From: an uncultured Candidatus Saccharibacteria bacterium
GTDB taxonomy: Bacteria; Patescibacteriota; Minisyncoccia; Phycocordibacterales; Zambryskibacteraceae
DNA: 64,000 bases
Direction of reading: 5' to 3'
NCBI GenBank assembly: GCA_964618905.1
Contig: CAZUDK010000001.1
Span: forward strand, 92,614-156,613
Shown: one piece after another, positions 1-64,000 of the stretch
Position numbering within the stretch: the first letter of the stretch is position 1
Layout: the number at the start of each line of letters is the position of its first letter
Made by a program: the position numbers and the translations under genes
Notes under the pieces: generated by a model
What the model was told of the DNA's origin: nothing
The model's database searches: none
The model's input: only the letters and a program-made list of their open reading frames with translations

Positions 1-1364
<1,364 letters not shown>

Positions 1365-1377
1365 TTACTTGAAACTA

Positions 1378-1809
1378 CTAGTAAGTAACCTTAACAGCTC
1401 TTTCAACTCGCCGCGGATTGCTTGAATCGCAAGTATTATAACCGAAGGATTGAATCTGCGTGGAATTATCTGCAGATTTCGTAACTACTACTCTTGTGCA
1501 ATATGGGTCTGGCGAGAAGTCGAAAGTGAACTCAGACGGAGAATCACCACCAACTGTAATAGTCTGGTCATTGCAAATAATCTCAGATGAAGTGGAGGTT
1601 GAGAAAGCGCTAAAGCCCGTCGGGTTCGACACATCCCAATACAGAGCACATTCCACGCCTGTGTCTGCTGCATAAAAAGCATTCTGAGATTCCCGAGCGG
1701 CAGAATAAATCTTGGATGACTTAACAGCCAGTCCGATTATGCCGGTGGCGACCAAAAGCAAAGTGCCTGTCGTTACTATTGCTATAAATAATGTGAATCC
1801 TTTATTCAT
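1378..1809 (-). CDS. type IV pilin-like minor pilin/pseudopilin lacking Glu5 (N-term MNKGFTLFIAIV)
   Basis: Class III signal-like N-terminus G|FTLF plus a hydrophobic helix; several Cys in the C-terminal half; last gene of the pilus cluster. Confidence 0.55.
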   Translation of the reverse strand: MNKGFTLFIAIVTTGTLLLVATGIIGLAVKSSKIYSAARESQNAFYAADTGVECALYWDVSNPTGFSAFSTSTSSEIICNDQTITVGGDSPSEFTFDFSPDPYCTRVVVTKSADNSTQIQSFGYNTCDSSNPRRVERAVKVTY

Positions 1810-1815
1810 ATTGTT

Positions 1816-2337
1816 TTATTGCCAATCAAGAATATTCTCTTTAACTTTAAATTCCCTATCTATAATTCCTTTGTGCCAACTGACTGTAACCAGCATCGAT
1901 ATTTCCTTGCTGTCTACACTGGTTAAAGTTACTTCCCTCTTGAAAGGAGTCTCGTCCCATGAGCTGTCATAACCGAAGAATCCTGTCTCTTGATTCTGTC
2001 TGAGAAACGGGCAGTTATCTCCAGAGCAAGTGGTTATAGAATTTTCCAGCGCGTCCACTCTGCAAACTTTGCCAAAGTAACACGGGTCTGAAGAAGAATC
2101 AGATATACCATAGAGCCAATCCCTGCCGTTAAGGCCGTTCTCATCGCGCATATTTCTAATCTGCTCGACCGCTTCTTGAGCCAGATAAAATGCTGTTACT
2201 TCATCTTTTGACAAGATAGATAAAGAGAGACCTTTCTGGGCTGCCGTAGAAGCACCGATAACAGCTGTCACCAATATAGCTATGGCCACCAAAGTTTCTA
2301 CCAGAGTAAAACCTGTTGTATTTTTTTTCTTCTTCAT
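1816..2337 (-). CDS. type IV pilin-like protein (prepilin N-terminus GFTLVETLVAIAIL)
   Basis: Canonical G|FTLVE prepilin peptidase motif and N-terminal hydrophobic helix. Confidence 0.7.
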   Translation of the reverse strand: MKKKKNTTGFTLVETLVAIAILVTAVIGASTAAQKGLSLSILSKDEVTAFYLAQEAVEQIRNMRDENGLNGRDWLYGISDSSSDPCYFGKVCRVDALENSITTCSGDNCPFLRQNQETGFFGYDSSWDETPFKREVTLTSVDSKEISMLVTVSWHKGIIDREFKVKENILDWQ

Positions 2338-2338
2338 A

Positions 2339-2893
2339 TTAATTATCTAATACTCTCTGAGATACAAGAGTCTGGAGAGTAAACTCAGATTGACTGTTTT
2401 CATCCGACCCGGCCTGGCCGCTGACCTTTATGAAAACTTTAGGCTGCAAAGCTGGAGACTGAGAACCGGCTCCGAGCACATAAAAGCTCAAATCTTCGAT
2501 AACCACTTCTCCTCCCGTAACAGCAGCAAAGCTTGTGCCACCATCTGTTGATTTTTCTATCGTATCATCTGAAAGTCTGTAGACTATCTGCTCGTCATCA
2601 CTGGATAGGAAACTGACATAATCATCCCCAGAAGGGCAGTTCTGCGGAGAAGTTATAGTTCCGGAAGATCCGCAGTGATAATTCTCTCCAAAACGCATTT
2701 CGCGCGCCATAGATTCCATAGCTAAATTAACATTAGACATGACTGCTTTAAGGGAACGAGATTTTCTATTCAGATCAAAGATTCCCAAGATAGATCCCAT
2801 ACTTACTGTCATTATCAGCATGAATAAAGACATGGATGTTATCAATTCCACCAGCGTAAAGCCTCCTGTTCCTTTTAATTTTATCTGCTTCAT
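2339..2893 (-). CDS. type IV pilin-like minor pilin (GGFTLVELITSMSLF)
   Basis: G|FTLVE motif after a basic leader. Confidence 0.7.
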   Translation of the reverse strand: MKQIKLKGTGGFTLVELITSMSLFMLIMTVSMGSILGIFDLNRKSRSLKAVMSNVNLAMESMAREMRFGENYHCGSSGTITSPQNCPSGDDYVSFLSSDDEQIVYRLSDDTIEKSTDGGTSFAAVTGGEVVIEDLSFYVLGAGSQSPALQPKVFIKVSGQAGSDENSQSEFTLQTLVSQRVLDN

Positions 2894-3582
2894 TGTACTG
2901 ATATGTATCCAGTCTTATAAACCGACACCGACCTTTCAAGGTCTGACAGAGAAGAAAGCTTTATTTTGGCACCTTTGACATTCGACGGCGAAATTTGGGA
3001 ACCGGAGCTATTAAAGAATTTCAAGTTAGCAGTTGTATTAGGTCTTATGAAAGTAACAGCAAGACGCCCTATATTACAGTCCTCGCTATCATCAGTATGT
3101 ATGACACAAAGAGAGTCTATGGTATTGCCATTCGAAATAGCTGTCTTTTCAAGACATTCTGAGGAATCGTCTACAGGACACGACCAGTCATCTTCATATT
3201 CCCTATCATCATCCAAATCCACAAAGAACACATAAGAATCATCTGCACCTCCGGCGCCACTTAAACGAAATTCTACACCGTATGCCGAATTGAAATCGCT
3301 CGAATCCGGAGCTGTCTGCCTGACACTGACTCCATATATCTGAGCTTGAGATATGGAAAGACTAATGTCCTCAGCAAGATTAGAAAGAGAAGCACCTTCT
3401 GTGTAGGTGTGCTGATTAGAGAGGACGACAGATGAGATGATAGCTACTATCGACAGCGAAATCAGCATTTCAGGAAGAGTAAAACCGCCTCGCCTTAAGC
3501 TAGCCGAGGCGGATCCCTTTGACTCGCTTTGCTCTCTTAGGGTAGTCAACCTTTTTTTGTTTTTAGAAAAAAGTCGATACAT
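2890..3582 (-). CDS. type IV pilin-like protein with an unusually long (~32 aa) leader before G|FTLPEM
   Basis: GFTLPEMLISLSIVAII prepilin motif. The leader coding region contains a GC-rich palindromic element (see repeats). Acidic Cys-containing C-terminal domain. Confidence 0.6.
   Translation of the reverse strand: MYRLFSKNKKRLTTLREQSESKGSASASLRRGGFTLPEMLISLSIVAIISSVVLSNQHTYTEGASLSNLAEDISLSISQAQIYGVSVRQTAPDSSDFNSAYGVEFRLSGAGGADDSYVFFVDLDDDREYEDDWSCPVDDSSECLEKTAISNGNTIDSLCVIHTDDSEDCNIGRLAVTFIRPNTTANLKFFNSSGSQISPSNVKGAKIKLSSLSDLERSVSVYKTGYISVQ
3485..3512. repeat. GC-rich palindromic element copy (CCGCCTCG-N12-CGAGGCGG) inside a pilin leader-peptide coding region
   Basis: Same 8-bp arms as the recG copies; spacer CCTTAAGCTAGC; encodes the ..SASASLRRGG.. 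segment of the 2890..3582 pilin leader. Confidence 0.75.
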
Positions 3583-4348
3583 ATAGAAGGTTTAAATTAA
3601 ATACCAAGCTAAGCCACGCTCCGATTATGAGAAAAGGTCCAAATGGTATCTCGCTCTTCATTGTAAGCTTTTTTCTACCTAGAAGCATCCACACCAATAC
3701 AGTCAAAGTACCGATCCAAAAAGCCAGTACGACCGCAGAGAAAGCTTTTTCGGCCCCAAGAAGAATACCGATAGACAATGCCAACTTAGCATCCCCAAAA
3801 CCCATCGCCCTTCCTCTTGAGATGAGCCAAATAAAAGCAAAGAAAGAAAACAGCACAGGGCCAGCAAGAAGATCAACTAAAGAATAATGAATCAAAAAAG
3901 CCGGCAGACCAAGAGCCAGTATGATGCTCGCATAAACCAATCCGTCTGAAATGATCCGATGCTTTAGATCATATATAAAAATAACTATGTATATTGAAAA
4001 AACTGCTAAATATAAAAGAGTTGAAAGAGCAAAAGCCCAACTAAATTCCCTATAAATTGAAAGCTGGTGATTGAAGACAGATGCAAATACCAATCCGGTC
4101 AGTATCTCTATAGCAGGATACTGCCAAGACAGTCTTGATTTACAAGACCGGCATCTGGCTCCAAGAGCAAAGAAGCTCACAATAGGTACAAGCTCCCACC
4201 ACCTAAGCTGTTTGCTGCACGAGAAGCAATATGACCTTCCAGAGAATATGGACTTAGAACCCCACCTTAGGCCGACTACGTTAACGAAACTGCCAACAAT
4301 GGCGCCTAGGAGAAAAAGAGAGAAAGATGTGATTAAGATGCTGGACAC
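3563..4348 (-). CDS. pilD: prepilin peptidase (A24 family, PilD/PppA)
   Basis: Polytopic membrane protein; N-terminal CxxC...CxxC zinc motif (CFSC, CRSC); catalytic Asp motif GFGDAKL. Confidence 0.85.
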   Translation of the reverse strand: MSSILITSFSLFLLGAIVGSFVNVVGLRWGSKSIFSGRSYCFSCSKQLRWWELVPIVSFFALGARCRSCKSRLSWQYPAIEILTGLVFASVFNHQLSIYREFSWAFALSTLLYLAVFSIYIVIFIYDLKHRIISDGLVYASIILALGLPAFLIHYSLVDLLAGPVLFSFFAFIWLISRGRAMGFGDAKLALSIGILLGAEKAFSAVVLAFWIGTLTVLVWMLLGRKKLTMKSEIPFGPFLIIGAWLSLVFNLNLLYVSTFF

Positions 4349-4851
4349 ACAGTAGCGCCTGCGGCTGGTGCACTAGCAATCTTCCTTGAAGCACCGAGAG
4401 AATCCACACACCAGTATCCACCTACGAAAGGCAGAGCAGCATGGACTTGATAAGCTGTTGCGCTTGATACACAACCGATAGTTCCAACTCCTGCAGGATA
4501 ATTATCCTCATCAAGATACTGGTCTAAGCCGGATGCATCACCTGCGCTAACGCTGCACATGCTTGTGTATGAGTTTGGCGATTGGTTTGAATAGTAAATC
4601 TCTGCGGCACCTCGGAGTGAGGAGAGCTGAGCTTGAACCTTAGCATCGTTACCTTTACCTCTAGCTGAGTTAAGAGAAGCAAGGACAACTGAAGAGAGCA
4701 CACCGATAATAGCTACCACCACCAGAAGTTCTATAAGGGTGAAACCTGCCTGCAGGTGGGTAGAATTTTTTTCTCTGTTTTTTAACATAGTCATATTAAC
4801 TTTAATTGAGTTACCCTTTAAGTATACCTTAAAAGCCCGATGAGTTTGCAA
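4333..4851 (-). CDS. pilA: major type IV pilin (PilA-like)
   Basis: AGFTLIELLVVVAIIGVL canonical pilin N-terminus; C-terminal Cys pair (disulfide loop). The true start is probably an internal Met (MTML... or MLKNRE...), which would shorten the leader. Confidence 0.8.
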   Translation of the reverse strand: MQTHRAFKVYLKGNSIKVNMTMLKNREKNSTHLQAGFTLIELLVVVAIIGVLSSVVLASLNSARGKGNDAKVQAQLSSLRGAAEIYYSNQSPNSYTSMCSVSAGDASGLDQYLDEDNYPAGVGTIGCVSSATAYQVHAALPFVGGYWCVDSLGASRKIASAPAAGATVCPAS

Positions 4852-6037
4852 TGTTGTAAATGGGGATAAGAACAGAAGCTAGGAGGACACCTACACCAAG
4901 TCCCAAAGCCACGATCATCACAGGTTCAATAAGGCTGACCATGGTATCGACAGCATTAACGACTTCCCTTTGGTAGAAATGAGCCATGGTTTTTAAAATT
5001 TTGCCAACTTCTCCGGATTCCTCGCCCACGCGTATCATCTGGACAAGCACGCTTGGCACATCTTCATATTGAGACAAAGATTGTGAAAACGAGCTACCAC
5101 TCTTAACGGCTATAGCACTCTTCTCCAGCATGTCTTTATATACAATATTATCCACCACTGATGCGGTTATCTCTATAGCTCTTGCCATAGGGATACCCGA
5201 CAAAAGCATGGTGTTCATGTTGTCAGCTATCACTGACAAATAAAGCTTTTTGTATAGATCACCGACATAAGGCACTGTAAGTTTGAACCTTGCGAAAGCG
5301 ATCTTGCCTTCATCGGTGCGGATATACCTAATCAGAAGAACAACGGCAACTATGACTGCCGCAAGCAGGATTGCTCCGTAATCTACGAACAAATCGCTTA
5401 TGCTGAAGACAATTTTCGTATAAACAGGTATGGGCGCGTCTGATTCTTTAAGAATGACGCTTATTTTAGGCACAATAAAAGTGAACATCACTATCATCAC
5501 ACCAAAGAAAACCGTTATAACAAACGCAGGATATATAAGGGCATTCTTTGCTTTAGATATAACCTCATAGCTTCTATCCAAGTGATCCGCCAGATAATCA
5601 AAGGTTTCATTTAGTTTGCCCGATTCTTCTCCGGCCTTGACCATGTTTACATAAAATTCAGAGAAGATATCAGGATGCTTTGCCAAAGCCTTGGATATCG
5701 AACTCCCGCCCTGAAGGTCTTCAGTAACCTCCTGGAGGTTCTTGCGCAATACTTCATTCTCGACTTCGCCGGAGAGCAGGCTGAAGACCTTCAGGGCTGG
5801 AACCTCCGCTTCAAAGAGCGTGGCCATCTGCCTTGAGAGCATCACCACATCTTTATTCGACACTCCTGAACCGAATCTAATGCTAGTGAGCCAGGACTCT
5901 TTCTCTTGCGGTTCGATTTCTGAAATGATCAATCCTCTCTTCTGCAGAGCATTTATAGCCACGTCCATCGAAACCGCTTCGATAGAACCTTCCTTTCTGG
6001 CTCCTGAATTCTCTAAAGCTTTGTAGTTAAATAGCAT
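4829..6037 (-). CDS. pilC: type IV pilus inner-membrane platform protein PilC (GspF family)
   Basis: 402 aa, two T2SS_F repeats, three TM segments, conserved position next to pilin and ATPase genes. Confidence 0.85.
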   Translation of the reverse strand: MLFNYKALENSGARKEGSIEAVSMDVAINALQKRGLIISEIEPQEKESWLTSIRFGSGVSNKDVVMLSRQMATLFEAEVPALKVFSLLSGEVENEVLRKNLQEVTEDLQGGSSISKALAKHPDIFSEFYVNMVKAGEESGKLNETFDYLADHLDRSYEVISKAKNALIYPAFVITVFFGVMIVMFTFIVPKISVILKESDAPIPVYTKIVFSISDLFVDYGAILLAAVIVAVVLLIRYIRTDEGKIAFARFKLTVPYVGDLYKKLYLSVIADNMNTMLLSGIPMARAIEITASVVDNIVYKDMLEKSAIAVKSGSSFSQSLSQYEDVPSVLVQMIRVGEESGEVGKILKTMAHFYQREVVNAVDTMVSLIEPVMIVALGLGVGVLLASVLIPIYNIANSSGF

Positions 6038-6064
6038 GATCTTTGTTTATAATTCTCTTCCTTT

Positions 6065-7165
6065 CTACATCATCTTCTCTAAAGTTCGCGGATTGGCTGA
6101 ATACAGCATGGCATTCTCTGCAGTAATTTCCCCTGAACGCACCAAATTCGCCAAGCATCTGTTTAAGTCTATCATGCCCAACTGAGAACTCGTCTCTATA
6201 ACAGAATCTATTTCCTGCGTGCGCCGATCTCTTATGAGGTTTGATATAGCACTGTTATTTATCAGAAGCTCATAAGCCGGTATCAGCCCTCCGGATATCC
6301 TTGGTACAAGCCTTTGCGAGAAAATTCCCAAAAGACTTGAAGAGAGCTGGAGCCGGATTTGGCTTTGCTGATCTGCCGGGAAAGAGTCAATAATGCGGTC
6401 CACTGTTTGGCCGGCAGTGTTGGTGTGAAGTGTAGAGAGGACGAGGTGTCCGGTTTCTGCAGCCGTAACGGAAGCTGATATTGTTTCAGGATCGCGCATC
6501 TCCCCTATCATCAAAACATCGGCATCCTGACGGAACATGCCTCTGAGAGCAGTGTGAAAATCCGGAGTATCAATCTTGACTTCTCTCTGATCGATAATGG
6601 ACTTCTTAGGTTCGAATATATATTCAATCGGATCTTCGATAGTGATGATATGCTCAAGTCTTTCAGTATTAATACTCTCAACCAAAGATGCCAAAGTGGT
6701 AGACTTACCGTGGCCGGCTGGCCCAACCACCAAGAAAAATCCTTGCTGCCGCTTGGCAAAAGTTTCAAGAATCGGAGGCAAGTTAAGCTCTTCGAATGTC
6801 TTTATGCGAGAAGGTACAAGCCTCAGAGCGATATTCATTTTACCGATGGCAAGATAGGCATTGCCGCGGAAGCGGCCCCCGCCCGACCGGACGGTCGTTC
6901 GGGCGGATTTATCCAAATGGCTGTAAGCAAAGTTGACTTCTTTTTCTCCGGCTAGCTCAGCTTTTTTCTCCGGTGTAAGAAAGATTGCCAAGAGAGTATC
7001 CATATCCTGCTTGGTCAGGGCAGGCATTTTTATAATAGGCACTAAAAATCCCGATACTCTTATAACCGGAGGCTTGCCTTCAGAAAGATGGAGATCTGAA
7101 GCACTCTCTTTTATAACTATATCGACGAGCTGGTCTAAAAGATCTGACTTAGGTACTTGTTCCAT
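6065..7165 (-). CDS. pilT: twitching-motility/retraction ATPase PilT
   Basis: 366 aa; Walker A GPAGHGKSTT; Asp box; AISNLIRD PilT signature; no N-terminal GSPII_E_N domain. Confidence 0.85.
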   Translation of the reverse strand: MEQVPKSDLLDQLVDIVIKESASDLHLSEGKPPVIRVSGFLVPIIKMPALTKQDMDTLLAIFLTPEKKAELAGEKEVNFAYSHLDKSARTTVRSGGGRFRGNAYLAIGKMNIALRLVPSRIKTFEELNLPPILETFAKRQQGFFLVVGPAGHGKSTTLASLVESINTERLEHIITIEDPIEYIFEPKKSIIDQREVKIDTPDFHTALRGMFRQDADVLMIGEMRDPETISASVTAAETGHLVLSTLHTNTAGQTVDRIIDSFPADQQSQIRLQLSSSLLGIFSQRLVPRISGGLIPAYELLINNSAISNLIRDRRTQEIDSVIETSSQLGMIDLNRCLANLVRSGEITAENAMLYSANPRTLEKMM

Positions 7166-7172
7166 ATTTCTA

Positions 7173-8885
7173 TTATAAAGTATTTACATCTTCAAACGGA
7201 ATCATTTTGTTGAAAGCTTTTATCAAGGCATCCTCTTTCATAGTCAGCATGCCTTTAGAACGGGCAACTTTATAAAGTTCCTGGTCAGAAGAATTTTCAT
7301 TGAGAATAACTGATTCAATATCCTTATCCATAGGCAAAACTTCCATGACAGCCATTCGGCCTGAAAGTCCGTTCGGACAATCAGGTGTAGGAGATGGCTC
7401 GTACAATTCTTTGCCGATTTTTATCTTGCTTCTGTATTCCTCCGGCAAATCAGAGAATTCTTTGTCTATCATAGCTTTGATAGAACCTTCCACCGGAAAT
7501 GGCTTGCCGCCACCAGGGCAGAGAGTGCGTACCAAGCGTTGTGCTATGGCAAGCTGCAAAGTAGGCGCAATAAGATAAGGGTCCACACCCATGTCTATGA
7601 GTCTGGGGATCACACCTATGGCATTATTGGTGTGAATAGTCGAGAAAACCAAGTGACCAGTAAGAGAAGCTTGAATAGCCAGCTGGGCAGTTTCCTTGTC
7701 ACGAATCTCACCCACCATGATAACATCCGGGTCCTGGCGCAAAGTGGTACGAAGACCTGTAGCGAAAGTGTAATCTATCTCCGGTCTAACTTGGGACTGA
7801 GACACTCCGTCTAAGGTGTATTCAACAGGATCTTCAAGAGACAGAACGTTTCTGTGATCTCGATCCACTTCTCTAAGCATCGAATAAAGAGTAGTGGATT
7901 TTCCTGAACCGGTAGGACCGGAGATCAGGACCAAGCCGTAAGGTCTGCTCAAAGAACCTCTGATCAGTTTAAGATTTCTTTCTGAAAGACCCATCTCATC
8001 GAGCTTTTTAAGTCCCCTCTTCTGGTCAAGAAGTCTCATCACCACTTTCTCGCCGTAATATGTAGGGAATGTCGAAACACGGAAGTCTATCTTGTCGCCA
8101 TTGACTGTGGCAGAGAATCTTCCGTCTTGAGGTTTGCGCTTTTCATCAAGGCGCATGTTGGAGAGAATTTTTATTCTAGCCACAACAGCAGAATGAACCT
8201 TGCTTGGCAAAACCAAAGAAGTATTAAGGACGCCATCCACTCGAAAGCGTACTCTGATATTCTCTCTAGTCGGTTCGATGTGAATGTCTGAAGCATTTCC
8301 CTTGGAAGCATAGCTCAATATCGTAGCTACTATCTTGGTAACGGGCGCATCTTCCACTATCTCGGCTTCTTTTTTTGTTTGTTCTTCCTCTTGTTGATGC
8401 TGGGCAGCTTTTGCAGAAAGCTCAGTATCAAGTTCCGATAGAGCTTTATTGACCTTCCCGGAAAGACCTTTATATCTTTCAAGAGCTGCATTGAAATCGG
8501 TCTCGGTTATCAAGAACAGCTTGTAAGGCATGCCTATTTTGGAAGATATGAAGTTTAATGCGTCCCTCGCTTCTATATCATCAGGATCAACTATGCCGAC
8601 TTCAAGGACTCCATCCTTAACAGCAATAGGCATTATCTTATAGTGCATGGCAGACTCCTCAGGAACATAGTCGAGCACCTTTCCTGGAATTTCCACGTTC
8701 TGAAGACTCATTGTCGGAATATCGAGACCTTCACCTTTGCTCTTTAAAATCTCTTCCGGTGATATGCCTTTGGATATTAGTACTTGTTCTATAGAAAGAC
8801 CGCTGCTTTCGGCTTCAGCTTTAATTTTAGCAACATCATCTGGCTTGATGAGCTTTTTTTCTTGTAAAGTTTCCAGAATGCTCAT
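7173..8885 (-). CDS. pilB: type IV pilus assembly ATPase PilB (GspE family)
   Basis: 570 aa; N-terminal GSPII_E_N-like domain; Walker A GPTGSGKSTT; His box; Cys-containing C-terminal segment. Confidence 0.85.
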   Translation of the reverse strand: MSILETLQEKKLIKPDDVAKIKAEAESSGLSIEQVLISKGISPEEILKSKGEGLDIPTMSLQNVEIPGKVLDYVPEESAMHYKIMPIAVKDGVLEVGIVDPDDIEARDALNFISSKIGMPYKLFLITETDFNAALERYKGLSGKVNKALSELDTELSAKAAQHQQEEEQTKKEAEIVEDAPVTKIVATILSYASKGNASDIHIEPTRENIRVRFRVDGVLNTSLVLPSKVHSAVVARIKILSNMRLDEKRKPQDGRFSATVNGDKIDFRVSTFPTYYGEKVVMRLLDQKRGLKKLDEMGLSERNLKLIRGSLSRPYGLVLISGPTGSGKSTTLYSMLREVDRDHRNVLSLEDPVEYTLDGVSQSQVRPEIDYTFATGLRTTLRQDPDVIMVGEIRDKETAQLAIQASLTGHLVFSTIHTNNAIGVIPRLIDMGVDPYLIAPTLQLAIAQRLVRTLCPGGGKPFPVEGSIKAMIDKEFSDLPEEYRSKIKIGKELYEPSPTPDCPNGLSGRMAVMEVLPMDKDIESVILNENSSDQELYKVARSKGMLTMKEDALIKAFNKMIPFEDVNTL

Positions 8886-8890
8886 AGCTA

Positions 8891-9184
8891 CTAATCTCTA
8901 CCTAAAACATCAAATGGGTTAGACCTGCCTACAGGCTGAGAAGGAATTTCAGTACTAAAATCAGATAAAGACCTGTATATAGGAGAAGCAAACAAACTCT
9001 GGTCGAGCTTTGTTTTCTCAAGCCTATCAAGTAATTCAACAAGATCTTTGCCATTTTCTGTATTCGAATCTTCTATCAGAGCTAAATTAGGTCCGTATGT
9101 GTTGTACAGATAAAAACCTGCAGAAAAGAGCAGAACTATAACTATAATGTTTTTATATTTCTTTAGTCCTTTTAAGTCTTTCAT
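8891..9184 (-). CDS. small single-TM protein within the pilus cluster (function unknown)
   Basis: 97 aa, N-terminal TM helix, lies between pilB and pilO; no recognisable family from sequence alone. Confidence 0.4.
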   Translation of the reverse strand: MKDLKGLKKYKNIIVIVLLFSAGFYLYNTYGPNLALIEDSNTENGKDLVELLDRLEKTKLDQSLFASPIYRSLSDFSTEIPSQPVGRSNPFDVLGRD

Positions 9185-9207
9185 GGTTTTGTTGAGAGTT
9201 AATCCGG

Positions 9208-9747
9208 TTATTTAAGCCAATAGGTCTCTATGTTTATTTCAAATTCATAGATACCGCTCTCTGCCGACTTAAAGCTGATTTCCCTGATGTCAGTTATGCG
9301 CAGATTAGACTCTACATCCTGAATAAACTGCATGAAATCAGAATAAGAAGCGATGACGCTAAATGTTACAAGAACCTTGCCGTACGGAGCTGTGGAAGTA
9401 TCGACCACTGAAGTGTTGTTTTCCTTCTCCTCTGTCGATACAGTGAGCTGATTTACCGACACGCCATATTTAGCTCCTATAGTATCGAGATCCATGGCAA
9501 GCCTCACAGTATCAACATTGTCCGGCAGGAGTTTCTTTACATTTTCTATTTCAGTTTCAGGTATTGTCTGGTACTTCTTCAGAAGCTGATCTCTGGCTTT
9601 CTCCAGTGCAGAGATATCTTCTATAACTTCTTTATTTTTATCCACGCTTTCAGCAAGAACCTTTGTGTTTTGGTATTGCGGATTGATAAAAGTATAAAAG
9701 AGTCCGATGGATACCATTATGAGAAGTATAGCTGTGCTTGTTTTCAT
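9208..9747 (-). CDS. pilO: PilO-like pilus assembly protein
   Basis: N-terminal TM followed by a coiled coil and a periplasmic domain; position after pilN. Confidence 0.6.
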   Translation of the reverse strand: MKTSTAILLIMVSIGLFYTFINPQYQNTKVLAESVDKNKEVIEDISALEKARDQLLKKYQTIPETEIENVKKLLPDNVDTVRLAMDLDTIGAKYGVSVNQLTVSTEEKENNTSVVDTSTAPYGKVLVTFSVIASYSDFMQFIQDVESNLRITDIREISFKSAESGIYEFEINIETYWLK

Positions 9748-9748
9748 A

Positions 9749-10471
9749 TCAGTTTTGTTGAGAGGATACAGATTCTCCTAATGTACCGGAGGTTGTAGAA
9801 GCATTCGGCGACAGCAGAGTGGCAGGAGTCACTGTTGCAGCAGAATTAACATTTGCTCCGGTTTCAACTTCAACCACAGGAAGATCTTCTATACTTTTGC
9901 CGTATGATAGAAGTTCCGGATTGATAAGAGCAGTGAAAAGAAAGTTAACATTGCCTTCTTTATCTAAACGCAAGTCTGAAAATACTGGATTTTGAAAATT
10001 TTTGCTTTCATTCAAAATCTCCGACTGCAGAGCAATGGCAGAATATCCAGTTGCCTGGCCTTGGAGCCTCAGCTCCAAGCCGGCTTCTACGGTTTTGAAA
10101 GTCATATCGGTAAATCTTACATTCTTTACAGTAGACTCTTCGAGGAATTTAAAGAATGGTGATATGACTGAGTGATTAGCCAACAAGGTTTTGGTCGAAT
10201 TGAGCCTGTCGTCCATGCGAGTTATCCTCTCTATAACTTCAGGCTGGATTGAATCGCGGGCATTTTCAATATCCTTTCCTAATTGAGAGATCCTGTATTT
10301 AAGATAGAAGTTATATCCAAATACCCCCAAGCTGCCGGCAATAGTAAGGGCAAAAATTATAGAAGCAATGATGCCAAAAAAACTTTTTTTCTTAGAAAAA
10401 GTTGCCGTCGTCTTGCCGGCAGATGCGGCCGGACCTTTGGGAATGAAAGATGATTGAAACTTTGGTTCCAT
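9749..10471 (-). CDS. pilN: PilN-like pilus assembly protein
   Basis: Basic cytoplasmic N-terminus, single TM, coiled coil; sits between pilM and pilO. Confidence 0.6.
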   Translation of the reverse strand: MEPKFQSSFIPKGPAASAGKTTATFSKKKSFFGIIASIIFALTIAGSLGVFGYNFYLKYRISQLGKDIENARDSIQPEVIERITRMDDRLNSTKTLLANHSVISPFFKFLEESTVKNVRFTDMTFKTVEAGLELRLQGQATGYSAIALQSEILNESKNFQNPVFSDLRLDKEGNVNFLFTALINPELLSYGKSIEDLPVVEVETGANVNSAATVTPATLLSPNASTTSGTLGESVSSQQN

Positions 10472-10555
10472 TCTTTACAAATTATAAAGCAAAAATCGAA
10501 TAACCTGAACAAAATAGTGTTTATAACTTTTCAACCTTAAATAGAAAATGGTTTT

Positions 10556-11773
10556 CTATTCCTCTTCTGCAAGTTTGCGTAGTGCCAAGCCTATAGCCAC
10601 GGCAAATTCCGGACCGGTCTCCTTCAAAACTTTTTCCAAGAAAGCAGGAGTAGCTAGCTTTGAAAATGGATTACCAAGCTCTACGTCGGTTTTGAAATTA
10701 TTTTTAGCAAGTTCTATAAGCCCTTTAAGGTCTGCACCGCCTCCGACAAGCAATACCTTAGAGACAGCCTTGTTGTATCTCTTCTCAAAAGAAAGGAGGG
10801 TTCTGTTCGCTTCTGCGAAAATATAATCAAGAGTCAGAGTAACTACATCTCGAAGACCCTTGTCTTCTCCGGCAGCACCGACTTCACGCTTCATTACTTC
10901 AGCTCGCTCATGGGATATGCCGAGTGATTTGGAAATATTCAAAGTGATATCCTGCGAACCGCGCGTTATTGTATGCGAAGACTTAATAACTCCTCTCTCG
11001 ACAATATAAATTTTAGTAGAAGCAGCACCCATATCCATGATCATTACAGGAGATAGACTCTGGTCTAGTACCGAGCGCATAGTACTGAATATTTCTATCT
11101 CGAAGAAGCCGGCTTCTATGCCAGATTTTGTAACTATCTCCTGATACTTAGTGATGGTATCGCGATGTATTGCCACCACCAGCACATCTATATTCGGAAT
11201 GTTCGGTGCGGCCGGCTTGGCAGCAGGACCTTGTCCTGAAGCTGGTACGATTTTATCTTGCCCCCACTTGTCTCCGCTGATATTCCTATCTTCCGGCTTA
11301 ACTTCATCCTTCGGTATAAGAGACCAGTCGAGCATTACCTCAGAAATAGGCACAGGAATATACTTGCGCGCCTCTATAGGTATCATGGTCGCAAGCTGCT
11401 TGCTGGGAACCTTCGGCATCTCCATCACCGCCATCAGACTCGAAGAAAATGGTATAGAAAGTCCTGCCTTTCGGGTAGTAACATTAACCTCTTTCTCTTT
11501 CATAAGGTCGCTAAGAGCCTGAGCTAGCTTATCTGTCGGCAAAGAGACTGCCTGTCCTATAACAGCTCCTCCATACGGGCCGAGAGAGAGTTCGCCGTAT
11601 GTCTCAAGAACAGCTTGGCCGTTCTTTTTTTTGATCTGAACAACCTTTATTGCCGAAGAACCGATGTCAATTCCAATGACACTAGGTTCATCCTTTTTAA
11701 AAAGATTTAAAAGATCTGAAAAAAATGTCATATTTATAGAAATTATATCATGGAGAAGACAAGTATATTGCAC
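10556..11773 (-). CDS. pilM: PilM (actin-like ATPase-fold pilus assembly protein)
   Basis: VIGIDIGSSAIKVVQI actin-like phosphate-1 motif; ~390 aa. The likely true start is the internal MTFFSD... (~11731), which avoids overlap with the divergent comFC. Confidence 0.8.
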   Translation of the reverse strand: MQYTCLLHDIISINMTFFSDLLNLFKKDEPSVIGIDIGSSAIKVVQIKKKNGQAVLETYGELSLGPYGGAVIGQAVSLPTDKLAQALSDLMKEKEVNVTTRKAGLSIPFSSSLMAVMEMPKVPSKQLATMIPIEARKYIPVPISEVMLDWSLIPKDEVKPEDRNISGDKWGQDKIVPASGQGPAAKPAAPNIPNIDVLVVAIHRDTITKYQEIVTKSGIEAGFFEIEIFSTMRSVLDQSLSPVMIMDMGAASTKIYIVERGVIKSSHTITRGSQDITLNISKSLGISHERAEVMKREVGAAGEDKGLRDVVTLTLDYIFAEANRTLLSFEKRYNKAVSKVLLVGGGADLKGLIELAKNNFKTDVELGNPFSKLATPAFLEKVLKETGPEFAVAIGLALRKLAEEE

Positions 11774-12439
11774 AAAATAACAAACATGCTGATAGGAATC
11801 AGTAATGCTTGTCTTGATTTCCTGTTTCCAAGAAAACCCGAAGTCTTAAACTTGGAATCATTTTCATCCGGAGAGCTTTTATCCATCCTCTCCCCCGCCA
11901 CAGCAGAAGAAGACGAAAGTGTCATAGCGCTCTTCGACTATAAAGATTCACTGGCTCGCGATATGGTATGGGAATTAAAATACGGCGGTAACAGAAAGAT
12001 TGCTGAGAAGCTCGGAGCCGCCATATACGATACCATTTGTGATGAACTCTATGAAAAAGGCTTGCTCAAAGTTGATACTAGACCTGTCATTGTCCCAATA
12101 CCTATTTCAGATAGGCGAAGATTCGAGAGAGGCTGGAATCAAACCGAACTTCTAGCCGAAGCAGTTAAAAAATGTGACGAAGATATGAGATTTAAATATC
12201 TTCCTCGGCAACTTGTTAAGTTTGTGCACACTGAAAGCCAGACCCAAACTTCCGGCCGGGCCGAGCGCGAAGAAAATATAAAAAACTCAATGCGCGTCCT
12301 AAACCCTTCCAAAGTAGAGGGTCGACACATAATTCTTATTGATGATGTATGCACTACAGGCGCAACATTCAAAGAAGCCAAGCGAGCGCTCAAGGAAGCC
12401 GGAGCAGCGCAGATTCTATGTGTGGCAATAACTCACTGA
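11750..12439 (+). CDS. comFC: ComF-family competence protein (ComFC, PRTase-like)
   Basis: C-terminal PRTase signature HIILIDDVCTTGATFKEAKRALKEAGA; central PIP..RRRFERGWNQTELLA motif typical of ComF; N-terminal FLFP zinc-finger region is degenerate. Confidence 0.75.
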   Translation: MEKTSILHKITNMLIGISNACLDFLFPRKPEVLNLESFSSGELLSILSPATAEEDESVIALFDYKDSLARDMVWELKYGGNRKIAEKLGAAIYDTICDELYEKGLLKVDTRPVIVPIPISDRRRFERGWNQTELLAEAVKKCDEDMRFKYLPRQLVKFVHTESQTQTSGRAEREENIKNSMRVLNPSKVEGRHIILIDDVCTTGATFKEAKRALKEAGAAQILCVAITH

Positions 12440-12454
12440 ACAGCAAACCCTTAA

Positions 12455-12859
12455 CTATCTGGTTCTAAGGAGAGTATTAACCATGATAATGTTTTCGATA
12501 TCGAATTCTGCCCAGTCAGAATCATCTACTTCGTCTTCGGGCCTTAGCCTGCCTGTAACAGCAATGGTATCCTCTGCCTTCAAATCAGTATTGGCATCCT
12601 GAATACGGCTAATATCTAAAGCATAATACTTGCCGTCTCGGCTTTTCACTCCGAGTATGCAGCCGCGAGGAGGAGCCTCGCCAGATTTCAAAGGAAGACA
12701 GGTAAACGAACCAGTAATGATGACCGTTCTGTCTATCTCATTATTTAGGACATTTCCCCAGCCCTTATACAAAAGAAAGCCGAATATAAGCACAGCTGCA
12801 ACAGCAGAAATTATGATCGCCCTTCTTTGTTTTACTCCTTCTGGTGAAAAATCATTCAT
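12455..12859 (-). CDS. hypothetical membrane-anchored protein
   Basis: 134 aa ORF, one N-terminal TM segment; no family recognised. Confidence 0.4.
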   Translation of the reverse strand: MNDFSPEGVKQRRAIIISAVAAVLIFGFLLYKGWGNVLNNEIDRTVIITGSFTCLPLKSGEAPPRGCILGVKSRDGKYYALDISRIQDANTDLKAEDTIAVTGRLRPEDEVDDSDWAEFDIENIIMVNTLLRTR

Positions 12860-12927
12860 AAAAACATTATACCAATTTTATAATCTGGAAACACTATCAC
12901 AATTAAAAGAGAAAATGTACCCCAAAT

Positions 12928-13272
12928 TTAGCCAAGCTTCTTAAGCAGAACACTGACGTGCGAGTGCTCAAGATCTTTGACGGCACTCACTAAAGTAACT
13001 TTCTTCTTACCTTTTATTGCTGCTTTAAACTCGGTAAGAGATTTGGATTCTGCAAGCTCCGCGCGATACTTTTTGGAAAATTCAGTGAAGCGCCCCTCCC
13101 TATCTTTGTGATACCACTGCCTAAGTTTCGCAGAGGGAGTTATATCCTTGGCCCACAAGTCTATCTTTGCTTCTGCTTTGCTAACTCCCCGCGGCCACAG
13201 CCTGTCGACCAGCACGCGATAGCCGTCACTTGCTTCCGCTTTCTCGTATGCTCTCTTAGCAGATATTTTCAT
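12928..13272 (-). CDS. DUF488 family protein (YeaO-like)
   Basis: RVLVDRLWPRGVSK...DLWAKDITPS..LRQWYHKD matches the DUF488 signature. Confidence 0.7.
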   Translation of the reverse strand: MKISAKRAYEKAEASDGYRVLVDRLWPRGVSKAEAKIDLWAKDITPSAKLRQWYHKDREGRFTEFSKKYRAELAESKSLTEFKAAIKGKKKVTLVSAVKDLEHSHVSVLLKKLG

Positions 13273-13355
13273 ATATGTCAGTTTTTAATAGGTTAACTAA
13301 TCAGCTTCTATTATATAGGAAAGATAAGTAAAATATGCTAAATTATCGAAGAATT

Positions 13356-13441
13356 GGAGACGTGGCTGAGTGGTCGAAAGCGCCTCACTGCTAACGAGGT
13401 AGGGTGTAAAAGCTCTCCAGGGTTCGAATCCCTGCGTCTCC
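13356..13441 (+). tRNA. tRNA-Ser (anticodon GCU)
   Basis: Hand-folded cloverleaf: acceptor GGAGACG/CGTCTCC, anticodon loop CUGCUAA, long variable arm, T-loop GGTTCGAATCC, discriminator G; CCA not encoded. Confidence 0.8.
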
Positions 13442-13467
13442 GCAACGATTTGCAAGAAAGACCTAAA
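13426..13467 (+). repeat. 42-bp direct repeat, copy 1 (3' 16 nt of tRNA-Ser plus downstream terminator hairpin)
   Basis: GAATCCCTGCGTCTCCGCAACGATTTGCAAGAAAGACCTAAA is identical to 13604..13645. Confidence 0.85.
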
Positions 13468-13603
13468 CGGTCTTTTGAGCAAAGCGTAGTAGAAGAGTGT
13501 AGCTGGGATTCGAAAGGCGGAGCCAGAGCAATGCGAAGCATTGCAGATTGGCGAGCCCGGGCAGGGGCCACTTATGAGCGAAGCGAATTAGTGAGCTGAC
13601 GCC

Positions 13604-13645
13604 GAATCCCTGCGTCTCCGCAACGATTTGCAAGAAAGACCTAAA
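13604..13645 (+). repeat. 42-bp direct repeat, copy 2 (orphan tRNA-Ser 3' fragment plus terminator hairpin)
   Basis: Exact copy of 13426..13467; not preceded by a complete tRNA. Confidence 0.85.
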
Positions 13646-13698
13646 AAGTCTTTCTGTCTCCGGCTTCGCCTTAGCTCTGCTATACTGACCTCATACAA

Positions 13699-15906
13699 AT
13701 GAGTCCGGAAACTAAGCTTAAAGATTTCTCACGTCTTAACCCTTTTCAAGAGAAAGCTCTTAAGAAGCTGGGTCTGGAAACTGTAGAAGACCTCCTATAT
13801 CACTTCCCTGCTCGCTACGCAGACACGGCGGATGTGAAGAATATTGCAGACTTAGAGAAAGGTGAGAAAGCAGTAGTCTTCGGCAAGCTCTCCAAATTAA
13901 AGACAGCAAAAGCATTTAGAAAAAAAATTCCACTATCCGAAGCATATCTTGAGGATGATACCGGCAAAATCAAGATAGTCTGGTTCTATCAAGCATACCT
14001 AGCCAAGATGCTCGAAGAAGGCTCGCATGTAAGAGTCGAAGGAAAAGTGAGCGAGAGGGCCGGCGAACTGTACTTCTCGAACCCAAAAGTCGAGAGCGCG
14101 CCGACTCTCTTCGCGCAAGGCAGATCAGACATTCTATATCCTGTGTATCCCGAGGCTCGAGGCATCAGCTCGGACTGGCTGTACCACAAAATAGAGCGCA
14201 TCCTCGCTGCTAAAGTTCTCGACGAGCTCGAAGATGTCATACCTCAGGAAATTTTAGAAAAATATTCTCTCCCCTCGCTGAAGTCTGCACTTATTTATAT
14301 ACACACTCCGCAGAAACTTTCGGATGCTGAAGCTGCCAGAAAAAGATTTGCCTTCCAAGAAATCTTTTTAATACAACTCGATAGACAAAGAGAGAAACAG
14401 GAATTCAGAAGAAAGGAAGCATTCATCATAGACAAGGACTCCACTGATATAAAAAATTTCATAGAGCGCTTCCCTTTCAAAGCGACCGGCGCGCAGAATA
14501 AAGCCATTGACCAAATACTGGCGGATTTTAAAAAAGGCTATCCTATGACACGACTGCTTGAAGGTGATGTTGGCTCGGGTAAAACTGCTGTTGCCGCTAC
14601 TGCTGCATACGCCGTAGCAACTTCTAGGCCCAAAGGCCAGGACTTCGGCACGCTTCAGGTTGCCTACATGGCGCCGACAGAAATTCTCGCCCAACAGCAT
14701 TTTGAATCTTTCATTAATTTATTCAGACACTTGCCGATAAACATTGCTCTTATCACAGGGACAGGAGTGCGCAAATTTCCTTCAAAGGTAAATCCTGGTA
14801 GCTGGACAAGCATTTCCAAGAGCCAGCTTCTAAAGTGGGTTGCCAATGGCGAAATTTCCATAGTGATAGGCACTCACGCCCTCATTCAAAAGAACGTGAA
14901 GTTCAAGCACCTGGCGTTTGCCATCATCGACGAACAGCACCGCTTCGGCACAAAGCAAAGGCAGAAGCTCGCAGGCGGGCCCGCCTCGACTCGCGAAGGC
15001 TCGCCGACGCGAGGCGGGGAAGAGAATATCCCTCATCTTCTCTCTATGACGGCAACGCCTATCCCCCGCACTTTGGCTCTCACTCTTTACGGCAATCTTG
15101 ATCTTACTCTTCTCGACCAGATGCCTGCCGGCCGCAAACAGATACAGACAGAGATAATCGCACCCGAGAAAAGAGAGCGGGCTTACGAGAAGATGCGGCA
15201 AGAGCTTGCGGCCGGCAGGCAAATGTATGTAATCTGCCCGCGCATTGACCCGCCTCGCCTTGATGAGCAAGGGCGAGTCGAGGCGGGCGAACCCGATCCA
15301 AGCAAAGAAACTTCCATCCAAGCCAAATCTGTTAAAGAAGAAGCAAAAAGGCTCAAAAAAGAAATCTTCCCCGAATATGAGATCGGTATTCTCCACTCCA
15401 AGATGAAACCTGCGGAAAAAGAGAGTATTATGACCGACTTCAAGAACGGCAAAATAGATATTCTTGTTTCTACATCGGTAGTTGAAGTGGGAGTAAACGT
15501 AGAGAACGCTTCACTGATCATCATCGAAGGCGCGGAACGCTTCGGCCTCGCTCAGCTTCATCAGCTTCGCGGCCGAGTCCTGCGAGGCTCTCACCAGCCA
15601 TACTGCTTTATTTTCTCAGAGGGCAAATCGCAGAAAACTTTAGACAGGCTGGAAGCAATTAAAACCGCTAAAAACGGATTCGAACTTGCCGAATTCGACC
15701 TCTTGCAGAGAGGTGCAGGAGAGTTGAGCGGCAGCAGGCAATGGGGTATTTCCGACCTCGGCATGGAAGCTATAAAAAATATAAAGATGGTCGAGGCCGC
15801 CCGCACTGAAGCGACTAAACTTATAGAAAAAGATCCGGAGCTTAAAAAGCATCTACTGTTAAAAGAGAAGCTGACTGAAAGCTCTTCCAAAATTCATTTT
15901 GAATAA
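13699..15906 (+). CDS. recG: ATP-dependent DNA helicase RecG
   Basis: 735 aa; N-terminal wedge domain; helicase motifs GDVGSGKT, DEQHRFG, TATPIPRT; carries two in-frame GC-rich palindromic insertions. Confidence 0.9.
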   Translation: MSPETKLKDFSRLNPFQEKALKKLGLETVEDLLYHFPARYADTADVKNIADLEKGEKAVVFGKLSKLKTAKAFRKKIPLSEAYLEDDTGKIKIVWFYQAYLAKMLEEGSHVRVEGKVSERAGELYFSNPKVESAPTLFAQGRSDILYPVYPEARGISSDWLYHKIERILAAKVLDELEDVIPQEILEKYSLPSLKSALIYIHTPQKLSDAEAARKRFAFQEIFLIQLDRQREKQEFRRKEAFIIDKDSTDIKNFIERFPFKATGAQNKAIDQILADFKKGYPMTRLLEGDVGSGKTAVAATAAYAVATSRPKGQDFGTLQVAYMAPTEILAQQHFESFINLFRHLPINIALITGTGVRKFPSKVNPGSWTSISKSQLLKWVANGEISIVIGTHALIQKNVKFKHLAFAIIDEQHRFGTKQRQKLAGGPASTREGSPTRGGEENIPHLLSMTATPIPRTLALTLYGNLDLTLLDQMPAGRKQIQTEIIAPEKRERAYEKMRQELAAGRQMYVICPRIDPPRLDEQGRVEAGEPDPSKETSIQAKSVKEEAKRLKKEIFPEYEIGILHSKMKPAEKESIMTDFKNGKIDILVSTSVVEVGVNVENASLIIIEGAERFGLAQLHQLRGRVLRGSHQPYCFIFSEGKSQKTLDRLEAIKTAKNGFELAEFDLLQRGAGELSGSRQWGISDLGMEAIKNIKMVEAARTEATKLIEKDPELKKHLLLKEKLTESSSKIHFE
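14980..15018. repeat. GC-rich palindromic element copy (CCCGCCTCG-N21-CGAGGCGGG), in-frame inside recG
   Basis: Perfect 9-bp inverted repeat flanking 21 nt; 39 bp = 13 codons (encodes ..PASTREGSPTRGG..), located between helicase motifs II and III. Confidence 0.8.
15249..15287. repeat. GC-rich palindromic element copy (CCCGCCTCG-N21-CGAGGCGGG), in-frame inside recG
   Basis: Same 9-bp inverted repeat and 21-nt spacer geometry as 14980..15018; local GC is far above the gene average. Confidence 0.8.
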
Positions 15907-15952
15907 TTCTAAGATTGAAAAATAAAATCATTTGATATAATCTTTTGGCATC

Positions 15953-16026
15953 CCGCCCTTAGCTCAGTTGGTTAGAGCACAGAGCTTATATCTCTGCGGT
16001 CCTTGGTTCGAGTCCAAGAGGGCGGA
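15953..16026 (+). tRNA. tRNA-Ile with genomic anticodon UAU (reads AUA)
   Basis: 74-nt cloverleaf: acceptor CCGCCCT/AGGGCGG, D-arm GCTC-AGTTGGTTA-GAGC, anticodon stem CAGAG/CTCTG with loop CTTATAT (T at 34, A at 37), T-loop TTCGAGT. Confidence 0.7.
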
Positions 16027-16133
16027 CAAATTATCTGTGATGACAAGAATTGAATAAATGTGTATAACTTCCTACTTTAATACGGATGAGTTGGTAGAAT
16101 TATTTACAGTTAATTAATAGTTAATATTAGTTT

Positions 16134-16319
16134 ATGAAAATTCACAAAATTGCTTGGATTCTTCTCATTATAGGAGGCCTCAACTGGGGACTTGAAGTTC
16201 TTAACTACGGCATTGGTAACTATGTTTCTGGAACAGTAGCCAACGTAATCTACATCCTCGTAGCAGCTGCTGCAGTATACGAATTGTTTACTCACAAGAA
16301 AAACTGCAAGAACTGCTAA
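16134..16319 (+). CDS. DUF378 family small membrane protein
   Basis: WILLIIGGLNWGLEVLNYGIG matches the DUF378 (YuzA-like) signature; 61 aa with two TM helices. Confidence 0.7.
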   Translation: MKIHKIAWILLIIGGLNWGLEVLNYGIGNYVSGTVANVIYILVAAAAVYELFTHKKNCKNC

Positions 16320-16326
16320 CCTCGCT

Positions 16327-16366
16327 TAAAAAGCCGGCGGATTCGATTGAATCCGCCGGCTTTTTG
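16327..16366. terminator. bidirectional intrinsic terminator
   Basis: Perfect 12-bp stem GCCGGCGGATTC/GAATCCGCCGGC flanked by an A-run and a T-run, between convergent genes. Confidence 0.8.
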
Positions 16367-17134
16367 TTATGCTGCCTGCATATAGTTTTTGAAGAGAGAC
16401 TTTAACTTTTCTTTATCTTCTGACTTTCTGACCCCATAAGGATATTTCTTGCCTTGTTTGTCTATGAAAACCAGATTTCCCATCATATTAGTTTCCACCT
16501 TAGCTAAATTATTAAGAGGAATTGAAAAATTGGTCGGATGGGTATTTACAAGAGCCTGCAGACCTCCGGTGTTAAGAATTTTTTTGAATTTATTTTGAAG
16601 GTCATTGTAGGAAAACATCCAATTAAGCTGCTGAACTCCTAGTCCTTCCCCTATCGCTGCATCGCCGCCTGGTACAGGAATATAAATAAACCAAATATTT
16701 TTATCCGTAAGAACAATAGCATTCTCCGGAGCCTTCAACAGGCCCGCTCCTCCTATGGTAAGAGTTCCAGCCCTCATTCCGGTAGCCATTACTCCCGCGA
16801 CATAATCAACGATTGTCTCATCTAGCGCGACAGAGTTATTTACGGCAGTAGTAGTGGAAACGCCAGTCCTAGAGTTATTAAAAGCATTCATCATCCTCCT
16901 TCGGTTCCAAATCGTACCGACTGGTATGAGTATGCTTACCAAAACTATGCCCGCTCCAATGAGTTTTACTCCTCCAACAAAAAAGAAAAACAATCCGATT
17001 GCGACTCCTAAAACTGCTCCAAAGAAAGACTTGTAAACTGAATAAGCAGAAGAGACATTAGTGACTGTTTTCTCTATCTGATAGGTTTGTACTGAGCGCT
17101 GCTTTGACAAGAAATCTCCTATTGGATTTTCCAT
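16367..17134 (-). CDS. hypothetical membrane protein
   Basis: 255 aa, two TM helices in the N-terminal third; no family recognised. Confidence 0.45.
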   Translation of the reverse strand: MENPIGDFLSKQRSVQTYQIEKTVTNVSSAYSVYKSFFGAVLGVAIGLFFFFVGGVKLIGAGIVLVSILIPVGTIWNRRRMMNAFNNSRTGVSTTTAVNNSVALDETIVDYVAGVMATGMRAGTLTIGGAGLLKAPENAIVLTDKNIWFIYIPVPGGDAAIGEGLGVQQLNWMFSYNDLQNKFKKILNTGGLQALVNTHPTNFSIPLNNLAKVETNMMGNLVFIDKQGKKYPYGVRKSEDKEKLKSLFKNYMQAA

Positions 17135-17210
17135 ATTGTTAGGTTATTGAATCAATATCCTAAGTATACAGGAACACTCAATCTACTCACTAGCTTATCC
17201 ACCTTGGGAG

Positions 17211-19208
17211 TTACGCCTGATGCTCTATGTCTTTCTTCTTTTTGAGCGGTATGCTGTGCGCCACCAGTATGTCTTCGAACTCCTTCTGCTCTATAGTTTC
17301 CTTCTCAATAAGACGCACCGCTATTGCTTCTAACACTTTGTCGTGGCTTTTGATTATATCCTCCACTTTCTCCATGGCTTCGCTCATGATCTTTGATACC
17401 TCGGCATCTATTTCTGCACTGACTCTTTCCGAATATTCCTTGCTGCCGATTCCTGCTCCATAGAGTGGCTTGCCCTCAGGACCTTCGAGAGCCACCGGCC
17501 CCATCTTCTCGGACATGCCGTACTTGGTAACCATATTCCTGGCAAGAGCAGTGGAAACCTGCAAATCATTCGATGGGCCTGTTGTTAGGTCGTCGAACCT
17601 ATCTTTCTCAACCACATATCCGCCGAGAGCAACTGCAATATCATCTAAAAATTCTTTCTTTGACTGAAGCTTTTTGTCTTCCAAAGGAAGCTTGAGCACA
17701 TAGCCGGCAGCACGGCCACGTGAAATTATAGAAATTTTGTGCACTGGATCGGCATAAGGCAAGACACTGGCAACCAGAGCGTGACCAGCCTCATGATAGG
17801 CAGTAATCTCTTTCTCTTTCTTGGAAAGAATGTGGCTCCTGCGTTCCGGGCCGAGCATTACTTTTTCTATAGAGCGAATGAGGTCAAACTGAGCAACCTT
17901 GTTCCTGCCTTCTCTGGCGGCGAGAATTGCCGCCTCGTTCATAAGAGAATACAAATCTGCTCCGGAAAATCCCGGGGTGCGCTCTGCCACCAAGGCCAAG
18001 TTAACATCTTCGGCAAAAGGCTTCTTTCTGGCATGCAGGGTCAAGATCTCTTCCCTGTCTTTCCTGTCCGGCAGATCAAGAGTTACCCGCCTATCAAAGC
18101 GGCCCGGACGAAGGAGAGCAGGGTCAAGAACATCCGGCCTGTTGGTAGCTGCCATGACTATCACTTTTTCATTCGGCTCGAAGCCGTCCATCTCCACCAG
18201 AATTTGATTCAAGGTCTGCTCTCGCTCATCATTGCCTCCGCCGACGCCAGTTCCGCGCACTCGGCCGACTGCATCAATCTCGTCTACGAAAATAATTGCC
18301 GGAGCCATCTTCTTGGCCATGTCGAAGAGGTCTCTGACGCGGCTGGCCCCCACACCGACAAACATCTCCACGAACTCAGAACCGGAGATAGAAAAGAAGG
18401 CTACGCCGGCTTCGCCGGCGACGGCACGGGCAAGCAGAGTCTTGCCTGTGCCTGGAGCCCCCATCAGCAAAATACCTTTCGGAATCCTAGCTCCGATGTC
18501 TAAAAACTTCTTAGGATTTTTCAAAAAATCCACCACCTCCCTCAGCTCCTCCTTTGCTTCCTTGGCACCAGCCACATCTTTAAAAGTAATCTTCTGAGAT
18601 TTATCATCAGGAGATATCATCCGCGCCTTAGACTGTCCAAAAGAAAATGCTTGCATGCCAGCACCTTTAACCTGCCTCGATAGAAACCACAGGAAAAAGA
18701 CGATAAATATTATTGGCAAAAGAATAGGAGCAAGAGACGCAAACCAGAAGAAAAATCCTCGATTGCTTAGAACATCAATGGTTACATTTGAGAGTGCTTC
18801 AGGATTTATATCGTAGTTGGACAGAGTAGTTGTCAGGGCTGTGCCCTCTTCTTTTTTAGACAACTTCTTAGAACCATCTAAGTATGTTATTTCAAGGTCG
18901 TCTCCTTTGACAGCAATGCTCTCAACCTGTCCCGAAGAAATATCTCCTGCAAGTTCAGAAATGGCTATCTCCTCGCTCTTATCGACGTTGCTTGCAATAA
19001 AAGAATAAGAAGAGACGAGCAGCAGGAAAATTATTATAGCCAAAAGCCCCTGGCCCAAAGGATTTTGGCCGGAAGGTCCTCTGCCGCCTTTTTTCAAAAT
19101 TATTTTCTTTATGGGCTTTTTGATTTGGTTCTTTGAAGGAGTAGCTGGCTTGCGATTTCCTGGCATTTTGCTGGAGAGATAGAGGTTCATATACGGCGTA
19201 TTATACAA
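17211..19208 (-). CDS. ftsH: ATP-dependent zinc metalloprotease FtsH
   Basis: Two TM segments; AAA+ Walker [21 protein letters not shown]; SRH; HEAGHAL zinc motif. Confidence 0.95.
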
Positions 19209-19269
19209 GTAAGACGGATATACTCAAATTTTGGTATTATTTACCCTATAAACTTTTTACCTACGCATT

Positions 19270-19524
19270 ATGCAGTATGTATATGTATTGCAAAGCAAAG
19301 AGGATAATGATTTTTATATTGGCTGTACTAGAAACCTCAAGGATAGACTGAGGCTGCATAATGCAAAGAAAGTTGCTTCTACCAAAAAGCGAGTTCCGTT
19401 TGTGTTAATTTACTACGAAGCATATATTGATAGTAAAGATGCATACCAGCGAGAGATGTTTTTAAAAACTGGCTGGGGTAGAAATCATCTTCGCAAAACA
19501 TTAAGCAACTTTCTTAATAGGTAA
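19270..19524 (+). CDS. GIY-YIG nuclease-domain small protein (paralog 1)
   Basis: YVYVLQS...DFYIGCTRNLKDRLRLHN GIY-YIG core motif; 84 aa. Confidence 0.7.
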   Translation: MQYVYVLQSKEDNDFYIGCTRNLKDRLRLHNAKKVASTKKRVPFVLIYYEAYIDSKDAYQREMFLKTGWGRNHLRKTLSNFLNR

Positions 19525-19543
19525 AAAAGTTTTTAGGGTCAAC

Positions 19544-19987
19544 ATGCCAAATCTAGCTGATAATCCGCGAGCCAAATTTGATTACGAGATTCTGTCTCGC
19601 TTCACTGCAGGCATCGAGCTTCTTGGCTTTGAAGTCAAAGCTGTTCGCCAAGGCAAAATGAATCTGAAAGGCTCTCATGTATCCATAAGAGGTGATGAAG
19701 CTTTTTTGATTGGAGCAAGTATATCCCCCTACCAGCCTGCAAACACTCCAGAAGGATACGAACCTGAACGCACACGCAAACTCCTCTTGTCCAAGAAAGA
19801 AATAAAAGAACTTGCAGAGGCTGAAGACACTAAGGGTTTGACAATAGTGCCTATTTCAGTGTATAATAAAGGCAGATTTCTGAAGGTGGACATCGCCATA
19901 GCGCGCGGAAAAAAGAAATTTGATAAGCGCGAATCGATAAAAAAGCGAGACATCGAGAGGGATATAAAAAGAACTTTGAAAAGATAA
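19544..19987 (+). CDS. smpB: SsrA-binding protein SmpB
   Basis: 147 aa; conserved FDYEILSRFTAGIELLGFEVKAVR core; basic C-terminal tail; immediately upstream of ssrA. Confidence 0.9.
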   Translation: MPNLADNPRAKFDYEILSRFTAGIELLGFEVKAVRQGKMNLKGSHVSIRGDEAFLIGASISPYQPANTPEGYEPERTRKLLLSKKEIKELAEAEDTKGLTIVPISVYNKGRFLKVDIAIARGKKKFDKRESIKKRDIERDIKRTLKR

Positions 19988-19993
19988 CGTGGT

Positions 19994-20263
19994 ATGCCCT
20001 ACTTTGTTTATATCCTTATAAGCAAGAAGGACCACAAGCTTTACGTAGGATGCACACGAGACATTAAAAAACGTCTTGAGCGTCATAATAATGGAGCGGT
20101 AATTGCCACAAAGCACCGCCGACCATTAGAACTTCTGCATATAGAAAAATTCGATAAGAAATCTGATGCTTTTAATCGAGAAAGATTTCTCAAAAGCTTG
20201 TGGGGTTCTAGATTCAAGAAAAAATTAATTTCTGAATATAAACAAAGTAGGGCAAATCAATAA
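19994..20263 (+). CDS. GIY-YIG nuclease-domain small protein (paralog 2)
   Basis: YFVYILISKKDHKLYVGCTRDIKKRLERHN; paralogous to 19270..19524. Confidence 0.7.
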   Translation: MPYFVYILISKKDHKLYVGCTRDIKKRLERHNNGAVIATKHRRPLELLHIEKFDKKSDAFNRERFLKSLWGSRFKKKLISEYKQSRANQ

Positions 20264-20332
20264 TTTGCCCAGGCTAAATCAGTTTTGCTAGCAAAACTGA
20301 TCGCCCGAACATTTGCGAAGCAAATGTTTTAG

Positions 20333-20732
20333 GGGGATGCTCGGCCTAGACAAGAAGAGAAGGCAGGTTGATGCGCAAGAGAGCTCGGGTGACTCTTAAA
20401 TCCGCTCGAAATCTTAAATGCAAAATCAACTTTTGCTTCAGTTGTTTCTCCGTACTTTACGGCAAACGACTTCCAGTTCGCTTACGCTAGAGCTTAACGC
20501 TCGCTAGGCCTTCTGGCGCGGTTCCGCAAGATGCTTTGAGTAGCGGACTCCGTGTTATTACACAAAGCTCTGGATGCTAGTTCCTCACTAGTATCCGAAA
20601 CTTAGAGGATAGAGGCTTGAGGGCTTTCGTTTGCTTTATACCTCACACCTCGAACTTCAATGAAGCACACTACCTTGCGTAGACTTCATCCTGTCCCCTT
20701 CTTGCACGGCGGTTCGACTCCGCCCATCTCCA
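20333..20732 (+). ncRNA. ssrA: tmRNA (ssrA)
   Basis: 5' GGGGAUG pairs (one G-U) with 3' CAUCUCC-A; tRNA-like T-arm GGCGGTTCGACTCCGCC; internal reading frame GCA AAC GAC ... TAA (ANDFQFAYARA*) at 20462..20497; directly downstream of smpB. Confidence 0.75.
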
Positions 20733-20746
20733 CTAGCAAAAACATT

Positions 20747-20770
20747 AGCTCCGAAAGGAGCTTTTTGTTT
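20747..20770 (+). terminator. intrinsic terminator after ssrA
   Basis: AGCTCC-GAAA-GGAGCT hairpin followed by TTTTTGTTT. Confidence 0.7.
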
Positions 20771-20896
20771 ATAAAACCTTTATTCCTTTTCTAAAATATG
20801 TTCTGAAAGGTAATCCACAACTCTTGCCAGTGGATAAAATTATAAGATGTATGAAGAAGTGCAGTGTAATTCTTCCCAGGCAGAAAGGAGCTGAAG

Positions 20897-21097
20897 ATGA
20901 ATGCCAAAGGACCGCTGCAAACTTGCCTGTTCCAGGATGCGTGCGGGAAATGCCCGCTCACTGGGACTGCTAAGTGCCCTGCAGGCACAAGCATGACAGC
21001 GCAAGGTGACACTTGTCATCAGTGTGGAGCGGATTCGCCGCCTTCTTCTTCGGACAAGATCATGGAAGAGTACGGGCAGGTCTGTATCTCGTTCTGA
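20897..21097 (+). CDS. small Cys-rich protein (7 Cys in 66 aa), unknown function
   Basis: Good RBS AAAGGAG 7 nt upstream of the ATG; followed by intrinsic terminator 21109..21146; lies in the GC-richer islet. Confidence 0.45.
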   Translation: MNAKGPLQTCLFQDACGKCPLTGTAKCPAGTSMTAQGDTCHQCGADSPPSSSDKIMEEYGQVCISF

Positions 21098-21201
21098 ACT
21101 CTTCGCCAGAGGGATTCCAGCATGCTGGGGTCCCTCTTCTTTTTATTTACAAAAAGAGTAAGGTGTAGGCAGAACTTTGAACTCGAGCCAGAGAGGAAGC
21201 G

Positions 21202-21381
21202 ATGGGAGAAAAGACTAAGAAGCAGATAGCAGAAGTGTCTCATGCGGACTTTGAGAAGATGATCAGCTAGGAAACGGAAGAACTCAAGGCAAAAGATCCA
21301 AATGGATTCTTGCCGAGCGAATACCTAAAATGATACGATCCTGAAGAGATCGACTACGACATATGCCATGTATGGCGCTGA
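21202..21381 (+). pseudogene. small ORF interrupted by in-frame TAG (21268) and TGA (21331): likely decayed gene
   Basis: RBS GAGAGGAAG then ATG; the three in-frame segments MGEKTKKQIAEVSHADFEKMIS*ETEELKAKDPNGFLPSEYLK*YDPEEIDYDICHVWR* read as one continuous protein-like sequence; strong terminator 21395..21430 follows. Confidence 0.4.
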
Positions 21382-21491
21382 AACACTGGAGTCACCCCAT
21401 GTGTATATGCACATGGGGCTTTTGTTTTTTAAATATAGATGAAGTAACCTGTATATAGAGGATTCAAAAAACCTGAACCAAGGAGTGAATA

Positions 21492-21701
21492 ATGGAAATC
21501 CATTATATTAAGGATCTCGATAAGATTTCGATCGAGATTTATCCCTCCAGGGACTACTTAGATACAAGGGAGGTAACGGAAGATGTTACGGTTGATTTCG
21601 ATAAGCATTATACGCCTTTGCGAATTGAAATCAAAAATGCAAGCAAATACTATCCACGTCAGTTTATCAACCAGATAAAAGTGTGGAAACCAAGAACCTG
21701 A
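21492..21701 (+). CDS. DUF2283 family protein
   Basis: MEIHYIKDLDKISIEIYPS...VDFDKHYTPLRIEI matches the DUF2283 pattern; RBS AAGGAG; followed by a perfect 12-bp hairpin at 21712..21739. Confidence 0.65.
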   Translation: MEIHYIKDLDKISIEIYPSRDYLDTREVTEDVTVDFDKHYTPLRIEIKNASKYYPRQFINQIKVWKPRT

Positions 21702-21748
21702 GTACCGATTACCCCCGCACCACGTAAGTGGTGCGGGGGTATAAAAAT

Positions 21749-22519
21749 TCATGCGGCCGCGGTCAGACGAGACTGATTTTTCAGGTCTTTGGCCGAAATG
21801 GCTTCCGAGCCGCCTATGCAGAGAGGGCACTCGTCCGGAACCCACTTGGGTATCAGCCGGCGAACGAGAGAGAGTATCTCCTTACCTCTCGAAACCACCA
21901 GGTTCGATCGGTTAACGATAGAGCAGACGCATGGCAAAACGCTCGCCCCCTTCTCCCTTACAGCTTGAGCAGCAAGCTCCACGCTTCCGCAGGTCGTGAT
22001 GACATCATCACATAGAAGCACTCTGTCTGCGGAAGTGAGTGCGCACGACTCATCGAAGATAAAGTGCCGACTGGCACCTTCTCCTCGCTTCGACGGAGAA
22101 GCCCAAGCGCAAGGCGCGTGACGCCGGCGCCCTATCTCGGCTGCAAGAGCTTCTGAAAGTTTTGTTGCACCGGTCTGCGGACCCACTACGCACGTGACCG
22201 AAATCATGATACTCCTACCCTTGTCACCCTCTGCTTCGATCAAGTCACACAAGTCCGAAGCAGCCTGGTGTATGAGAAGGTTATCAGAAATGATCTTCTC
22301 ACTGCAGAAGAGCTCGCTTGAGTGAAGTCCTCCGGAGAGCTGGACGTGAGGATTGAGAGGGTTCTTGTCGTCGTGAGTCCAAAGCGCGTTGAGGTCGCGA
22401 TAAACGCCCATCCAGCCCTTCTGATCTTTGTACATACTGCATCTCCTTTGAAGTTGAAGGTTCTTATTCGCTAATGCGAAGCCTAAGAAAAGATTATATA
22501 AGAATGGGTGTAAACTCAA
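21749..22519 (-). CDS. type I phosphoribosyltransferase (orotate-PRTase-like) protein
   Basis: PRPP-binding loop RVLLCDDVITTCGS. Likely true start is ATG at 22435 (MYKDQKG...) with AAAGGAG RBS, rather than the TTG at 22519. Gene GC is markedly above its surroundings. Confidence 0.65.
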   Translation of the reverse strand: MSLHPFLYNLFLGFALANKNLQLQRRCSMYKDQKGWMGVYRDLNALWTHDDKNPLNPHVQLSGGLHSSELFCSEKIISDNLLIHQAASDLCDLIEAEGDKGRSIMISVTCVVGPQTGATKLSEALAAEIGRRRHAPCAWASPSKRGEGASRHFIFDESCALTSADRVLLCDDVITTCGSVELAAQAVREKGASVLPCVCSIVNRSNLVVSRGKEILSLVRRLIPKWVPDECPLCIGGSEAISAKDLKNQSRLTAAA

Positions 22520-22750
22520 GGGTTAATTTAAAAAACTGACCATATATTTTCTCGCTTGGCCCAAATGCGCGATCCCGATCCTCGCCGGCGGTCACCACAG
22601 GTGAACCCCGTTCGTCTCGGCGACCGCCTACGCTAAGCGCTATGCAGGCGCCCCATCTCCAGCATGGAGGAGAGATGACCTTCGACAGAGCTCCCCCGAG
22701 CTAGTAGAACAAGCCCCTGGCACCAATGGTGTCGGGGGCTCTTTTATTTT
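22436..22750. promoter_or_regulatory. GC-rich structured non-coding region: 5' leader of the PRTase gene (minus) and/or small RNA with a plus-strand intrinsic terminator upstream of infC
   Basis: About 300 bp with no credible ORF, GC far above the genome background, multiple hairpins. Stem AGCCCCTGGCACCA...TGGTGTCGGGGGCT plus TCTTTTATTTT (22712..22760) on the plus strand; on the minus strand a T6 run lies ~100 nt before the PRTase start. Confidence 0.35.
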
Positions 22751-23028
22751 CTATCAATCTTCCTCACCAGCTCAAGCAAAAGTTCGTTTTGGTTTTCCAG
22801 GTGAGCCAGGATCATGTCGTGCTCATAACGGTTCAGCCGGGCTTCATCCAAATGATCCTCCTGCTCCATCTCATGCTTGTTTTTAGAGAAAAATCCTTTC
22901 TTGAGCAAAGAAGATTGCCTGCGTTCGTCTATATCTTTGCGAAGCCTTCTGAGCTCTGGCAAAGAAGGCGGGTTATGTCTATACTCCATATCCCAAATAG
23001 TGTATAATACATCCCAATAAAGATACAC
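22744..23028 (-). CDS. hypothetical charged/coiled-coil protein (doubtful)
   Basis: 94 aa ORF with a possible GGAG RBS; overlaps the plus-strand terminator and abuts the infC start, so it may be spurious. Confidence 0.25.
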   Translation of the reverse strand: MYLYWDVLYTIWDMEYRHNPPSLPELRRLRKDIDERRQSSLLKKGFFSKNKHEMEQEDHLDEARLNRYEHDMILAHLENQNELLLELVRKIDRK

Positions 23029-23033
23029 CCGAT

Positions 23034-23537
23034 TTGCAACAACTCCGTATTAATCAACATATAAAAGCTAAAGAACTCAGGGTTATAGGTCCTCAAGGAG
23101 AAAACTTTGGAGTACTCTCACTGAAAGAGGCCTTAGTTAAAGCTGACGAACTCAAGCTTGATCTTATAGAAATATCCCCTACCGCCAAACCTCCGGTGGC
23201 TAAGATTGCTGACTATGGCAAATATCAGTACGAAGAAAAGAAAAAGAGCAAGCAGGGCAAAAAATCCCATTCCACAGAAGTCAAGAACATTCAGGTCAAG
23301 CTCGGTACTGGTGATCACGACCTTTCCTTAAAAGCCAAAAAAACATCAGAATGGCTCTCTGAAGGTCACAGAGTAAGGGTAGACTTGTTCCTTCCAGGTA
23401 GAGCCAAATACTTGGATCAAAACTTCCTTAAAGAACGCATCGAAAGAATGCTCAAACTGGTTTCAGTCGATTACAAGATAGCCGAGGCTCCTAAAAAAAG
23501 CCCAAAGGGCATGACCGCTATCATTGAGAAGGCTTAA
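23034..23537 (+). CDS. infC: translation initiation factor IF-3
   Basis: RINQHIKAKELRVIGPQGENFGVLSLKEAL... and the C-terminal domain match IF-3; TTG start (non-ATG start is classical for infC). Confidence 0.9.
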   Translation: MQQLRINQHIKAKELRVIGPQGENFGVLSLKEALVKADELKLDLIEISPTAKPPVAKIADYGKYQYEEKKKSKQGKKSHSTEVKNIQVKLGTGDHDLSLKAKKTSEWLSEGHRVRVDLFLPGRAKYLDQNFLKERIERMLKLVSVDYKIAEAPKKSPKGMTAIIEKA

Positions 23538-23650
23538 AGCCAGATTCTAAGGGCAGGTGCCCGAGGCTGGAAATACTAGACAAATCCTGCTGTTTAGGTA
23601 ATATAAGACCTTAACTAGAAGCTAAAAACTAGCAGCTAGAAGCTACTCAG

Positions 23651-23845
23651 ATGGCAATGAAAACTAATAAGTCTTATAAGAAGAGATTGAAGGTCACAAA
23701 GACCGGCAAGATTGTGGCACGCAAGGCTGGCCAGAATCATTTCAATGCCAAAGAGCGCCAAAGCGAAAAAGGCAACAAGAAGCAGAATGCTGAGTTTAAT
23801 ATAAGCAATAAAGCCAAGAGTCGCTTCCTCGTAAACATAAAATAA
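23651..23845 (+). CDS. rpmI: 50S ribosomal protein L35
   Basis: KTNKSYKKRLKVTKTGKIVARKAGQNHFNAK matches the L35 consensus. Confidence 0.85.
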   Translation: MAMKTNKSYKKRLKVTKTGKIVARKAGQNHFNAKERQSEKGNKKQNAEFNISNKAKSRFLVNIK

Positions 23846-23846
23846 G

Positions 23847-24191
23847 ATGACAAGAGTAAAAAAGGGCGTTAATGCTCTAAAGACCAGAAGGAATATTCTC
23901 AAGCGTGTAAAAGGCTATAGGTATGGACGCGGCAGCAAAGAGAGGCAAGCTAATGAAGCCATAGTTCATGCAGGCACACATGCTTTTGCCCACAGAAGAG
24001 ACAAGAAAGGAGTATTCCGCAGACTATGGAATGTGCGAATGTCTTCACTACTTAAAGCAGAAGGCCTCTCCTACTCCAAGTTTATTTCTATGCTCAAGAA
24101 GAAAGACGTAGCTCTCGACAGGAAAATTCTAGCTGGCTTGGCTCAGAACAATCCGGAAACTTTCAAAAAAATCATAGAAGAGGTTAGATAA
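23847..24191 (+). CDS. rplT: 50S ribosomal protein L20
   Basis: MTRVKKGVNALKTRRNILKRVKGYRYGRG...SYSKFISMLKKKDVALDRKILA matches L20. Confidence 0.9.
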   Translation: MTRVKKGVNALKTRRNILKRVKGYRYGRGSKERQANEAIVHAGTHAFAHRRDKKGVFRRLWNVRMSSLLKAEGLSYSKFISMLKKKDVALDRKILAGLAQNNPETFKKIIEEVR

Positions 24192-24194
24192 ATC

Positions 24195-24286
24195 AAAAAA
24201 GCTTCTAAAAACCCTTGCGCAGCGCGTCGGCGCGAGCGGAGCGAATTTTCAGCAGAAAATTACGTGTGGTTTTTAGAAGCTTTTTT
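24195..24286 (+). repeat. structured 3'-UTR element A: extended-stem intrinsic terminator (19-bp perfect inverted arms) enclosing a conserved GC-rich core
   Basis: Arms AAAAAAGCTTCTAAAAACC / GGTTTTTAGAAGCTTTTTT. Core CCTTGCG...GAGCGGAGCG-AATTTTCAGCAGAAAATTAC, homologous to 38794..38911 (20-mer identical after reverse complement). Confidence 0.75.
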
Positions 24287-24295
24287 GCTTTTTAA

Positions 24296-25666
24296 TTACA
24301 AATCTAATTCGTATACTTTCCCCTTCTCAGGCACAACTGCTTCCACACCCAATTCATCGTGAAGCCGCTGAGAAAGAAACATGGCCGACTTTGGTTCACC
24401 CATAGCCACAAACACTTTCTCCAAACTCTCTTTAGTACTGGAGACAAAATCTACAAGCTGATCAGAATCAGCATGTGCCGAGAAGCCGCTTATGGTTTCT
24501 ATCTTGGCTCTAACCTTTACATGCCTGTCCTCTATCTGAACATTCTTCATGCCTTCTTGGATTTGGCGACCGAGCGTTCCTGGAGCTTGGTAGCCCACGA
24601 AAAGGAGTGTGGTGTCTGGGTCCGGCAAGAATTCTTCTTCGTGCGATATTATCCTGCCTGCAGTAGACATGCCGGAGCCGGCGAGAATTATCTTCGGACC
24701 AGAGACTTTTCTAATTTCCCTCGAATCGCGGACTTGGGAAGTTTCTTTCAATCGGGAAAAACTGAAGACATCATCACCTCCGTCTAGTTCCTGTTGTATA
24801 TGGCCATTTAAATTTTTGGTTAATTTACTGTATACATCTGTTATTTTTATAGCCAAAGGAGAATCTAAAAAGACTGGTATAGGTTCAATTTTTTCAGTTT
24901 CAAACAAATCATCCAGAAGATGCAGTATCTCCTGAGTTCTTTCAAGAGAAAAGGCTGGTATGAGTAGTGTTCCCTTTTTGGCTATAGTATCGAGTACCGC
25001 TTTCTTGAACTTCTCCTCTCTTTCATCCCTGTCTTCATGGATTCTGTCTCCATAAACACTCTCCATGACCATATACTGCAGACCGGAAACTTTTTCCACA
25101 TCCTTTAGAATAACTGATGGCGAGTTGCCAATGTCTCCGGTAAACATAATGGATCTAGAGCTGGCTTTAAAGGTAAACTTAACCATGCTCGAACCAAGCA
25201 CATGGCCAGAGTTGTAGAGCTCAACTGTAAAGCTGCCGAAATCTTTAGGTTGGTGATAACCAGTCGTATCCCACATAGATATACTCTTCTCTACATCACT
25301 GTAGGTATATATCGGCTCCTGTCCTTCATCTCTGGATTTTCTTTCATTTATTTTGGCTGAATCATCAAGCATCAGCTTGGCAATGCTCTTTGTCTCCGGC
25401 GTAGAGATAATCCGGCCATTGAAACCGTCTTTAACAAGTTTTGGTATCAGGCCAACATGATCTATATGAGCATGGGTAATAAACAAGAGATCAACAGAAC
25501 TTGGATCATATTTAAAATCGCTTCTATTGATCTCGTCTGCATCCCTAGACCCTTGAGTGAAACCGCAGTCTACAAGAACTCTCTTGTCTCCAGTATCGAG
25601 CAGAAAATTGGCTCCCGTGACCGTATCCACGCCGCCGTAAAACTCCAGTTTAACCATTATCTTCAA
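24296..25666 (-). CDS. MBL-fold metallo-hydrolase, beta-CASP RNA-processing family (RNase J-like)
   Basis: HAHIDHVG (HxHxDH) motif; beta-CASP-type C-terminal half; 456 aa. Confidence 0.7.
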   Translation of the reverse strand: MKIMVKLEFYGGVDTVTGANFLLDTGDKRVLVDCGFTQGSRDADEINRSDFKYDPSSVDLLFITHAHIDHVGLIPKLVKDGFNGRIISTPETKSIAKLMLDDSAKINERKSRDEGQEPIYTYSDVEKSISMWDTTGYHQPKDFGSFTVELYNSGHVLGSSMVKFTFKASSRSIMFTGDIGNSPSVILKDVEKVSGLQYMVMESVYGDRIHEDRDEREEKFKKAVLDTIAKKGTLLIPAFSLERTQEILHLLDDLFETEKIEPIPVFLDSPLAIKITDVYSKLTKNLNGHIQQELDGGDDVFSFSRLKETSQVRDSREIRKVSGPKIILAGSGMSTAGRIISHEEEFLPDPDTTLLFVGYQAPGTLGRQIQEGMKNVQIEDRHVKVRAKIETISGFSAHADSDQLVDFVSSTKESLEKVFVAMGEPKSAMFLSQRLHDELGVEAVVPEKGKVYELDL

Positions 25667-26105
25667 TTATCTCATAAAACTTAGGATACCTGCCTAAGAG
25701 CACGGCAAAAACAGCGCCAAAAGCATCGGCAATAAGATCAATGGAAGTATCAAGGACGTAATTCTGCTGCGCTGTAGAGATATTAAATACATATTCAAAT
25801 ATTTCCCAACCTATACCTATTAGCACTACGGAAACAAAGCTGGTCAGGAGAGCTTGGCGCAGACCGGGAAGCTTCTTGCTAAAGATTCCCGAGACATAGA
25901 ATATCCACATCAAGAAGAAGCCGATAGAGAGCCCGCCTAAGAAATGCATCAGTATATCAAACCACCACAAAGTCCAATATAAATACAAAAAAGTGGCTGA
26001 GAAATGAAGTCCTGCAAGGACCAGTACCAGAAAAAAGGTGGTAAATAAAAGTGAATAGTTCTTCACTTTCATATTGTAGCTTTTCAAAGCCTTAAAAGTA
26101 AACAA
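25650..26105 (-). CDS. hypothetical polytopic membrane protein
   Basis: Four or five TM helices; probable true start ATG at 26072 (MKVKNYS...). Confidence 0.45.
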   Translation of the reverse strand: MFTFKALKSYNMKVKNYSLLFTTFFLVLVLAGLHFSATFLYLYWTLWWFDILMHFLGGLSIGFFLMWIFYVSGIFSKKLPGLRQALLTSFVSVVLIGIGWEIFEYVFNISTAQQNYVLDTSIDLIADAFGAVFAVLLGRYPKFYEIIEDNG

Positions 26106-26133
26106 AAAGCCCGACTTTGGTCGGGCTTTTTGT
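26104..26133. terminator. bidirectional intrinsic terminator
   Basis: GCCCGAC-TTTG-GTCGGGC flanked by A5/T5 runs; about 195 nt after the ndk stop. Confidence 0.7.
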
Positions 26134-26329
26134 AAGGGTTATTTCGGTATACCCTAGTTTATGCAACTAGGTGGGTGCCCGCAGTATCCTTGCCAAGACA
26201 AGGTACGATTTAGGCTCCCTTTGAAAGTTTTAGCTAGATAATACCTTAAATAACCCTCTGAACATTATAACGTATGAGACAAAGTTTTATGTGTTGATAT
26301 CAGTATAGACTACTCATTAAAAGTGTCGT

Positions 26330-26848
26330 CTATTCGAGGATTCCATCCAAATTCACATCATAAAGTATCTCATCCTGAACAAGTCTGTAATCTATGATTT
26401 CCTTAGGATCGAACCAATGATTTATCTCAAAATCAGCTTCTTCTTCGTTGCCGGAAGCATGAATGAGATTCCTTACAGCCCTATCGTCGCCATCTGCTAA
26501 AGCATAAGAATCTAAAACATAATCCCCTCTTATTGTCCCTACATCAGAAGACAGAGGCTCTGTACTGCCTACAAGCTTTCTAACTAATTTAACTGCGCTA
26601 GCTCCTTCCCAAATCATAGCCACAACAGGCCCGCTGGTCATGTATTTAACCAGATGATCCTGTATTTTCTTATCTAGCTGGTTGTAGTGCTTTCTTACAT
26701 GATCTTCATCAACCGTAAGCATCTTCATACCGGCAAGCTTAAGCCCCACTCTTTCAAATCTGGAAATTATTTCTCCTATAAGACTTCTTTGCACGCAATC
26801 CGGCTTAAGAGCTACGAATGTTCTTTCTTTTTTCAAATGTTTTGTCAT
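26330..26848 (-). CDS. ndk: nucleoside diphosphate kinase
   Basis: ERTFVALKPDCVQRSLIGEIISRFE and NLIHASGN (active-site His) match NDK. Confidence 0.85.
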   Translation of the reverse strand: MTKHLKKERTFVALKPDCVQRSLIGEIISRFERVGLKLAGMKMLTVDEDHVRKHYNQLDKKIQDHLVKYMTSGPVVAMIWEGASAVKLVRKLVGSTEPLSSDVGTIRGDYVLDSYALADGDDRAVRNLIHASGNEEEADFEINHWFDPKEIIDYRLVQDEILYDVNLDGILE

Positions 26849-27615
26849 GAAGTTAGTATTATATTGCCTTTTTCAGTTATGGCAACAGTGTGTTCAAAAT
26901 GAGCGCTTCTTGAGCCATCCTTGGTGGATATAGTATATCCATCTTTGGAAAATTTAATACCAGGCTTGCCGACGTTCACCATGGGTTCTATAGCTATGAC
27001 CATTCCGGGCTCCAGAAGCACTCCTTCACCAGCCTTGCCAGTATTCGGCACAAAAGGTTCCTCATGAACCTCATATCCTACTCCATGACCAGCTAAATCT
27101 TCTGCAAGCGTAAAGCCATACTTCTTTACCACTGAAGAAATAGCTTCTCCTATATCTCCTATATGATTGCCTGGCTTTGCCGCAGAAATACCGGCTTCAA
27201 GAGCTTCTTTAGCAGACCTCAACAGCTGCACAGATTCATCATCTATAGCCCCAACTGGCACAGTAATAGCAGCGTCAGTAATAAGACCGTCGTGAACCAA
27301 TCCTAAGTCTAAAGAAACTATGTCGCCATCCCTTAAAATTCTCTCAACTTCATTAGGGATACCATGCACTATCTCATCATTTATGGAGACGCATAAAGCA
27401 GCTGGAAAAGGCCTGTAAGCGCCGGCAGGCGTATAACCCAAGAAAGCAGGTTCATCACCAACTTCGTTTATAAGTCTTTGTGACTCTTCTTCTAAGAAAA
27501 AGGTGCTCAGTCCGGGTCTGACCAAGCCATAAAGAGCTCTCAGAATCTCGGCATGCCTGGCTCCGCCAACTTTTAATGTTTCTATCTCTTCCTTTGTTTT
27601 AAGTCTTATGCTCAT
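26845..27615 (-). CDS. map: methionine aminopeptidase type I
   Basis: DIVSLDLGLVHDG, HGVGYEVHEEP and further metal-ligand motifs; conserved position after adk. Confidence 0.9.
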   Translation of the reverse strand: MSIRLKTKEEIETLKVGGARHAEILRALYGLVRPGLSTFFLEEESQRLINEVGDEPAFLGYTPAGAYRPFPAALCVSINDEIVHGIPNEVERILRDGDIVSLDLGLVHDGLITDAAITVPVGAIDDESVQLLRSAKEALEAGISAAKPGNHIGDIGEAISSVVKKYGFTLAEDLAGHGVGYEVHEEPFVPNTGKAGEGVLLEPGMVIAIEPMVNVGKPGIKFSKDGYTISTKDGSRSAHFEHTVAITEKGNIILTS

Positions 27616-28198
27616 ATGCTTCGATGATATCTTTGTGCACCTTATCTATATCTTGTTCTCCATTTATTTCTAAAAAGTTATAAAAGGGGTCAGCTTTAAA
27701 ATATTCAATGGCCGGCCACACATCCTGTTCAAACCAATTAAGACGCTTATTTATTTTAGATAGTGAACGATCATCTCTTCGTCCTCTGGCTAAAAGCCTC
27801 TCCTCCGCCCATTCTCTTCCGACATTAAGGTAAATTACACTTGGATTCTCTCTTTCATAAAACTTGAAAGCTGTCGAAAGTAGAACCGCTTCAGAGTGAG
27901 CCCTTGGAGCGCCATCGAACACCAGATGCATGTCCGGTTCAAGCTCATCAACCAACATACCAGCCCACATATAGCAGGCTAGAAAGTCCGGCTGGCGCGC
28001 ATCAGAATCATATACAGCCTTAGAGAGCTTTGATGAATAGCTTGAGCCTCTTATAAACTGTCTGAACCTATCTCCAGTTTCAATGTAAATAATCTGCTTA
28101 TTATCAAGGTCGCGATCCTTGATATATTTTTTAAAGAGCTCCGCTTGAGTTCCCTTGCCGCACCCTGAACGGCCTATGAATATGACTGTATGAAGCAT
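27599..28198 (-). CDS. adk: adenylate kinase-like P-loop NMP kinase
   Basis: Walker A GRSGCGKGTQ, TGDRFR, VFDGAPR and RGRRDD motifs; position after secY. Divergent, and lacks an obvious zinc LID. Confidence 0.7.
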   Translation of the reverse strand: MLHTVIFIGRSGCGKGTQAELFKKYIKDRDLDNKQIIYIETGDRFRQFIRGSSYSSKLSKAVYDSDARQPDFLACYMWAGMLVDELEPDMHLVFDGAPRAHSEAVLLSTAFKFYERENPSVIYLNVGREWAEERLLARGRRDDRSLSKINKRLNWFEQDVWPAIEYFKADPFYNFLEINGEQDIDKVHKDIIEAYEHKT

Positions 28199-28262
28199 AT
28201 TAGAATAAGGAATTACAAATTAAGAATAACATAATTCCCTACTCTTGCTCTGCCTCTATATC

Positions 28263-29534
28263 TTAGTACTCTCTTACGCTGGCTTGAGCGTCGATTCTTT
28301 TGACAATGTCTATAACGACAGATACGACAATCAACAGAGCTGTACCTCCTATAGCTAGGGATTGAATGCCGGTTATAGACCTCAGCAAGAGAGGCAGTAC
28401 TGCAATAAAACCGAGGAACAGAGCACCAAAGAAAGTCAGACGGGTAACAATCTTTGATATGTACTCCATAGTAGATTGTCCGGGACGAACTCCGGGTATG
28501 AAAGCTCCGCTCTTTTGGAGATTGGATGACACGGATTCAGGATCAAAAGTAACTGCCGTATAGAAATATGTAAATAGGAAAACAAAGAAGAAATAGAGCA
28601 AAGCATATACCCATTGGTTAGCAAGAACAGCTAAGATACTGCTTGAGATGCTTGCCACTGAAGTTAGTGATGATTTGGCCAAGAACTCCAAGATCATCTG
28701 AGGAAACAGCAAGATAGAAAGAGCAAAGATGATCGGAATAACGCCGGCCTGATTAACTTTGATAGGCAGATAAGTCTGAAGACCGCCATAAGATCTTCCT
28801 CCTCTAACCTGTTTTGCATAAGTGATTGGCACCGGCCTTTCGGCTTCATTAATAACCACCACTCCATAAGTTACAAGAAGAGCTGCTACGAAGGCTGCTG
28901 CATAAACCGGCACGAGCTGAGGTTGGAAAGTGAAAACAAGCTGTGAAATAGAGGTAGGCAAAGCAGAGATTATGCCGGCGAAAATTATCAAAGATACACC
29001 ATTACCTACGCCGAATTCGGAAATCAGCTCTCCGACCCACATCAGCAATATTGAGCCGGCTACAATAACCAAGACATCTATGGCCATATCACTAAGAGAC
29101 ATTGGAGGAAGGACGTTTTGTCCTTGCAGGAGTACTATAAAGGCATATCCCTGAATAACAGCTAAAGGCACTGTCAGAAGTCTTGAATACTGGGCAAAAG
29201 TACGCCTACCAGCATCTCCTTCCTCCTGATATAAAGCTTTGAGCTTAGGAGACATGATGGTCAGAAGTTGCATCACAATAGAGGCCGTTATATAAGGGCC
29301 TACTCCAAGCATGACTATAGAAAGATTAGACAGTCCGCCACCGGAGAAAATATTAAGAAGAGAGAGGAACTGGCTGCCAGAGAAAAGGCTCTGAAGTCTT
29401 AAAGTGTCTATGCCTGGTACAGGAATAGCGGCAAGCACCCTTGTTATTACAAGGAGTCCAAGAGTTATAAGAATGCGATTGCGCAGTGCGGTATCGCTGA
29501 ATATAAGACGCAGCCTTTGGATAAAATTACTCAT
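28263..29534 (-). CDS. secY: preprotein translocase subunit SecY
   Basis: 423 aa with 10 TM segments and conserved SecY N-terminal and plug regions. Confidence 0.95.
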   Translation of the reverse strand: MSNFIQRLRLIFSDTALRNRILITLGLLVITRVLAAIPVPGIDTLRLQSLFSGSQFLSLLNIFSGGGLSNLSIVMLGVGPYITASIVMQLLTIMSPKLKALYQEEGDAGRRTFAQYSRLLTVPLAVIQGYAFIVLLQGQNVLPPMSLSDMAIDVLVIVAGSILLMWVGELISEFGVGNGVSLIIFAGIISALPTSISQLVFTFQPQLVPVYAAAFVAALLVTYGVVVINEAERPVPITYAKQVRGGRSYGGLQTYLPIKVNQAGVIPIIFALSILLFPQMILEFLAKSSLTSVASISSSILAVLANQWVYALLYFFFVFLFTYFYTAVTFDPESVSSNLQKSGAFIPGVRPGQSTMEYISKIVTRLTFFGALFLGFIAVLPLLLRSITGIQSLAIGGTALLIVVSVVIDIVKRIDAQASVREY

Positions 29535-29814
29535 CTGACTCTTTGGAGCCTCTATTAGCTTTCTTATCTGCTAAATGCTTTTTAAGCGCAGCTCCTGAAA
29601 GCTTTGTGCGCCTTGATTTAAGAGAGTTGATTCCCCTACCTCGAAGCTTAGGCACTTTCTTGATGAGGTCTCGAAGCTCAGGTCGTTTTTTGCGTCCAGC
29701 TCTGGCGTTCTGACCTTTGGTTCCTCGGCCAGCAGTTTTGCCTCGCTTTCCCCCTCGTCCTACTTGCCTGGACTTGGTTCTTGATGTATTCGGTTTGAGA
29801 GTATGGAATTGCAT
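29527..29814 (-). CDS. rplO: 50S ribosomal protein L15 (short form, 95 aa)
   Basis: N-terminal 60 aa match L15 (HTLKP..RVGRGG..GKTAGRGTKGQNARAG); the C-terminal globular half is absent and secY starts 8 nt inside the ORF end. Confidence 0.75.
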   Translation of the reverse strand: MQFHTLKPNTSRTKSRQVGRGGKRGKTAGRGTKGQNARAGRKKRPELRDLIKKVPKLRGRGINSLKSRRTKLSGAALKKHLADKKANRGSKESDE

Positions 29815-29838
29815 GTTATTTATAATGAAATTGTCTGA

Positions 29839-30423
29839 TTATTTCTCTTTTATTTCAAGACCATCAAGCTTTTTAAGTGCCTTTATAGCGGCATAAGCGT
29901 TATTGACGCTGTTCTTACTCCTGGATAAAAGCTTTGCTCCTACTCCATGCATGCCAGCGAGTTCAAGCACTACTCTGACAGAGCTTCCGGCTAAAATACC
30001 CTTGCCTTTAGCAGGCATGATCTTAACATCCGAAGAAGCAAACTTGGCTTCCACCTCATGAGGAATAGACATGTCTTTGGTCAGATTGACACTTATCATG
30101 TTTTTCTTGGCATCTCTGAAAGCCTTGTCTATTGCAAGCGGAGTATCCGAAGCTTTACCTTGACCGACACCAACCTTACCCTTCCTGTTACCAGCAACTA
30201 CCGCAACAGAGAAGCTGAATCGCCTTCCTCCTGCCACCACTCTGGTAACTCTGCGAAGGCTAATGATCTTTTGATCGAACTCAGGCTTAACACGCGTATC
30301 CCTTGAAGATCTTCTTCTATTCCTTGGTCCTCGAGATGAAGCAAAAGGCTTATTAGCCGTAGCTGTAGTCTCTGCCGACTTCTCATTTCCGTTTATTTTT
30401 TCTGCTGTTTTTGCTTCTTCCAT
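29839..30423 (-). CDS. rpsE: 30S ribosomal protein S5
   Basis: RVTRVVAGGRRFSFSVAVVAGNRKGKVGVGQGKA matches the S5 core; Lys/Arg-rich N-terminal extension. Confidence 0.9.
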   Translation of the reverse strand: MEEAKTAEKINGNEKSAETTATANKPFASSRGPRNRRRSSRDTRVKPEFDQKIISLRRVTRVVAGGRRFSFSVAVVAGNRKGKVGVGQGKASDTPLAIDKAFRDAKKNMISVNLTKDMSIPHEVEAKFASSDVKIMPAKGKGILAGSSVRVVLELAGMHGVGAKLLSRSKNSVNNAYAAIKALKKLDGLEIKEK

Positions 30424-30431
30424 AACTTATA

Positions 30432-30755
30432 TTAAAACTTTAATCCAGCCTCCCTGGCACTATCAGCCAGAGCTTTGACCCTACCTGTATAAACATAACC
30501 ACCTCTGTCGAACACTGCTTTGTCTATTTTCTTGGCAAGGGCAGCTTTTGCAAGACTCTCTCCAAGCTTCTTTGGATCCTTATCTTTAGCAGATGCAATA
30601 GTTGTTCCGGTATTGTCATCTATAAGCTGAGCGAACATACCTTTGTTCGACTTGAAAACAGACAATCTAGGCACATCATGAGTACCAGATATTTTAGCGC
30701 GTATTTTAGCGCGTCTTCTGTCTCTCTTTATACTTTTGTTATTAGCAGTATTCAT
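30432..30755 (-). CDS. rplR: 50S ribosomal protein L18
   Basis: Sequence and position between L6 and S5. Confidence 0.85.
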
Positions 30756-30762
30756 ATTTCAC

Positions 30763-31314
30763 TTATATTGATTTCTTACCCTGCTTGCGCCTTATTATTT
30801 CATCATCATAGCGGATACCTTTGCCTTTGTAAGGTTCCGGCTTTTTCATGGACCTGACTTTTGCAGCAAAGCTGCCTACACCCTCCTTGTTTATACCAGA
30901 AACAGTTATTACGTTTTTCTCTGCTTTGACACTGAGACCCTCAGGAATTTTAACTATGACCGGATGAGAGAAGCCAAGCGACATCACCAACTCTTCTCCA
31001 TTTCCTGAAGAAGCAGGCTTAACTTCTGACTTAAAACCAATTCCTTCAACAATAAGCTTTTTCTCAAAAGGCTTGTTGACGCCGGCAATCATATTGGAAA
31101 TATGGGATGCGAATGTTCCCCACAAAGCTCTCGCTTCAATACTGTCTTTCTTAGGATGAACAGTAACATCTCTATCCTCTATCTTTACTTCTACCAGAGG
31201 ATGAAGCTTTCTTGTGATCTCTCCCTCAGGACCTTTGATGGATACGGAACCGTCCGAGACTTTTATCTCGGTCTTCTCCGGAAGAGTCATAATTTGTTTT
31301 CCTATTCTTGACAT
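30763..31314 (-). CDS. rplF: 50S ribosomal protein L6
   Basis: MSRIGKQIMTLPE... two-domain L6. Confidence 0.9.
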   Translation of the reverse strand: MSRIGKQIMTLPEKTEIKVSDGSVSIKGPEGEITRKLHPLVEVKIEDRDVTVHPKKDSIEARALWGTFASHISNMIAGVNKPFEKKLIVEGIGFKSEVKPASSGNGEELVMSLGFSHPVIVKIPEGLSVKAEKNVITVSGINKEGVGSFAAKVRSMKKPEPYKGKGIRYDDEIIRRKQGKKSI

Positions 31315-31344
31315 GAAAGTTTTTAAATCTGAAGACTGGAATAT

Positions 31345-31743
31345 TTACCAAATAGATAAGAGAGCTTCGCCTCCGACTCCAGCTTTCTTTGCATCCTTGC
31401 CGGACATAACACCCTTAGGGGTGGTCATAACAATTGTGCCGTAACCACCTTTTATCTGTCTGATCTCTCCAGCTTTTTTGTATACCCTCTTGGATAGCTT
31501 TGATATTCTCTTGGCTTCGCGGATCTTAGGTTTGTGATTATTTATGATTACTCCAATTACAAGCGTCTTCTTGCCCTTTAGAGTCTTAACTTCAACCTCT
31601 CCTATGAATCCCTCAGCTTTTAGAACTTTAGCAATATCTTCCTTTATCTTTGAATAAGGAATAGAAACGCTCGAAAGTCCGGCGTTGCCGGCATTTTTCA
31701 AAGCTGTCAGCATGTCTGCGATAGGATCCATAATTCTTACCAA
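31345..31743 (-). CDS. rpsH: 30S ribosomal protein S8
   Basis: [14 protein letters not shown]...[25 protein letters not shown]. Confidence 0.9.
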
Positions 31744-31922
31744 GAAGATTTCTTAACACCTGGAATCTTGCCCTCATTAGCAAGTTCTCGGAAACAAATA
31801 CGGCAAAGATCGAAATCTCTCATATATCCGCGCTTGCGTCCGCATTTGAAGCATCGGTTAACAGCCCTTGTAGGAAACTTGGGCTTCTTCTTCGAACGTG
31901 CTATTACAGATATTTTTGCCAT
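31737..31922 (-). CDS. rpsN: 30S ribosomal protein S14 type Z (zinc-binding)
   Basis: 61 aa, CFKCGR...CRIC Cys4 motif. Confidence 0.9.
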
Positions 31923-32110
31923 AAACCCTAATAAATTTTCTTTTAGTTAATCTAACTTGTACTTACTCTCGTATACCCTCCTTACTATAAATCCGCTTAG
32001 ATTTAAGGCGAGGAAAAAATTTACGAGGGTAAATTAAATAAGAGGCCTTTAAAGCCGTGCGGACAGCTTAACATAAGGGTTTTCCATATTCAAGAGCTAT
32101 ACTACTAGCC

Positions 32111-32317
32111 TTAATCAGTGAGATTCTCTTCGAGCCTCCTTACCCTTTCCTCGAGGGTATGAAGCTTGTCGTCGTCCTCCTTATGATGGCGAAACCACCT
32201 CTTAAGCTGGGGCCAGATGAGTGCTCCGACAAGGATGTCGAAGATAAGGATGATGAATAGCTCGAATTGCCAATGAGCCAGGTCAGTGACAAGAGTCCAA
32301 AAGGTCTCGTGCTCCAT
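32111..32317 (-). CDS. small single-TM protein inserted between rplE and rpsN (possibly PspB-like coiled-coil tail)
   Basis: 68 aa; N-terminal TM helix then EERVRRLEENL; gene GC clearly above the neighbouring r-protein genes; preceded by a 190-bp non-coding gap. Confidence 0.4.
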   Translation of the reverse strand: MEHETFWTLVTDLAHWQFELFIILIFDILVGALIWPQLKRWFRHHKEDDDKLHTLEERVRRLEENLTD

Positions 32318-32331
32318 TGTGCTATTTTACC

Positions 32332-32865
32332 CTATTTCTTGAACGGGAAACCGAGGTGGTTTAGGAGAGCAAGCAGTTCTTTCTTGGTCTTGGCGGTCGT
32401 TACAATTGTTATTGCCATTCCGAAGACATCCTTGAGCTCCTCGTCTGAAGTTTCAGGAAAGATAGTGTGCTCTTTGATGCCTAGAGTATAATTTCCCATT
32501 TCATCCGCAGCATCAGGAGAAATACCTCTGAAGTCCTTAGTTCTAGGAAGTGCGATGTTTATGAGTCTGTCCAGAAAATCATACATTCTCTTCCCTCTCA
32601 AAGTAACTTGGTAACCGACAATATCTCCCTGGCGGGTTTTAAAGTTGGCTACAGACTTCTTAGCTGGTCGGCCGGAAGGTTTTTGACCCGTAATCTTAGA
32701 CATGCGGTCTTCTACGATGCTGAGCTTATTCTTATCCTTGAAAGAACCTGTACCAGAAGAAACTACAACCTTCAATATCTTCGGAGCTTGCATCCTGTTC
32801 TTGTATCCTTGCTCTTCCTTCAAAGCATCGAATGACTTGTTTGATTTTTCTTTTAAAGTTTCCAT
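32332..32865 (-). CDS. rplE: 50S ribosomal protein L5
   Basis: Sequence and position. Confidence 0.9.
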   Translation of the reverse strand: METLKEKSNKSFDALKEEQGYKNRMQAPKILKVVVSSGTGSFKDKNKLSIVEDRMSKITGQKPSGRPAKKSVANFKTRQGDIVGYQVTLRGKRMYDFLDRLINIALPRTKDFRGISPDAADEMGNYTLGIKEHTIFPETSDEELKDVFGMAITIVTTAKTKKELLALLNHLGFPFKK

Positions 32866-32884
32866 AACATTTTCAACTTAGAAT

Positions 32885-33163
32885 CTATGACTTACTACCA
32901 GCAACTTTCTTTGAATTTTTCTTTTTGTCTGTTGTCGGTTGCTTGCTGTCGGCTAATTTAACGTTTGATACGTGAATTGGGAAGAATTTCTCCACCACCT
33001 GTCCTTGCCCTTCGCTTCTTGTAGCTTTCTGGTGAACCTTCTTGGCATTTACACCTTCCACAAGGACTTTATCCATGCGCGGAAAAGCCTTCAGAATCTT
33101 TCCTTTCTTGCCTTTGTCTTTGCCTGCAAGCACTATTACGTTGTCTCCTTTCTTTACATGCAT
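32885..33163 (-). CDS. rplX: 50S ribosomal protein L24
   Basis: MHVKKGDNVIVLAGKDKGKKGKI KOW motif. Confidence 0.9.
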   Translation of the reverse strand: MHVKKGDNVIVLAGKDKGKKGKILKAFPRMDKVLVEGVNAKKVHQKATRSEGQGQVVEKFFPIHVSNVKLADSKQPTTDKKKNSKKVAGSKS

Positions 33164-33177
33164 AAATATAAATTTAC

Positions 33178-33549
33178 TTATACCACCTCAGGGGCTAGAG
33201 AAATTATCTTCTGAAAACCCTTTTCGCCTATTTCGCGAGGTATAGGGCCGAAAACTCTACCAGCTATAGGCTCCTTCTTGGCATTGTCCAAAATTACCAC
33301 CGCATTCTGGTCAAACCTGACATAAGAACCATCCTTTCTGCGGAATGGAGCGCGCTGGCGAACTATCACACCGAAGAGGACATCCTTTTTCTTGACGCTT
33401 TTTCTTGGTTCCGCTTTTTGAACAGAGAGTACTACGAGGTCCCCTATCCTTGCATAGCGCTTCTTAGAGCTTCCAAGTACTTTGAAAACCCTACCCAGCT
33501 TTGCTCCGGAATTGTCTGCGATATCTACGATGGTTTGTGGCTGAATCAT
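33178..33549 (-). CDS. rplN: 50S ribosomal protein L14
   Basis: MIQPQTIVDIADNSGAK...ISLAPEVV. Confidence 0.95.
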   Translation of the reverse strand: MIQPQTIVDIADNSGAKLGRVFKVLGSSKKRYARIGDLVVLSVQKAEPRKSVKKKDVLFGVIVRQRAPFRRKDGSYVRFDQNAVVILDNAKKEPIAGRVFGPIPREIGEKGFQKIISLAPEVV

Positions 33550-33559
33550 ACTAAGATGC

Positions 33560-33817
33560 TTAAACTACCATAAAATGCTTATCTTTTGAAATAGGCTTGG
33601 TTTCAGTGATCGTTACCTTGTCTCCAATTTTCTTGGTATTACCTGCATCATGCGCCTTAAATTTCTTTTGGATGCGAATATATTTCTTGTATTTCGGATG
33701 CTTTTCGTAGCGCTCAACAAGAACAACCACAGTATCCTTCATCTTGTCGGACACTACAGTACCGGACAAAGTTTTGCCCGCTGATCGCTCTTTAGTTGTT
33801 TTATTTTCCTTTTCCAT
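33560..33817 (-). CDS. rpsQ: 30S ribosomal protein S17
   Basis: KTLSGTVVSDKMKDTVVVLVERYEKHPKYKKY. Confidence 0.9.
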   Translation of the reverse strand: MEKENKTTKERSAGKTLSGTVVSDKMKDTVVVLVERYEKHPKYKKYIRIQKKFKAHDAGNTKKIGDKVTITETKPISKDKHFMVV

Positions 33818-34026
33818 TATTTTTCAGTTAAATTTTCTTTCTTTTGCATAGATACCAGTTCGGTCATAATGCGGGCAACATCTTTCTTAAGATTGTGGCC
33901 ATGCTTTGTGTTGGTAGTCTTAGAGCCGGTTATGCCAAAGCGAAATTTTCTAAGATCCTCTCGCTTTTCCAAGAGAGTCTTGATCAATTCATCCTTATTC
34001 TTATCTTTATAATTTGTCTTTTTCAT
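33817..34026 (-). CDS. rpmC: 50S ribosomal protein L29
   Basis: Size, position and the DVARIMT motif. Confidence 0.8.
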   Translation of the reverse strand: MKKTNYKDKNKDELIKTLLEKREDLRKFRFGITGSKTTNTKHGHNLKKDVARIMTELVSMQKKENLTEK

Positions 34027-34049
34027 GATTCTGCTTAGTGTCTGCTCTT

Positions 34050-34466
34050 TTATCTTGCAACCACCTTGGTCTTAACCGGCAATTTAGTGCCCGCCTTGCG
34101 CAAAGCCTCCTTGGCTACAGCTTCACTGACACCATCGACCTCGAAGAGGATCCTGCCGGCTCTTACAGGAGCCACATAACCTTCAAGATCTCCCTTACCC
34201 TTTCCAAGCTTAACTTCGGCAGGCTTCTTGGTATAAGGCATGTCAGGGAAAATACGTATCCAATATCTGCCGGTCTTGCCTACAGCGCGAGTCAGAGCTT
34301 TTCTTGCAGCTTCTATCTGATTAGATCTAATTCTGGCAGCTTCCATAGACTTAAGTCCATAAGAACCAAAAGCCACAGTAACCCCTCTGGTAGCAGGACC
34401 TACTTTGGAAGGATTCTTCCTCATTGTCTGCCACTTGCGATGTTTTACTTTCTTTGGAAACAGCAT
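34050..34466 (-). CDS. rplP: 50S ribosomal protein L16
   Basis: [13 protein letters not shown]... match to L16. Confidence 0.95.
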
Positions 34467-34491
34467 TTTATTAAAAGTTATTTAGATTTGT

Positions 34492-35166
34492 TTAAAATTT
34501 GCCTGCAGGCTGATCGAAAACATCTCCCTTATAAATCCACACCTTTACTCCAATGGTGCCGTAAGGCATCACAGCTTTAGTTGAAGAATAATCAACGTTT
34601 GCTCTTAGAGTTTGAAGAGGAATTCTGCCGAGTTTTCTATCTTCTGTGCGGCTCATGGTAGCTCCGCCCAGGCGGCCTCCAAGCATGATACGCACGCCTT
34701 CGACATCTCTATTAGCCATTACTTTTTCTATCATCTGCTTGACGACCCTTCTGAAAGGCAGGCGCTTTTCCAAACCCTCAACAACCATCTGACCCACAAT
34801 AGCTGCATTTGATTCCGGAGACTTTATTTCTTTTATATCAAGCTTTACATCTACTGCAGGGTCTAAGAGTTTGTGCTTGGCAAGAAGCTTCTTTATGTCA
34901 GCTCTCAGAACCTCAGCTCCGCCTCCTTGTCTGCCGATGATCATACCCGGCCTTGATGTTGAGATTATTATGCGAAGAGCCTTCTGACTTCTTTCTATCT
35001 CAATATCAGCAACATAAAAACCTTTGAGCTTCTTCTCAAGAAAGTCACGAATAAGCACATCTCCCCTAAGGAATTCTTTGTACTTTTCTTTAGGTGAAAA
35101 CCAGCGAGACTTCCAGTCCCTCAGAATTCCTAACCTATGTGAGTATGGATGTACTGTATGAGTCAT
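34492..35166 (-). CDS. rpsC: 30S ribosomal protein S3
   Basis: KH domain plus S3 C-terminal domain. Confidence 0.95.
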   Translation of the reverse strand: MTHTVHPYSHRLGILRDWKSRWFSPKEKYKEFLRGDVLIRDFLEKKLKGFYVADIEIERSQKALRIIISTSRPGMIIGRQGGGAEVLRADIKKLLAKHKLLDPAVDVKLDIKEIKSPESNAAIVGQMVVEGLEKRLPFRRVVKQMIEKVMANRDVEGVRIMLGGRLGGATMSRTEDRKLGRIPLQTLRANVDYSSTKAVMPYGTIGVKVWIYKGDVFDQPAGKF

Positions 35167-35171
35167 AATGA

Positions 35172-35585
35172 TTATTTAACAGTTTGAGCTTCTTGGTTAT
35201 TATTTTCTTCTGTCTTTACAGTCTTTTTGCTTCTGCTTTTAGCAGGCTTCGGAGCTGCTTCTTCCAGAGTAACACTAATATGGCTTGTTCTTTTCCTTAT
35301 AGGATGAGCCATACCGTGTGAGCGAGGCTGACGCCTGTAAAGAGTTCTGCCTTCGTCTACTTTGATTTCTTTAATCACTAAGCTGTCTGCCGGCATGGAC
35401 ATGTTTTTAGCATTAGCCACTGCGGAAGAAATGAGCTTGCGTATCGGACCTGCTGCTCTTTTGGTTGTGAAAGCGAGCATAGACAATGCATCATTAACTG
35501 ACTTACCTCTTACCAGGTCAGCAACAAGGCGAACCTTTCTAGGAGATTGCCTGTAAGTATTGAGCTGTGCCTTTGCTTCTGCCAT
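35172..35585 (-). CDS. rplV: 50S ribosomal protein L22
   Basis: Sequence and position; acidic C-terminal extension. Confidence 0.9.
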   Translation of the reverse strand: MAEAKAQLNTYRQSPRKVRLVADLVRGKSVNDALSMLAFTTKRAAGPIRKLISSAVANAKNMSMPADSLVIKEIKVDEGRTLYRRQPRSHGMAHPIRKRTSHISVTLEEAAPKPAKSRSKKTVKTEENNNQEAQTVK

Positions 35586-35607
35586 GTTACTTGATTTCTA
35601 TACCAGA

Positions 35608-35949
35608 CTATTTCTTAGAATCTGTTGATGCTTTAGCAGCTCTAGCAGCTGAAATCTCAGCTTCTTTCTTCTTCTGCTCAAGCTCTTTCTGCATCTTACC
35701 ACCGTGCTTTATGAATTTGCGGGTGGGAGAAAACTCGCCCAAACGGTGGCCAACCATATCTTCAGTAACAAAAACTTCTATATGATCCTTGCCATTGTGA
35801 ACACCAAAAGTAAATCCAAGCATTTCTGGAGAAATTTGGCATGCCCTCGACCATGTCTTAATAACTCCGGCTGTCTGCGGAGTTTTACTCTCGATTTTCT
35901 TTAAAATTCGAGGATCGACATATGGACCTTTTCTTGATGAACGAGTCAT
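35608..35949 (-). CDS. rpsS: 30S ribosomal protein S19
   Basis: [14 protein letters not shown]...[23 protein letters not shown]; Lys-rich C-terminal extension. Confidence 0.95.
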
Positions 35950-36084
35950 TAATATGCGTATTTAGAAAACAAAAAGCGTCAAGCGCTTGTGCGAGATATA
36001 GTATAGAAAATAAGGTTTTAAGTCAAATAGGACTTTGGTATAATTTTATGCAGGTATTAAATTTATTATTTTCATTTAAGCATT

Positions 36085-37053
36085 ATGATTCCACTAGCAA
36101 TAGCATTATTAGTAGCAGTAGGCGGCGGCGCCACAGTGGCAGTCTCAGACAGCGCACAGCCAGGAGACTTGCTCTTTCCCGTAGACCAGGCGGTAGAAAA
36201 AATACGCATATCTACAGCCATCGGGGAAGATAAAAAGGATGAACTGAGGGTAAAATTCGCCACAGAGCGCGTCAAAGAATTCGAAGATATTCTTGGAGAG
36301 GAAGCAGAAGAGAAAGACATAGAGGAAACTGAGGATACAGAAGAGTCTGAAGCGGAAAATGAAGCCGAAGAGCCTGCTGAAGACGAAAGTAATGTCCGCA
36401 TTGAGTCTTCCCTTGAAAATGCATTTGCGGCTCTCTCTGAAGTATCAGCCAAGCTTGAAGCCAAAGGCAACATAGAGGCCCAGCAAGCAGTTGAAGTTGC
36501 TATGGAAAGATTGCTCTCGAACGTAGACGATCTTCCGGCTCAAGTAAAAGCGCGCGTCGAAGTGGAAGACGAGGGCAATGAATCAGAAGTGAGGCTTAAG
36601 GCCAAATCAGCCGACGGCGGGAAAATTATAGAATTCAGGCATGAGATAGATGATGACGGCGATGAAAAGCTTGAACTCAGAGAAAATGGAGTACGCACCA
36701 GGATAGAGAATAAAGACGGAGAGATACGCATCCGTACGCAGGAAGATAACAGCGGATCCGGAAAAGCTGATGAGAATGAGATCAAGGATCAGGACGAAGA
36801 TGTGGAGGCAGACGAAGCGGAAATAGAGGATGAAGATAGGGATGACGAGCAAGGAGAAGTAAGCTTAATCGAAGTAGAGGCAGAAGCGGAAGATGGTGAA
36901 ACTGAAGTGAGAATAAAGCTTGAAGGCCAAGAAGACGATCAATATGTAAGCGAAGCAACTACGCGAGAAGCCGTGGCTTCCGAAGTGGCGCAACGCCTTA
37001 ACCTTCCTATAGAGGAGATAGACGCGGTGCTAGACTTTGAAGTCAAGAATTAA
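36085..37053 (+). CDS. secreted, highly acidic protein (DUF5667-like N-terminus PGDLLFPVDQAVEKIR)
   Basis: Signal peptide/TM, then ~300 aa of extreme D/E content; internal antisense ORFs are low-complexity artefacts. Confidence 0.5.
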   Translation: MIPLAIALLVAVGGGATVAVSDSAQPGDLLFPVDQAVEKIRISTAIGEDKKDELRVKFATERVKEFEDILGEEAEEKDIEETEDTEESEAENEAEEPAEDESNVRIESSLENAFAALSEVSAKLEAKGNIEAQQAVEVAMERLLSNVDDLPAQVKARVEVEDEGNESEVRLKAKSADGGKIIEFRHEIDDDGDEKLELRENGVRTRIENKDGEIRIRTQEDNSGSGKADENEIKDQDEDVEADEAEIEDEDRDDEQGEVSLIEVEAEAEDGETEVRIKLEGQEDDQYVSEATTREAVASEVAQRLNLPIEEIDAVLDFEVKN

Positions 37054-37075
37054 CACTTCTCTATAAGATTTCGCA

Positions 37076-37118
37076 GGATAAAGGGCCCAGCAGCTATTAA
37101 CTGCTGGGCCCTTTATCC
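37076..37118. terminator. long perfect hairpin (18-bp stem), likely bidirectional terminator
   Basis: GGATAAAGGGCCCAGCAG-CTATTAA-CTGCTGGGCCCTTTATCC. Confidence 0.5.
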
Positions 37119-37349
37119 TCTGCTCGCGCCGCCTTTCGGCTCGCTCGCTCGCCTGCTCCTCCTGAGCAGTCATTTTGCCCTCCTGGGCTAGAAGTGAAAT
37201 AACTAGGTAGGCAAATGCCTATCCTCTTCATTTTTATAATATATTATTAATTTTGTCAAGCATTACTTTAGAAAATTCAGATGCGCAAAAGGCCCCAGTA
37301 GGGGCCTTCTGCAAAGAACAGCTAAGGTATTATCTAGCTGAAATACCTA

Positions 37350-38048
37350 TTATCCGTTGTGATGCTTGCCGCTCATTTCTCCACGGAGCTTCTCAATGAA
37401 GCGCCCTGCTGCTTCCTGACCGCCAAGTCCAAATGACAATCCAAGTGCTAGAGAGAGTGCGATAACCACTCCGGTAAAGAGAGTCTGGCTAAATGCCGCT
37501 GCAATTCCGAGCTGTGAGAGAGCAACCAGGATAGCAAATATCCAGATAGCCCACTTAGCTACAGAACCTGCGAAGTGAGCAGAGCTTACGTCAGCTGTCT
37601 TTGCAGCTGCCACAACTACTCGCTCAGTAACATCGCCAATTACGCCAGCTACCAGAAGAACTAGTGCTGCCACGAGAACTCGAGGAAGATAAGCCAATAC
37701 AACTTCCTGAAGGAATAGATTGACCTGGCTAAGGCCGAGTACATCAAAAGCTGCAATAAGGAATACAACTATGATGAACCACTTCACAATACCGCCGACA
37801 AAAGCTCCTGAGTCTAAGCGAATACCGCCTCGGCGAAGAAATGACTCAAATCCTGCTCTACGAAGAGCGTCATCGACCTTTACAGAACGGAATACTTGCC
37901 AGATGGCTCTACCAAAGAGAGCACCTATCAGCCATCCGAGAATGACGATAATGATGGCTACGACAAGGTTCGGGACGAAATTAACGACTCCAACCCACAG
38001 GTTTTGGAATGAAAGAGTCAGTACGTCTCCCCAAGTGTTTAATAACAT
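37350..38048 (-). CDS. membrane protein with duplicated conserved-TM-helix repeats (MscS-N-terminal-like)
   Basis: 232 aa, about six TM helices; two internally similar halves; terminator hairpin AAGGCCCC-AGTA-GGGGCCTT at 37281..37310. Confidence 0.45.
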   Translation of the reverse strand: MLLNTWGDVLTLSFQNLWVGVVNFVPNLVVAIIIVILGWLIGALFGRAIWQVFRSVKVDDALRRAGFESFLRRGGIRLDSGAFVGGIVKWFIIVVFLIAAFDVLGLSQVNLFLQEVVLAYLPRVLVAALVLLVAGVIGDVTERVVVAAAKTADVSSAHFAGSVAKWAIWIFAILVALSQLGIAAAFSQTLFTGVVIALSLALGLSFGLGGQEAAGRFIEKLRGEMSGKHHNG

Positions 38049-38191
38049 ATATTCTTGACTGAAATCGTGCTAAAAGCACTTAACTTCTAATTACCACTCT
38101 TAAAGGGGTATAAAATCATTATACACCAACGAAATTTACTCAAAGGCAAGCGTTTCTAAGGCTGTGGATATCCACTTTTATTTACAGGATG

Positions 38192-38749
38192 TCAAATACC
38201 TAATTTATTTAGTATCTTTTTATGAGAAAAATCGAGAATATCTCTTATAAGCTTGTCATATAAGCCAAGTCTGTATTTAAAATCATCAGTTTCAAAAGCT
38301 GCATATCGCAGTTCTTTGCCAAGCTCTGCTTCTATCGAAGATATGGCCGAAACTAAGGCTGTCTGCTTTATATTGTCTCCAGCTATGAGTAGATCTACCC
38401 TGCTCTCAAGGTCATGAATAAATACTCCGGCTATAACTACAAGTTTGATATTGCCGGCCTTGCTTAGCTTTTTTATGATTTCCTGCTCGCTTACAGGGGC
38501 AACGTCAATAAGAAAGCTCTCAAGAGCAGAAAGATTTGGGTAGGTGCTGTTTAGGGCATAACCCTTACTGGTCTTCCTTATAAGCTTGCCTTTGGATAGA
38601 GACCTGAGCTCTTTTCTGACTGTATTAGGGCGTTCCTTGGACCTTCTGGAAACTTCTTTTGGGCTGAAAGACTGACCTGGGTTGAATACAAAGAGACGGA
38701 TAATCCTGGCCTTGCTGTTCGTGCCGAATATATGGGAAGAAGATGGCAT
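38192..38749 (-). CDS. hypothetical protein with basic N-terminal wHTH-like region
   Basis: 185 aa ORF; no family assignable. Confidence 0.4.
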   Translation of the reverse strand: MPSSSHIFGTNSKARIIRLFVFNPGQSFSPKEVSRRSKERPNTVRKELRSLSKGKLIRKTSKGYALNSTYPNLSALESFLIDVAPVSEQEIIKKLSKAGNIKLVVIAGVFIHDLESRVDLLIAGDNIKQTALVSAISSIEAELGKELRYAAFETDDFKYRLGLYDKLIRDILDFSHKKILNKLGI

Positions 38750-38793
38750 GGGCGTATTCTATCTGGACAGGAGAGAAGTTACAACCCAGCTTT

Positions 38794-38911
38794 AAAACAA
38801 AGAAAAAACAACAATTTCCTGTGCATGCAGTAATTTTCTGCTGAAAATTCTGCTCTGCTCACCACGCCGGGCTCCGCAAGGCACCATAAATTGTTGTTTT
38901 TTCTTTGTTTT
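38794..38911 (-). repeat. structured 3'-UTR element B: 23-bp perfect inverted arms enclosing a conserved GC-rich core (homolog of 24195..24286)
   Basis: Arms AAAACAAAGAAAAAACAACAATT / AATTGTTGTTTTTTCTTTGTTTT. The core on the minus strand reads CCTTGCG...GAGCAGAGCAG-AATTTTCAGCAGAAAATTAC; it lies in the 3' UTR of rplJ-rplL. Confidence 0.75.
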
Positions 38912-39046
38912 ACTTGAAGGTAACTTTGTCACAGATAATTTCCTCGCCGTAGCTCGGAAATTTCCGCGACTCCGCCTCGCGCCCGACTACTGCTGTAGTC
39001 GGACTGAGTGCGCTCCGGCCGTAAGACCTACCTAAATAAGCTCCGC

Positions 39047-39526
39047 TTATTTAAAGGTGGCCTTACCTCCTGCTTCCTCAATCTTAGCCTTGAGTTCTTC
39101 AGCTTCTTCTTTCTTCACATCAGACTTAAGCATAGATGGAGCAGCATCAACCATATCCTTTGCCTCCTTCAATCCAAGTCCGAGAGCTTCCTTGACCACC
39201 TTGATAACGGCAATCTTGTTAGCACCTGCGTCAGAAAGCTCTATATTTACCGTAGAACCTCCTTCTTCAGCTTCACCGCCGGCAGCAGGACCTGCAACCG
39301 CTACAGCTGTAGCTGAAACGCCGAATTTGTTTTCGAAGACCTTAACTAGCTCGTTGAGATCAAGCACTGACATGTTCTCGATTTCTTCAACAATCTTCTT
39401 GAACTTCTCAGGGACTTCTACTTCTTTAGTCTCTTCTTTAACTTCTTCGCTAGCAGGCGCAGCCTGAGTTTCTTCTTTCACTTCCTCTGCCGGAGCCTGT
39501 GCTTCTGTATTTGTTTCTTCTGCCAT
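39047..39526 (-). CDS. rplL: 50S ribosomal protein L7/L12 with ~40-aa acidic N-terminal extension
   Basis: Dimerisation domain [30 protein letters not shown], Ala/Gly hinge, C-terminal domain [24 protein letters not shown]. Confidence 0.9.
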
Positions 39527-39547
39527 AGTATTAATTTCAATTAGTAA

Positions 39548-40036
39548 TTACGATCGTGATTTAGCAATTTCGCTGAGAGCGACCGCTGTTCTCTGTATCG
39601 GAGAATTAATGATGTTGACAAATTTGCCACGCAAAACGTCAAGGCTTGGAATGAGTGCAATTTCCTCAGCTTCTGGCTTGGCGATATACTTGCCTTCAAA
39701 GACTGCTCCGAGGATATTCACTCCTCCGGCAAATTTCTTTTGAAAGGCATGCACCTCGCGCAAAGATGCTACAGGATCTTCACTCCATGCGAGAGCTAGC
39801 TCTCCCTCGAGTAGCGGCTTTTCTCCGTCAAATTTCTCGGCATCAAGAACCCTGTTAACAAGGTTCTTCTTGGCAACTTTGTAGGAAACACTCTGCTCTT
39901 TAAGAGCTTTGCGCATTTCTGTAACATCGCCGACTGAAAGTCCTTTGAAATTGACGAAAGCGAGCGACTTGGCGCGCTTTAGAGCCTCTGTCAAATTTTC
40001 AACTATTTCCTCCTTTTTCTGTCTGGTAATAGCCAT
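39548..40036 (-). CDS. rplJ: 50S ribosomal protein L10
   Basis: MAITRQKKEEIVENLTEALKRAKSLAFVNFKGLSV. Confidence 0.9.
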   Translation of the reverse strand: MAITRQKKEEIVENLTEALKRAKSLAFVNFKGLSVGDVTEMRKALKEQSVSYKVAKKNLVNRVLDAEKFDGEKPLLEGELALAWSEDPVASLREVHAFQKKFAGGVNILGAVFEGKYIAKPEAEEIALIPSLDVLRGKFVNIINSPIQRTAVALSEIAKSRS

Positions 40037-40162
40037 ACAATAAAAAATCGACCTAATAATATAAGGCCGAAAACGGAGATTTGTCTCGAGAGGACTTCTG
40101 GGTATTCCCTGCCCCTTGTCTTTGACCTTACGAGAGTTACTTTACAGGAATAAAACTATTTT
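40037..40162 (-). promoter_or_regulatory. possible L10 (rplJ) autoregulatory leader
   Basis: About 125-nt untranslated leader between the upstream terminator and the rplJ start; identification by position only, no motif verified. Confidence 0.25.
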
Positions 40163-40165
40163 GCA

Positions 40166-40190
40166 AGAAAAAGCCCCGATATGTCGGGGC
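40166..40190 (-). terminator. intrinsic terminator after the Cys/His-rich ORF
   Basis: GCCCCGA-TATG-TCGGGGC followed by a U-run on the minus strand. Confidence 0.7.
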
Positions 40191-40511
40191 TTACGCAACC
40201 TTGCTGAGCATTGCGCTCCTTTCTTCGAAACTCAACTCATTCCATTGCCTTCCATTATAAAGAGGAGTGCTCAAACACATTCTACCTAAGACAAAGCAGT
40301 CACAAGAAAACCATTCATGATGCTTGCCTAACATCTTTGCAAGCTCGCACTCAGAAGAGTGGCCGAAAAATCCATGCGAGCTTGCTGGGCCGCCCTTGGA
40401 TACAAATGGGTCTAATCCGTTACATACTGGGCACCTTCCATAAGCAGACCATTGCAGTTTCTCAAGCATAGCGAGAGCTGCCGTAAGTGCGGCTCGAGTT
40501 TCCGCAAGCAT
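40191..40511 (-). CDS. small Cys/His-rich (putative zinc-binding) protein, GC-rich
   Basis: 106 aa with CPVC and several His/Cys; inserted between rplB and rplJ. Confidence 0.4.
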   Translation of the reverse strand: MLAETRAALTAALAMLEKLQWSAYGRCPVCNGLDPFVSKGGPASSHGFFGHSSECELAKMLGKHHEWFSCDCFVLGRMCLSTPLYNGRQWNELSFEERSAMLSKVA

Positions 40512-40589
40512 ATATCCTCCTGTTTGTGGTCAGTTCTAATAGTAATTATACATATGCACAACAAAAAATCCCTCTCGGGGATTTTTTAC

Positions 40590-41429
40590 TTACTTCTTTC
40601 CTACCTTTCTTCTCTTCACGATAAACTTGTTTGAATACTTTTTAGAACGGCGGGATTTCTGACCTTTGCCTGTAGGCTTGCCGTAGATAGAGATTGCTCT
40701 TCGGCGACCTCGGCCCTGGCGGCCTTCACCACCTCCATGCGGATGGTCTACCGGGTTCATAGCTGTACCTCGTACAGTTGGACGAATACCGAGCCAACGA
40801 GACCTGCCCGCCTTACCGAGTTTGATCAAGCGGTTCTCGGAATTTGATACTTCGCCTACAGTTGCCCAAGCGTTCTCAGGAACTTTCCTCATCTCGCTCG
40901 AAGGCATCTTAACTGTTACATAACCTCCATCCTTGGCCAAAACTTCTGCATAGTTGCCTGCTGAGCGAGCGATCTTGGCACCGCCTTTGGATTTAAGCTC
41001 TATGTTGTAAACCATAGTACCCACTGTGATGTTCTTTAGAGGCAAGCGATTGCCGGCAACGATAGGAGCATTTTCGGAGACAACGTAAGTGTCACCAACT
41101 CTAGCTTCTTTATGCAGTAGAACATATCGCCTCTCACCGTCTTTGTAAGCAACCAGACCGATGAATCCTGAGCGATTTGGATCGTATTCTATGGTTTTAA
41201 CTGTGAAAGGAATGTCTAGCTTGTTGTATGAAAAATCTACATCCCTATGAAGCCTCTTGTGTCCGCCTCCTTTGTGCCTAGTAGTAATGCGACCGAGATT
41301 ATTCCTGCCGCTTCCTCTCCTGAATCCCTTAGTCAGAGACTTCAAAGGCTTTCCAGCAGTAATAGTCTTCCTGTATTCAACAAGAGCTGTATTTCTTTTT
41401 GATGAAGCTGTCGGTTTAAATCTTTTCAT
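40590..41429 (-). CDS. rplB: 50S ribosomal protein L2
   Basis: RHKGGGHKRLHR and VKTIEYDPNRS motifs. Confidence 0.95.
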   Translation of the reverse strand: MKRFKPTASSKRNTALVEYRKTITAGKPLKSLTKGFRRGSGRNNLGRITTRHKGGGHKRLHRDVDFSYNKLDIPFTVKTIEYDPNRSGFIGLVAYKDGERRYVLLHKEARVGDTYVVSENAPIVAGNRLPLKNITVGTMVYNIELKSKGGAKIARSAGNYAEVLAKDGGYVTVKMPSSEMRKVPENAWATVGEVSNSENRLIKLGKAGRSRWLGIRPTVRGTAMNPVDHPHGGGEGRQGRGRRRAISIYGKPTGKGQKSRRSKKYSNKFIVKRRKVGKK

Positions 41430-41450
41430 TTTATTTATGCAAATTTCGGG

Positions 41451-41744
41451 CTATATTATATCTATTTTGTCGCCCTTCTTTAGATATACATAAGCCTTTT
41501 TGCCTCCTCCTTTAGTTCCATGTTTGCCGCGTACAAAAACTCTTTTCCTAGGTATAGCAACAAGATTTACCTTAACAGGAACAACATTGTAAGCATTCTT
41601 CACAGAAGCAGCTACGCTTGCCCTGGTTGCACTAGGAGTAACTTCAAAGACATACGCATTATCTTTCTCTGCGGAGATTGCTGCCTTTTCTGTTATATAA
41701 GGCTTAAGCAGCACTGTATTAGGTTTTATATTCAAATTTTGCAT
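41451..41744 (-). CDS. rplW: 50S ribosomal protein L23
   Basis: Size and position; KPYITEKA motif. Confidence 0.85.
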   Translation of the reverse strand: MQNLNIKPNTVLLKPYITEKAAISAEKDNAYVFEVTPSATRASVAASVKNAYNVVPVKVNLVAIPRKRVFVRGKHGTKGGGKKAYVYLKKGDKIDII

Positions 41745-41746
41745 TG

Positions 41747-42502
41747 CTATTTAGTTTTCTTGGACTTAGCTGTCTTAGCCTTTGCTTTTGCCTTCACTGT
41801 CTTCTTCTCCTTAGGTTCAGACTTATCAGCCTTTTTGCCTCGAAGCTTGTTGCCAGGCAGAGAATCAAGAGCCTCCTTAGGATTCTCGATAACCAAGTAC
41901 TTGTGTTCAAGAAGAACCAGAGGGTGAAGATTCCTAGCCTCAATGACCTCCATGTTGCCAAGATTTGCAAAAGACCTTTCTGCTTCCTTATTCTTGCCTG
42001 AGAGGGCTATAGTAGCAGAATTTTTCTTTTTTGAAAGAAGACCTTCAAACCCCTTTATCGAAGAGAGATTGTTTAGAGTCTCTACAGCTTCGCGAGTCTT
42101 TGGCTGCGATAGATCGAAAGAATCAACGAGAAGAATCTCACCGTCCTTGAGCTTGCGGGAAAGAATAGTATAAAGAGCCTTGGCTTTCATCTTTCTTGAA
42201 ACAGTGCGCTCGTAGTTCTTGTCATTGCGAGGGCCATGCGCTACACCGCCGCCTACCCAGATAGGTGATCTATTAGAACCGTGTCTTGCCCGGCCAGTTC
42301 CCTTCTGTCTCCATGGCTTTTTACCTCCTCCGCTTACCTCTCCGCGAGTTTTTGCATGAGCGACAGGCTTTCGCTTGGAAGACTGAAGCGAATTAGCAAC
42401 TTGATATACCAAATCGGCATTCCAAGGCAGACCGAAAACAGATTCCGGAAGAGCAATCTTTTCTACTTCTTTTCCTTCTTTGTTGTAAATAGATGTATCC
42501 AT
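41747..42502 (-). CDS. rplD: 50S ribosomal protein L4 (with Lys-rich C-terminal tail)
   Basis: Sequence and position. Confidence 0.9.
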   Translation of the reverse strand: MDTSIYNKEGKEVEKIALPESVFGLPWNADLVYQVANSLQSSKRKPVAHAKTRGEVSGGGKKPWRQKGTGRARHGSNRSPIWVGGGVAHGPRNDKNYERTVSRKMKAKALYTILSRKLKDGEILLVDSFDLSQPKTREAVETLNNLSSIKGFEGLLSKKKNSATIALSGKNKEAERSFANLGNMEVIEARNLHPLVLLEHKYLVIENPKEALDSLPGNKLRGKKADKSEPKEKKTVKAKAKAKTAKSKKTK

Positions 42503-42507
42503 GTCTG

Positions 42508-43128
42508 TTATCTAGCGGCTTTAATCTCTACCAGTGTTCCTCTTCTTCCTGGGATAGCGCCTTTTACCATTAGTTCTTCGGATTCTGGCAAAATCTTAAT
42601 GATCTTGAGATTTTTTACCGTTACTCTTTCACCTCCCATTCTTCCGGCCATTCTCATACCTTTAACCACACGTCCTCCGGCCCTACCGCCTCCGCCGATT
42701 GAACCCGGCTCGCGTTCAGAATGCTTCTGACCATGAGAGCGGCGGCCTCCTTTGAATCCATGTCTTTTGACTACACCCTGAAAGCCCTTGCCTTTCGACA
42801 CTGCTGACACAGTTACTGTGTCTCCTTCGGCAAATGAATCAAGTCCGATCTTGTCTCCAAGATTCGGAAGATCTTCACCTTCCTTAGCTCTGTACTCCTT
42901 CAAGACAGACGCATTGATGCCTTTCAAGTGACCGCGGAGAGACTTGGAAATATTCTTCTCTTTCCTCTCTCCGAAGGCTACCTGCACAGCTTTGTAACCA
43001 TCACGAGCCATATCCTTGACCTGAGTCACGGTCAAAGGCCCTGCGGATAGTACAGTTACAGGATGAGCAACGCCATTCTCATCGAAGACTTGCGTCATAT
43101 TTACTTTTTTTGCCAGAAGGAATTTCAT
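42508..43128 (-). CDS. rplC: 50S ribosomal protein L3
   Basis: Sequence and position. Confidence 0.9.
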   Translation of the reverse strand: MKFLLAKKVNMTQVFDENGVAHPVTVLSAGPLTVTQVKDMARDGYKAVQVAFGERKEKNISKSLRGHLKGINASVLKEYRAKEGEDLPNLGDKIGLDSFAEGDTVTVSAVSKGKGFQGVVKRHGFKGGRRSHGQKHSEREPGSIGGGGRAGGRVVKGMRMAGRMGGERVTVKNLKIIKILPESEELMVKGAIPGRRGTLVEIKAAR

Positions 43129-43149
43129 TGGATTTAATCAGTAGCCGAA

Positions 43150-43506
43150 TTACATCATCTTAACGTCAATGCTCACGCCGGAAGGCAGAGACAGATTCGT
43201 TAGAGACTCAATGATCTTTGGAGTCGGATTTATGATGTCTATCAGTCTCTTGTGCACCCTCATCTCAAATTGTTCTCGCGCATTCTTGTAGACGAAGGAA
43301 GAGCGGTTGACTGTGTATTTCTTTATCTCAGTCGGTAAAGGAATCGGACCTTGAACTTCCGCATCATAACGAAGTGCAGTGTCGATTATCTGCTTTACTG
43401 AGAGATCAAGAATTTTGGATTCATAAGCTCGAACCCTGATGCGAAGCTTGGAAGCTTCGCCTTCTTTGTTATTGCTCTTTTTTGTTGCTTTAGGTTTTGT
43501 AGCCAT
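43150..43506 (-). CDS. rpsJ: 30S ribosomal protein S10 (N-terminal basic extension)
   Basis: LRIRVRAYESKILD...PLPTEIKKYTVNRS. Confidence 0.9.
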   Translation of the reverse strand: MATKPKATKKSNNKEGEASKLRIRVRAYESKILDLSVKQIIDTALRYDAEVQGPIPLPTEIKKYTVNRSSFVYKNAREQFEMRVHKRLIDIINPTPKIIESLTNLSLPSGVSIDVKMM

Positions 43507-43590
43507 TGTCGCTAGGTTCTAGGTGCTGGGTTCTAGGTGCTAGCTTTTGAATTCAAGCTAGAAGCAAGTCCCTAGCAGCTAGCAGCTGCC

Positions 43591-44787
43591 TTACTTAATG
43601 ATCTTGGTTACCACACCGGCACCCACAGTTTTACCTCCTTCTCGGATAGCGAAGCGGCGCTGCTCTTCAAGAGCTACTGGAGCCACCAGCTTAACTGTGA
43701 AGGTAACTGTGTCACCCGGCATAACCATCTCTACACCCTCAGGTAGAGTTACGTCTCCTGTAACATCGGTAGTACCGATGTAGAACTGAGGCTTGTAGCC
43801 AGTGAAGAATGGAGTGTGTCGGCCTCCTTCATCCTTCTTCAGGATGTAGACTTCAGCTGTGAATTCAGTGTGAGGAGTAATAGATCCCGGCTTAGCGAGA
43901 ACCTGACCTCTGTGAAGGTCTTCTTTCTTTACACCTCGCAGCAGGATACCTGCATTGTCTCCGGCCTGTCCCTCCTGAAGAGACTTGTTGAACATTTCAA
44001 TACCGGTAACAACTGTCTTTGTCGTATCTTTGATTCCTACAATTTCAACTTCATCACCAACCTTGATGATACCTCTCTCAATACGTCCTGTAACCACTGT
44101 TCCGCGGCCTTCAATCGAGAAGATGTCCTCGATAGGCATAAGGAATGGCTTGTCAGTATCACGTTGTGGAAGCGGAATGTAAGTATCAAGAGCATTTACA
44201 AGGTCAAGAATCTTCTGAGACCATTCGTCATCAATGCCTGTAGCCTCAAGAGCCTTGAGAGCAGAACCTCTGATAACAGGAGCATTTGCTCCGTCATACT
44301 CGTACTTAGTCAGAAGATCACGAACTTCTTCTTCAACAAGGTCAATAAGTTCCTTGTCTGCAACCATGTCGCACTTGTTGATGAATACTATGATCTTAGG
44401 AACACCCACCTGCTTAGCAAGAAGGATATGTTCACGAGTCTGAGGCATCACACCATCAGTAGCTGCTACCACCAAGATAGCGCCGTCCATCTGGGCTGCG
44501 CCCGTAATCATGTTCTTGATGTAGTCTGCGTGACCAGGGGCATCTATGTGAGCATAGTGCCTTGTATCTGTCTCGTATTCTGAGTGGGAAAGGGCGATGG
44601 TTATACCTCGTGCCTTTTCCTCAGGAGCACTGTCAATTGCGTTGACGTCCTTGACTGTAGCCTTCTTTCCGGCTCGGTTGAGCACGCTCAAGATAGCTGC
44701 GGTCAATGTAGTTTTACCGTGGTCAACGTGTCCGATAGTACCTACGTTGACATGCGACTTAGACCTATCAAATTCTGCTGCTGCCAT
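43591..44787 (-). CDS. tuf: elongation factor Tu
   Basis: [25 protein letters not shown]. Confidence 0.98.
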
Positions 44788-44959
44788 AATAATTAATTCT
44801 TAAATTTAAGTTTTGTAATTTCCCGAAGCAAAGTAAGTGCGCGAGAACTGCTACTTACTTTGATTTAGGATTAAGCGCAGTATAGCAGCTTAGTTTTCCT
44901 TTATTGAGAAAGACTCAAAGATCATACCTAAGCCGTATAAGACGCTGGGGCTATCTTAC

Positions 44960-44991
44960 AGAAAAAGCCCCAGGAGCGCAAGCTCCTGGGG
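44960..44991 (-). terminator. intrinsic terminator after the cold-shock gene
   Basis: GCCCCAGGAGC-GCAA-GCTCCTGGGGT followed by a U-run on the minus strand. Confidence 0.8.
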
Positions 44992-45015
44992 TAATTGCTG
45001 CACAGCGGCCTAGTC

Positions 45016-45543
45016 CTAGGCGACCCCCCGAATGTTCTCCGGGACAATCATCTGGACATTCTCCGCTCGCATACCTCGCGGGGTCTTCTTAACATCGAAG
45101 GAGACCCTTTGACCCTTCTCGAGCTCCTCGATGTAATCAGGAAGAGCTGTCTGGTGCACGAACACGTCGGTGAGCTTCGGATCATCCCGCTTAATGAAGC
45201 CGAATCCCCGCCCGTTGCTGAACCATGCCACCGTTCCGAAGACTCCGATCTCGATGATCTCGGCCTTCGGATAAGGCGTTTCACCAGCAGACTCTGCGGC
45301 AGCCGGTGGAAATGAGGCAGCTGCGCGTCTCCCGTGACGACCATGGCGAGCTTCCAATTCCCTGAGCTGTTCCACGTCACCCCTGTCGCGCCGCCTCGAT
45401 TTCTTTTTGCCCACAGTCCGAGCTCCTTGAAAGGGTTTAAGAAAACAGAACAAACTCCGGCCGATACCATAACACTCAGATGAGCTAAAATCAATGACCA
45501 ACGGGAAAACAGTTCGGATAGACAACACAGAAGCGCCCCGCAT
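45016..45543 (-). CDS. cold-shock-domain protein with Arg-rich N-terminal extension (GC-rich gene between fusA and tuf)
   Basis: C-terminal GTVAWFSNGRGFGFIKRDDPKLTDVFVHQTAL...GQRVSFDV is a CspA-type cold-shock domain. The N-terminal ~100 aa are Arg/Ala-rich and low-complexity; the start codon is uncertain. Confidence 0.6.
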   Translation of the reverse strand: MRGASVLSIRTVFPLVIDFSSSECYGIGRSLFCFLKPFQGARTVGKKKSRRRDRGDVEQLRELEARHGRHGRRAAASFPPAAAESAGETPYPKAEIIEIGVFGTVAWFSNGRGFGFIKRDDPKLTDVFVHQTALPDYIEELEKGQRVSFDVKKTPRGMRAENVQMIVPENIRGVA

Positions 45544-45586
45544 ATGCGGGGCGCTTTGGCGGTCATCCGTAGTGTCTACGGGTATT

Positions 45587-47749
45587 TTATTTCCCTCCCG
45601 TCCTTGCTTCTATGATTTCCTGCTCAACATTCTTAGGCACCACAGCATAGTGGTCGAATTCCATTGTTGCCGAACCTCGGCCTTCTGTCATCGAACGCAG
45701 GTTTGTTACATATCCGAACATTTCCGACAGCGGCACGAATGCCCTAACAACCTTAAGATCTCCTCTCTCTTCCATGGCCTCTATCTGACCTCTCTTACTG
45801 GACAAGTTGCCTGTTACATCACCCATGAACTTATCAGGGACAACTACTTCCACTTTCATAATAGGCTCGAGGAGCACAGGTTTTGCCTTCTTGGCTGCTT
45901 CTTGGAATGCCTGGCTGGCAGCTATCTTGTATGCAATCTCAGACGAGTCCACATCGTGATAAGAACCAAAGAGAAGTTCCGCAGAAATGCCTGTCATCTT
46001 GTATCCGGCAAGCACACCTCTATCCATAGCTTCTTTGATACCCTTTTCTACTGCAGGGATAAACTCCTGAGGAATAACACCTCCTTTGATCGAATCAATG
46101 AACTCGAAACCTTCTTCTCGATGCACGTTCTTCGGCACCTTTTCATCTGGATCATAGTCAGGAAGAGGTTTGATCTTGATCTTAACGTGTCCGTACTGAC
46201 CCTTACCTCCTGTCTGCTTAATGTATTTATTCTCGACTTCTGCTTCGCCTTGGATGGTTTCTTTATATGATACCTGAGGCTTGCCAACATTGGCTTCAAC
46301 AGCGAATTCTCGCTTGAGTCTGTCAACGATAATCTCCAAGTGGAGCTCACCCATACCCATAATGACAGTCTCTCCGGTCTCTGAATCTGTTTTGATCTTA
46401 AATGTTGGGTCTTCATCTGAAAGACGCTTGAGAGCCATACCCATTTTCTCTTGGTCAGCCTTGGTCTTAGGCTCAATACGAAGCGAGATAACCGGCTCAG
46501 GGAATGTGATTTGGTCAAGAATTATAGGATGATTCTCATCACAGAAAGTATGCGAGGTCTTAGCATCCTTGAGACCAACCGCAGCTGCAATCTCTCCGGC
46601 AAAAACCTTCTTAACTTCTTCTCTCTTATCTGCCTGCAGACGCACGATTCTTCCGAGACGCTCTTTCTCATCAAGAGTTGAGTTGTATATATAGGTACCG
46701 GACTCTACAGTACCGGAATAAACACGGAAGAAAGTGAGCTGACCGACAAACGGGTCAGACTGCAATTTAAATGCAAGAGCTGAGAAAGGTTCGCTGTCTG
46801 AAGCATGTCTTTCTATCTCCTCGCCTGTCCTTGGGTCGATGCCTTTTACAGGAGGCACATCAAGAGGACTCGGCAAAAAGTCCACCACCGCGTCGAGAAC
46901 CAGCTGCACGCCCTTGTTCTTGAGGGCGGAACCGGCAAACACGGGGAAAACATTATTAGCTATAACCGCCTTTCTGAGCGTTGCTTTAAGGTCTTCATAG
47001 CCTATTTCCTTGCCGTCGAGGTACTGATTCATCAGAGCTTCATCGTTTTCAACGATCTTTTCCACCAATTCAGCGCGATATTTTTCAACATCCGCCTTCA
47101 TGTTCTCCGGAATCTCCTTTTCCACTATCTTGTCGCCCATAGGGCCTTCAAAGTAGTAAGCCTTCATGCGCAAAAGATGCACCAAACCTTCATGCTTGTC
47201 TTCTTCGCCGATTGGCAAGGTCATTCTGACTGCATTCTTGGACAGTCGGTTTAAAATGCTCTGGAAAGAGCGCTCAAAAGATGCTCCGGTCCTGTCTATC
47301 TTGTTTATGAAGCAGATTCTTGGAACATGAGCTTCTTCAGCATATCTCCAGTTGGTTTCCGACTGAGGCTCCACTCCGGCAACTCCGTCAAAGACCACCA
47401 TGGCGCCGTCGAGCACCCTAAGAGAGCGCTTAACCTCAACTGTAAAGTCTATGTGACCTGGAGTGTCGATAATATTGAAACGATATTTATTCTCTTTCTT
47501 CAGCCTCTCGCCTTCTGGAATGTTTGTGGGTCCCCAAAAACATGTTACAGCAGCGGCTGTGATAGTAATGCCGCGCTCTTTCTCCTGCTCCATCCAGTCG
47601 GTGGTAGCTTCACCTTCATGCACCTCACCGATCTTGTGCTGAGAACCGGTATAGTAAAGCACGCGTTCAGACGTGGTGGTTTTACCCGCATCCACGTGGG
47701 CGACAATTCCAAAGTTTCTAATTCTTTCTAACGGATAGTCTCTCTCCAT
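45587..47749 (-). CDS. fusA: elongation factor G
   Basis: AHVDAGKTTTSERVLYYTG...; 720 aa. Confidence 0.98.
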   Translation of the reverse strand: MERDYPLERIRNFGIVAHVDAGKTTTSERVLYYTGSQHKIGEVHEGEATTDWMEQEKERGITITAAAVTCFWGPTNIPEGERLKKENKYRFNIIDTPGHIDFTVEVKRSLRVLDGAMVVFDGVAGVEPQSETNWRYAEEAHVPRICFINKIDRTGASFERSFQSILNRLSKNAVRMTLPIGEEDKHEGLVHLLRMKAYYFEGPMGDKIVEKEIPENMKADVEKYRAELVEKIVENDEALMNQYLDGKEIGYEDLKATLRKAVIANNVFPVFAGSALKNKGVQLVLDAVVDFLPSPLDVPPVKGIDPRTGEEIERHASDSEPFSALAFKLQSDPFVGQLTFFRVYSGTVESGTYIYNSTLDEKERLGRIVRLQADKREEVKKVFAGEIAAAVGLKDAKTSHTFCDENHPIILDQITFPEPVISLRIEPKTKADQEKMGMALKRLSDEDPTFKIKTDSETGETVIMGMGELHLEIIVDRLKREFAVEANVGKPQVSYKETIQGEAEVENKYIKQTGGKGQYGHVKIKIKPLPDYDPDEKVPKNVHREEGFEFIDSIKGGVIPQEFIPAVEKGIKEAMDRGVLAGYKMTGISAELLFGSYHDVDSSEIAYKIAASQAFQEAAKKAKPVLLEPIMKVEVVVPDKFMGDVTGNLSSKRGQIEAMEERGDLKVVRAFVPLSEMFGYVTNLRSMTEGRGSATMEFDHYAVVPKNVEQEIIEARTGGK

Positions 47750-47905
47750 ATTTATAATTTTAAATAAAAATGAGCAGCAAAATTACTGCCAGATGGCATC
47801 ATAATACAGTAAAGCATAGAAAAAACAACAGCGCCCTAACCAGACACCACTTTCCCCTCTCGCACAACTTATATTTCCATTCTCAACCGTATACAATGTC
47901 GAGTC

Positions 47906-48475
47906 ATGAATCCTTTAATAAAAAATCATTTTAAGTTTTTACTTGTTTTTATTTTAATAATTACGTTTGCATTATTCCCTGTTCCTTTCAAATCTTCAGA
48001 CAAAGTAGCCGAAGCCGCCCAGACTGCTTCGCAGCCCATTTCATCCTATGATCCTCCGTTGTGGCTCTACATTCCTTCAATCAATCTCTCTTCATCTATA
48101 GAAGGCGTTGGCATAAACAATAAAGGCAACATGGATGTACCTTCCGGACGCACAAACAATGTTGGCTGGTACAAGTACGGGACGCTTCCTGGCGAAACTG
48201 GCACGGCAGTCCTCGATGCGCATAACACTGCAGCCTTTAAAAATCTTCACATGCTAAATCCAGGCAGCGACATATATGTAATCACCAAAGCCGGCAGAGT
48301 GCTGCACTTCACAGCTACCGAAACGAAGACATATCCGGTAGCCACCCTCTCCCGCTATACCCTCTTTGAAGATACGGATGCAAAGCAGATCAACCTCATA
48401 ACCTGCGCCGGCACCCTTCTCGGCAACGGCGAAGCCAGCCATCGCCTGATAGTGTCTGCACAACTGGCAGCATAA
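47906..48475 (+). CDS. sortase family transpeptidase
   Basis: N-terminal TM anchor; conserved His region (TAVLDAHN), TLxTC catalytic motif (INLITCAG), Arg downstream. Confidence 0.7.
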   Translation: MNPLIKNHFKFLLVFILIITFALFPVPFKSSDKVAEAAQTASQPISSYDPPLWLYIPSINLSSSIEGVGINNKGNMDVPSGRTNNVGWYKYGTLPGETGTAVLDAHNTAAFKNLHMLNPGSDIYVITKAGRVLHFTATETKTYPVATLSRYTLFEDTDAKQINLITCAGTLLGNGEASHRLIVSAQLAA

Positions 48476-48675
48476 AAATACAACTCAAAGGTTCAATTTC
48501 CTAAGAAGCTCAAGGCAGAAATGAGCACAGCGAGAAAGCTGTATAAAAAATGAATTACGAGGCTCTTTTGCCGATACTCGAGACGCAAGTGAATTTGCGA
48601 CTAAGCTGTATAAAAAATACTGCGCAGGAGCAAATGAGCGCAGCAACGAAGAGTATCGGCAAAAGAGACCGTAAT

Positions 48676-49146
48676 TTACCAGGCGAAGTGAGCGAAGGCT
48701 TTATTAGCCTCTGCCATCTTGTGAGTATTTTCCCTCTTCTTGATAGCTTCGCCTTCATTGTTTGAAGCAGCGACAATCTCTTCAGCTAGAAGTTCATACA
48801 TAGGCTTGCCGGTTTTAGCGCGAGCTGCATTGATGATCCATTTCATAGACAAATACTGTCTTCTCTCAGGTCTTACTTCGCGAGGGATCTGGTAGTTGGC
48901 ACCTCCAACTCTTCTTGAGCGAACTTCCATGGTTGGTCCTGTGTTCTTTAAAGCAAGCTCGAATACTTCAAGAGGATTCGGGTTTTTAGTTTTGTTCTTG
49001 ATCTCTTCAAGAGCCTGATAAACGATTTTCCTGGCAGTGGTTTTCTTGCCGCTTAGCATTACGTAGTTTATAAACTTCGTAACTTTCTCAGAATCATATG
49101 TAAAATCCGGTCGGATAGGAGGTTTTGCTTTAAGTTTTCTTCTCAT
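48676..49146 (-). CDS. rpsG: 30S ribosomal protein S7
   Basis: Sequence: ...[20 protein letters not shown]. Confidence 0.95.
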
Positions 49147-49158
49147 ATCAAAATTTAA

Positions 49159-49581
49159 TTAAGCCTTAGGCTTTTTAGCACCATACTGGGAGCGGCCTTT
49201 CTTGCGCTTTTCTACGCCTGCAGCATCGAGCTTGCCTCTTACTACTGTATATCGGATACCAACATCCTTTACTCTACCGCCTCTAAGTAGCACCACCGAG
49301 TGCTCCTGCAAGTTGTGTCCCATGCCTGGAATATAACCTGTAACTTCCATACCGTTGGTCAAGCGGACTCTGGCGATCTTTCGGATAGCTGAGTTAGGCT
49401 TCTTAGGAGTCTTGGTCGTAACCTTTGTGGCTACGCCTCTTTTGAATGGAGAATTATAGAATACCGGCCTGTTCTTCAAAGTATTGAAACCGCGCGTCAA
49501 AGCAATCGCCTTGGACTTCTTAGCGACTTTCTTTCTCTTTTTCCTAACAAGCTGATTGATTGTGGACATACACCCTAACAA
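49159..49581 (-). CDS. rpsL: 30S ribosomal protein S12
   Basis: Sequence and position at the head of the str operon. Confidence 0.95.
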
Positions 49582-49702
49582 ATTTTGCCATTATCTTACC
49601 TACCCAAACTTTGCATTACTACAGCAAAATTTGAGAGGGTAAAAACTCTCCAAAACGGAGACACCTACTCTACTAAAGATTTCTATAAAACGCAAACCAG
49701 CC

Positions 49703-50323
49703 TTACATCAAAGGCATCCCTGAAATAAGCTCAAAGAAGTAAAAGACTATAGGAGCCACAAGCTGCCATACGAGAAAAATGAAAAGAATAACCAGAATTA
49801 GCCCGTATCTCTCGAAGAAATACCTCATTTTATACAGTTTCTCAGGGAAGAGAGCGAATAAGAGCTTTGAACCATCAAGCGGCGGAATCGGCATGAGGTT
49901 GAATACAGCCAGCAATATATTAATGAATATCACCAGCGAAGTTATTTCTATAAAAGCAGAACTGGCATATCCTCCTGAAACCGAGAGTCTCAAAATAATG
50001 CCGAAAATAAGAGCGATTGAAATGTTGGAGGCTGGGCCGGCTAAAGCCACAAGCGGTTCAGACCACCTGCCGGGTCGAAGATTGTGAGGATTATAAGGCA
50101 CAGGCTTGGCCCAGCCAAAGATGAATCCACCCATTACATAAGAGAGAGCAGGCACTAGAAAAGAGCCTACTGGGTCCAAATGGTTCAGAGGATTTAAGGT
50201 CAAACGGCCTTCATACTTGGCTGTCGGATCGCCGAGAGAGTTGGCAGCAAAGCCGTGCGAGACTTCGTGCACCACCACCGACATGATAAGAATGGCTATT
50301 TGAAAGATGAAATCTACTTGCAT
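49703..50323 (-). CDS. site-2 protease family (M50) zinc metalloprotease
   Basis: HEVSHG (HExxH) within a TM helix; polytopic. Confidence 0.7.
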   Translation of the reverse strand: MQVDFIFQIAILIMSVVVHEVSHGFAANSLGDPTAKYEGRLTLNPLNHLDPVGSFLVPALSYVMGGFIFGWAKPVPYNPHNLRPGRWSEPLVALAGPASNISIALIFGIILRLSVSGGYASSAFIEITSLVIFINILLAVFNLMPIPPLDGSKLLFALFPEKLYKMRYFFERYGLILVILFIFLVWQLVAPIVFYFFELISGMPLM

Positions 50324-50383
50324 TACAAGAATTATAACAAATATCGAGAAGAACGCCGCGCATTCGCGCGGCGTTCAGACTGC

Positions 50384-50854
50384 CTATAAGTGGTAAGAGG
50401 GATGAATTCCATCACAATAGTACTCATCAGATGGTTCTACCACCTTTTTCTGAGAATAGCTCTCGGCGGACCATCTATACCCGTAATCATCCGATATGAG
50501 AGGCAGAGCAATCTCCTTTCTTTCTCCGTCCGGATAAATAATTGCATATCTGAGCGGATAACCTTTTGCACTGTAGGCTGACTCCACCATGCAGGGGCGC
50601 TCTCTACTGCCGCAAGGGAATCCAAGCTCGCTGCAGTTTGCACATGGGCGAAATCCTGCATATCCAGTACATGGAAGCAGATCCCATGCCCGATCATAGG
50701 CTTCCTGAAGATTAAGAGACGGAGAGTACCTCCATTCTCCTAAAAGAAGATTGATTCTATCAACCCACCAATCCGGCTTCAGAGCAAAATGTTCAGGCAA
50801 AGCATGCATCATCTGCCTCCTTGTAAGAATGGTAAAAGCAATATCTGGACCCAT
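50384..50854 (-). CDS. hypothetical Cys-rich protein, GC-rich
   Basis: 156 aa ORF with 8 Cys; no family recognised. Confidence 0.35.
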   Translation of the reverse strand: MGPDIAFTILTRRQMMHALPEHFALKPDWWVDRINLLLGEWRYSPSLNLQEAYDRAWDLLPCTGYAGFRPCANCSELGFPCGSRERPCMVESAYSAKGYPLRYAIIYPDGERKEIALPLISDDYGYRWSAESYSQKKVVEPSDEYYCDGIHPSYHL

Positions 50855-50896
50855 TCTGAGTCTTGCTTGTAATTAAATCAAGTTTAGGTTAGTCTA

Positions 50897-51151
50897 TTGA
50901 ACATTATGGCTAAGATTTGCCCGGTAACAAAAAAGACTTCACAGGTCGGAGGCGGCTATTCCAACAGGACTCGTGCCACCAAGTTCAACCCGACCGGCAC
51001 TAAGCGCAGGTATCCAAACCTGCAGAAGAAACGTGTCTATGTACCGGAGCTCAAGAAGACAATAACTCTTACCCTCTCGGCTCGAGGTATCAAGACGATC
51101 AACAAGCGTGGCGCTTACAAAACACTCAAAAAAGCAGGAGTCATAAAATAA
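50897..51151 (+). CDS. rpmB: 50S ribosomal protein L28
   Basis: MAKICPVTKKTSQVGGGYSNRTRATKFNP... Confidence 0.85.
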   Translation: MNIMAKICPVTKKTSQVGGGYSNRTRATKFNPTGTKRRYPNLQKKRVYVPELKKTITLTLSARGIKTINKRGAYKTLKKAGVIK

Positions 51152-51254
51152 GCGCTAGAAACGGCTTCTGGCGCTTGTGTTTTCATATTGACAAATCTTA
51201 TTAGGAGGTGTATAGTAATAGATAGAAGCTCTATTACGCCTACCTTTTCACGTC

Positions 51255-51551
51255 ATGGAGGCTGAGATGGAGAGACATTCAATCTTCTGGGCAGTATCAT
51301 TTATCGGGACGTTGTTTGTCGCTGTTCTCATGCTCACTCTCGGCTTGTTTCTCTGGAACATGGGAGGGCTGTGGCTCTTGCCTTCAGTCATTCTCTCATG
51401 CGCAGGGACAGTGCTCGGTGCACTGTCCCTCAATCCCCTTCTGGCTATCCGGCAGGGGATAAAGAAAGACAGAGAAATTCTTGCTCAGCAGGAGAGAGCT
51501 GAGGAAGAATTTCTTCTTCCTCCCAGAGAGAGAATCCACGTTGTGGCCTAA
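51255..51551 (+). CDS. hypothetical membrane protein
   Basis: 98 aa with two or three TM helices; followed by a strong terminator. Confidence 0.4.
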   Translation: MEAEMERHSIFWAVSFIGTLFVAVLMLTLGLFLWNMGGLWLLPSVILSCAGTVLGALSLNPLLAIRQGIKKDREILAQQERAEEEFLLPPRERIHVVA

Positions 51552-51556
51552 GGCCT

Positions 51557-51590
51557 GCGCGGTCCGACGTTTCGGACCGCGCTTTTTATT
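51557..51590 (+). terminator. intrinsic terminator
   Basis: GCGCGGTCCGA-CGTT-TCGGACCGCGC followed by TTTTTATTT. Confidence 0.85.
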
Positions 51591-52449
51591 TCACTTTTAA
51601 TATTTCCCCGTCTGTTTCAAACACTATAGTTCCCTCTTCTGCCGTATTGAGTATTTTTGAACCCAGATTCTTCAGTCTCTTTATAACCTCCGGATGAGGA
51701 TGACCGTACCTATTGTTCTTGCCTGCTGATATTACTGCATATTCCGGAGTAACCGCATCAAGGAAGCTTTGCGAGCTTGAAGTCCGAGAGCCATGATGCC
51801 CGACCTTGAGCACATCCGTATCGAGCTCTCCGGCATTTATGCCAAGAAGTATATTTTCTGTCCGACGCTCGGCATCACCGGTCAAGAGAAAAGACTCGTC
51901 TTTAAAATCTAGCCGAGCTACTATGGAGGCATCATTGCTCTCTAGCCTAGAGACATCCTGATTTGGAAAAAGAATTGTTACCAAAGCTCCGCCGCCAAGA
52001 TCCATAATCATACCCCGCCGAGCTTGCAGGAGTGGTATACCCTTCTCCTCCAAACTTTTCTTTATGGAAGCGCCGGCATTATTCTCAGCTCTCTTGCCGG
52101 AATATACAAAAGCATCCACGTCATACCTGTCCAGCACGAAAGCAAGTCCACCTATATGGTCGGTGTCCGGATGAGTTGCCACCACTGCGTCTATCCTGCT
52201 GTCTCCGAAAGGCAGAGCTTTGCCGAGTTCAGACAGAACTTTGCGGCTGGGCCCGCCATCTATAAGCACTCTGCCGCCGCTCGGCGACTCTATCAGTATC
52301 GCGTCTCCCTGTCCGACATCGAGAAAACTAACTGTCAGATCAGATTGTCTTCCCGCATACACTGCTTGCCAAATAAAAGCATTCAGAATGAGAAGAGCAA
52401 GGATGAGATAAATCTTCCAATGAGACTTGAATGCTTCGACAAATTTCAT
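51586..52449 (-). CDS. stand-alone ComEC-type metallo-beta-lactamase domain protein
   Basis: N-terminal TM anchor; SFLDVGQGDAILIE, HPDTDHIGG, KVGHHGSRTSSS, YGHPHPEV are the ComEC C-terminal MBL-domain signatures. Confidence 0.75.
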   Translation of the reverse strand: MKFVEAFKSHWKIYLILALLILNAFIWQAVYAGRQSDLTVSFLDVGQGDAILIESPSGGRVLIDGGPSRKVLSELGKALPFGDSRIDAVVATHPDTDHIGGLAFVLDRYDVDAFVYSGKRAENNAGASIKKSLEEKGIPLLQARRGMIMDLGGGALVTILFPNQDVSRLESNDASIVARLDFKDESFLLTGDAERRTENILLGINAGELDTDVLKVGHHGSRTSSSQSFLDAVTPEYAVISAGKNNRYGHPHPEVIKRLKNLGSKILNTAEEGTIVFETDGEILKVK

Positions 52450-52548
52450 CGTCTAATTATACAGGTGATATAATGCAAATTACTTATCCTGTTAGGGTCT
52501 AATAGGATTTCAACTAGCATGAAATTTTATTAATTAAATTTTAAAAAC

Positions 52549-53151
52549 ATGAAAAAATTTGAAGAAAGAACATTTAATATTCCTGAACTTAAAGGCATAT
52601 CAGCCAAGAGTGTAGAAGATCATCTGAAACTGTATTCCGGCTATGTAAAGCACACCAACCTTATACAGACAATGATAGATCAATACAGCGGAGTGGATGC
52701 CGAGGATGGCAAATATTCCTTAGCAGAGATCACGCGACGCTTCTCCTTCGAGTTCGACGGCATGAGAAATCATGAATATTATTTCTCTCATTTTGAAGGC
52801 GGGTCGGCAGAACTTTCGGCAGACAGCCCCCTCATGAAAGCTATTGAGGAAGAGTGGGGCTCTTATGATGCATGGCTTACCAGATTTAAGACTGTTGCTT
52901 CCACACGCGGCGTCGGCTGGGCGATACTCTACTACGATCCGATGACAAAGAGACTCTTGAGCAACTGGAATGACGAGCAGCACCTCGGTCATTTGATTGG
53001 CCTCTCACCTGTTTTGACACTCGACATGTGGGAGCACTCCTTCGTTGCAGACTACGGACCTAGCGGCAAGAAGCAGTACATCGATGCCTTCTTTGACAAT
53101 CTCAATTGGCAGACATGCGAAGAGAATTATGCAGCCGCAGCACGAGAATAA
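52549..53151 (+). CDS. sodA: Fe/Mn-family superoxide dismutase (divergent)
   Basis: C-terminal DMWEHSF (DxWEH) metal-ligand motif; 200 aa; divergent N-terminal His region. Confidence 0.65.
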   Translation: MKKFEERTFNIPELKGISAKSVEDHLKLYSGYVKHTNLIQTMIDQYSGVDAEDGKYSLAEITRRFSFEFDGMRNHEYYFSHFEGGSAELSADSPLMKAIEEEWGSYDAWLTRFKTVASTRGVGWAILYYDPMTKRLLSNWNDEQHLGHLIGLSPVLTLDMWEHSFVADYGPSGKKQYIDAFFDNLNWQTCEENYAAAARE

Positions 53152-54772
53152 TCATCACCGCGTAAGAGATAACTGGCAGCCAGACAGGCAAGGGTGGCAT
53201 TTGTATTGAAGAGAGAGACAAATTACCTAAAACATGAGCCACGCCAAGTATCCAAGAGAGCAAGAGATAGACAGGAAACGCAAGAAGCAAGGAGAAAGAA
53301 GCAGGAAGTAAGAAATTAGATACAGCAGCTAGGAAGCCGGTAAGCATTGTAGCGGGAATAAGCAGAAGAATAAGAATATTTGCCGGCAATGATACTAACG
53401 ATACCTGTCCCATAGAATAAATCAGATAAGGCAGAACTACGATTTGAGTAGCTACGGTAGTAACTATCATCGTGCGCACACCCCACTTATCTTCCGATTG
53501 GCTAAGGATCTGCGGGATAAATGTTAGCCTTTGAAAATATTTTTCAATTAGCGGCACTGCATATATCAAGGCAAGAGTTGCAAGCAAGCTGAGCTGGAAA
53601 GAAGGATCAAAGACTAAAATTTTCGGATTCTCCAAGGTCATAAGAAAAGCAGCAGCAAGAAGCGCTCGCGGAGCAGAGTAGCTTCTGCCAAATAATTTAG
53701 CCGCAATAACAGCCAGGACCATGATGCTGGCGCGGACCACGGTAGCCTGAGCACCCGTCATCAGCACAAAGAAAATGATTCCCAAGATAGAAGCACCTGC
53801 GGCAAGAGATGGGCGCGCCCCCACTCTTCCTAGCAAAAACAAATTTTCGAACAGCTTCCGCATAAACTCCGAGATAATAGCGATGTTGTAGCCTGAGAGA
53901 ACTACTATGTGCACCACTCCAGCACGCCGAAACTCATCCACAATTGCTTTCGGCATAGCATCCTTACCGGCTACGACAAGCCCAGCCAAAAGAGATGCAT
54001 GCGGTTCAGGAAAAATATCTCTGATCTTTCCCACAAAACTTCTTTTAATACTAAGAAGTGCTCGCTTTAGAGGATTGCCGCCTCCACTTGAAAGCACTTT
54101 TGCATCTGCAAAGCTCAAAATAAAATAAATATCATCTTTCGCCAGATATTTGCTGTAATCAAAAGGTCTGCCTACTCCATCATCTATCAATCCAGGCTTC
54201 TCTAGCTCACCTTCAGCGAGAACAGCATCTCCATACGAAACATCCAGCGACAAATCTGCTTTCACTAAAACTTTTTCCATGCCTGCATCAACCACAAACT
54301 GCGTGTAACTGTCTTTGAACTCCGGCTCGGAAATCACCAAGCCTTCTATCTCCGCCTCCTCTCCAACTCTGCTTTGGAGATTCGGATCAATTATATGAAA
54401 ATCTTTTATGTCATAGCGCAAAACACCGAAAGAAAAAGAAGCAGCAGCCAAAACCAAAAGCAATACTTCCCTCCTCGGCAGCTTGCTTGAAACTTTCTCG
54501 GCAAAATAAATTCCAATGGCGATCAAAAAAATTAAAACCGCCGCAAGCGGCGGAATAAATACATATGAAGATACAAGTACAGCGGAAAAGAAAAACCATA
54601 TAAAAACAAAAATAAATTTCTCCCGTGCTAAATATTCATCGACCCTATCAAAGCTGGATCGGGTATTCGTTTCGCGGTCCATTGTATAAATCCGGAACCT
54701 TTCTGTCTGCAAACATTGTAGCGATCTGATCGCAGCGCTCGTTGGCTTCGTGCCCTGAGTGGCCGGCAACAT
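53102..54772 (-). CDS. comEC: ComEC/Rec2 DNA-uptake channel (DUF4131 plus competence domain; no MBL domain)
   Basis: Polytopic membrane protein of ~525 aa with ComEC competence-domain features. Likely start is MDRETN... at ~54682, removing most of the overlap with rnhA. Confidence 0.75.
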   Translation of the reverse strand: MLPATQGTKPTSAAIRSLQCLQTERFRIYTMDRETNTRSSFDRVDEYLAREKFIFVFIWFFFSAVLVSSYVFIPPLAAVLIFLIAIGIYFAEKVSSKLPRREVLLLVLAAASFSFGVLRYDIKDFHIIDPNLQSRVGEEAEIEGLVISEPEFKDSYTQFVVDAGMEKVLVKADLSLDVSYGDAVLAEGELEKPGLIDDGVGRPFDYSKYLAKDDIYFILSFADAKVLSSGGGNPLKRALLSIKRSFVGKIRDIFPEPHASLLAGLVVAGKDAMPKAIVDEFRRAGVVHIVVLSGYNIAIISEFMRKLFENLFLLGRVGARPSLAAGASILGIIFFVLMTGAQATVVRASIMVLAVIAAKLFGRSYSAPRALLAAAFLMTLENPKILVFDPSFQLSLLATLALIYAVPLIEKYFQRLTFIPQILSQSEDKWGVRTMIVTTVATQIVVLPYLIYSMGQVSLVSLPANILILLLIPATMLTGFLAAVSNFLLPASFSLLLAFPVYLLLSWILGVAHVLGNLSLSSIQMPPLPVWLPVISYAVMIILVLRLHNSLRMSAN

Positions 54773-55139
54773 ATTTCCATTGAATGTTCTTACCTTCCGA
54801 AACCTTCAGAAGCTCTTGCCAGAGATCTTGATTGAGCACCGGCTTCTTTGCAGCAGTCTTCCAACCTCTTTTCTGCCAGCCTTCGATCCACTCTGTAATA
54901 CCTTTCATTACATACTCGGAATCTGTATAAATAACAGCTTCTTGGTTCTGGCTGCTAGCTTCTAGCTTAGATACAAACACCAGAACTTCTATAGCAGCAG
55001 TTAATTCCATCCTGTTATTGGTAGTGTGCTCTTCCCTGCCGCCAAGCTCTCGCACTTCCTGCTCTGTCGCCACTATCGCCCCCCAACCCCCTGGCCCGGG
55101 GTTACCTCTCGAAGAGCCGTCTGTATAGATTGTTATCAT
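54648..55139 (-). CDS. rnhA: ribonuclease HI
   Basis: ITIYTDGSSRGNPGPGGWG, MELTAAIEVL, YTDSEYV. Confidence 0.9.
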   Translation of the reverse strand: MITIYTDGSSRGNPGPGGWGAIVATEQEVRELGGREEHTTNNRMELTAAIEVLVFVSKLEASSQNQEAVIYTDSEYVMKGITEWIEGWQKRGWKTAAKKPVLNQDLWQELLKVSEGKNIQWKYVAGHSGHEANERCDQIATMFADRKVPDLYNGPRNEYPIQL

Positions 55140-55148
55140 TTGTTTTAT

Positions 55149-56789
55149 TTATTTTACATCAACTATCCTCAAGCGCAGTTCGGGCTGGTTGCGGAAATAA
55201 GACTTCTCTAAATTAGCACAGACAGTTACAGGCACTCCTACGGAAATAGGTACTTTGAAATTATCTGGAGAGGAGAAAAAGGAAATGGCGCGCACTTCTT
55301 TTCCTGATTCATCTTTAATAGCAATCTCAAGATGATCCTTCTCCTTGCCGAACTGCCTTGCAGAACTTATTGCACCCTTCAGCTCAAAGACAGGTTTGGG
55401 ATTGCCCATGCCGAACGGCGCAAAGTCTGAAACAACTTTCCACAAGCTCTCACCTATATCGGCAATTTGTATGACAAGGCTCTTATTTTCTTGTTTTTCT
55501 TCAGACTCTAAATTCGCCAGTGCCTCAGAGAGCTTGCCTTCTAGTTCTGAAAGTTGTTCCAGAGAAACAGAGAAGCCTCCCGCGCCGCTGTGCCCGCCGA
55601 ATTCAATAAACATTTCAGGCACAAGACTCATAAGAGCATGGAGATTGTAGCCGTTATACGACCGGCATGAACCCTTAAGCTTGCCGTCACCATCCCTACC
55701 CCAGACAAAAGCTGGTCTCTCATATTCTTCAACAAGAGAATTAGCAACAAGTCCAAGAAGCGAAGGCCTCCAATCCGGATTGCCTATCACTATCACTTCA
55801 CTAATTTTCTCTCTTTCTGCCAAACGTCTCTTTGCATCTTTAACCAAGCTAGCCACCACTCCCTTGCGCTCATTGTTTACCTTCTCCAAGCGTTCTGCCA
55901 TCTTGACCGCCTCTACCTCTTCATCTGCTACAAGCAGATTAAAAGCATCTTCCGGTGTACCCATGCGAGAAGCAGCATTAATGCGTGGAGTTATCATGAA
56001 AGCGATGTCATCCTCAGTTATATTTCTTTTATCTATCCTGAGTTTGGAGAGGAGCGAGTTAAGACCAGATCGAGGCGATTTTCTAAGCACTTCCAAACCG
56101 TATTTAGAAAGTATTCTATTTTCACCCACAAGCGGCACCATGTCTGAGAGTGTCGCTATGCCTACCATATCGAGCGACCACTTTTCCATACCTTCTTTTA
56201 TGCCAAATCTTTCTTTGCTTAAAACCGCCTGCACCAGCTTGTAAGCAACAGCTGCTCCGCAAAGTTCTTTAAAAGGATACTTTGAATCTGCCCTCTTTGG
56301 ATCTACTATTGCATACGCATCTGGCAGAGATTCTCCAGACTCATGATGATCTGTAACAATTACATCCATGCCTAGAGACTTAGCCAAAGAAACTTCTCTA
56401 AGATCTGCAATGCCGCAATCGACCGTTATAAGGAGCTTTGTTCCGCGCGCCGCTATTTCTTCTATCGCACCAATATTTAATCCAAAGCCTTCATCATGCC
56501 TATGCGGTATATAGAACGAAACATTTTCGTATCCGGCTCGCCGGAAGAAATCTTTGAGCACCACCGCGCCCGGTATGCCGTCCGCATCATAGTCTGAGAA
56601 AACCGCGATATGCTCCCCTCCTTTCATAGCTTCCACCACCCTCTGAGCAGCCTTATCCATGTCTGGCAAAAGAAGCGGATCATAAAGCTTTTCATAATCC
56701 GGATTAAAAAACTCTTTTTCTTCGCCTGTTTTTATACCTCTCTCTTTAAGTAGAAAATTCAATACTTCAGGAAATCCAGAAACTGTCAT
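55149..56789 (-). CDS. recJ: single-stranded-DNA-specific exonuclease RecJ (DHH family)
   Basis: DYDADGI, VTDHHE and DHHA1-like region; 546 aa. Confidence 0.85.
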   Translation of the reverse strand: MTVSGFPEVLNFLLKERGIKTGEEKEFFNPDYEKLYDPLLLPDMDKAAQRVVEAMKGGEHIAVFSDYDADGIPGAVVLKDFFRRAGYENVSFYIPHRHDEGFGLNIGAIEEIAARGTKLLITVDCGIADLREVSLAKSLGMDVIVTDHHESGESLPDAYAIVDPKRADSKYPFKELCGAAVAYKLVQAVLSKERFGIKEGMEKWSLDMVGIATLSDMVPLVGENRILSKYGLEVLRKSPRSGLNSLLSKLRIDKRNITEDDIAFMITPRINAASRMGTPEDAFNLLVADEEVEAVKMAERLEKVNNERKGVVASLVKDAKRRLAEREKISEVIVIGNPDWRPSLLGLVANSLVEEYERPAFVWGRDGDGKLKGSCRSYNGYNLHALMSLVPEMFIEFGGHSGAGGFSVSLEQLSELEGKLSEALANLESEEKQENKSLVIQIADIGESLWKVVSDFAPFGMGNPKPVFELKGAISSARQFGKEKDHLEIAIKDESGKEVRAISFFSSPDNFKVPISVGVPVTVCANLEKSYFRNQPELRLRIVDVK

Positions 56790-56850
56790 AGAGGCTATTC
56801 TAACACAGCCGCCAGCTTGGATTATGGCTGGTTTATATTAATATAAGCTT

Positions 56851-57822
56851 ATGAGTACTGATAAAAGACGCTTTCAGAAAGGTAGTTCAACCTCCGAAGG
56901 ACTCTGGATCCTAACCGTTCTTCTTATCATCTTTTTCTTCTTTATCTTGCCGGATAATTCTCCAAGAACTTCCTCGACACCCTCTACTTATGGCCAAGAT
57001 ACAAGCAGCTCCATCCAAAGCGGCGGCCAGAACACTACCGGTGCAAACTTATACACGAATCCAAACTCTTCATATGCAAAGCATATCTCCCTTAGCAAAG
57101 GTAATGCCTCCTATGCTGATCAGTCTTATGAAGAATATGTAACCATACATAACAATGGCAGCGCTCCTATAGATATAACAGGCTGGCAGCTTGCAAATGC
57201 TAAAGGTCAAAGATCTTATGACTACGGCGGCATGCTCAGAAGATTCCCTTCAGATTCCATATCCATACCTAAAGCCTCGCTTTATATAAATCCATTCGGC
57301 TTTAGTCCGGTTCAAGACGTAATCATACAGAGGGGTGAAACTGCTGTCATCACCACAGGCTCGGTGGGAGCAAGCACTCCTTACAAGATCACCAGCTTCA
57401 AGGAAAATATCTGCACCGGCTATTTGGAAGAAATGCCGGAATACTCATTCACGCCCCAGCTTTCAAGGGACTGCCCTATCCCAGATGAAGAACCTGGCTT
57501 GGAAAATTATGGCAAAGAATGCAAAGACTTTGTAAATAATCTCTCTTCCTGCCAAACACCAGACTTCCAAGAGAAAGACAAGCAAGGTGAAGTCTGCCAC
57601 AACTGCGTTAATGGAGTCAGGCTCTCAAGTTCTTGTGTCGCTTTCATCAAAGAACGCTTCAACTATGCTGGATGCATTGCGCACCACTCCAGCGATCCGG
57701 ACTTTTACGGCCGGGCATGGCGAGTATTCATAGGCAGAGGCTGGCAGATGTGGGCAGAAGACGACGAAACCATTTCTCTCTTCGACCGTCTTGGTAATTT
57801 AGTCGATTCGATCTCATATTAA
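56851..57822 (+). CDS. secreted/membrane-anchored lamin-tail-domain (LTD) protein with Cys-rich C-terminal domain
   Basis: N-terminal TM; S/T-rich linker; EYVTIHNNGSAPIDITGWQLANAKG is an LTD signature; C-terminal region has 10 Cys. Confidence 0.55.
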   Translation: MSTDKRRFQKGSSTSEGLWILTVLLIIFFFFILPDNSPRTSSTPSTYGQDTSSSIQSGGQNTTGANLYTNPNSSYAKHISLSKGNASYADQSYEEYVTIHNNGSAPIDITGWQLANAKGQRSYDYGGMLRRFPSDSISIPKASLYINPFGFSPVQDVIIQRGETAVITTGSVGASTPYKITSFKENICTGYLEEMPEYSFTPQLSRDCPIPDEEPGLENYGKECKDFVNNLSSCQTPDFQEKDKQGEVCHNCVNGVRLSSSCVAFIKERFNYAGCIAHHSSDPDFYGRAWRVFIGRGWQMWAEDDETISLFDRLGNLVDSISY

Positions 57823-57831
57823 AATAAATAA

Positions 57832-58239
57832 ATGGAAAGCTGCATCTTTTGCAAAATTGTTAGAAAAGAAATTCCGGCAGAAATCGTATATGAAGATGAT
57901 AATTTCTTAGCATTCCTTGATATAAACCCTCAATCTCCTGGACACACTCAAGTCATTCCAAAGGAACATTACAGATGGGTCTGGGACGTACCAAATGCCG
58001 GAGAATACTTTGAAATAGCGAGGAAAATAGCCCTCGCACAGAGAAAAGCCTTCAACACTGATTGGATTCTATCGAAAATAGTTGGAGATGAAGTCCCTCA
58101 TGCTCACATCTGGGTATTCCCGAATTCTGAGGTAGAAGGAAACAAAAAAGATTTTTCAGCCAACGCCGAAAAGATCAGACAAAGCATTTTAAAAGGAACA
58201 GCGCCTGATAAATCAGGCGCTGTTGATAGAGGCAAATAG
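57832..58239 (+). CDS. HIT-family (histidine triad) protein
   Basis: [26 protein letters not shown]. Confidence 0.85.
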
Positions 58240-59586
58240 GTCTTCCAGACCCTCATGCCTCCTGAAATATGCACCCCAGTGAAGAATTTTGAGCTTGTAG
58301 GCATCAATATTCTTCAAGAAGTTTTCTTTTGTCACCAAGGTGCAGTTAGCAAAACCATATGTAGACATAACATCTCTATTCTCTTCAGTATCCAGTATTC
58401 TTACTTCATCTAATCTCGAAAAAACTCGCGAGAGGTCATCTACCTGGAGGTCAACATTCTCGTCAGCAAAGTCCATTCTGTATACCAAGAGAACCGACGA
58501 GTCATAATTGTGGTCAGTAAGAGCTGACATTCTACCAGAGTGAGTTACATCACCTTCGAACAACATTTGCTTACCGGCAATAGTGACCCACCTAATTCTG
58601 CTCTCAGGTCTGAATTGCGTAAGCGCTACAGATATCTCCTCTGGTGGTATATCCAATAGAGAACCTACAAGTCCTGCAGCCAGTGATTGGTAGTAGAACA
58701 GCTGAGTGCGTACATAAGGCAAGAAGCGAAGAGTCTGGTTAGAGTTATTCAGCTTTAACACAGCTTCCGCTCCCTCCCGCTCAAGATACGCATCTGCCTT
58801 TTTATTACTGAGGGAAAAAGTGAAATCTCCTTTTCTTGCTAGAGTCATGACCATGTCATCATCAGCATTGAGAAGAGCCACCTCGCTCTGCTCAATTAAG
58901 GCTCGCTTGCCGTCTCTAATATCCTCGAGAGTATTAATCCCATGTACTCCAAGATGCATTCTCTTGATATTGAGCATAACGCCCACATAAGGCTTCAGCA
59001 TCTTGGCTAGTTCACCGACATGATGTTTCCTGTACATAGCGTACTCAAGGACGAGCATCTGATGTTTCGGTTCCAAGTAATTCGCAATCCACGAGGAGAG
59101 AGTCAGGGGCGTTAAACGCTTGGCATAGATACGTCCGCATCCAAATCTTCTTTCAAGGACAGACTGAATGAATGCTACGGACGTTGTTTTGCCAACACTA
59201 CCAGTAACTCCAACGATTCGCGGTTGTATTGTCGAAAGCACATAATTAAGGATCTCCTCGACCGCATTGAAGATGTTAGGAACTCGAATATACCGAATAC
59301 CACGCACATCCAGATCATTTACTCTGCTGTCTACCAGGAAAACTAAGTCTTTTCTGGTAGAAAGTCTCTGAATATTTTTGGACCTGTCGAATTTTAGGTC
59401 ATACCATCCTTCCTGATCAGGATCATCTTCATAGACAACGCAGTAGAGCTCTGTATCGCTCCTATCTTGTGATTCAAATTCCTTTATGTGGGAAATATTG
59501 ATAAGACCGAATTTGGTATGTTCCGGCACACCATAGAATTGGGCCCCATGAACGATACTCTTAATAGTCGCAGCATCGATACGCAT
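58213..59586 (-). CDS. Mur-ligase-family protein (MurF/MurE-like)
   Basis: ATP-binding loop [12 protein letters not shown]; 457 aa. Confidence 0.55.
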
Positions 59587-59588
59587 TG

Positions 59589-60347
59589 TTAATCTCCCTT
59601 TGTAGAATTGATGATGACGGAAGTGAGTTCCTCGGTGTGAGTATTTGCTATGTCATGACCACCTCCAGCAATTATATGAATTTCATGGTCGGCACTAGCA
59701 GAAGACAAGACTTCACGAACAAGGTCTGGAGGAGTAGCAGAATCCACTTCTCCATATATTAAGACCAATGAGTCCGATACTTCATGGAGATCATCCCGCA
59801 AATCTAAACCGACTATATTGCGATATGTCTCTTTCATTACCGGAGTAGCTTCAGAGTAGAAAGGATTTTTTACTACTTTGGTCAAGTAAAAATTCCTAGC
59901 TACCTGAAGGAGCTTGTTCGGGATAAATTTCTTAAACCTGAAGAATGGTGCCTGACGCTTTTCGTATCTTCTTATGATTGCAGGAGAAACAAGAATAGCT
60001 TTCACATTTTTATCCTTAGAAATCTTTTTCCAGTGAAGAAGCACTGCTCCTCCAAATGAATACCCTAAAACAACATCTGGTTTTTCTTGGTGGATTATGT
60101 CTCCCACGAACTGCGAGAAATTATCTATTGTCCATGGTTCAGAAGGATCATTTTCTCCTCCAAAACCAGGGAGATTTACACGCAGAACCTCTAAATGGTT
60201 AGACAAAGCTTTCACGAAAGCCGAGCGGTTATTCCATGCATCGGTATTGCCTGAAGAAGTATAGTTCTTGTGATTCCAGCCGTGGATTAGAAGAATCTTT
60301 TTCATGATTACTTGAGAATGTTTAGGTTTTAAAAGACCTAGTCTCAA
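59589..60347 (-). CDS. alpha/beta-hydrolase fold protein
   Basis: ILLIHGW and nucleophile elbow GYSFGG; probable start at the internal MKKILLIHGW. Confidence 0.7.
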   Translation of the reverse strand: MRLGLLKPKHSQVIMKKILLIHGWNHKNYTSSGNTDAWNNRSAFVKALSNHLEVLRVNLPGFGGENDPSEPWTIDNFSQFVGDIIHQEKPDVVLGYSFGGAVLLHWKKISKDKNVKAILVSPAIIRRYEKRQAPFFRFKKFIPNKLLQVARNFYLTKVVKNPFYSEATPVMKETYRNIVGLDLRDDLHEVSDSLVLIYGEVDSATPPDLVREVLSSASADHEIHIIAGGGHDIANTHTEELTSVIINSTKGD

Positions 60348-60396
60348 TGTACAGTATCGTAAAATTATTATAAGTCAATTACTCCCTACTATATAT

Positions 60397-61332
60397 CTAT
60401 TTCAATGCTTCTATCCCGGGTAGCGTCCCCGTAGCAAAAAAGTCGAGCATGGCGCCGCCGCCGGTGGAGACAAAAGAGAATTTGTCATGTATATGAAGTT
60501 TCTGGATAGCAGCCAAGGTGTCGCCGCCTCCGACTATAGTCATAGCATCGCTGCCTTTACTAGCTAGAATCTGAGCCAACTCTTCTGTCCCCTTCTTGTA
60601 CTGCTCTTCTTCATACTTTCCAAGCGGACCGTTCCAGATGACAGACTTCGAGCCATTAATCTCCTCTTTAAGTTGTGCAATAGTCTCCTCGTCCACATCC
60701 GGAGCCGCTATGTCTCCGTGCGGAAAGAAAATTTTAGGATTTTTTGCTAAAGACATCTCAGCCGCTTCCGGTGCCAAAGTCCCGCCTATGAAAATCCTGT
60801 CAGCAATATTTAAAAATTTTTCTACCAGAGGCAGCTTTGTAGATAGCTTGGCTCCGCCAAGGATAAGCATCGACGGATGCGGCGGATTGAAAGCTTTAGA
60901 AAGCTCCTCTACTTCTTGGGCAAAGCGGATGCCGGCAAAGCTTGGCAGAAACTTTGGCACGCTCACAATAGAGGCATGCTTTCGGTGCGAGACAGAGAAT
61001 GCTTCGTTTACATATATATCTGCTTTCGCTGCTAGAAACTTCGCCAAGTCCTCATCATTGTTCTTCTCACCCGGATTATTGCGCAGATTTTCAAGAAGCT
61101 CTGCGCCTTCCGGCACATACTTGCGCAAAGGCTCCACAGAAGCATTGCCGGGTTCCATATGAGTAGCAATGATCACTTTCGCGCCCGCATTCTGCAGAAA
61201 CTCTATGGTCGGCAAAGTAACCTTGATGCGGAAATCATCTTCCACTTTGCCGTCTGCAATAGGCACATTCCAGTCCACACGCACTAAAACCTTTTTGCCA
61301 CTAACTTCTGGAGCTTCAGTTATAAGTTTCAT
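60397..61332 (-). CDS. pgk: phosphoglycerate kinase (compact, 311 aa)
   Basis: VLVRVDWNVP and GGGDTLAAIQKL...STGGGAMLDF N- and C-terminal PGK motifs. Confidence 0.75.
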   Translation of the reverse strand: MKLITEAPEVSGKKVLVRVDWNVPIADGKVEDDFRIKVTLPTIEFLQNAGAKVIIATHMEPGNASVEPLRKYVPEGAELLENLRNNPGEKNNDEDLAKFLAAKADIYVNEAFSVSHRKHASIVSVPKFLPSFAGIRFAQEVEELSKAFNPPHPSMLILGGAKLSTKLPLVEKFLNIADRIFIGGTLAPEAAEMSLAKNPKIFFPHGDIAAPDVDEETIAQLKEEINGSKSVIWNGPLGKYEEEQYKKGTEELAQILASKGSDAMTIVGGGDTLAAIQKLHIHDKFSFVSTGGGAMLDFFATGTLPGIEALK

Positions 61333-61419
61333 CCCGTACGAAATTATTGCTTATTAGGCATTAGATAGTAATGGATATTCACAACTTGTATAGCGTTATT
61401 TCGTATGGGACTCATCTTT

Positions 61420-62178
61420 TTATGATAACAGTGCTTGGGCTATATCCAAGAATTGTTTGTAGTTGAGAGAAGCTCTGCCCACCAGAAATCCATCTATAGC
61501 AGTTACTTCTGAGAGCTCTTCGGCGTTAGCAGGTTCCACAGATCCTCCGTAAAGAATCGGAATTTTTTCCGCACTATCCCTGCCATACATGTCGGAAAGG
61601 AGTCTTCGTATATATAAAGCAGTTTGAGTAAGATCCCTGGGAGAGATGGCGCTCTTGGCCTTACTGCCTATGGCCCAGATAGGTTCGTAGGCAACCATGA
61701 TCTTATTTGCATCTGGCCGCTTAACTCCTTCAAGAGATGCTTTAAGCTGATGCCTCAGAAAATCCAAATATTCCCCTTCACTGTCATGTTCGCTCTCGCC
61801 TATGCAAAGAAGTGGGCTTATGCCGCTCTTTATGGCAGTCTTAACTTTTTCTGAAACTATTTTGTCCGTTTCGCCAAGTGCCCGTCTTTCGCTATGTCCG
61901 ACTATTGCTACCCTGACACCAAAACTCTTTAGTATTTCCGGTGTAATGCTTCCTGTGAGAGTGCCATTTTCTTCAAGAGGCATATCTTGAGACGCTAAAG
62001 CAGAAAATTTTCTGCCTTTCTCAGAAACAACAGAAAGGTATGGCAGAGGCGGCGCGATATATGTAGAAAGTTTTTTGTATTTAAGATGCGCACGAGCCAT
62101 ACCGCGCAAGAGGGCCAGAGCTTCCGCCACTGAACCGGGATAGTTCTTCCAATTCGCTACCAAAATTTTCTTTGCCAT
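61420..62178 (-). CDS. tpiA: triosephosphate isomerase
   Basis: VANWKNY, AYEPIWAIGS, YGGSV. Confidence 0.9.
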   Translation of the reverse strand: MAKKILVANWKNYPGSVAEALALLRGMARAHLKYKKLSTYIAPPLPYLSVVSEKGRKFSALASQDMPLEENGTLTGSITPEILKSFGVRVAIVGHSERRALGETDKIVSEKVKTAIKSGISPLLCIGESEHDSEGEYLDFLRHQLKASLEGVKRPDANKIMVAYEPIWAIGSKAKSAISPRDLTQTALYIRRLLSDMYGRDSAEKIPILYGGSVEPANAEELSEVTAIDGFLVGRASLNYKQFLDIAQALLS

Positions 62179-62184
62179 TCAGAA

Positions 62185-62892
62185 TTACTGCGTAAACACT
62201 TTCTTCATCAAATAAGAGATTTGAATCAGAGTTCCTTCCTCTTGAGTACTTACAGTCACAGAGAGGTTTGCATTCTCTTTCTTGCCAGTTATAGATCTGA
62301 CAGCAGAGGATGGATCTCCTTCGGATACCTCATATCCGTTTTCGGAGACATATTTCTTGTATTCATCATAAACTTCAGCCTCAGTTTTGGCGCTGATGTA
62401 AGAAACGTTTATCTGCCTAGCATTATGCTCAATATATTCAGTGCTTACGCTTTCAACTATGTTCCCCTCTTCTATAGGAAGACCTTCTGGCAGGCCTACC
62501 GGAACAGTAAGAACACCATTCACTGTAGGTGTGCCTTCTACTATTGCATCAGAAGCACGTCCGTTAATGCCACTAGTGTTCATGTCTACGGCCGAAGAAG
62601 AGCTGAAATATCTGAATGCAAAGTATCCTGCAATAAGCACAACCACTACAGCCAAAGCTCCAAGAACTATCTTTACATTCATATTTCCAGAGTCTTTCAT
62701 GTCCCCTGGTATTTGCCCTACAGGAGCTTGGACAGGAACTTGAGTTGGTGCAGATGTAGGTATTGAAGATACTGGCGCTGCAGTTGCTGCTGCAGGTGTT
62801 GGAATTGGAGTTGGTTCAGGCGCAGGAGTCGGTGCCGGTGTTGGTGCTGAATTTGGCATCGAATTTGCCATTGGATTTTGTGTTTGTTCCAT
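62185..62892 (-). CDS. hypothetical membrane protein with Pro/Thr/Ala-rich N-terminus
   Basis: PTPAPTPAPEP repeats, single TM, ~140-aa extracytoplasmic domain. Confidence 0.45.
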   Translation of the reverse strand: MEQTQNPMANSMPNSAPTPAPTPAPEPTPIPTPAAATAAPVSSIPTSAPTQVPVQAPVGQIPGDMKDSGNMNVKIVLGALAVVVVLIAGYFAFRYFSSSSAVDMNTSGINGRASDAIVEGTPTVNGVLTVPVGLPEGLPIEEGNIVESVSTEYIEHNARQINVSYISAKTEAEVYDEYKKYVSENGYEVSEGDPSSAVRSITGKKENANLSVTVSTQEEGTLIQISYLMKKVFTQ

Positions 62893-62921
62893 AGTTTTAG
62901 TTCCGTTTAGTGCGTTAGCTT

Positions 62922-64000
62922 TTAAAACTCTTCAAACTCCGGATCGAAGCTCACATCTACAGAAGCTCCCGGGCTGCACGTACCTTGGTTCTGGAGAGAG
63001 TCGGTTACTGTTACTTGAGCGGTCTTAGTGCCAATAGTTGAGTAAGTTATGGTTGCTGGGTTACTTGTTGGAGCAGGAGTTGCTGATATACCCAAGCCTG
63101 ACCAGCTGTATGTGTAGCCTTCACCTGAGCCTCCTTCTACGCTAGCCGAGAGGGTTACAGGTTCTCCCAGTTTTACTGATGAAGGTGAAGCTGAGCAGCT
63201 TACTGTTAAGTCTGGTGAGTCTACAACAGTGAGGTTAAATGATGTGGTTTTGCTCAGAGGTGAGCCGGTTACAGTTATAGGGTAAGTACCTGGGGTAGCT
63301 GTTGGTGAGACTGTGATGGTGGCTGTAGAGTTCGAGGTAGGTTTGCTGCCTTGGTTTGAGAAGCTTACTGATACTCCGGTTGGTACACCGGCGGATGCTG
63401 AGAGAGTTACAGCTTTTGAAGTGCCTGCTGTCAGGGTCTTGGTGATGACAGTGGTGTCATATTGGTTTACTCCTCCCTGCTGTATAGAGACATTGCCGGA
63501 GTTTGAGAGGGAGTAGGAGAAATCTTGAGAGAAAGAAGCGGAAGTGCTCTTATCTTCGCTCATCTGAAGAGTGCAGGTGTTATCCTGTCCTGAACAAGCT
63601 CCGCTCCAGCTAGAAAATTCATATCCTGTTGAAGGTGTTGCAGTTAGAGTAACCGAAGTGCCATTAGAGTAATCCTGAGAGCAGTCATTCGGACAACTTA
63701 TACCCGAACCACTTATAGAACCGGATCCGGAAGCTATAGAAGTTGTAAGGGTTTGATCATCTGTTACTGTCACAGTCACAGAATCATTTGCGCTGCCGGC
63801 AGAGTTGGAACAGTAAACAGTGTACACAGTGGTTTCTGTCGGGTAAGCAGTTGTGTAGGCGCTTGTGCCTGTAACGGTACTGCCGCCAACATTCAAGGTG
63901 CAGGAAGTTGCATAAGTAGATATGAAGTGAAGCATGGTAGAGTCTCCACTATCAATAGTAGAAGGGCTTGCTGTTATGTACACATAAGGAGGGTTCTGTT
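62922..64000 (-). CDS. large surface/secreted repeat protein (Listeria-Bacteroides repeat-type domain plus Ig-like S/T-rich domains); N-terminus beyond window end
   Basis: CPNDCSQDYSNGTSVTLTATPSTGYEFSSWSGACSG..TCTLQM matches the List-Bact repeat pattern; S/T-rich beta-rich repeats. Confidence 0.55.
   Translation of the reverse strand, partial: QNPPYVYITASPSTIDSGDSTMLHFISTYATSCTLNVGGSTVTGTSAYTTAYPTETTVYTVYCSNSAGSANDSVTVTVTDDQTLTTSIASGSGSISGSGISCPNDCSQDYSNGTSVTLTATPSTGYEFSSWSGACSGQDNTCTLQMSEDKSTSASFSQDFSYSLSNSGNVSIQQGGVNQYDTTVITKTLTAGTSKAVTLSASAGVPTGVSVSFSNQGSKPTSNSTATITVSPTATPGTYPITVTGSPLSKTTSFNLTVVDSPDLTVSCSASPSSVKLGEPVTLSASVEGGSGEGYTYSWSGLGISATPAPTSNPATITYSTIGTKTAQVTVTDSLQNQGTCSPGASVDVSFDPEFEEF

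What the first reader, a model, noticed from the sequence alone, without database searches (positions are those of the whole stretch)
24195..24286. Conserved structured 3'-UTR element shared by two ribosomal-protein operons (copy A, after rpmI-rplT)
Copy A (24195..24286) and copy B (38794..38911) have the same architecture in transcript orientation: an A-rich arm, a GC-rich core beginning CCTTGCG, GAGC(G/A)GAGC..G, then the identical 20-mer AATTTTCAGCAGAAAATTAC, a small 7-bp-stem hairpin, and a U-rich arm. Within each copy the arms are perfectly complementary, 19 bp here and 23 bp in copy B. The arm sequences differ between copies. Structure is therefore preserved by compensatory change while the apical core is conserved. 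Both copies sit directly after the last gene of an r-protein operon, where an intrinsic terminator is expected. This looks like an uncharacterised terminator-embedded RNA motif, or a structured miniature element targeting operon ends.
Basis: seen in the sequence. Interest (0 to 1): 0.65.

Follow-up and report, generated by a model that had tools for sequence, protein, structure and literature searches.

The report
Patescibacterial hairpin element with three-way junction
The two look-alike sequences after the ribosomal-protein genes are real copies of a widespread, apparently uncatalogued family of folded hairpin elements in ultra-small (Patescibacteria/CPR) bacteria; they are not tied to ribosomal operons, and their function is still unknown.

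Summary
Copies A and B share an exact 20-mer (2 hits; 0.01 expected). Their outer arms are perfectly paired (20 and 25 bp) and unrelated in sequence.

A scan of 185,579 species genomes with the 20-mer gave 95 loci. In 92 of them, all patescibacterial-type MAG contigs, the architecture recurs. A locus-specific outer stem (P1) is capped by a conserved three-way junction. One arm is P2, a G-N-A/G-A loop and the P3 hairpin. The other is P4 (AAUUUUC-AGCA-GAAAAUU with a bulged A). All helices covary. Nothing matches in Rfam 15, and the papers searched describe nothing like it.

Copies lie next to gene 3' ends in either orientation, beside unrelated genes. They are gained and lost between related genomes. 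Yet G·U outnumbers A·C 68:10 on the core-sense strand, even where both neighbours are antisense.

A second subtype sits just after tRNA genes. Its arms are an inverted plus a direct copy of the tRNA 3' end.

My best reading is a duplicating, mobile-like structured element that acts as single-stranded RNA and is probably a protein-binding platform. It is not an r-protein-specific 3'-UTR or terminator motif. Function and mobility mechanism remain inferred.

The parts
24194..24213 (+). Copy A, P1 5' arm (CAAAAAAGCTTCTAAAAACC). Its sequence is specific to this locus.
   Evidence: Pairs perfectly over 20 bp with 24268-24287. It begins 3 nt after the rplT stop codon.
24214..24240 (+). Copy A, P2 / internal loop / P3 arm. 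P2 is UUGC (24215-18) paired with GCGG (24236-39). The loop is 5'-GCA (24219-21) opposite 3'-GA (24234-35). P3 is GCGC-GUCG-GCGC (24222-33).
   Evidence: Aligned to model R1 at 73.6 bits, E 4e-18. P3 and the top of P2 covary across 60 copies.
24241..24265 (+). Copy A, P4 hairpin: a 3-bp lower stem, the 7-bp stem AAUUUUC/GAAAAUU, the loop AGCA and the bulged A at 24262. It contains the shared 20-mer at 24244-24263.
   Evidence: In copies without the exact 20-mer the P4 upper stem changes by compensatory pairs, while the loop AGCA and the bulged A are mostly kept.
24268..24287 (+). Copy A, P1 3' arm (GGTTTTTAGAAGCTTTTTTG). It is T-rich and lies 8 nt before the stop codon of the convergent MBL/beta-CASP gene.
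38793..38912 (-). Copy B, the whole element. It has 25-bp perfect P1 arms (38888-38912 is the 5' arm and 38793-38817 the 3' arm on the - strand). The 20-mer is at 38830-38849.
   Evidence: R1 gives 59.6 bits, E 3e-14.
38926..39024 (-). Third family member, a divergent 'type 2' form between the rplL stop codon and copy B. P3 is extended into CCGACUAC-AGCA-GUAGUCGG. P4 is GGAAAUUUCC-GAGCUACGGCGA-GGAAAUU with the bulged A.
   Evidence: R2 gives 38.3 bits, E 9e-9. Fold z = -5.5 for the whole 135-nt rplL-to-copy-B spacer and -4.5 for the element. It aligns to type-2 copies.
13505..13622 (+). Fourth member, a tRNA-linked type 2 form. P1 is GGGAUUCG (13505-12) paired with CGAAUCCC (13603-10), followed by AAA, then GGC-GGA-P3-GA-GCC, then a variant P4. 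It ends with a copy of the tRNA-Ser 3' part.
   Evidence: R2 gives 16.4 bits, E 0.018. It is the ortholog of the canonical type-2 element in L012.
13356..13444 (+). tRNA-Ser(gct). Its 3' part (13425-13444), its trailer and its terminator hairpin are repeated at 13603 onward. The repeat has 43 nt identical, and about 51 nt with 2 mismatches.
23847..24191 (+). rplT (L20), the last gene of infC-rpmI-rplT, upstream of copy A.
   Evidence: Pfam Ribosomal_L20, E 9e-30.
24296..25666 (-). MBL/beta-CASP (RNase J/CPSF-like) gene, convergent on copy A.
   Evidence: Pfam domains listed with the homolog search and with the orthologous gene in L096.
39047..39526 (-). rplL (L7/L12), the last gene of rplJ-rplL, upstream of the third member and of copy B.
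   Evidence: Pfam Ribosomal_L12, E 2e-24.

Best explanation
Copy A is one member of a family of interspersed, non-coding hairpin elements of Patescibacteria. I found the family neither in Rfam 15 nor in the papers searched. The core is about 75 nt, and the whole element is 90-190 nt with its outer stem.

**Shown**
- One strand of each element folds into a long outer stem P1 whose sequence is locus-specific. P1 is capped by a conserved three-way junction.
- One arm of the junction is P2 (about 6 bp), an internal loop 5'-G-N-A / 3'-G-A, and the P3 hairpin.
- The other arm is P4: a short lower stem, a bulged A, the 7-bp stem AAUUUUC/GAAAAUU and the loop AGCA.
- The elements exist in several copies per genome and lie beside gene 3' ends in either orientation.
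- They are present or absent at orthologous sites in related genomes.
- Orthologous cores are more conserved than the flanking coding DNA.
- One subtype is tied to tRNA genes.

**Inferred**
- The functional form is the sense-strand RNA.
- The invariant junction and P4 loop are the docking site of a conserved trans-acting factor, probably a protein. That factor gives the element its function, its spread, or both.
- The outer stem only has to pair, so it drifts by compensatory change or palindrome self-correction.
- At the two sites in this window the T-rich 3' arms let the hairpins also serve as the 3'-end or terminator hairpins of the rplT and rplL transcripts.
- New copies arise as whole hairpins, by duplication or transposition through an unknown mechanism.
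For: **The family is real**
- The 20-mer has 95 genome loci against about 1 expected by chance (my estimate from the 596 billion bases of the collection). In 92 of them, all patescibacterial-type MAG contigs, the architecture is shared.
- The covariance model found 112 full-length copies, about 20 of them without the exact 20-mer.

**The structure is supported by covariation**
- On a MAFFT alignment not fitted to the structure, 84% of cells pair against 69% in shuffles. There are 284 double-change cells against 113. Partners slid by 1-3 columns give 36-50% paired.
- Type 2 copies give 91% against 82%, with an invariant G·U pair in P4.
- The P4 upper stem covaries: AUUUUUC/GAAAAAU, AAAUUUC/GAAAUUU, AAUUUCU/AGAAAUU, CUGCGCG/CGCGCAG.

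**A single-stranded, strand-specific form is under selection**
- In P1 stems G·U outnumbers A·C 68 to 10. The ratio is 15 to 1 in copies antisense to both neighbours.
- The tandem-GA base motif GCGAG...CGAGC occurs in 13 of 107 copies on the sense strand and in none on the antisense strand.
- There is no link to replication direction. GC skew is uniform across the window while the four copies lie + + - -.

**The core is constrained**
- Orthologous cores are 85-99% identical where flanks are 73-84% identical.
- The L010/L069 orthologs differ by three changes in each arm, all compensated.

**Copies are gained and lost**
- The rplT-MBL spacer is about 40 nt and empty in L097.
- The second L026 copy is absent from L042 and L006.
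- One site is filled in L084 and L095 but empty in L024.

**Context**
- 80 of 85 copies abut a gene 3' end and only 5 sit in divergent spacers.
- Neighbouring genes are functionally unrelated.
Against: - No transcript data exist, so RNA is inferred only from strand asymmetry and RNA-type motifs. A strand-specific single-stranded DNA intermediate would leave a similar G·T over A·C signature.
- No partner protein was identified. No transposase, integrase or reverse transcriptase lies near any of the 117 loci, apart from an unrelated IS200-like gene at the orthologous site in L096.
- No target-site duplication or conserved termini could be defined for type 1 copies.
- No promoter signal appears upstream. 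Copy A has no room for its own promoter.
- Sense transcription of copies that lie antisense to both neighbours is therefore unexplained.
- The exact 20-mer occurs in only about 80 species genomes, so the family may be patchier than 'phylum-wide'.
Confidence: 0.5

Rival explanations
1. A family of independent, trans-acting small RNA genes. It would be a multi-copy housekeeping or regulatory RNA of Patescibacteria whose conserved three-way junction is the functional part and whose outer stem is a processing or stability stem. Copy turnover would reflect ordinary gene duplication and loss, not mobility.
For: - Sense-strand selection holds whatever the neighbours' orientation.
- The core is more conserved than coding flanks.
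- Distinct paralogues, with P4 AAUUUUC versus AAUUUCU, are kept side by side in L011 and L027, and similar adjacent pairs occur in the related L083 and L080.
- RNA-type motifs are present: tandem G·A pairs and an invariant G·U.
- Type 2 copies sit behind tRNA genes, which have strong promoters.
Against: - No promoter signal at a fixed distance.
- Many copies abut a stop codon.
- Presence or absence differs at the same site between close relatives, and one site carries different arms in opposite orientations.
- Copy number varies widely between genomes.
- tRNA-linked copies follow the tRNA's own terminator.
Confidence: 0.2
2. A DNA-level element. The hairpin would form in single-stranded DNA and be the substrate of an HUH (Y1, IS200/RAYT-like) transposase or of a recombinase that acts on folded hairpins. 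That would make it a REP/REPIN- or attC-like selfish or domesticated repeat, with RNA irrelevant.
For: - G·T is also tolerated in DNA hairpins, so the strand asymmetry fits a 'top-strand' substrate.
- Copies are gained, lost and found in both orientations.
- A Y1_Tnp (PF01797) gene flanked by hairpins occupies the orthologous rplT-MBL spacer in the closest relative, L096.
- tRNA-linked copies are bracketed by a direct repeat of the tRNA 3' part, as at tRNA integration sites.
- Arms stay perfectly paired, as expected from palindrome self-correction.
Against: - Orientation is not tied to replication direction: + + - - in a window of uniform GC skew, and + - - - within 3.3 kb in L080.
- The L096 transposase's own end hairpins (GCATAGGCC...) are unrelated to the core. 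No homolog of that protein is in any other locus or in the window.
- No integrase is near any copy.
- Tandem G·A motifs and an invariant G·U are typical RNA features.
- The core sequence is conserved across many patescibacterial lineages, unlike REPs.
Confidence: 0.17
3. One reading: a cis-acting, terminator-embedded or 3'-UTR regulatory RNA serving ribosomal-protein operons.
For: - Copy A directly follows rplT. The third member and copy B follow rplL.
- Both A and B have A-rich 5' and T-rich 3' arms.
- No plain terminator-like site was called after either gene.
Against: - Neighbour genes are unrelated across the family.
- 24 of 51 copies in co-directional spacers are antisense to the genes.
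- Only 8 of 112 copies have a T-run after the stem.
- Pairing is selected on the core-sense strand even in antisense contexts.
- In L053 the infC-rpmI-rplT operon has no element directly after it.
Confidence: 0.08

Closest known systems
REP / BIME elements and REPIN-RAYT systems (proteobacterial repetitive extragenic palindromes; compared from memory)
   Same: Both are multi-copy, non-coding, hairpin-forming intergenic repeats. Both sit beside gene 3' ends in both orientations, often as adjacent inverted pairs. Both can act as mRNA 3' stabilisers or terminators. Pairing is kept by compensatory change.
   Different: REPs are 20-40 nt with a conserved GTAG foot and are species-specific. In a REPIN the conserved REP units form the stem and the sequence between them varies. 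Here the apical three-way junction is conserved across many patescibacterial lineages and the stem is what varies. No RAYT was found associated. Copy number is low, from a few to perhaps tens per genome.
ERIC / IRU elements of Enterobacteria (compared from memory)
   Same: Both are long imperfect palindromes conserved in sequence across genera. Both sit at different intergenic sites in different species, have no known transposase, and are transcribed into hairpins that affect mRNA fate.
   Different: ERIC is about 127 bp, conserved along its whole length, and known only from Enterobacteria and Vibrio. It has no three-way junction with covarying helices and no link to tRNA genes.
Elements that integrate into tRNA genes at the T-loop (integrase-borne islands and prophages)
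   Same: Type 2 copies are bounded by a direct repeat running from T-loop C56 to the tRNA 3' end plus 1-6 trailer nt. That is exactly the kind of att repeat left by T-loop integration.
   Different: The 'insert' is only 120-170 nt and carries no integrase. At least 12 different tRNA species are involved. The repeat is preceded by its own reverse complement (up to 19 nt) with the conserved core in between. Normal att sites do not show this.
Integron attC sites
   Same: Both are hairpins recognised by structure rather than sequence. Both are placed at the 3' ends of genes, are strand-specific, and may have branched apical parts.
   Different: In attC the conserved boxes (RYYYAAC/GTTRRRY) are at the stem base and the apex is variable, which is the reverse of this family. 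No integrase or cassette array is seen here, and the neighbours are housekeeping genes.
Intrinsic (Rho-independent) terminators
   Same: Copies A and B have an A-tract, a stem and a T-rich 3' arm at the ends of convergent or terminal genes.
   Different: The 'loop' is a 54-70 nt conserved three-way junction. Most family members lack a T-run, and half of those in co-directional spacers are antisense to the flanking genes.

Membership tests
Any Rfam 15 RNA family | Score at or above the family's gathering threshold, or at least a specific sub-threshold match. | tested here: not met
   The gathering scan of the window found only tmRNA and 2 tRNAs. E-value scans of copy A and of a type-2 locus gave only generic long-hairpin (miRNA-precursor) matches far below threshold.
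Intrinsic terminator | A stem followed directly by a U-tract. | tested here: not met
   Only 8 of 112 copies have at least 4 T in the 6 nt after P1. Copies A and B have T-rich 3' arms inside the stem.
Intrinsic terminator | A fixed sense orientation behind the gene it terminates. | tested here: not met
   In co-directional spacers 27 copies are sense and 24 antisense. Pairing is selected on the core-sense strand in antisense contexts.
REP/REPIN-RAYT | A short imperfect palindrome with a conserved GTAG-type foot. The stem is conserved and the loop is variable. | tested here: not met
   The stem varies between copies and the apex is conserved. No common foot exists. GCGAG...CGAGC is present in only 13 of 107 copies.
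REP/REPIN-RAYT | A cognate Y1 (RAYT) gene flanked by the repeats in the same genome. | not testable with these tools
   Only 64 kb of this genome and 8-kb loci are held. tblastn with the L096 Y1_Tnp protein found no homolog in the window or in any other locus.
MITE | Terminal inverted repeats conserved between copies. | tested here: not met
   The arms of A and B and of most copies are unrelated.
MITE | A short target-site duplication. | tested here: inconclusive
   No direct repeats beyond chance flank type 1 copies. The filled/empty pairs are too diverged to fix the boundaries.
IS200/IS605-type single-strand elements (PATE) | Orientation tied to the lagging-strand template. | tested here: not met
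   GC skew is uniformly negative across the window, yet the copies lie + + - -. L080 has + - - - within 3.3 kb. The sample is small.
tRNA-site integrative element | A direct repeat of the tRNA 3' part bounding the insert. | tested here: met
   13 of 58 tRNAs in the loci have such a repeat 121-167 nt downstream. More cases appear in metagenome loci. This applies to type 2 copies only.
tRNA-site integrative element | An integrase or recombinase gene carried by the insert. | tested here: not met
   The insert is 120-170 nt. The downstream genes are unrelated housekeeping or accessory genes.
Integron attC | R''/R' core sites at the stem base, with arrays next to an integrase. | tested here: not met
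   The stem bases are variable. The neighbours are RNase H, ComEC, SOD, KsgA, UvrD and similar genes.

The most novel reading that the evidence does not exclude
The element is a new kind of self-propagating hairpin that builds its own outer stem from the target. In tRNA-linked copies the 3' arm is a direct copy of the adjacent tRNA's 3' end and the 5' arm is its reverse complement, up to 19 nt perfect. This holds behind at least 12 different tRNA species with no recombinase nearby. That would point to an undescribed insertion mechanism, for example hairpin- or snap-back-templated synthesis or folded-hairpin recombination. It would be driven by a Patescibacteria-specific ribonucleoprotein that recognises the conserved three-way junction.
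Probability: 0.2. Interest if true: 0.85.

Novelty: new variant of a known kind. Interest (0 to 1): 0.62.

Why it matters
- **A new structured nucleic-acid family.** Patescibacteria/CPR make up a large share of bacterial diversity, have tiny genomes and few recognised non-coding RNAs or repeats. This family has more than 100 members here, covariation in every helix, and no Rfam counterpart. It is conserved more strongly than neighbouring protein genes, which implies a conserved partner that has not been identified.
- **Effects on annotation.** The elements create spurious ORFs across the core.
- **Interpretation of operon ends.** Some apparent terminators in these genomes may be these elements or relics of them. 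In L024 a plain terminator-like hairpin shares its stem with the outer stem of the L084 element at the same site.
- **The tRNA-linked subtype.** It offers a concrete, testable handle on how small hairpin repeats arise and move. That question is still open for ERIC-type elements.

Tried and rejected
1. **Known RNA families.** Rfam gathering and E-value scans gave nothing specific.
2. **Literature.** Six searches, including the literal 18-mer and 14-mer, found no description. The paper on tRNA group I introns in Patescibacteria concerns position 35/36 of the anticodon loop and is unrelated.
3. **Phage origin.** There are no exact 20-mer hits in IMG/VR.
4. **Link to the IS200-like Y1_Tnp gene in L096.** Its end hairpins differ from the core and it has no homologs in other loci. 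The nearby CAGGCCGACGGGCCGA is just a GC-rich hairpin.
5. **Retro-origin of the tRNA-derived arm from mature tRNA.** CCA follows the copy in only 3 lineages (p about 0.04). The copies include 1-6 trailer nt, and 31 nt in the window, so they derive from DNA or a precursor. Rejected.
6. **5'-UTR riboswitch-like role.** Genes whose 5' ends abut copies fall into 86 families among 64 proteins.
7. **Own sigma-70 promoter.** There is no positional enrichment of TATAAT-like hexamers against the antisense control.
8. **Core inserted into the loop of pre-existing terminators.** This fits one filled/empty pair, L084 against L024. In three other pairs the whole hairpin is the indel, and that stem sequence recurs at other loci, so loss of the core is equally likely.
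9. **Direct repeats flanking type 1 copies.** None beyond chance.
10. **A recurrent neighbouring protein family as partner.** The largest cluster spans 8 of 117 loci and is release factor. All top clusters are housekeeping.
11. **Other long inverted repeats in the window** (5704-5801, 15122-15221, 48563-48667). They are unrelated to the family.
Full report
**1. Observation**

- The 20-mer AATTTTCAGCAGAAAATTAC occurs exactly twice in the window, once on each strand. Even with 3 mismatches allowed there is no other hit, and shuffles give 0.01 expected.
- The outer arms pair perfectly over 20 bp in copy A (24194-24213 with 24268-24287) and over 25 bp in copy B (38793-38817 with 38888-38912). The two arm sequences are unrelated.
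- Both copies fold much better than shuffles, z = -5.1 and -6.7.
- Pfam confirms the gene calls: infC-rpmI-rplT upstream of A and rplJ-rplL upstream of B.
- Copy A starts 3 nt after the rplT stop. Copy B starts 135 nt after the rplL stop.

**2. The two copies belong to a large family**

- An exact-match scan of one genome per species (185,579 species, 596 billion bases) with the 20-mer returned 95 loci. I estimate about 1 hit by chance.
- 92 of them are patescibacterial-type MAG contigs. The record labels include Parcubacteria/Paceibacterota, Adler-, Kaiser-, Nomura-, Taylor- and Collierbacteria, Minisyncoccia, and many MAGs labelled 'Saccharibacteria'. All 92 share the same flanking architecture.
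- The other three are bare 20-mers with no core: a Jejudonia and a Paenibacillus genome, and a MAG labelled Caldisericales.
- Several assemblies hold 2-5 loci.
- A covariance model (R1) built from 60 copies found 112 full-length copies in the 96 sources. About 20 of these lack the exact 20-mer. They often lie as adjacent pairs, and L080 has four within 3.3 kb.

**3. Structure**

The consensus is a three-way junction on top of a long stem.

- **P1** is the outer stem. Its extension beyond the 9 bp held in the model ranges from 0 to 24 bp. Its sequence is specific to each locus.
- **P2** is about 6 bp.
- **The internal loop** is 5'-G-N-A opposite 3'-G-A.
- **P3** is a 4-bp hairpin with loop GAC(U)G.
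- **P4** has a 3-bp lower stem, a bulged A, the 7-bp stem AAUUUUC/GAAAAUU and the loop AGCA.
- **The last junction strand** is two nucleotides, usually GA.

The covariation evidence comes from a MAFFT alignment that was not fitted to the structure:

| Measure | Observed | Control |
|---|---|---|
| Cells forming a standard pair | 84% | 69% in column shuffles (0 of 500 shuffles reach the observed value) |
| Cells changed on both sides | 284 | 113 in shuffles |
| Cells paired with partners slid 1-3 columns | – | 36-50% |

- P3 pairs in 98% of cells and uses up to four pair types per position.
- In copies found without the 20-mer, the P4 upper stem also changes by compensatory pairs: AUUUUUC/GAAAAAU, AAAUUUC/GAAAUUU, AAUUUCU/AGAAAUU and even CUGCGCG/CGCGCAG. 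The loop AGCA and the bulged A are mostly kept.

A second subtype, which I call type 2, has the same parts with a different junction. It has three A's after P1, a 3-bp P2, and an 8-bp lower P4 that contains an invariant G·U. It covaries equally well (91% paired against 82% in shuffles).

**4. Not a catalogued family**

- Rfam 15 at gathering thresholds finds only the tmRNA and two tRNAs in the window.
- Permissive scans of copy A and of a type-2 locus give only generic long-hairpin matches.
- Six full-text searches, including the literal sequence, found no description.
- The 20-mer is absent from IMG/VR viral contigs.

**5. Inventory of the window: four members**

| Member | Coordinates | Evidence |
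|---|---|---|
| Type 2 copy after tRNA-Ser(gct) | 13505-13622 (+) | R2 16.4 bits, E 0.018. Supported mainly by orthology with the canonical L012 element and by the tRNA-repeat architecture |
| Copy A | 24194-24287 (+) | R1 73.6 bits |
| Divergent type 2 copy right after rplL | 38926-39024 (-) | R2 38.3 bits, E 9e-9 |
| Copy B | 38793-38912 (-) | R1 59.6 bits |

So rplL is followed by two family members in tandem.

**6. Context**

For copies with both neighbours called:

| Spacer type | Copies |
|---|---|
| Convergent | 29 |
| Co-directional, element sense to the genes | 27 |
| Co-directional, element antisense to the genes | 24 |
| Divergent | 5 |

- The elements therefore sit next to gene 3' ends and avoid divergent promoter regions. 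They show no orientation preference.
- Genes whose 3' ends abut copies fall into 137 Pfam families among 112 proteins, with at most 3 per family.
- Genes whose 5' ends abut copies fall into 86 families among 64 proteins.
- No protein family recurs in more than 8 of 117 loci, and the top clusters are all housekeeping: release factor, EF-G, S2, CCA-adding enzyme.
- Only 8 of 112 copies have a T-run after P1.
- The link to ribosomal operons is therefore incidental, and the family is not a terminator class.
- Copies A and B do have T-rich 3' arms, and no plain terminator was called after rplT or rplL. A local terminator role remains plausible.

**7. Which strand, and DNA or RNA?**

- In the P1 stems G·U pairs outnumber A·C mismatches 68 to 10. 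A G·U pair on one strand reads as an A·C mismatch on the other.
- In the 24 copies that are antisense to both neighbours the ratio is still 15 to 1 on the core-sense strand.
- The tandem-GA motif GCGAG...CGAGC at the stem base occurs in 13 of 107 copies on the sense strand and in none on the antisense strand.
- One strand, defined by the core and not by the neighbouring genes, is therefore the one that must fold. This excludes a double-stranded site or cruciform, and it excludes a role solely inside neighbouring mRNAs.
- GC skew is negative across the whole window while the four members lie + + - -. The folding strand is therefore not tied to the lagging-strand template, as it is for IS200/IS605-type elements.
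- Together with the sheared-GA motifs and the invariant G·U, RNA is the simpler reading. It remains an inference.

**8. Turnover and constraint**

The elements come and go between related genomes.

- The rplT-MBL spacer that holds copy A is about 40 nt and empty in L097 (64% identity in the MBL protein). In L096 (74%) it holds an unrelated IS200-like Y1_Tnp gene with its own end hairpins.
- L026 has a second copy that is absent from L042 and L006.
- One site is empty in L024 but filled in L084 and L095. The two filled copies have different arms and opposite orientations.
- At another site L024 has a plain 14-bp terminator-like hairpin. Its stem matches the middle of P1 of the L084 element there. 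This means either insertion into a terminator loop or loss of the core.

The core is nevertheless constrained.

- Orthologous cores are 85-99% identical where the mostly coding flanks are 73-84% identical.
- The orthologous arms in L010 and L069 differ by three changes in each arm, and every one is compensated.

**9. The tRNA-linked subtype**

- Type 2 copies lie 45-170 nt downstream of a tRNA gene, on the same strand and behind the tRNA's own terminator hairpin.
- They end with a direct copy of that tRNA's 3' part. The copy runs from T-loop C56 to the discriminator plus 1-6 trailer nt. In the window it extends through the trailer and terminator, with 43 nt identical.
- Their 5' arm is the reverse complement of that copy, up to 19 nt perfect in L101.
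- 13 of the 58 tRNAs in the genome loci show this. More cases appear among the 20 metagenome loci.
- At least 12 tRNA species are involved, and no integrase is nearby.
- Orthologs such as L019/L033, and copies such as L106 and L117, show the copy decaying away from the tRNA sequence while P1 stays paired. Identity to the tRNA is therefore historical, or kept by local gene conversion. It is not functionally required.
- I cannot decide between three origins: (a) integrase-type recombination of a miniature element, (b) gene conversion plus palindrome self-correction, and (c) a mechanism that copies the target into both arms.
- A cDNA origin from mature tRNA is unlikely, because trailer nucleotides are included and CCA is not enriched convincingly.

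**10. Mechanism and rivals**

- **Best-supported reading (0.5).** A duplicating, mobile-like, non-coding element whose sense-strand RNA folds into a hairpin capped by a three-way junction. The invariant junction and P4 loop serve as a docking site for an unidentified conserved factor. P1 drifts under a pairing-only constraint. Some copies, including A and B, double as 3'-end hairpins.
- **Rival: independent trans-acting small RNA genes (0.2).**
- **Rival: a single-stranded-DNA substrate of an HUH enzyme or recombinase (0.17).**

Shown: the family, its structure, strand specificity, context, turnover and the tRNA linkage. Inferred: transcription, the partner, the function and the way it spreads.

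**11. Comparison with known elements**

- It behaves like REP/BIME, ERIC and Correia-type repeats: intergenic hairpins at gene ends, in both orientations, with turnover.
- It fails their defining features. It has no conserved stem or foot, no terminal inverted repeats, no detectable target duplication and no associated transposase.
- It inverts the attC pattern: here the apex is conserved and the base varies.
- The type 2 repeats look like tRNA att sites but carry no integrase.
- I therefore file it as a new variant of the interspersed palindromic-element kind. A real chance (about 0.2) remains that the tRNA-derived arms reveal a new insertion mechanism.

**12. Limits**

- Gene calls in the loci are my own longest-ORF heuristic.
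- The family sample was seeded by an exact 20-mer, so P4 conservation is overstated in the seed alignments.
- Many loci are phylogenetically related, so the counts are not independent events.
- No expression data were available.

Noticed in passing
L096:5362-6170 (orthologous to window 24192-24295): In the closest relative, the rplT-MBL spacer holds a 213-aa Y1_Tnp (PF01797, IS200/RAYT-like) gene. Nearly identical hairpins (GCATAGGCCCGGCCTATGC) bracket it on both sides. This is a different mobile element at the same convergent spacer.
   Followed up: partly
window 15953-16027 (+): ARAGORN calls a tRNA-Ile with anticodon UAU. Bacteria usually read AUA with a lysidine-modified CAU tRNA. This may reflect loss of TilS in this lineage.
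   Followed up: no
window 20333-20735 (+): A tmRNA with an unusually long predicted tag peptide, AKSTFASVVSPYFTANDFQFAYARA (25 residues).
   Followed up: no
window 36000-43500 (-): rplJ-rplL, a 106-aa cysteine-rich ORF (40191-40511, no Pfam hit), a 185-aa ORF with no Pfam hit and an MscS-like gene sit just downstream of the S10-L3-L4-L23-L2 genes, where the rest of the S10-type ribosomal cluster would normally follow. A further run of short minus-strand ORFs downstream (about 26300-35950) was not identified.
   Followed up: no
window 48540-48700: A 17-bp perfect inverted repeat (CTCTTTTGCCGATACTC / GAGTATCGGCAAAAGAG) encloses 71 nt. The sequence TGTATAAAAAAT is repeated just upstream of the left arm and inside the enclosed region. 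It is unrelated to the family by both models and is unexplained.
   Followed up: partly
L015:6565-6880: Further family variants in tandem behind tRNA-Glu. In these P4 is replaced by AAUUCGUUUUC-GACG-GGAAACGAAUU and P3 by a longer hairpin. A 24-nt direct repeat links the two units. The family is broader than models R1 and R2 capture.
   Followed up: partly
L084:7297-7371 (-) versus L095:483-557 (+): The same orthologous spacer carries an element in opposite orientations and with different arms in two relatives about 82% identical. This means either independent insertions or inversion of the core between its inverted arms.
   Followed up: partly
L033, L049 and many loci from TPA_asm MAG sets: MAGs labelled 'uncultured Pseudomonadales' or 'Candidatus Saccharibacteria' carry complete elements. 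L033 carries the same tRNA-Leu(taa) - element - tRNA-Arg(tct) arrangement as a MAG labelled Collierbacteria (L019). The taxon labels of these records look unreliable.
   Followed up: no
L055:2093-2980 and five similar ORFs: Long spurious ORFs that overlap the elements (the L055 ORF covers the copy at 2092-2166) cluster together as a 'protein family' in 6 loci. Automatic annotation may be calling false genes over these elements.
   Followed up: no
window 37075-37119: A 22-bp near-perfect palindrome with a 1-nt loop (AGGATAAAGGGCCCAGCAGCTA / TAACTGCTGGGCCCTTTATCCT) lies between convergent genes. Plain perfect palindromes of 14-22 bp with 1-4 nt loops look like this genome's usual bidirectional terminators (also 16328-16365 and 26102-26133).
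   Followed up: no

Follow-up and report, generated by a model that had tools for sequence, protein, structure and literature searches.

In an uncultured, Zambryskibacteria-like member of the Parcubacteria, a cassette of four genes, rplJ, rplL, a winged helix-turn-helix (wHTH) gene and a membrane protein gene, lies between rplB (L2) and rpsS (S19) within the S10 operon. Because this gene order is real and common to a whole clade, we regard the position of the cassette as characteristic of the lineage, not as an accident confined to this genome. The two other genes of the insert, a Cys/His-rich open reading frame (ORF) and an acidic gene, are, on sequence comparison, the only ones specific to this genome. 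It is probable that two layers are superimposed here, an old lineage-wide cassette and recent genome-specific genes at its junctions.

Gene order and lineage distribution

The window analyzed is a stretch of 64,000 nucleotides. ORF listing and Pfam/NCBIfam scans gave, on the minus strand, S10-L3-L4-L23-L2, the Cys/His ORF, rplJ, rplL, the wHTH gene and a PF05552 membrane gene, then the acidic DUF5667 gene on the plus strand, and then, on the far side of the L2 interruption, minus-strand S19-L22-S3. S19 is the first gene of the block S19-L22-S3-L16-L29-S17-L14-L24-L5. The genes around the 4.6 kb that separate L2 from S19 are as follows.

40590..41429, minus: rplB (L2), last gene of the S10-L3-L4-L23-L2 block; TIGR01171, 352 bits; PF00181, PF03947
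40191..40511, minus: 106-aa Cys/His ORF, 6 Cys and 4 His; no family match
39548..40036, minus: rplJ (L10), 162 aa; PF00466; NF000955, 128 bits
39047..39526, minus: rplL (L7/L12), 159 aa; PF16320 at residues 43-86, PF00542 at 94-159
39413-39526, minus: acidic low-complexity N-terminal extension of rplL, residues 1 to ~38
38793..38912, no strand: inverted repeat with 32-nt arms inside the 297-nt rplL-wHTH spacer
38192..38749, minus: 185-aa protein, N-terminal wHTH and C-terminal alpha/beta domain
37350..38048, minus: membrane protein, 232 aa, two PF05552 (MscS-type TM helix) repeats; last conserved cassette gene
36085..37053, plus: 322-aa acidic DUF5667 protein with hydrophobic N-terminus; PF18915, 32 bits
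35608..35949, minus: rpsS (S19), 113 aa; TIGR01050, 118 bits

An earlier note on this DNA had described the canonical L2-S19 adjacency as broken by about 4.6 kb, which these scans bear out, and its gene descriptions are accurate. Its report of rplJ-rplL without rplK, rplA or rpoB holds within the window: tblastn with E. coli queries gave no window match for rplK, rplA or nusG, and no window ORF is long enough for rpoB. It had also called the order a striking rearrangement, while allowing that an order universal in the lineage would be a lineage trait; the synteny comparison showed the latter, so the order is not a local event.

We compared 51 species-level related loci, obtained by searching genome contigs with L10. 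By tblastn synteny, L10, L12, the wHTH protein and the membrane protein occurred together in every locus long enough to show it. The order L2-rplJ-rplL-wHTH gene-membrane gene-S19 was present in the window and in 28 related loci with both flanking genes in view, all of one clade and all MAGs from many independent, unrelated projects; L2 and S19 were at least ~2.6 kb apart in every clade member. Two sister genomes (L044 and L050) carried the cassette between fusA (EF-G) and tuf (EF-Tu), and in 17 of the remaining loci a 23S rRNA gene (Rfam match, blastn) began ~0.4-1.2 kb past the membrane gene.

In a midpoint-rooted neighbor-joining tree of three cassette proteins (L10, the wHTH protein and the membrane protein), the L2|S19 type formed one clade whose sister is the fusA|tuf type and which branches from within the 23S-linked type; this suggests that the position at L2|S19 was reached in a single event. 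The 23S-linked state, in which the cassette of deeper relatives lies a short way 5' of the 23S rRNA gene, would then be ancestral, a direction of movement that depends on the midpoint rooting of this three-protein tree.

Conserved and genome-specific genes of the insert

The earlier note called the genes inserted alongside rplJ-rplL unrelated. Of these, the acidic gene and the Cys/His ORF are genome-specific, but the wHTH and membrane genes follow rplJ-rplL in three genomic contexts and are conserved cassette partners, not unrelated passengers. The ~40-aa acidic extension that it described on L7/L12 is a real open frame, with 35% Asp+Glu, and the start of PF16320 at residue 43 leaves ~40 residues before the L12 dimerization domain; among relatives, however, it appears as a variable low-complexity tract of 0 to ~50 aa between conserved MxEET and VEVPAKF motifs, and gene callers disagree on it.

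It is conceivable, though we think it unlikely, that the wHTH and PF05552 proteins act together with the L10-L12 stalk or in the making of ribosomes, one possible role being control of rRNA or r-protein transcription and another that of a membrane partner, and that selection has kept the four genes linked and close to other translation genes. The four genes are linked in three translation contexts (23S rRNA, str operon and S10 operon), and the wHTH family is confined to this lineage and well conserved. The rplL-wHTH spacer is ~15 nt in most clade members, so the 297-nt spacer of the window is a genome-specific insertion. The membrane protein has more than 4,200 homologues, of which the best 120 are 82-100% identical to it; its mean within-clade identity is 82%, compared with 61% for L10, and it is more conserved than most ribosomal proteins of the same loci. 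Gene order can nevertheless persist by operon inheritance without shared function, and the membrane gene is preceded by a promoter-like site and a 5' UTR of its own. No homology ties either protein to ribosome components, the C-terminal domain of the wHTH protein matches no assigned domain, and similarities to eS25 and RlmH, considered as a link to the ribosome, were not significant. Any function given to these two genes is presumptive.

The junction genes probably have a different history. The Cys/His ORF found only itself among 5.8 billion proteins, and neither the 51 related loci nor the nearest relative contain it. It is preceded by TATAAT and by an AGGAGG Shine-Dalgarno sequence, the latter seen at no other of the 74 window ORFs of at least 90 aa. 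By tblastn at E <= 1e-5, none of the related loci matched the acidic protein (31% Asp+Glu, pI 4.07). At the first junction (L2|rplJ) the nearest relative carries a bPH_2 gene; at the second (membrane gene|S19) it has no gene. Junction genes vary between genomes and by sequence resemble MazF-type toxin pairs, bPH_2, reverse transcriptase and IS200-like transposase. Gaps often exceeded 300 nt only at S7|EF-G, EF-G|EF-Tu, L2|L10, membrane gene|S19 and L5|S14, all other r-protein gaps being tight. Both cassette junctions therefore look like hot spots for accessory genes.

Could the whole 4.6 kb have arrived recently as one foreign block, such as a genomic island or mobile element with an extra rplJL? 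The expression signals and strong terminator of the Cys/His ORF, the antisense orientation of the acidic gene, and the transposase-, reverse transcriptase- and toxin-antitoxin-like genes at relatives' junctions all point that way, but they bear on the two junction genes only. The core cassette occupies the same site clade-wide, the cassette tree groups the L2|S19 genomes together, the L10 search gave one L10 locus per genome record, and no integrase, transposase or flanking direct repeats were found in the region. We consider such an insertion very improbable.

The earlier note had also allowed for misassembly at ~35950 and ~40590. Logan per-run contigs from four runs (SRR11843815, SRR11843827, SRR11843829 and SRR11843830) were 100% identical to window positions 35427-38191, 38831-40491, 39826-41623, 40008-41225 and 39667-40865, reproducing L22-S19-acidic gene-membrane gene (35427-38191) and L23-L2-Cys/His-L10 (39826-41623). 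Since both junctions were matched in this way, the interrupted gene order is real and, on the evidence of assemblies, misassembly is excluded. In favor of an artefact, MAG contigs can be chimeric, and GC skew reverses locally at 36-37 kb because of the plus-strand gene. Against it, the inserted genes have a GC content of 41-48%, like the 44% of the window, and the 28 independent MAGs share the core order. An rplJL-bearing fragment misjoined into the S10 operon is scarcely credible.

The L10 leader and predicted transcription units

The noncoding features of the insert are listed below; promoter and terminator calls are consensus matches.

40563..40587, no strand: hairpin AAAAAATCCCCGAGAGGGATTTTTT immediately following the L2 stop codon; resembles a terminator on either strand (sequence read)
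40171..40192, minus: strong intrinsic-terminator-like hairpin ending the Cys/His gene; 9 pairs, 6 G-C, T-run
40139..40166, minus: promoter-like site TTGCAA-16-TAAAGT before the L10 leader
40060..40131, minus: L10 (rplJ) leader RNA (covariation, covariance model R1)
38118-38125, minus: extended -10-like TGTATAAT ahead of the membrane gene
38049..38125, minus: TGTATAAT with the conserved membrane-gene 5' UTR, hairpins UACCCC..GGUA and GUGC..GCAC (alignment A4)
37319-37340, minus: terminator-like hairpin after the membrane gene
37075-37119, no strand: palindrome with 22-nt arms between the convergent membrane and acidic genes
35998-36026, minus: S19 promoter-like site TTGACT-17-TACTAT
35974-35988, minus: S19 5' hairpin and T-run, after the promoter-like site

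The leader consists of helix P1 (UAAGGUC/GGCCUUA), an internal loop (AAAGA / GAGAC) and helix P2 with a conserved A-C mismatch. In P1 and P2, 96.6% of cells were paired and 41 cells had changed on both sides; P2 showed such changes in 4 of its 6 pairs. None of 500 shuffles reached the observed score, slid controls fell to 30-55% paired, and RNAalifold recovered the same two helices. Model R1 scored 69.8 bits in the window; in each of 46 related loci, 15 of them outside the seed alignment, it matched once, and every match lay on the 5' side of rplJ. Rfam RF00557 (L10_leader) gave a full-length match at 40032-40143 that was sub-threshold (15.3 bits versus 44). The leader and the promoter-like and terminator-like sites had been overlooked in the earlier note.

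The leader resembles 23S rRNA helix 42. E. coli 23S positions 1039-1056 and 1104-1119 read AAGGCCCAGACAGCCAGG...CUGGUCGAGUCGGCC, and the leader counterpart reads AAGGUCAAAGACAAGGGG...CCUCUCGAGAC...GGCC. As a point against our account, at two positions the leader is nearer to E. coli helix 42 than to the lineage's own 23S (CGAGAC in the leader, UAAGAG in the 23S). Feedback by L10-L12 on rplJL has been shown experimentally in E. coli. The L10(L12)4 site, a kink-turn and bulged C that mimic rRNA, is widely distributed (PMC3616713), and autoregulation by attenuation has been shown in B. subtilis (PMC4538822). By analogy, the leader described here may be autoregulatory. In many loci, the window included, the 3' strand of P1 could alternatively pair with a downstream AGGUCG that is followed by a T-run, and for this reason we keep both attenuation and translational occlusion as candidate modes. 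If the AGGUCG-paired hairpin were a terminator, a stabilized P1 would favor read-through and thereby work contrary to simple negative feedback.

The scanned region held 9 promoter-like sites against 9.4 in shuffles, which is no excess, so the case for promoters depends on how far their position and sequence are conserved between genomes. Nearly all loci have TTGACA/TTGCAt, ~17 nt and TAnAnT at the equivalent place ahead of the leader; this site and the leader accompany the cassette wherever it is placed. A TGTATAAT-type motif was found in 25 of 45 loci, mostly of the L2|S19 clade; the membrane-gene 5' UTR had no Rfam match. TTGACx-17-TAnnAT occurred 16-62 nt before rpsS in 23 of 25 loci, both fusA|tuf loci included, and the S19 5' hairpin in 20 of 21, with three unrelated stem sequences. 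These sites are probably used as promoters, and with the leader and the terminator-like hairpins they make each block a predicted separate unit.

Proposed account and comparison with known systems

In our two-layer account, the first layer would be a self-contained cassette: a promoter-like site, the L10 leader, rplJ, rplL and the wHTH gene, then a second promoter-like site, the PF05552 membrane gene and a terminator-like hairpin at the end. A single relocation, in the common ancestor of one clade that includes Zambryskibacteria, would have brought it to the L2|S19 boundary. Ribosomal protein balance may have stayed undisturbed there for three reasons. The cassette would bring along a promoter and a feedback element of its own, a leader predicted to fold as a copy of the helix 42 L10 binding site, to which surplus L10-L12 complex would be expected to bind and so switch off rplJL; the upstream block, whose last gene is L2, closes with a hairpin; and S19 has a conserved promoter-like site of its own. 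Because the S19 site also occurs in the sister group, which lacks the cassette at that position, L2|S19 was probably a transcription-unit boundary beforehand. As the second layer, the junctions would have gained the orphan Cys/His gene with its foreign-looking expression signals and the antisense acidic DUF5667 gene.

The membrane protein shares with MscS-family channels two copies of the conserved PF05552 transmembrane helix, and some sources call its homologues 'small-conductance mechanosensitive channel'. Unlike those channels, this 232-aa protein had no MscS channel or beta-domain match, the Pfam/NCBIfam scans reported no other channel domain, and its partial match to NCBIfam NF033912 (68.7 bits) fell below the cutoff of 100, so these matches do not allow it to be called a channel. 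Compared with ArsR/MarR/IclR-type regulators, the wHTH protein scored 18 bits against the Pfam HTH_20 threshold of 27, and its C-terminal 90 residues had no match in the PDB.

The canonical S10 operon, rpsJ-rplC-rplD-rplW-rplB-rpsS-rplV-rpsC-rplP-rpmC-rpsQ, is part of the conserved str-S10-spc cluster (PMC8046335). Here the set of eleven genes is complete, in canonical order and orientation, with tuf before them and spc genes after; the differences are that L2 and S19 are split, that S19 is preceded by a promoter-like site and a 5' hairpin of its own and that, in the part of the window scanned, rpoBC is not upstream of rpsL and the secY-adk-map group is not followed by the genes of the alpha operon.

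As in the rplKAJL-rpoBC cluster of E. coli and B. subtilis, rplL directly follows rplJ. In contrast to that cluster, rplK, rplA and nusG are absent within 10 kb and rpoB from the window, the genes downstream of rplL are the wHTH and membrane genes, and the cassette occupies three non-canonical positions. The leader is far shorter than RF00557, ~60-70 nt in compact forms. Like the L10(L12)4-binding leader, it is a structured element that lies immediately before rplJ and resembles 23S helix 42; its internal loop is kink-turn-like, and the helix next to this loop has an unpaired C (PMC3616713). In addition, as in the Firmicute attenuator, a hairpin and T-run follow it at many of these loci (PMC4538822).

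Gene order at the L2-S19 junction

The eleven genes for S10, L3, L4, L23, L2, S19, L22, S3, L16, L29 and S17 all lie in canonical order on one strand of the window, as determined from ORFs and family matches, and the same order was found in 28 related loci. The canonical contiguity of L2 and S19 is broken by 4.6 kb holding six genes (35950-40590). Four of these, rplJ, rplL, a winged helix-turn-helix (wHTH) gene and a membrane gene, are referred to here as the cassette.

Gene order of the str-S10-spc region in the window
49159-49581, minus strand: S12, followed by S7
between S12 and EF-G, minus strand: S7
45587-47749, minus strand: EF-G (fusA)
45016-45543, minus strand: cold-shock-domain gene, between fusA and tuf
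between the cold-shock-domain gene and L2, minus strand: EF-Tu, S10, L3, L4, L23, in this order
40590-41429, minus strand: L2
40191-40511, minus strand: Cys/His ORF, 106 aa
39548-40036, minus strand: L10
39047-39526, minus strand: L7/L12
38192-38749, minus strand: 185-aa ORF (wHTH)
37350-38048, minus strand: membrane protein, 232 aa
36085-37053, plus strand: acidic protein, 322 aa
35608-35949, minus strand: S19
3' of S19, minus strand: L22, S3, L16, L29, S17, L14, L24, L5, in this order
32111-32317, minus strand: 68-aa hydrophobic ORF, between L5 and S14
after the 68-aa ORF, minus strand: S14, S8, L6, L18, S5, a short L15-like ORF, SecY, Adk, Map, in this order

The earlier note had described the inserted genes one by one, and correctly: we confirmed the L12 domain layout, two PF05552 repeats in the membrane protein, and the features of the acidic protein, which has a hydrophobic N-terminus, a DUF5667 domain, 31% Asp+Glu and a pI of 4.1. 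Its statement that rplJ and rplL stand apart from rplK, rplA and rpoB also agrees with our searches. With E. coli L11, L1 and NusG as queries, tblastn gave no match to rplK, rplA or nusG in the window or in 51 related loci of ±10 kb, and the window has no rpoB-sized ORF and none longer than 735 aa.

That note also named assembly error at ~35950 or ~40590 as a possible explanation of the order. By exact-protein look-up we reached short contigs, each an independent assembly of one sequencing run (SRR11843815, SRR11843827, SRR11843829 or SRR11843830), that are 100% identical to the following stretches of the window.

Stretches matched by per-run contigs
39826-41623: end of L23, L2, Cys/His ORF, start of L10
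40008-41225 and 39667-40865: two stretches
38831-40491: Cys/His ORF, L10, L12
35427-38191: end of L22, S19, acidic gene, membrane gene

Because contigs from four runs match at 100%, both junctions are independently reproduced, and the gene order at L2-S19 is not an assembly error.

The ~40-aa acidic extension reported for L12 is present, with the dimerisation domain at residues 43-86 and ~40 acidic residues before it, yet it forms a variable low-complexity tract and no defined domain. The L12 ORF opens 21 nt past the L10 stop, and its MxEET start is conserved. A conserved 15-residue segment precedes the first internal Met, so translation must start further upstream. Between MxEET and this segment, relatives carry from 0 to about 50 acidic, lysine-rich, low-complexity residues; about ten loci, spread across the tree, have the long form, and gene callers disagree on the extension (115 aa vs 186 aa for one relative).

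Several other features of the window were recorded. S19 is 113 aa long, with a Lys/Glu-rich C-terminal tail of ~25 residues past the Pfam domain (35608-35949), and this length recurs in most clade members. The cold-shock-domain ORF (45016-45543) is 175 aa as an open frame, with ~100 residues before the domain and an uncertain start, and sits in a locally GC-rich kilobase (52%); in relatives the EF-G to EF-Tu junction, where it lies, is a hot spot of accessory genes. The smpB gene (19544-19987) adjoins the tmRNA gene (20333-20733; tag AKSTFASVVSPYFTANDFQFAYARA). A tRNA-Ile with anticodon TAT (UAU) lies at 15953-16027; such tRNAs are uncommon in bacteria, where AUA is usually read by a lysidine-modified CAU tRNA.

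Distribution of the cassette and the genes at its junctions

An L10 protein scan with one genome per species gave the 51 loci, on which the window proteins were then placed by tblastn. All 51 come from uncultured Parcubacteria/Paceibacteria, several of them named Candidatus Zambryskibacteria, and wherever a locus reached far enough, the four cassette genes were consecutive (L10, L12, wHTH, membrane protein). In 28 loci where L2 and S19 are both visible, and in the window, the cassette lies between these two genes (type a); in two others (L044 and L050) it lies between EF-G and EF-Tu (type b). Elsewhere it lies away from ribosomal protein genes (type c). In 17 of these type (c) loci, from deeper relatives (L026-L029, L032, L034, L036-L039, L041-L043, L047-L049 and L051; e.g. 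L027:13545-14199), a 23S rRNA gene on the same strand begins ~0.4-1.2 kb past the membrane gene, as located by Rfam match and blastn. Many of these 23S-linked contigs terminate within the rRNA.

In a neighbour-joining tree of L10, the wHTH protein and the membrane protein with midpoint rooting, the type (a) loci formed one clade, sister to type (b), and both were nested within type (c). The simplest reading would be one relocation in the ancestor of clade (a), with a polarity that depends on the midpoint rooting. The rearrangement had first been taken for a local event, which was not borne out: the core order is common to 28 related loci and is a lineage trait. In the nearest relative, GCA_040879525.1, whose membrane protein is 95% identical to that of the window, the order is L2, a bPH_2 gene, L10, L12, wHTH, membrane gene, S19; the Cys/His ORF and the acidic gene are both absent from that locus. 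A literature search on gene order in Zambryskibacteria, Parcubacteria or Patescibacteria found no paper describing the arrangement.

Within clade (a), the L2-L10 gap is as short as 114 nt and the gap between the membrane gene and S19 falls to about 130-190 nt, so the minimal insert is the cassette alone, and the smallest insert seen in the clade is still all four genes. Gaps above 300 nt are confined to a few positions, while every other ribosomal gene pair is tightly packed.

Loci with a gap above 300 nt, by junction
S7 to EF-G: 5 of 18
EF-G to EF-Tu: 16 of 25
L2 to L10: 19 of 28
membrane gene to S19: 7 of 23
L5 to S14: 8 of 17
L12 to wHTH: 2 of 27

The genes at these junctions vary between genomes, and the bPH_2 protein is the only one with a Pfam match on record. 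By sequence reading alone, others resemble MazF/PemK toxins with AbrB-type partners, NYN-like and L,D-transpeptidase-like proteins, a reverse transcriptase and an IS200-like transposase. The Cys/His ORF and the acidic gene of the window belong to this changeable layer. No homologue of the Cys/His ORF except itself was found among 5.8 billion proteins; it has TATAAT and AGGAGG on its 5' side and a strong terminator-like hairpin on its 3' side. Among the 74 window ORFs of 90 aa or more, it alone has a strong Shine-Dalgarno sequence (AGGAGG). Together, this sole Shine-Dalgarno, the orphan status and the ORF's own signals suggest a recent foreign origin. Apart from this ORF the genome appears, from the same 74 ORFs, not to use Shine-Dalgarno sequences.

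The insert as a whole does not qualify as a mobile element or genomic island. At 35950-40590 there is no integrase or transposase gene, no flanking direct repeats were found, and the inserted genes, at 41-48% GC vs 44% for the window, are not deviant in composition. Some relatives do hold transposase- or reverse-transcriptase-like genes, judged by sequence, at the same junctions.

Three further sites were noted. The position of the 68-aa ORF, L5-S14, has differing inserts in 8 of 17 relatives (e.g. L005, L012, L016, L018, L030 and L035), some resembling RelE/ParE-type toxin pairs; here the spc block, too, is interrupted. In a sister genome, the L2-S19 gap (L050:16942-20324) holds genes similar in sequence to an IS200-like transposase, a reverse transcriptase and a four-helix-bundle protein, and the same transposase-like family occurs near the cassette in L037 and L038. 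Finally, the rplL-wHTH spacer, 297 nt here and ~15 nt in most relatives, hosts an inverted repeat (38793-38912; 32-nt arms, 91% complementary, 56 nt between them) of a sequence unique in the window, which may be a small inserted element or a processing hairpin.

The L10 leader RNA and predicted transcription units

The regions upstream of rplJ in the 51 loci have a motif in common, (A/G)UAAGG(U/C)C AAAGA C A NNNGG, a variable loop, CCNNN C G AGAC, a variable stretch, and GGCCUUAU. Its helices were judged on a 32-sequence alignment, where P1 comprises 8 pairs and P2 comprises 6 pairs around a conserved A-C mismatch. Across both, 96.6% of cells were paired, with change on both sides in 41 cells, covariation that none of 500 column shuffles reached. 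Shifting the partner by one to three columns lowered pairing to 30-55%, and RNAalifold yielded identical helices. A covariance model built from the alignment (R1) matched once in each of 46 related loci, 15 of them outside the seed, and once in the window (69.8 bits at 40060-40131), in every case immediately 5' of rplJ. A structured RNA with covariation-supported helices thus lies directly 5' of rplJ.

According to published work, L10(L12)4 binds at a kink-turn accompanied by a bulged C, a mimic of the rRNA site with a wide distribution among bacteria (PMC3616713), and autoregulation of rplJL through it has been shown in B. subtilis (PMC4538822). The RNA found here has a kink-turn-like loop of invariant AAAGA / CGAG together with the conserved A-C mismatch (unpaired C). 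Because of these published features and the B. subtilis case, we treat it as a putative compact, divergent member of the L10(L12)4-binding class and infer that rplJL would be autoregulated through it.

The motif appears to mimic helix 42 of 23S rRNA: positions 1039-1056 and 1104-1119 of E. coli 23S read AAGGCCCAGACAGCCAGG ... CUGGUCGAGUCGGCC, A-C mismatch included, but the match to the lineage's own helix 42 is weaker, with AGACA and GAG in common and differences at two positions. R1 did not detect E. coli 23S rRNA, as expected since helices 43-44 make a 58-nt insertion there. At gathering threshold, Rfam returned two tRNAs and the tmRNA but no L10_leader in the window, and 23S fragments only in eight related loci; permissive E-values over 35500-41000 gave nothing credible. 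RF00557 L10_leader surfaced in a 181-nt search only, aligning over its full length at 40032-40143 with 15.3 bits vs a gathering cutoff of 44 (E 1.6).

In many loci, the window among them, a small hairpin and T-run follow P1 and compete for its 3' strand, while in compact forms the start codon lies 8-12 nt past P1. Attenuation and a block of initiation are both candidate modes of control.

From conserved promoter-like and terminator-like sites we predict four transcription units. A TTGACA/TTGCAt-~17 nt-TAnAnT pattern precedes the leader in nearly all loci (40139-40166 in the window), clade (a) has a TGTATAAT-type extended -10-like element and a conserved 5' UTR in front of the membrane gene, and TTGACx-17-TAnnAT precedes rpsS in 23 of 25 loci. 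These promoter calls are based on consensus matching and on conservation; when the window by itself was compared with shuffled sequence, promoter-like sites were not in excess. The window copy of the membrane-gene site (38049-38125) combines TGTATAAT with a roughly 70-nt 5' UTR that has hairpins UACCCCUUUUAGAGUGGUA and GUGC..GCAC, and this UTR matched no Rfam family.

Past the predicted S19 promoter, by 8-10 nt, lies a hairpin with a T-run (35974-35988 in the window) that is kept in 20 of 21 clade loci, its stem being formed by three unrelated sequences (AAGCGC/GCGCTT, GTCCCGC/GCGGGAT and AGCTC/GAGCT). It is a candidate attenuator or leader of the S19-L22-S3 unit. The S19 promoter-like site is also present in both type (b) genomes, where other genes separate L2 and S19, so L2-S19 was probably a unit boundary before the cassette arrived.

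Partner genes and comparison with known systems

The wHTH family has 854 detectable members, all unnamed and all of this lineage. The match to a known fold is confined to the N-terminal half, which has the winged helix-turn-helix fold, and the C-terminal half is alpha/beta. Against HTH_20 the protein scored 18 bits (cutoff 27), and 35 homologues gave a best HTH-family E-value of 4e-5 with no family common to all. A PDB profile search with the C-terminal domain returned only a non-significant similarity to the RlmH N-terminus (E 0.68), and the structure model of that half alone was poor (pLDDT 52). A minimal nucleotidyltransferase fold, considered for its GxF...RVDxL motif, was dropped: the second acidic residue is missing and nothing supported it.

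The membrane protein has more than 4,200 relatives, the top 120 at 82-100% identity. Its mean identity in clade (a), 82%, is comparable to that of S10, S3 and L16 and well above that of L10 (61%), L3 (63%) and L4 (66%). It matches PF05552 only, in two stretches; the MscS channel (beta) domain was not found, with NF033912 at 68.7 bits vs a cutoff of 100 and PRK10334 at 16 vs 321. Because it lacks that domain, the name "mechanosensitive channel" is unjustified. That the wHTH and membrane genes stay linked to rplJL in three contexts hints that they may share a role with it. We think it improbable that the fuller proposal holds as a whole. In that proposal the four genes would be a functional Parcubacteria module, with the wHTH protein as regulator of the module or of adjacent rRNA and r-protein units and the membrane protein as an essential partner linked to translation capacity. 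Selection would keep the genes joined as they move among the 23S rRNA gene, the str operon and the S10 operon, and the hairpin and T-run 5' of S19 would act as a new attenuator for the second half of the split S10 operon.

Few bacterial gene orders are as conserved as that of the str-S10-spc cluster, which is also the backbone of phylogenies for uncultured candidate-phyla bacteria. Here rplJL and two non-ribosomal genes lie inside it throughout a clade, so the cluster appears divisible into separately controlled units without loss. The case illustrates a possible means, in that the moved genes retain their own predicted promoter and, as we infer, an rRNA-mimic feedback leader. The L2-S19 cassette offers a simple synteny marker for a Parcubacteria clade and flags two uncharacterised proteins as translation-linked candidates, one of which outranks most ribosomal proteins in conservation. 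Annotators and binning tools should expect the 16-protein ribosomal block to be non-contiguous in these genomes, and junction genes within it to be strain-specific cargo.

The wider conserved cluster is also loosened, which lowers the surprise of the L2-S19 insert: rpoBC is not upstream of rpsL, and no alpha operon follows secY-adk-map in the part of the window scanned. Upstream of rpsL (49703-53151), an M50 peptidase, L28, ComEC fragments and a superoxide dismutase stand in place of rpoBC, and at 26330-29814 the short L15-like ORF, secY, adk and map lead to ndk and an RNase J-like gene in place of the alpha operon.

We rate the locus as an apparently clean case of a ribosomal gene pair relocated as a putatively self-regulating module with two uncharacterised, strongly conserved partner genes. 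Compared with the canonical S10 operon, the window keeps gene content and order but lacks contiguity. Of the rplKAJL-rpoBC cluster, the rplJ-rplL pair and an L10-type leader are present, without rplKA and rpoBC. That leader resembles RF00557 in being a structured, covarying RNA with a kink-turn-like loop and unpaired C, although it scores below gathering. The wHTH protein has its fold in common with ArsR/MarR-type winged-helix regulators but belongs to no curated HTH family, and the membrane protein has the PF05552 transmembrane helices of the MscS family but not its channel (beta) domain.

Follow-up and report, generated by a model that had tools for sequence, protein, structure and literature searches.

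Element B downstream of rplL belongs to an uncatalogued, widespread family of small structured elements, probably insertion elements, in Patescibacteria

The Patescibacteria, or CPR bacteria, form a huge lineage of which most members are uncultured and genomes are tiny. To our knowledge, almost nothing is known about their non-coding RNAs and mobile DNA. In the genome considered here, rplL is followed by a long inverted repeat around a structured core, designated element B. Does this structure belong to the ribosomal-protein operon whose end it occupies, or is it one member of a family dispersed over many sites? The window, i.e. the whole 64-kb stretch of DNA that was analysed, was compared with related loci to address this question.

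The inverted repeat has the position and sequence given in the original prediction. AAAACAAAGAAAAAACAACAATT occupies 38794-38816 of the plus strand, its exact reverse complement lies at 38889-38911, and the arms are separated by exactly 72 nt (38817-38888). The chance expectation for this 23-bp repeat was 0.00 matches in 100 dinucleotide shuffles. When mismatches are allowed the repeat reaches 32 nt with 91% complementarity (38793-38824 / 38881-38912). The RNA fold of element B has an energy of -53.5 kcal/mol (z = -6.9 versus shuffles), and the entire 272-nt spacer between rplL and the next ORF folds at -116 kcal/mol (z = -10). As had been predicted, rpoB does not follow rplL; the next gene is an ORF of 185 aa that matches HTH_20 weakly. 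A promoter-like site ends 6 nt upstream of its ATG, suggesting that this ORF would have its own transcription downstream of B and a leaderless-type mRNA. Relatives have TAAGAT 6 nt ahead of the ATG of the orthologous HTH gene.

The plus strand of B carries AATTTTCTGCTGAAAATT at 38832-38849, and the plus strand of copy A carries its complement, AATTTTCAGCAGAAAATT, at 24244-24261, so the minus strand of B, which is rplL sense, reads like the plus strand of A. Thus the core hairpin is indeed the reverse complement of the copy-A motif, and B is co-oriented with rplJL in its 3' region, both as predicted. A and B have a common core within different arms, and the arm sequences show no similarity at all. 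The two are homologous, and B is a genuine element, both conserved and structured. Four family members lie in the window: A, B, the divergent copy C, and D beside tRNA-Ser (Table 1). A fills the convergent spacer between rplT and a beta-CASP gene; it starts within the stop codon of rplT and ends 4 nt short of the stop of the other gene. One further match of covariance model R1, within the rpsS coding sequence (35807-35891, 17.9 bits), was judged spurious.

Table 1. Position, strand and supporting evidence of the features in the window.
Feature	Position	Strand	Description or evidence
Element A	24190..24291	+	Inverted repeat 24190-24213 / 24268-24291; R1 80.5 bits on 24206-24275
Element B	38793..38912	-	Long outer stem P1 around conserved three-way-junction core; inverted repeat and fold z
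Core of B	38817..38888	-	R1 57.9 bits, E ~9e-12; R2 38.3 bits
Upper P3 hairpin of B, family hallmark	38832..38849	-	7-bp A/U stem with AGCA tetraloop on top
Element C, divergent short-stem ('class 2') member, in tandem with B	38926..39024	-	R2 41.9 bits, E ~1.6e-8; alignment A6
Hairpin H0	39031..39055	-	Minimum-free-energy fold and sequence
Direct repeat 1 of C target, ACCTTTAAATAAG	39046..39058	-	Final codons of rplL, T F K and stop; ORF ends at 39047
Putative direct repeat 2 of C target, ACCTTCAAGTAAA	38909..38921	-	10/13 identical to repeat 1; also T F K stop
Element D, degenerate short-stem copy after tRNA-Ser	13476..13602	+	R2 22.9 bits on 13503-13608
Direct repeat 1 around D	13425..13475	+	Last 19 nt of tRNA-Ser (13356-13443), trailer and terminator hairpin
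Direct repeat 2 around D	13603..13653	+	First 8 nt are the 3' arm of D P1
rplL	39047..39526	-	ORF and Pfam label
rplJ	39548..40036	-	ORF and Pfam label
185-aa ORF downstream of rplL	38192..38749	-	Weak HTH_20 match; not rpoB
Promoter-like site TTGTAA-17-TAGAAT	38756..38784	-	Ends 6 nt upstream of ATG of ORF 38192..38749

Scanning with the 18-mer placed the 18-nt core hairpin at no fewer than 120 genome loci, almost all in Patescibacteria, with an identical sequence across named candidate phyla. Model R1 detected 122 copies in 99 sources, a collection gathered through one exact 18-mer; a second model, R2, was built without the window sequences. Relatives carry the labels Parcubacteria group or Minisyncoccia. 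Several 8-kb loci hold 2-5 copies each. In one array (L038) the order is 16S 3' end, tRNA, element, tRNA and three elements, and at L013 and L070 elements sit between tRNAs.

Rfam 15 identified only the tmRNA and two tRNAs in the window, with no family at or above its gathering threshold for the element. Local E-value scans of B and A gave chance-level matches far under threshold, and eighteen related loci and two array loci yielded tRNA and rRNA only. Literature searches on the sequence and on RNA motifs and repeats of Patescibacteria found no relevant description. The family to which element B belongs is widespread in Patescibacteria and uncatalogued, and its small structured members are probably insertion elements. 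Several known identities were rejected. SRP RNA, 6S RNA, Y RNA, tRNA-like RNAs, riboswitches and ribozymes (hammerhead, twister, pistol and hatchet) had no Rfam match even at E <= 10; their signatures are absent from the junction, and the copies are multi-copy and lie at 3' ends. A phage origin was dismissed with the 18-mer present in eight viral contigs and the full element in none. The antisense 18-mer is not the variable arm of a class II tRNA, as ARAGORN sees no tRNA at those loci.

What defines the family is a conserved core that, read on one strand only, forms a three-way junction. It consists of a 2-bp helix, a GNA//GA internal loop with the covarying GC hairpin P2 inside it, a short purine-rich AGA linker and hairpin P3. 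P3 has a lower stem of 3-9 bp and, beyond a bulged A, an A/U stem of 7 bp closed by an AGCA tetraloop. The minus strand of B reads CUUGC, GGA, the P2 hairpin (GCC/GGU), GA, GC, AGA, the P3 hairpin (GCAG, then AAUUUUC, AGCA and GAAAAUU, the bulged A and CUGC) and AU. A kink-turn was considered and rejected: that motif has a helix, a 3-nt bulge, tandem G.A and A.G pairs and a second helix. Here a 3-nt GNA stands opposite a 2-nt GA with Watson-Crick P2 straight after, and there is no 5+2 arrangement.

Compensatory changes occur in all 24 modelled pairs, and 91% of cells are paired, compared with 67% in shuffles and 35-60% with the partners slid, counts that are inflated because the underlying alignment, A4, was fitted to the model. 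Covariation was also observed in P2 and the lower P3 stem in a MAFFT alignment not fitted to the model. The P3 loop is AGCA in 112 of 122 copies, the variants being AGUA, AGAA, AGCG and AGCU. Among 21 copies not selected via the 18-mer, 16 have an AGNN loop (12 of them AGCA) on fully covarying stems. Mismatches in P1 comprise 21 G.U and 6 A.C. Such strand-specific pairing rules suggest, speculatively, that an RNA or single-stranded-DNA form is recognised.

The 18-mer is near-palindromic, as a DNA site might be. It could be bound by a protein as double-stranded DNA or a cruciform (palindromic operator AATTTTC-N4-GAAAATT), or serve as the single-stranded site of a Y1/HUH transposase in the style of REP-RAYT or IS200/IS605 derivatives. 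Single-stranded-DNA hairpins tolerate G.T pairs too, and Y1_Tnp genes are present in related genomes, one of them within the rplT / beta-CASP junction that copy A occupies here. However, the half-sites covary rather than stay conserved, a pattern that favours a hairpin over a dimer operator. The Y1_Tnp genes (L205, L139, L071) do not adjoin elements, and the hairpins around the L205 gene (GCATAGGCC-CGG-CCTATGC) bear no relation to the core. GC skew does not change sign anywhere in the window, yet A and B are on opposite strands; orientation is thus independent of replication direction, and a replication-tied orientation was rejected. We consider a DNA site of either kind very improbable.

The two canonical copies in the window follow rplT and rplL in sense orientation. 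The original prediction called B a conserved 3'-UTR element and by implication read it as a cis-regulatory element, attenuator or autoregulator of ribosomal-protein operons (rplL-rpoB attenuator, L10 or L20 leader type). The distribution contradicts this. Element copies are missing from 78 of 80 related rplL loci, and of the two with a nearby copy one is antisense and one weak. The distance from rplL to the HTH gene is 297 nt in the window, compared with 13-60 nt, without a hairpin and with the same gene order, in the closest relatives. No rplL or rplT homologue adjoins any of the ~70 other copies, and no conserved synteny with either gene was seen. Flanking genes across the family are diverse housekeeping genes, the 101 proteins falling into 146 Pfam families. 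Neither a ribosomal leader nor any other Rfam family matched, and copies are oriented at random to the genes around them (12 sense-only, 20 antisense-only, 13 convergent and 5 divergent). A dedicated ribosomal-operon element is most improbable.

No transposase, reverse-transcriptase or integrase family ranks among the 25 commonest Pfam families of the 101 neighbouring proteins. On balance, the sequence evidence leads us to favour a new non-autonomous insertion element, which here would leave a very strong 3' hairpin on the rplJL transcript. By the same somewhat favoured interpretation, the family would be dispersed, without mobility genes of its own, and confined to Patescibacteria of the Parcubacteria / Paceibacteria type.

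The arms bear on how such an element might insert. Elements measure about 70-130 nt with the stem included, and P1 is 12-31 bp long (median about 18-19). Across 55 copies the arms are locus-specific, with no family-wide sequence except a weak inner UUUUG..CAAAA tendency. A role of the arms as guides to other sequences was rejected: one stem arm has a 21/23 match at 47808-47830, but the arms of 26 elements showed no enrichment of such matches over shuffled arms. At long-stem copies such as B, the longest words shared between the flanks equal those of a random-pairing control, and no fixed-length target-site duplication was detected. Because no duplication marks the long-stem copies, we infer that an arm was copied from the flank from the locus-specific arms, from arms that start in stop codons and by analogy with short-stem copies.

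Short-stem copies linked to tRNAs have flanking direct repeats that begin in the T-loop or at the 3' end of the tRNA and continue through its trailer. These measure 29 and 62 nt at L010, 25 at L072, 22 at L064, 17 at L053, 15 at L068 and 14 at L076. The second repeat usually begins at the 3' arm of P1, and the bracketed DNA is ~100-180 nt long with no ORF inside. Element D belongs to this type, with direct repeats of 51 nt that are 96% identical, and a P1 in which GGGAUUCG (13507-13514) pairs with CGAAUCCC (13603-13610). All 19 copies near a tRNA lie on the tRNA strand. This co-orientation is explained by the direct repeats of tRNA 3' ends, and co-transcription is not needed to account for it.

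Element C would show a like anatomy at a protein gene. The original prediction had noted GC-rich hairpins between B and the rplL stop. CGACTAC..GTAGTCG is present there, but it belongs to a second family member and not to accessory terminators: in C a hairpin, CGACUAC-AGCA-GUAGUCG, is inserted in P2, and the tip of P3 has a 12-nt loop. At the 5' edge of C the end of rplL including its stop codon (UUUAAAUAAGC) pairs with its own inverted copy (GCUUAUUUAGG), forming hairpin H0. By analogy with the tRNA-linked copies, 38909..38921 may be read as the duplicated C target; its TAA is the first base triplet of the 5' arm of B.

Could the elements instead have entered the loops of hairpins already in place, so that P1 is the old stem? 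Long-stem copies would then sit in the loops of terminators and short-stem ones in the T-loops of tRNAs. Outer arms often resemble the bidirectional terminators of this genome (A-tract, stem, T-tract), for example AAAAAAGCTTCT..AGAAGCTTTTTT in copy A, and stems abut stop codons on either side. A symmetric target would also predict random orientation, and P1 of D and several others is T-stem and T-loop sequence of the adjacent tRNA. Against this, the B site in relatives is 13-60 nt with no hairpin, and the A site in relative L206 is a 40-nt spacer with just a weak imperfect hairpin. Moreover L076 and L070, where the target lies past the tRNA end, and C at the rplL stop have inverted copies of non-palindromic targets. 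We view entry into old hairpins as unlikely. Where a copy is inserted in the T-arm of a tRNA, however, its 5' arm may directly repeat the T-stem and not invert the target, a point against the favoured insertion anatomy.

If the favoured insertion element is correct, P1 would be built from the local target, one arm being the pre-existing flank and the other its inverted copy. In short-stem copies the target would in addition be duplicated directly, so that the parts follow one another as T - T' - core - T. Two insertions would have taken place between rplL and the next gene. B would be the earlier, having started at the ancestral rplL stop codon, and C would have inserted after it, duplicating the 13 nt at the end of rplL. 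Speculatively, the conserved cap is probably what a conserved trans-acting factor recognises in order to mobilise or process the element. More tentatively still, the family may represent a new class of prokaryotic mobile element whose sole conserved part is a structured core recognised as RNA or single-stranded DNA, and whose integration makes an inverted copy of the target flank and, at tRNA genes, a direct copy as well. With the target flank copied on integration (T - T' - core - T), each copy would make its own long hairpin.

At the rplL locus, the rplJL transcript would now end in ~270 nt of exceptionally stable structure. The 25-32 bp stem of B would most likely halt or process this transcript and shield its 3' end, and the gene downstream would then need a leaderless-type promoter of its own. 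It is plausible that the long stem acts in the manner of a terminator here. Like Rho-independent bidirectional terminators, the elements place a hairpin straight after stop codons, and the foot of that hairpin is often A-rich on the 5' side and T-rich on the 3' side; the base of the element stem is A/T-rich and lies downstream of stop codons. Ordinary terminators in the window have stems of 13-17 bp with a GC-rich centre and loops of 2-4 nt, whereas the element has an AT-rich stem of 12-31 bp and a structured 54-72 nt junction in place of a loop. The B stem is AT-rich, and arms average ~35% GC. P1 of B lacks the GC-rich stem typical of this genome's ordinary terminators, so termination at B is not assured. 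A consensus terminator scan, which accepts loops of 3-8 nt only, reported nothing at B.

A host-selected stable small RNA would account for many of the same features. Processing would leave the core as a mature RNP or regulatory RNA in Patescibacteria. It would be released from tRNA and rRNA operons by tRNA-processing enzymes and excised by RNase III where P1 is long and perfect, in the way that rRNAs are excised from their processing stalks. With 12-31 bp, P1 stems reach a length that RNase III is known to cut. The AGCA (AGNN-type) tetraloop and bulged A would be protein-binding determinants. Conserved unpaired nucleotides, three covarying helices and the G.U bias are like those of functional RNAs, arrays lie within stable-RNA operons (L038, L013, L070), and tRNA-linked copies are co-oriented with the tRNA without exception. 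Same-site copies have been kept in related species with compensatory changes (L081/L104, where these fall in P2, L027/L075 and L095/L102/L105), and in L200/L065 a copy is retained upstream of mraZ. Such retention is explained by a function selected in the host at least as well as by an element that is purely selfish. On the other hand, long-stem copies are antisense as often as sense to their only neighbouring transcription units. Neither -35/-10 nor -10-only scans revealed a sense-specific promoter signal upstream of elements, presence is sporadic even among close relatives, and the tRNA repeats explain co-orientation without co-transcription. A small RNA is possible and, in our judgement, somewhat doubtful.

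The insertion-element reading invites comparison with known repeats. REP / BIME, REPIN, Correia (Neisseria) and ERIC / RU elements are short, multi-copy, intergenic and non-coding, form hairpins, and lie at gene 3' ends in both orientations. REP/MITE-type elements are sporadic among relatives and, when transcribed, can be terminators or RNase III sites. The Patescibacteria element resembles REP, BIME, REPIN and MITE elements in size, copy number, placement, hairpins and sporadic occurrence. Reviews of REP/MITE-type elements are available (PMC3184786, PMC2229807, PMC3116915). REP/MITE elements have conserved arms and a variable centre, whereas here the centre is conserved across the phylum and the arms are locus-specific. 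Neither the conserved terminal inverted repeats of a MITE nor, at long-stem copies, its fixed-length target duplication was found. The element has no GTAG/REP signature, copies flank no RAYT, and the palindrome that flanks the L205 Y1 gene is unrelated.

Short-stem copies share tRNA adjacency, fixed orientation and direct repeats with tRNA-targeting integrative elements (tyrosine-recombinase islands and their gene-less derivatives). They differ in that only ~100-180 nt are bracketed, with no integrase, and an inverted target copy is also present; long-stem copies like B lie away from tRNAs and have no direct repeats. Integron attC sites are likewise imperfect hairpins recognised on one strand at gene 3' ends. 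In attC, however, the stem base (R and L boxes, R''/L'' and L'/R') is conserved and the tip variable, the reverse of the element, whose neighbours are core housekeeping genes in random orientation.

AGNN tetraloop hairpins reportedly serve as signals for Rnt1p, the RNase III of yeast. The element likewise closes a helix with an AGNN tetraloop, and short-stem copies have a helix of ~16 bp below it. Rnt1p is a eukaryotic enzyme and we know of no requirement for AGNN in bacterial RNase III, so the resemblance is only a lead.

The family has well over 100 examples, helix-by-helix covariation, arrays in rRNA and tRNA operons and an unusual insertion anatomy, and it is described neither in Rfam 15 nor in the literature searched. 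Should the core prove to be a functional RNA, a new RNA found throughout a phylum would await characterisation. Should the family prove mobile, its conserved centre, its arms derived from the target and the duplicated tRNA 3' ends would point to an undescribed integration mechanism, and it would be a source of new terminators and processing sites. A new class of mobile element would be a means of creating hairpins of terminator-like or RNase III type de novo in many places of Patescibacterial genomes. Annotation could be misled by the duplicated gene ends. The hairpins also break short-read assemblies: contigs with this rplL or a related beta-CASP gene stop ~215 nt beyond the gene.

The original prediction described the element downstream of rplL (element B) as a perfect 23-bp inverted repeat with 72 nt between its arms, in the sense orientation of rplJL and with no rpoB next to it, and each of these points was confirmed from the sequence. 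No further match to the 23-mer arm occurs in the window at up to 3 mismatches, nor in 100 shuffles. B is the longest local inverted repeat of the window, reaching 32 nt when mismatches are allowed. Its inner hairpin is the complement of that of element A, the copy between rplT and the beta-CASP gene, so B reads on the minus strand, which is sense for rplJ and rplL. The next gene downstream, an ORF of 185 aa, matches HTH_20 weakly. Both elements fold far more stably than shuffled sequence (B, z = -6.9; A, z = -5.2). In the sense orientation A and B have a common core, CCTTGCGnAGCnCGnCGnnGnGAGCnGAGC(A)GAATTTTCAGCAGAAAATTAC, whereas their 23–24 bp arms have nothing in common, which is the reverse of the pattern in MITE and REP elements.

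Family members and associated features in the window
Feature	Position	Strand	Score	Remark
Element A	24190-24291	+	R1 80.5 bits	
A inner hairpin	24244-24261		 	AATTTTCAGCAGAAAATT
Element B	38793-38912	-	R1 57.9 bits	
B left arm	38794-38816	+		AAAACAAAGAAAAAACAACAATT
Exact complement of B left arm	38889-38911			
B repeat, mismatches allowed	38793-38824 / 38881-38912			
B inner hairpin	38832-38849	+		AATTTTCTGCTGAAAATT
Element C	38926-39024	-	R2 41.9 bits, E ~1.6e-8	in tandem with B
C target repeat, rplL end	39058-39046			ACCTTTAAATAAG
C target repeat, second copy	38921-38909			ACCTTCAAGTAAA
Element D	13503-13608	+	R2 22.9 bits	just 3' of tRNA-Ser
D direct repeats	13425-13475 / 13603-13653			within region 13356-13653
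rplJ	39548..40036	-		
rplL	39047..39526	-		
HTH gene	38192..38749	-		
TTGTAA-17-TAGAAT	38756-38784	-		
Weak match in rpsS	35807-35891	-	R1 17.9 bits	
Look-alike repeats	48563-48667; 15122-15221; 5704-5801			second lies inside 14979-15288
Match to B flank and arm	47808-47830	+		AGTAAAGCATAGAAAAAACAACA
fusA-like ORF	45587..47749	-		
ORF	47906..48475	+		

A and B belong to a large family. The upper P3 hairpin, an 18-mer with an AGCA loop, was found at a minimum of 120 loci in a genome-collection scan, nearly all of them Patescibacteria MAGs (Nomura-, Kaiser-, Adler-, Taylor-, Zambryski-, Nealson-, Colwell- and Uhrbacteria, Paceibacteria, Minisyncoccia). The few matches in other phyla are obvious chance, and eight in viral contigs comprise the 18-mer only. 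From a collection seeded with one exact 18-mer, covariance model R1 gave 122 copies in 99 sources. A second model, R2, represents class 2 and was built without any window sequence; E-values of both models are rough. No Rfam 15 family matches the element, and we found no paper on it.

Members have a common architecture. The outer stem (P1) leads through a short Y-U-U linker to a 2-bp helix (xC / Gx') and a GNA//GA internal loop. P2 is a hairpin of 4–5 bp with a loop of the G-N-N-(N)-G type, followed by a purine-rich linker (AGA). P3 consists of a lower stem, a bulged A, a 7-bp A/U stem and the AGCA loop, and the exit is G-U/A-G and then the P1 return strand. In class 1, to which A and B belong, P1 has 12–31 bp (median about 18–19, perfect in 26 of 63) and lower P3 has 3 bp. 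In class 2, the other main form, P1 has 6–9 bp and lower P3 has 9 bp with two conserved G.U pairs. In further variants this AGCA hairpin is set in other frames. Whatever the context, the stem base tends to be rich in A (5' side) and in T (3' side), and the inner stem tends to UUUUG...CAAAA. CGAAG or GCGAAGC-type motifs and tandem G.A oppositions recur symmetrically in or just outside the long stems of many copies (e.g. L073, L066, L090, L094 and L026, all related loci), a possible sign that P1 contains a conserved non-canonical motif.

GC-rich hairpins had also been reported between B and the rplL stop; they are present, and they belong to a second, divergent family member, element C. Its P2 contains an AGCA-capped hairpin, CGACUAC-AGCA-GUAGUCG, as an insertion. 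Element D is a degenerate copy with a short stem. The R1 match within the rpsS coding sequence is probably chance. Three other inverted repeats have the geometry of the element (perfect or near-perfect arms of 16–21 nt, 56–71 nt apart) and unrelated centres; the region enclosing one of them has GC-rich arms of 40 nt separated by 230 nt.

Among 27 copies aligned with MAFFT, compensatory changes were found in 4/4 P2 pairs and 3/3 lower P3 pairs. The R1 alignment, which is fitted to the model, has double changes in 24/24 pairs and 91% of cells paired, against 67% in shuffles and 35–60% when partners were slid. For the upper P3 stem, ascertainment bias was removed by using 21 copies without the exact 18-mer. 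These stems covary completely (e.g. GAUUUUU/AAAAAUC, AAAUUCC/GGAAUUU, UGUUUCC/GGAAACG), and the loop is AGCA in 12 and AGNN in 16, a possible parallel to the AGNN signals of Rnt1p. Internal mismatches of P1 are G.U-type in 21 cases vs A.C-type in 6, and G/A oppositions (AG and GA), often tandem, make up 32 of 75 stem mismatches. The covariation and the mismatch bias indicate that it is the AGCA strand that folds, as RNA or as single-stranded DNA. Judged from these comparisons, it is on this one strand that the structure is under selection.

Deep conservation, conserved unpaired bases and orthologous copies kept with compensatory changes (e.g. L081/L104, and those upstream of mraZ in L200/L065) fit a functional RNA. 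A tRNA lies within 150 nt of 19/122 copies, on the same strand in 19/19, with the element downstream in 14/19. Arrays of three to five members are interleaved with tRNAs inside stable-RNA operons: locus L038 (4255-5496, -) reads 16S 3' end, tRNA, element, tRNA, three elements, and L067 (1165-2378) has about five copies around one tRNA, some units with two AGCA hairpins. That the element is a host small RNA released from the stalks or from tRNA operons is a tentative reading and, in our view, unlikely. The mraZ-side elements are antisense and just upstream of the gene (L200, 2521-2595; L065, 2000-2064), and the MraZ proteins are 49% identical; in L200 the element adjoins three GGGGATAAC-like repeats resembling MraZ boxes.

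The family is no specific feature of ribosomal operons. The proposal of a 3'-UTR element of ribosomal-protein operons is not supported, because copies elsewhere lack such neighbors: none of about 70 other copies has an rplL or rplT homologue beside it, and among 80 metagenomic rplL loci (42–79% identity) copies occur only at L200 (antisense, at a distance of 557 nt) and, weakly, at L178. The neighbors of 101 flanks, from simple longest-ORF calls, are ordinary housekeeping genes of 146 Pfam families. A regulator of ribosomal operons is thus hardly credible. The order rplL–HTH gene is kept in the three closest relatives with spacers of 13 nt (L125, L128) and about 60 nt (L126) vs 297 nt here, so some 280 nt were gained with C and B. 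At the site of A, relative L206 has a 40-nt spacer. In L205, whose beta-CASP protein is 74% identical, this junction holds an IS200-like Y1_Tnp gene (213 aa, 3923-4630) flanked by GCATAGGCC-CGG-CCTATGC hairpins unrelated to the element. Also adjoining this gene is CAGGCCGACGGGCCGA, identical to a common P2 hairpin of the family. A double-stranded-DNA or Y1-transposase reading of the family is very improbable. Short-read contigs from the same or related organisms stop soon after these genes: L121 (Logan) 216 nt past rplL, in the spacer that C and B occupy here, and L206 213 nt past the beta-CASP gene, inside rplT. Repeats or structured DNA in the vicinity may be what breaks such assemblies.

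A non-autonomous insertion element is the best fit to the sporadic and clustered occurrence of copies, their random orientation and locus-specific arms, the duplicated targets, the gain seen against close relatives and the lack of linked genes. Such an element, with a 3'-hairpin effect at this locus, is probably what the family represents. Class 1 copies lie sense (12) or antisense (20) to co-directional genes and between 13 convergent and 5 divergent gene pairs. Many of their stems begin about 10 nt or less from a stop codon on one side or the other, and neither a -35/-10 scan nor a -10-only scan found a sense-side promoter. This reading and that of a functional RNA need not exclude each other, as REP and Correia elements illustrate.

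On either side of element D lies a 51-nt direct repeat (the two are 96% identical), made up of the last 19 nt of tRNA-Ser together with its trailer and terminator. The second of these repeats begins with 8 nt that pair with D's 5' arm, GGGAUUCG. Automatic annotation could overlook this duplication or mis-call a tRNA fragment. Direct repeats also flank other tRNA-linked copies (L010, 62 + 29 nt; L072, 25; L064, 22; L053, 17; L068, 15; L076, 14), and the start of the second repeat is usually the P1 3' arm. At non-palindromic targets the 5' arm repeats the target in inverted form, as in L076 (GTCATAAAGC / GCTTTATGAC) and L070, and can therefore pair with the upstream repeat (hairpin H0) or the downstream repeat (P1). 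The order is target, inverted copy, core, target (T - T' - core - T). C appears to fit this pattern: the rplL end recurs with a 10/13 match, both copies read T-F-K-stop, and GCTTATTTA-GGT beside the first is an inverted copy that forms H0. B's 5' arm opens with the TAA of the second copy, and similarly the 5' arm of A begins inside the rplT stop codon. B would have inserted first, against the ancestral rplL stop, and C after it, duplicating the rplL end. Class 1 copies have no flanking duplication beyond chance; their second arm could come from fold-back or template-switch copying of the flank, or from insertion into an older hairpin. As an account of the family, insertion into pre-existing hairpin loops seems rather improbable.

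The final 270 nt or so of the rplJL mRNA are extremely structured (z = -10), and the AT-rich stem of B is unlike the ordinary terminators of the genome. In this model B would most likely act as a barrier, stop or processing site where the rplJL transcript ends. The TTGTAA-17-TAGAAT site directly follows B and ends 6 nt before the HTH gene ATG. Relatives have TAAGAT at the same distance (L125, L128 near 2893-2905), and there the predicted promoter overlaps the rplL end. These sites suggest that the HTH gene is likely transcribed independently, from a predicted promoter, as a leaderless-type mRNA.

In the divergent spacer between the fusA-like ORF and the ORF at 47906..48475, 21/23 positions match B's 5' flank and arm (0.00 expected from shuffles). 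Such arm matches are not enriched for other elements. A plus-strand transcript of this site would be complementary to the 3' arm of B.
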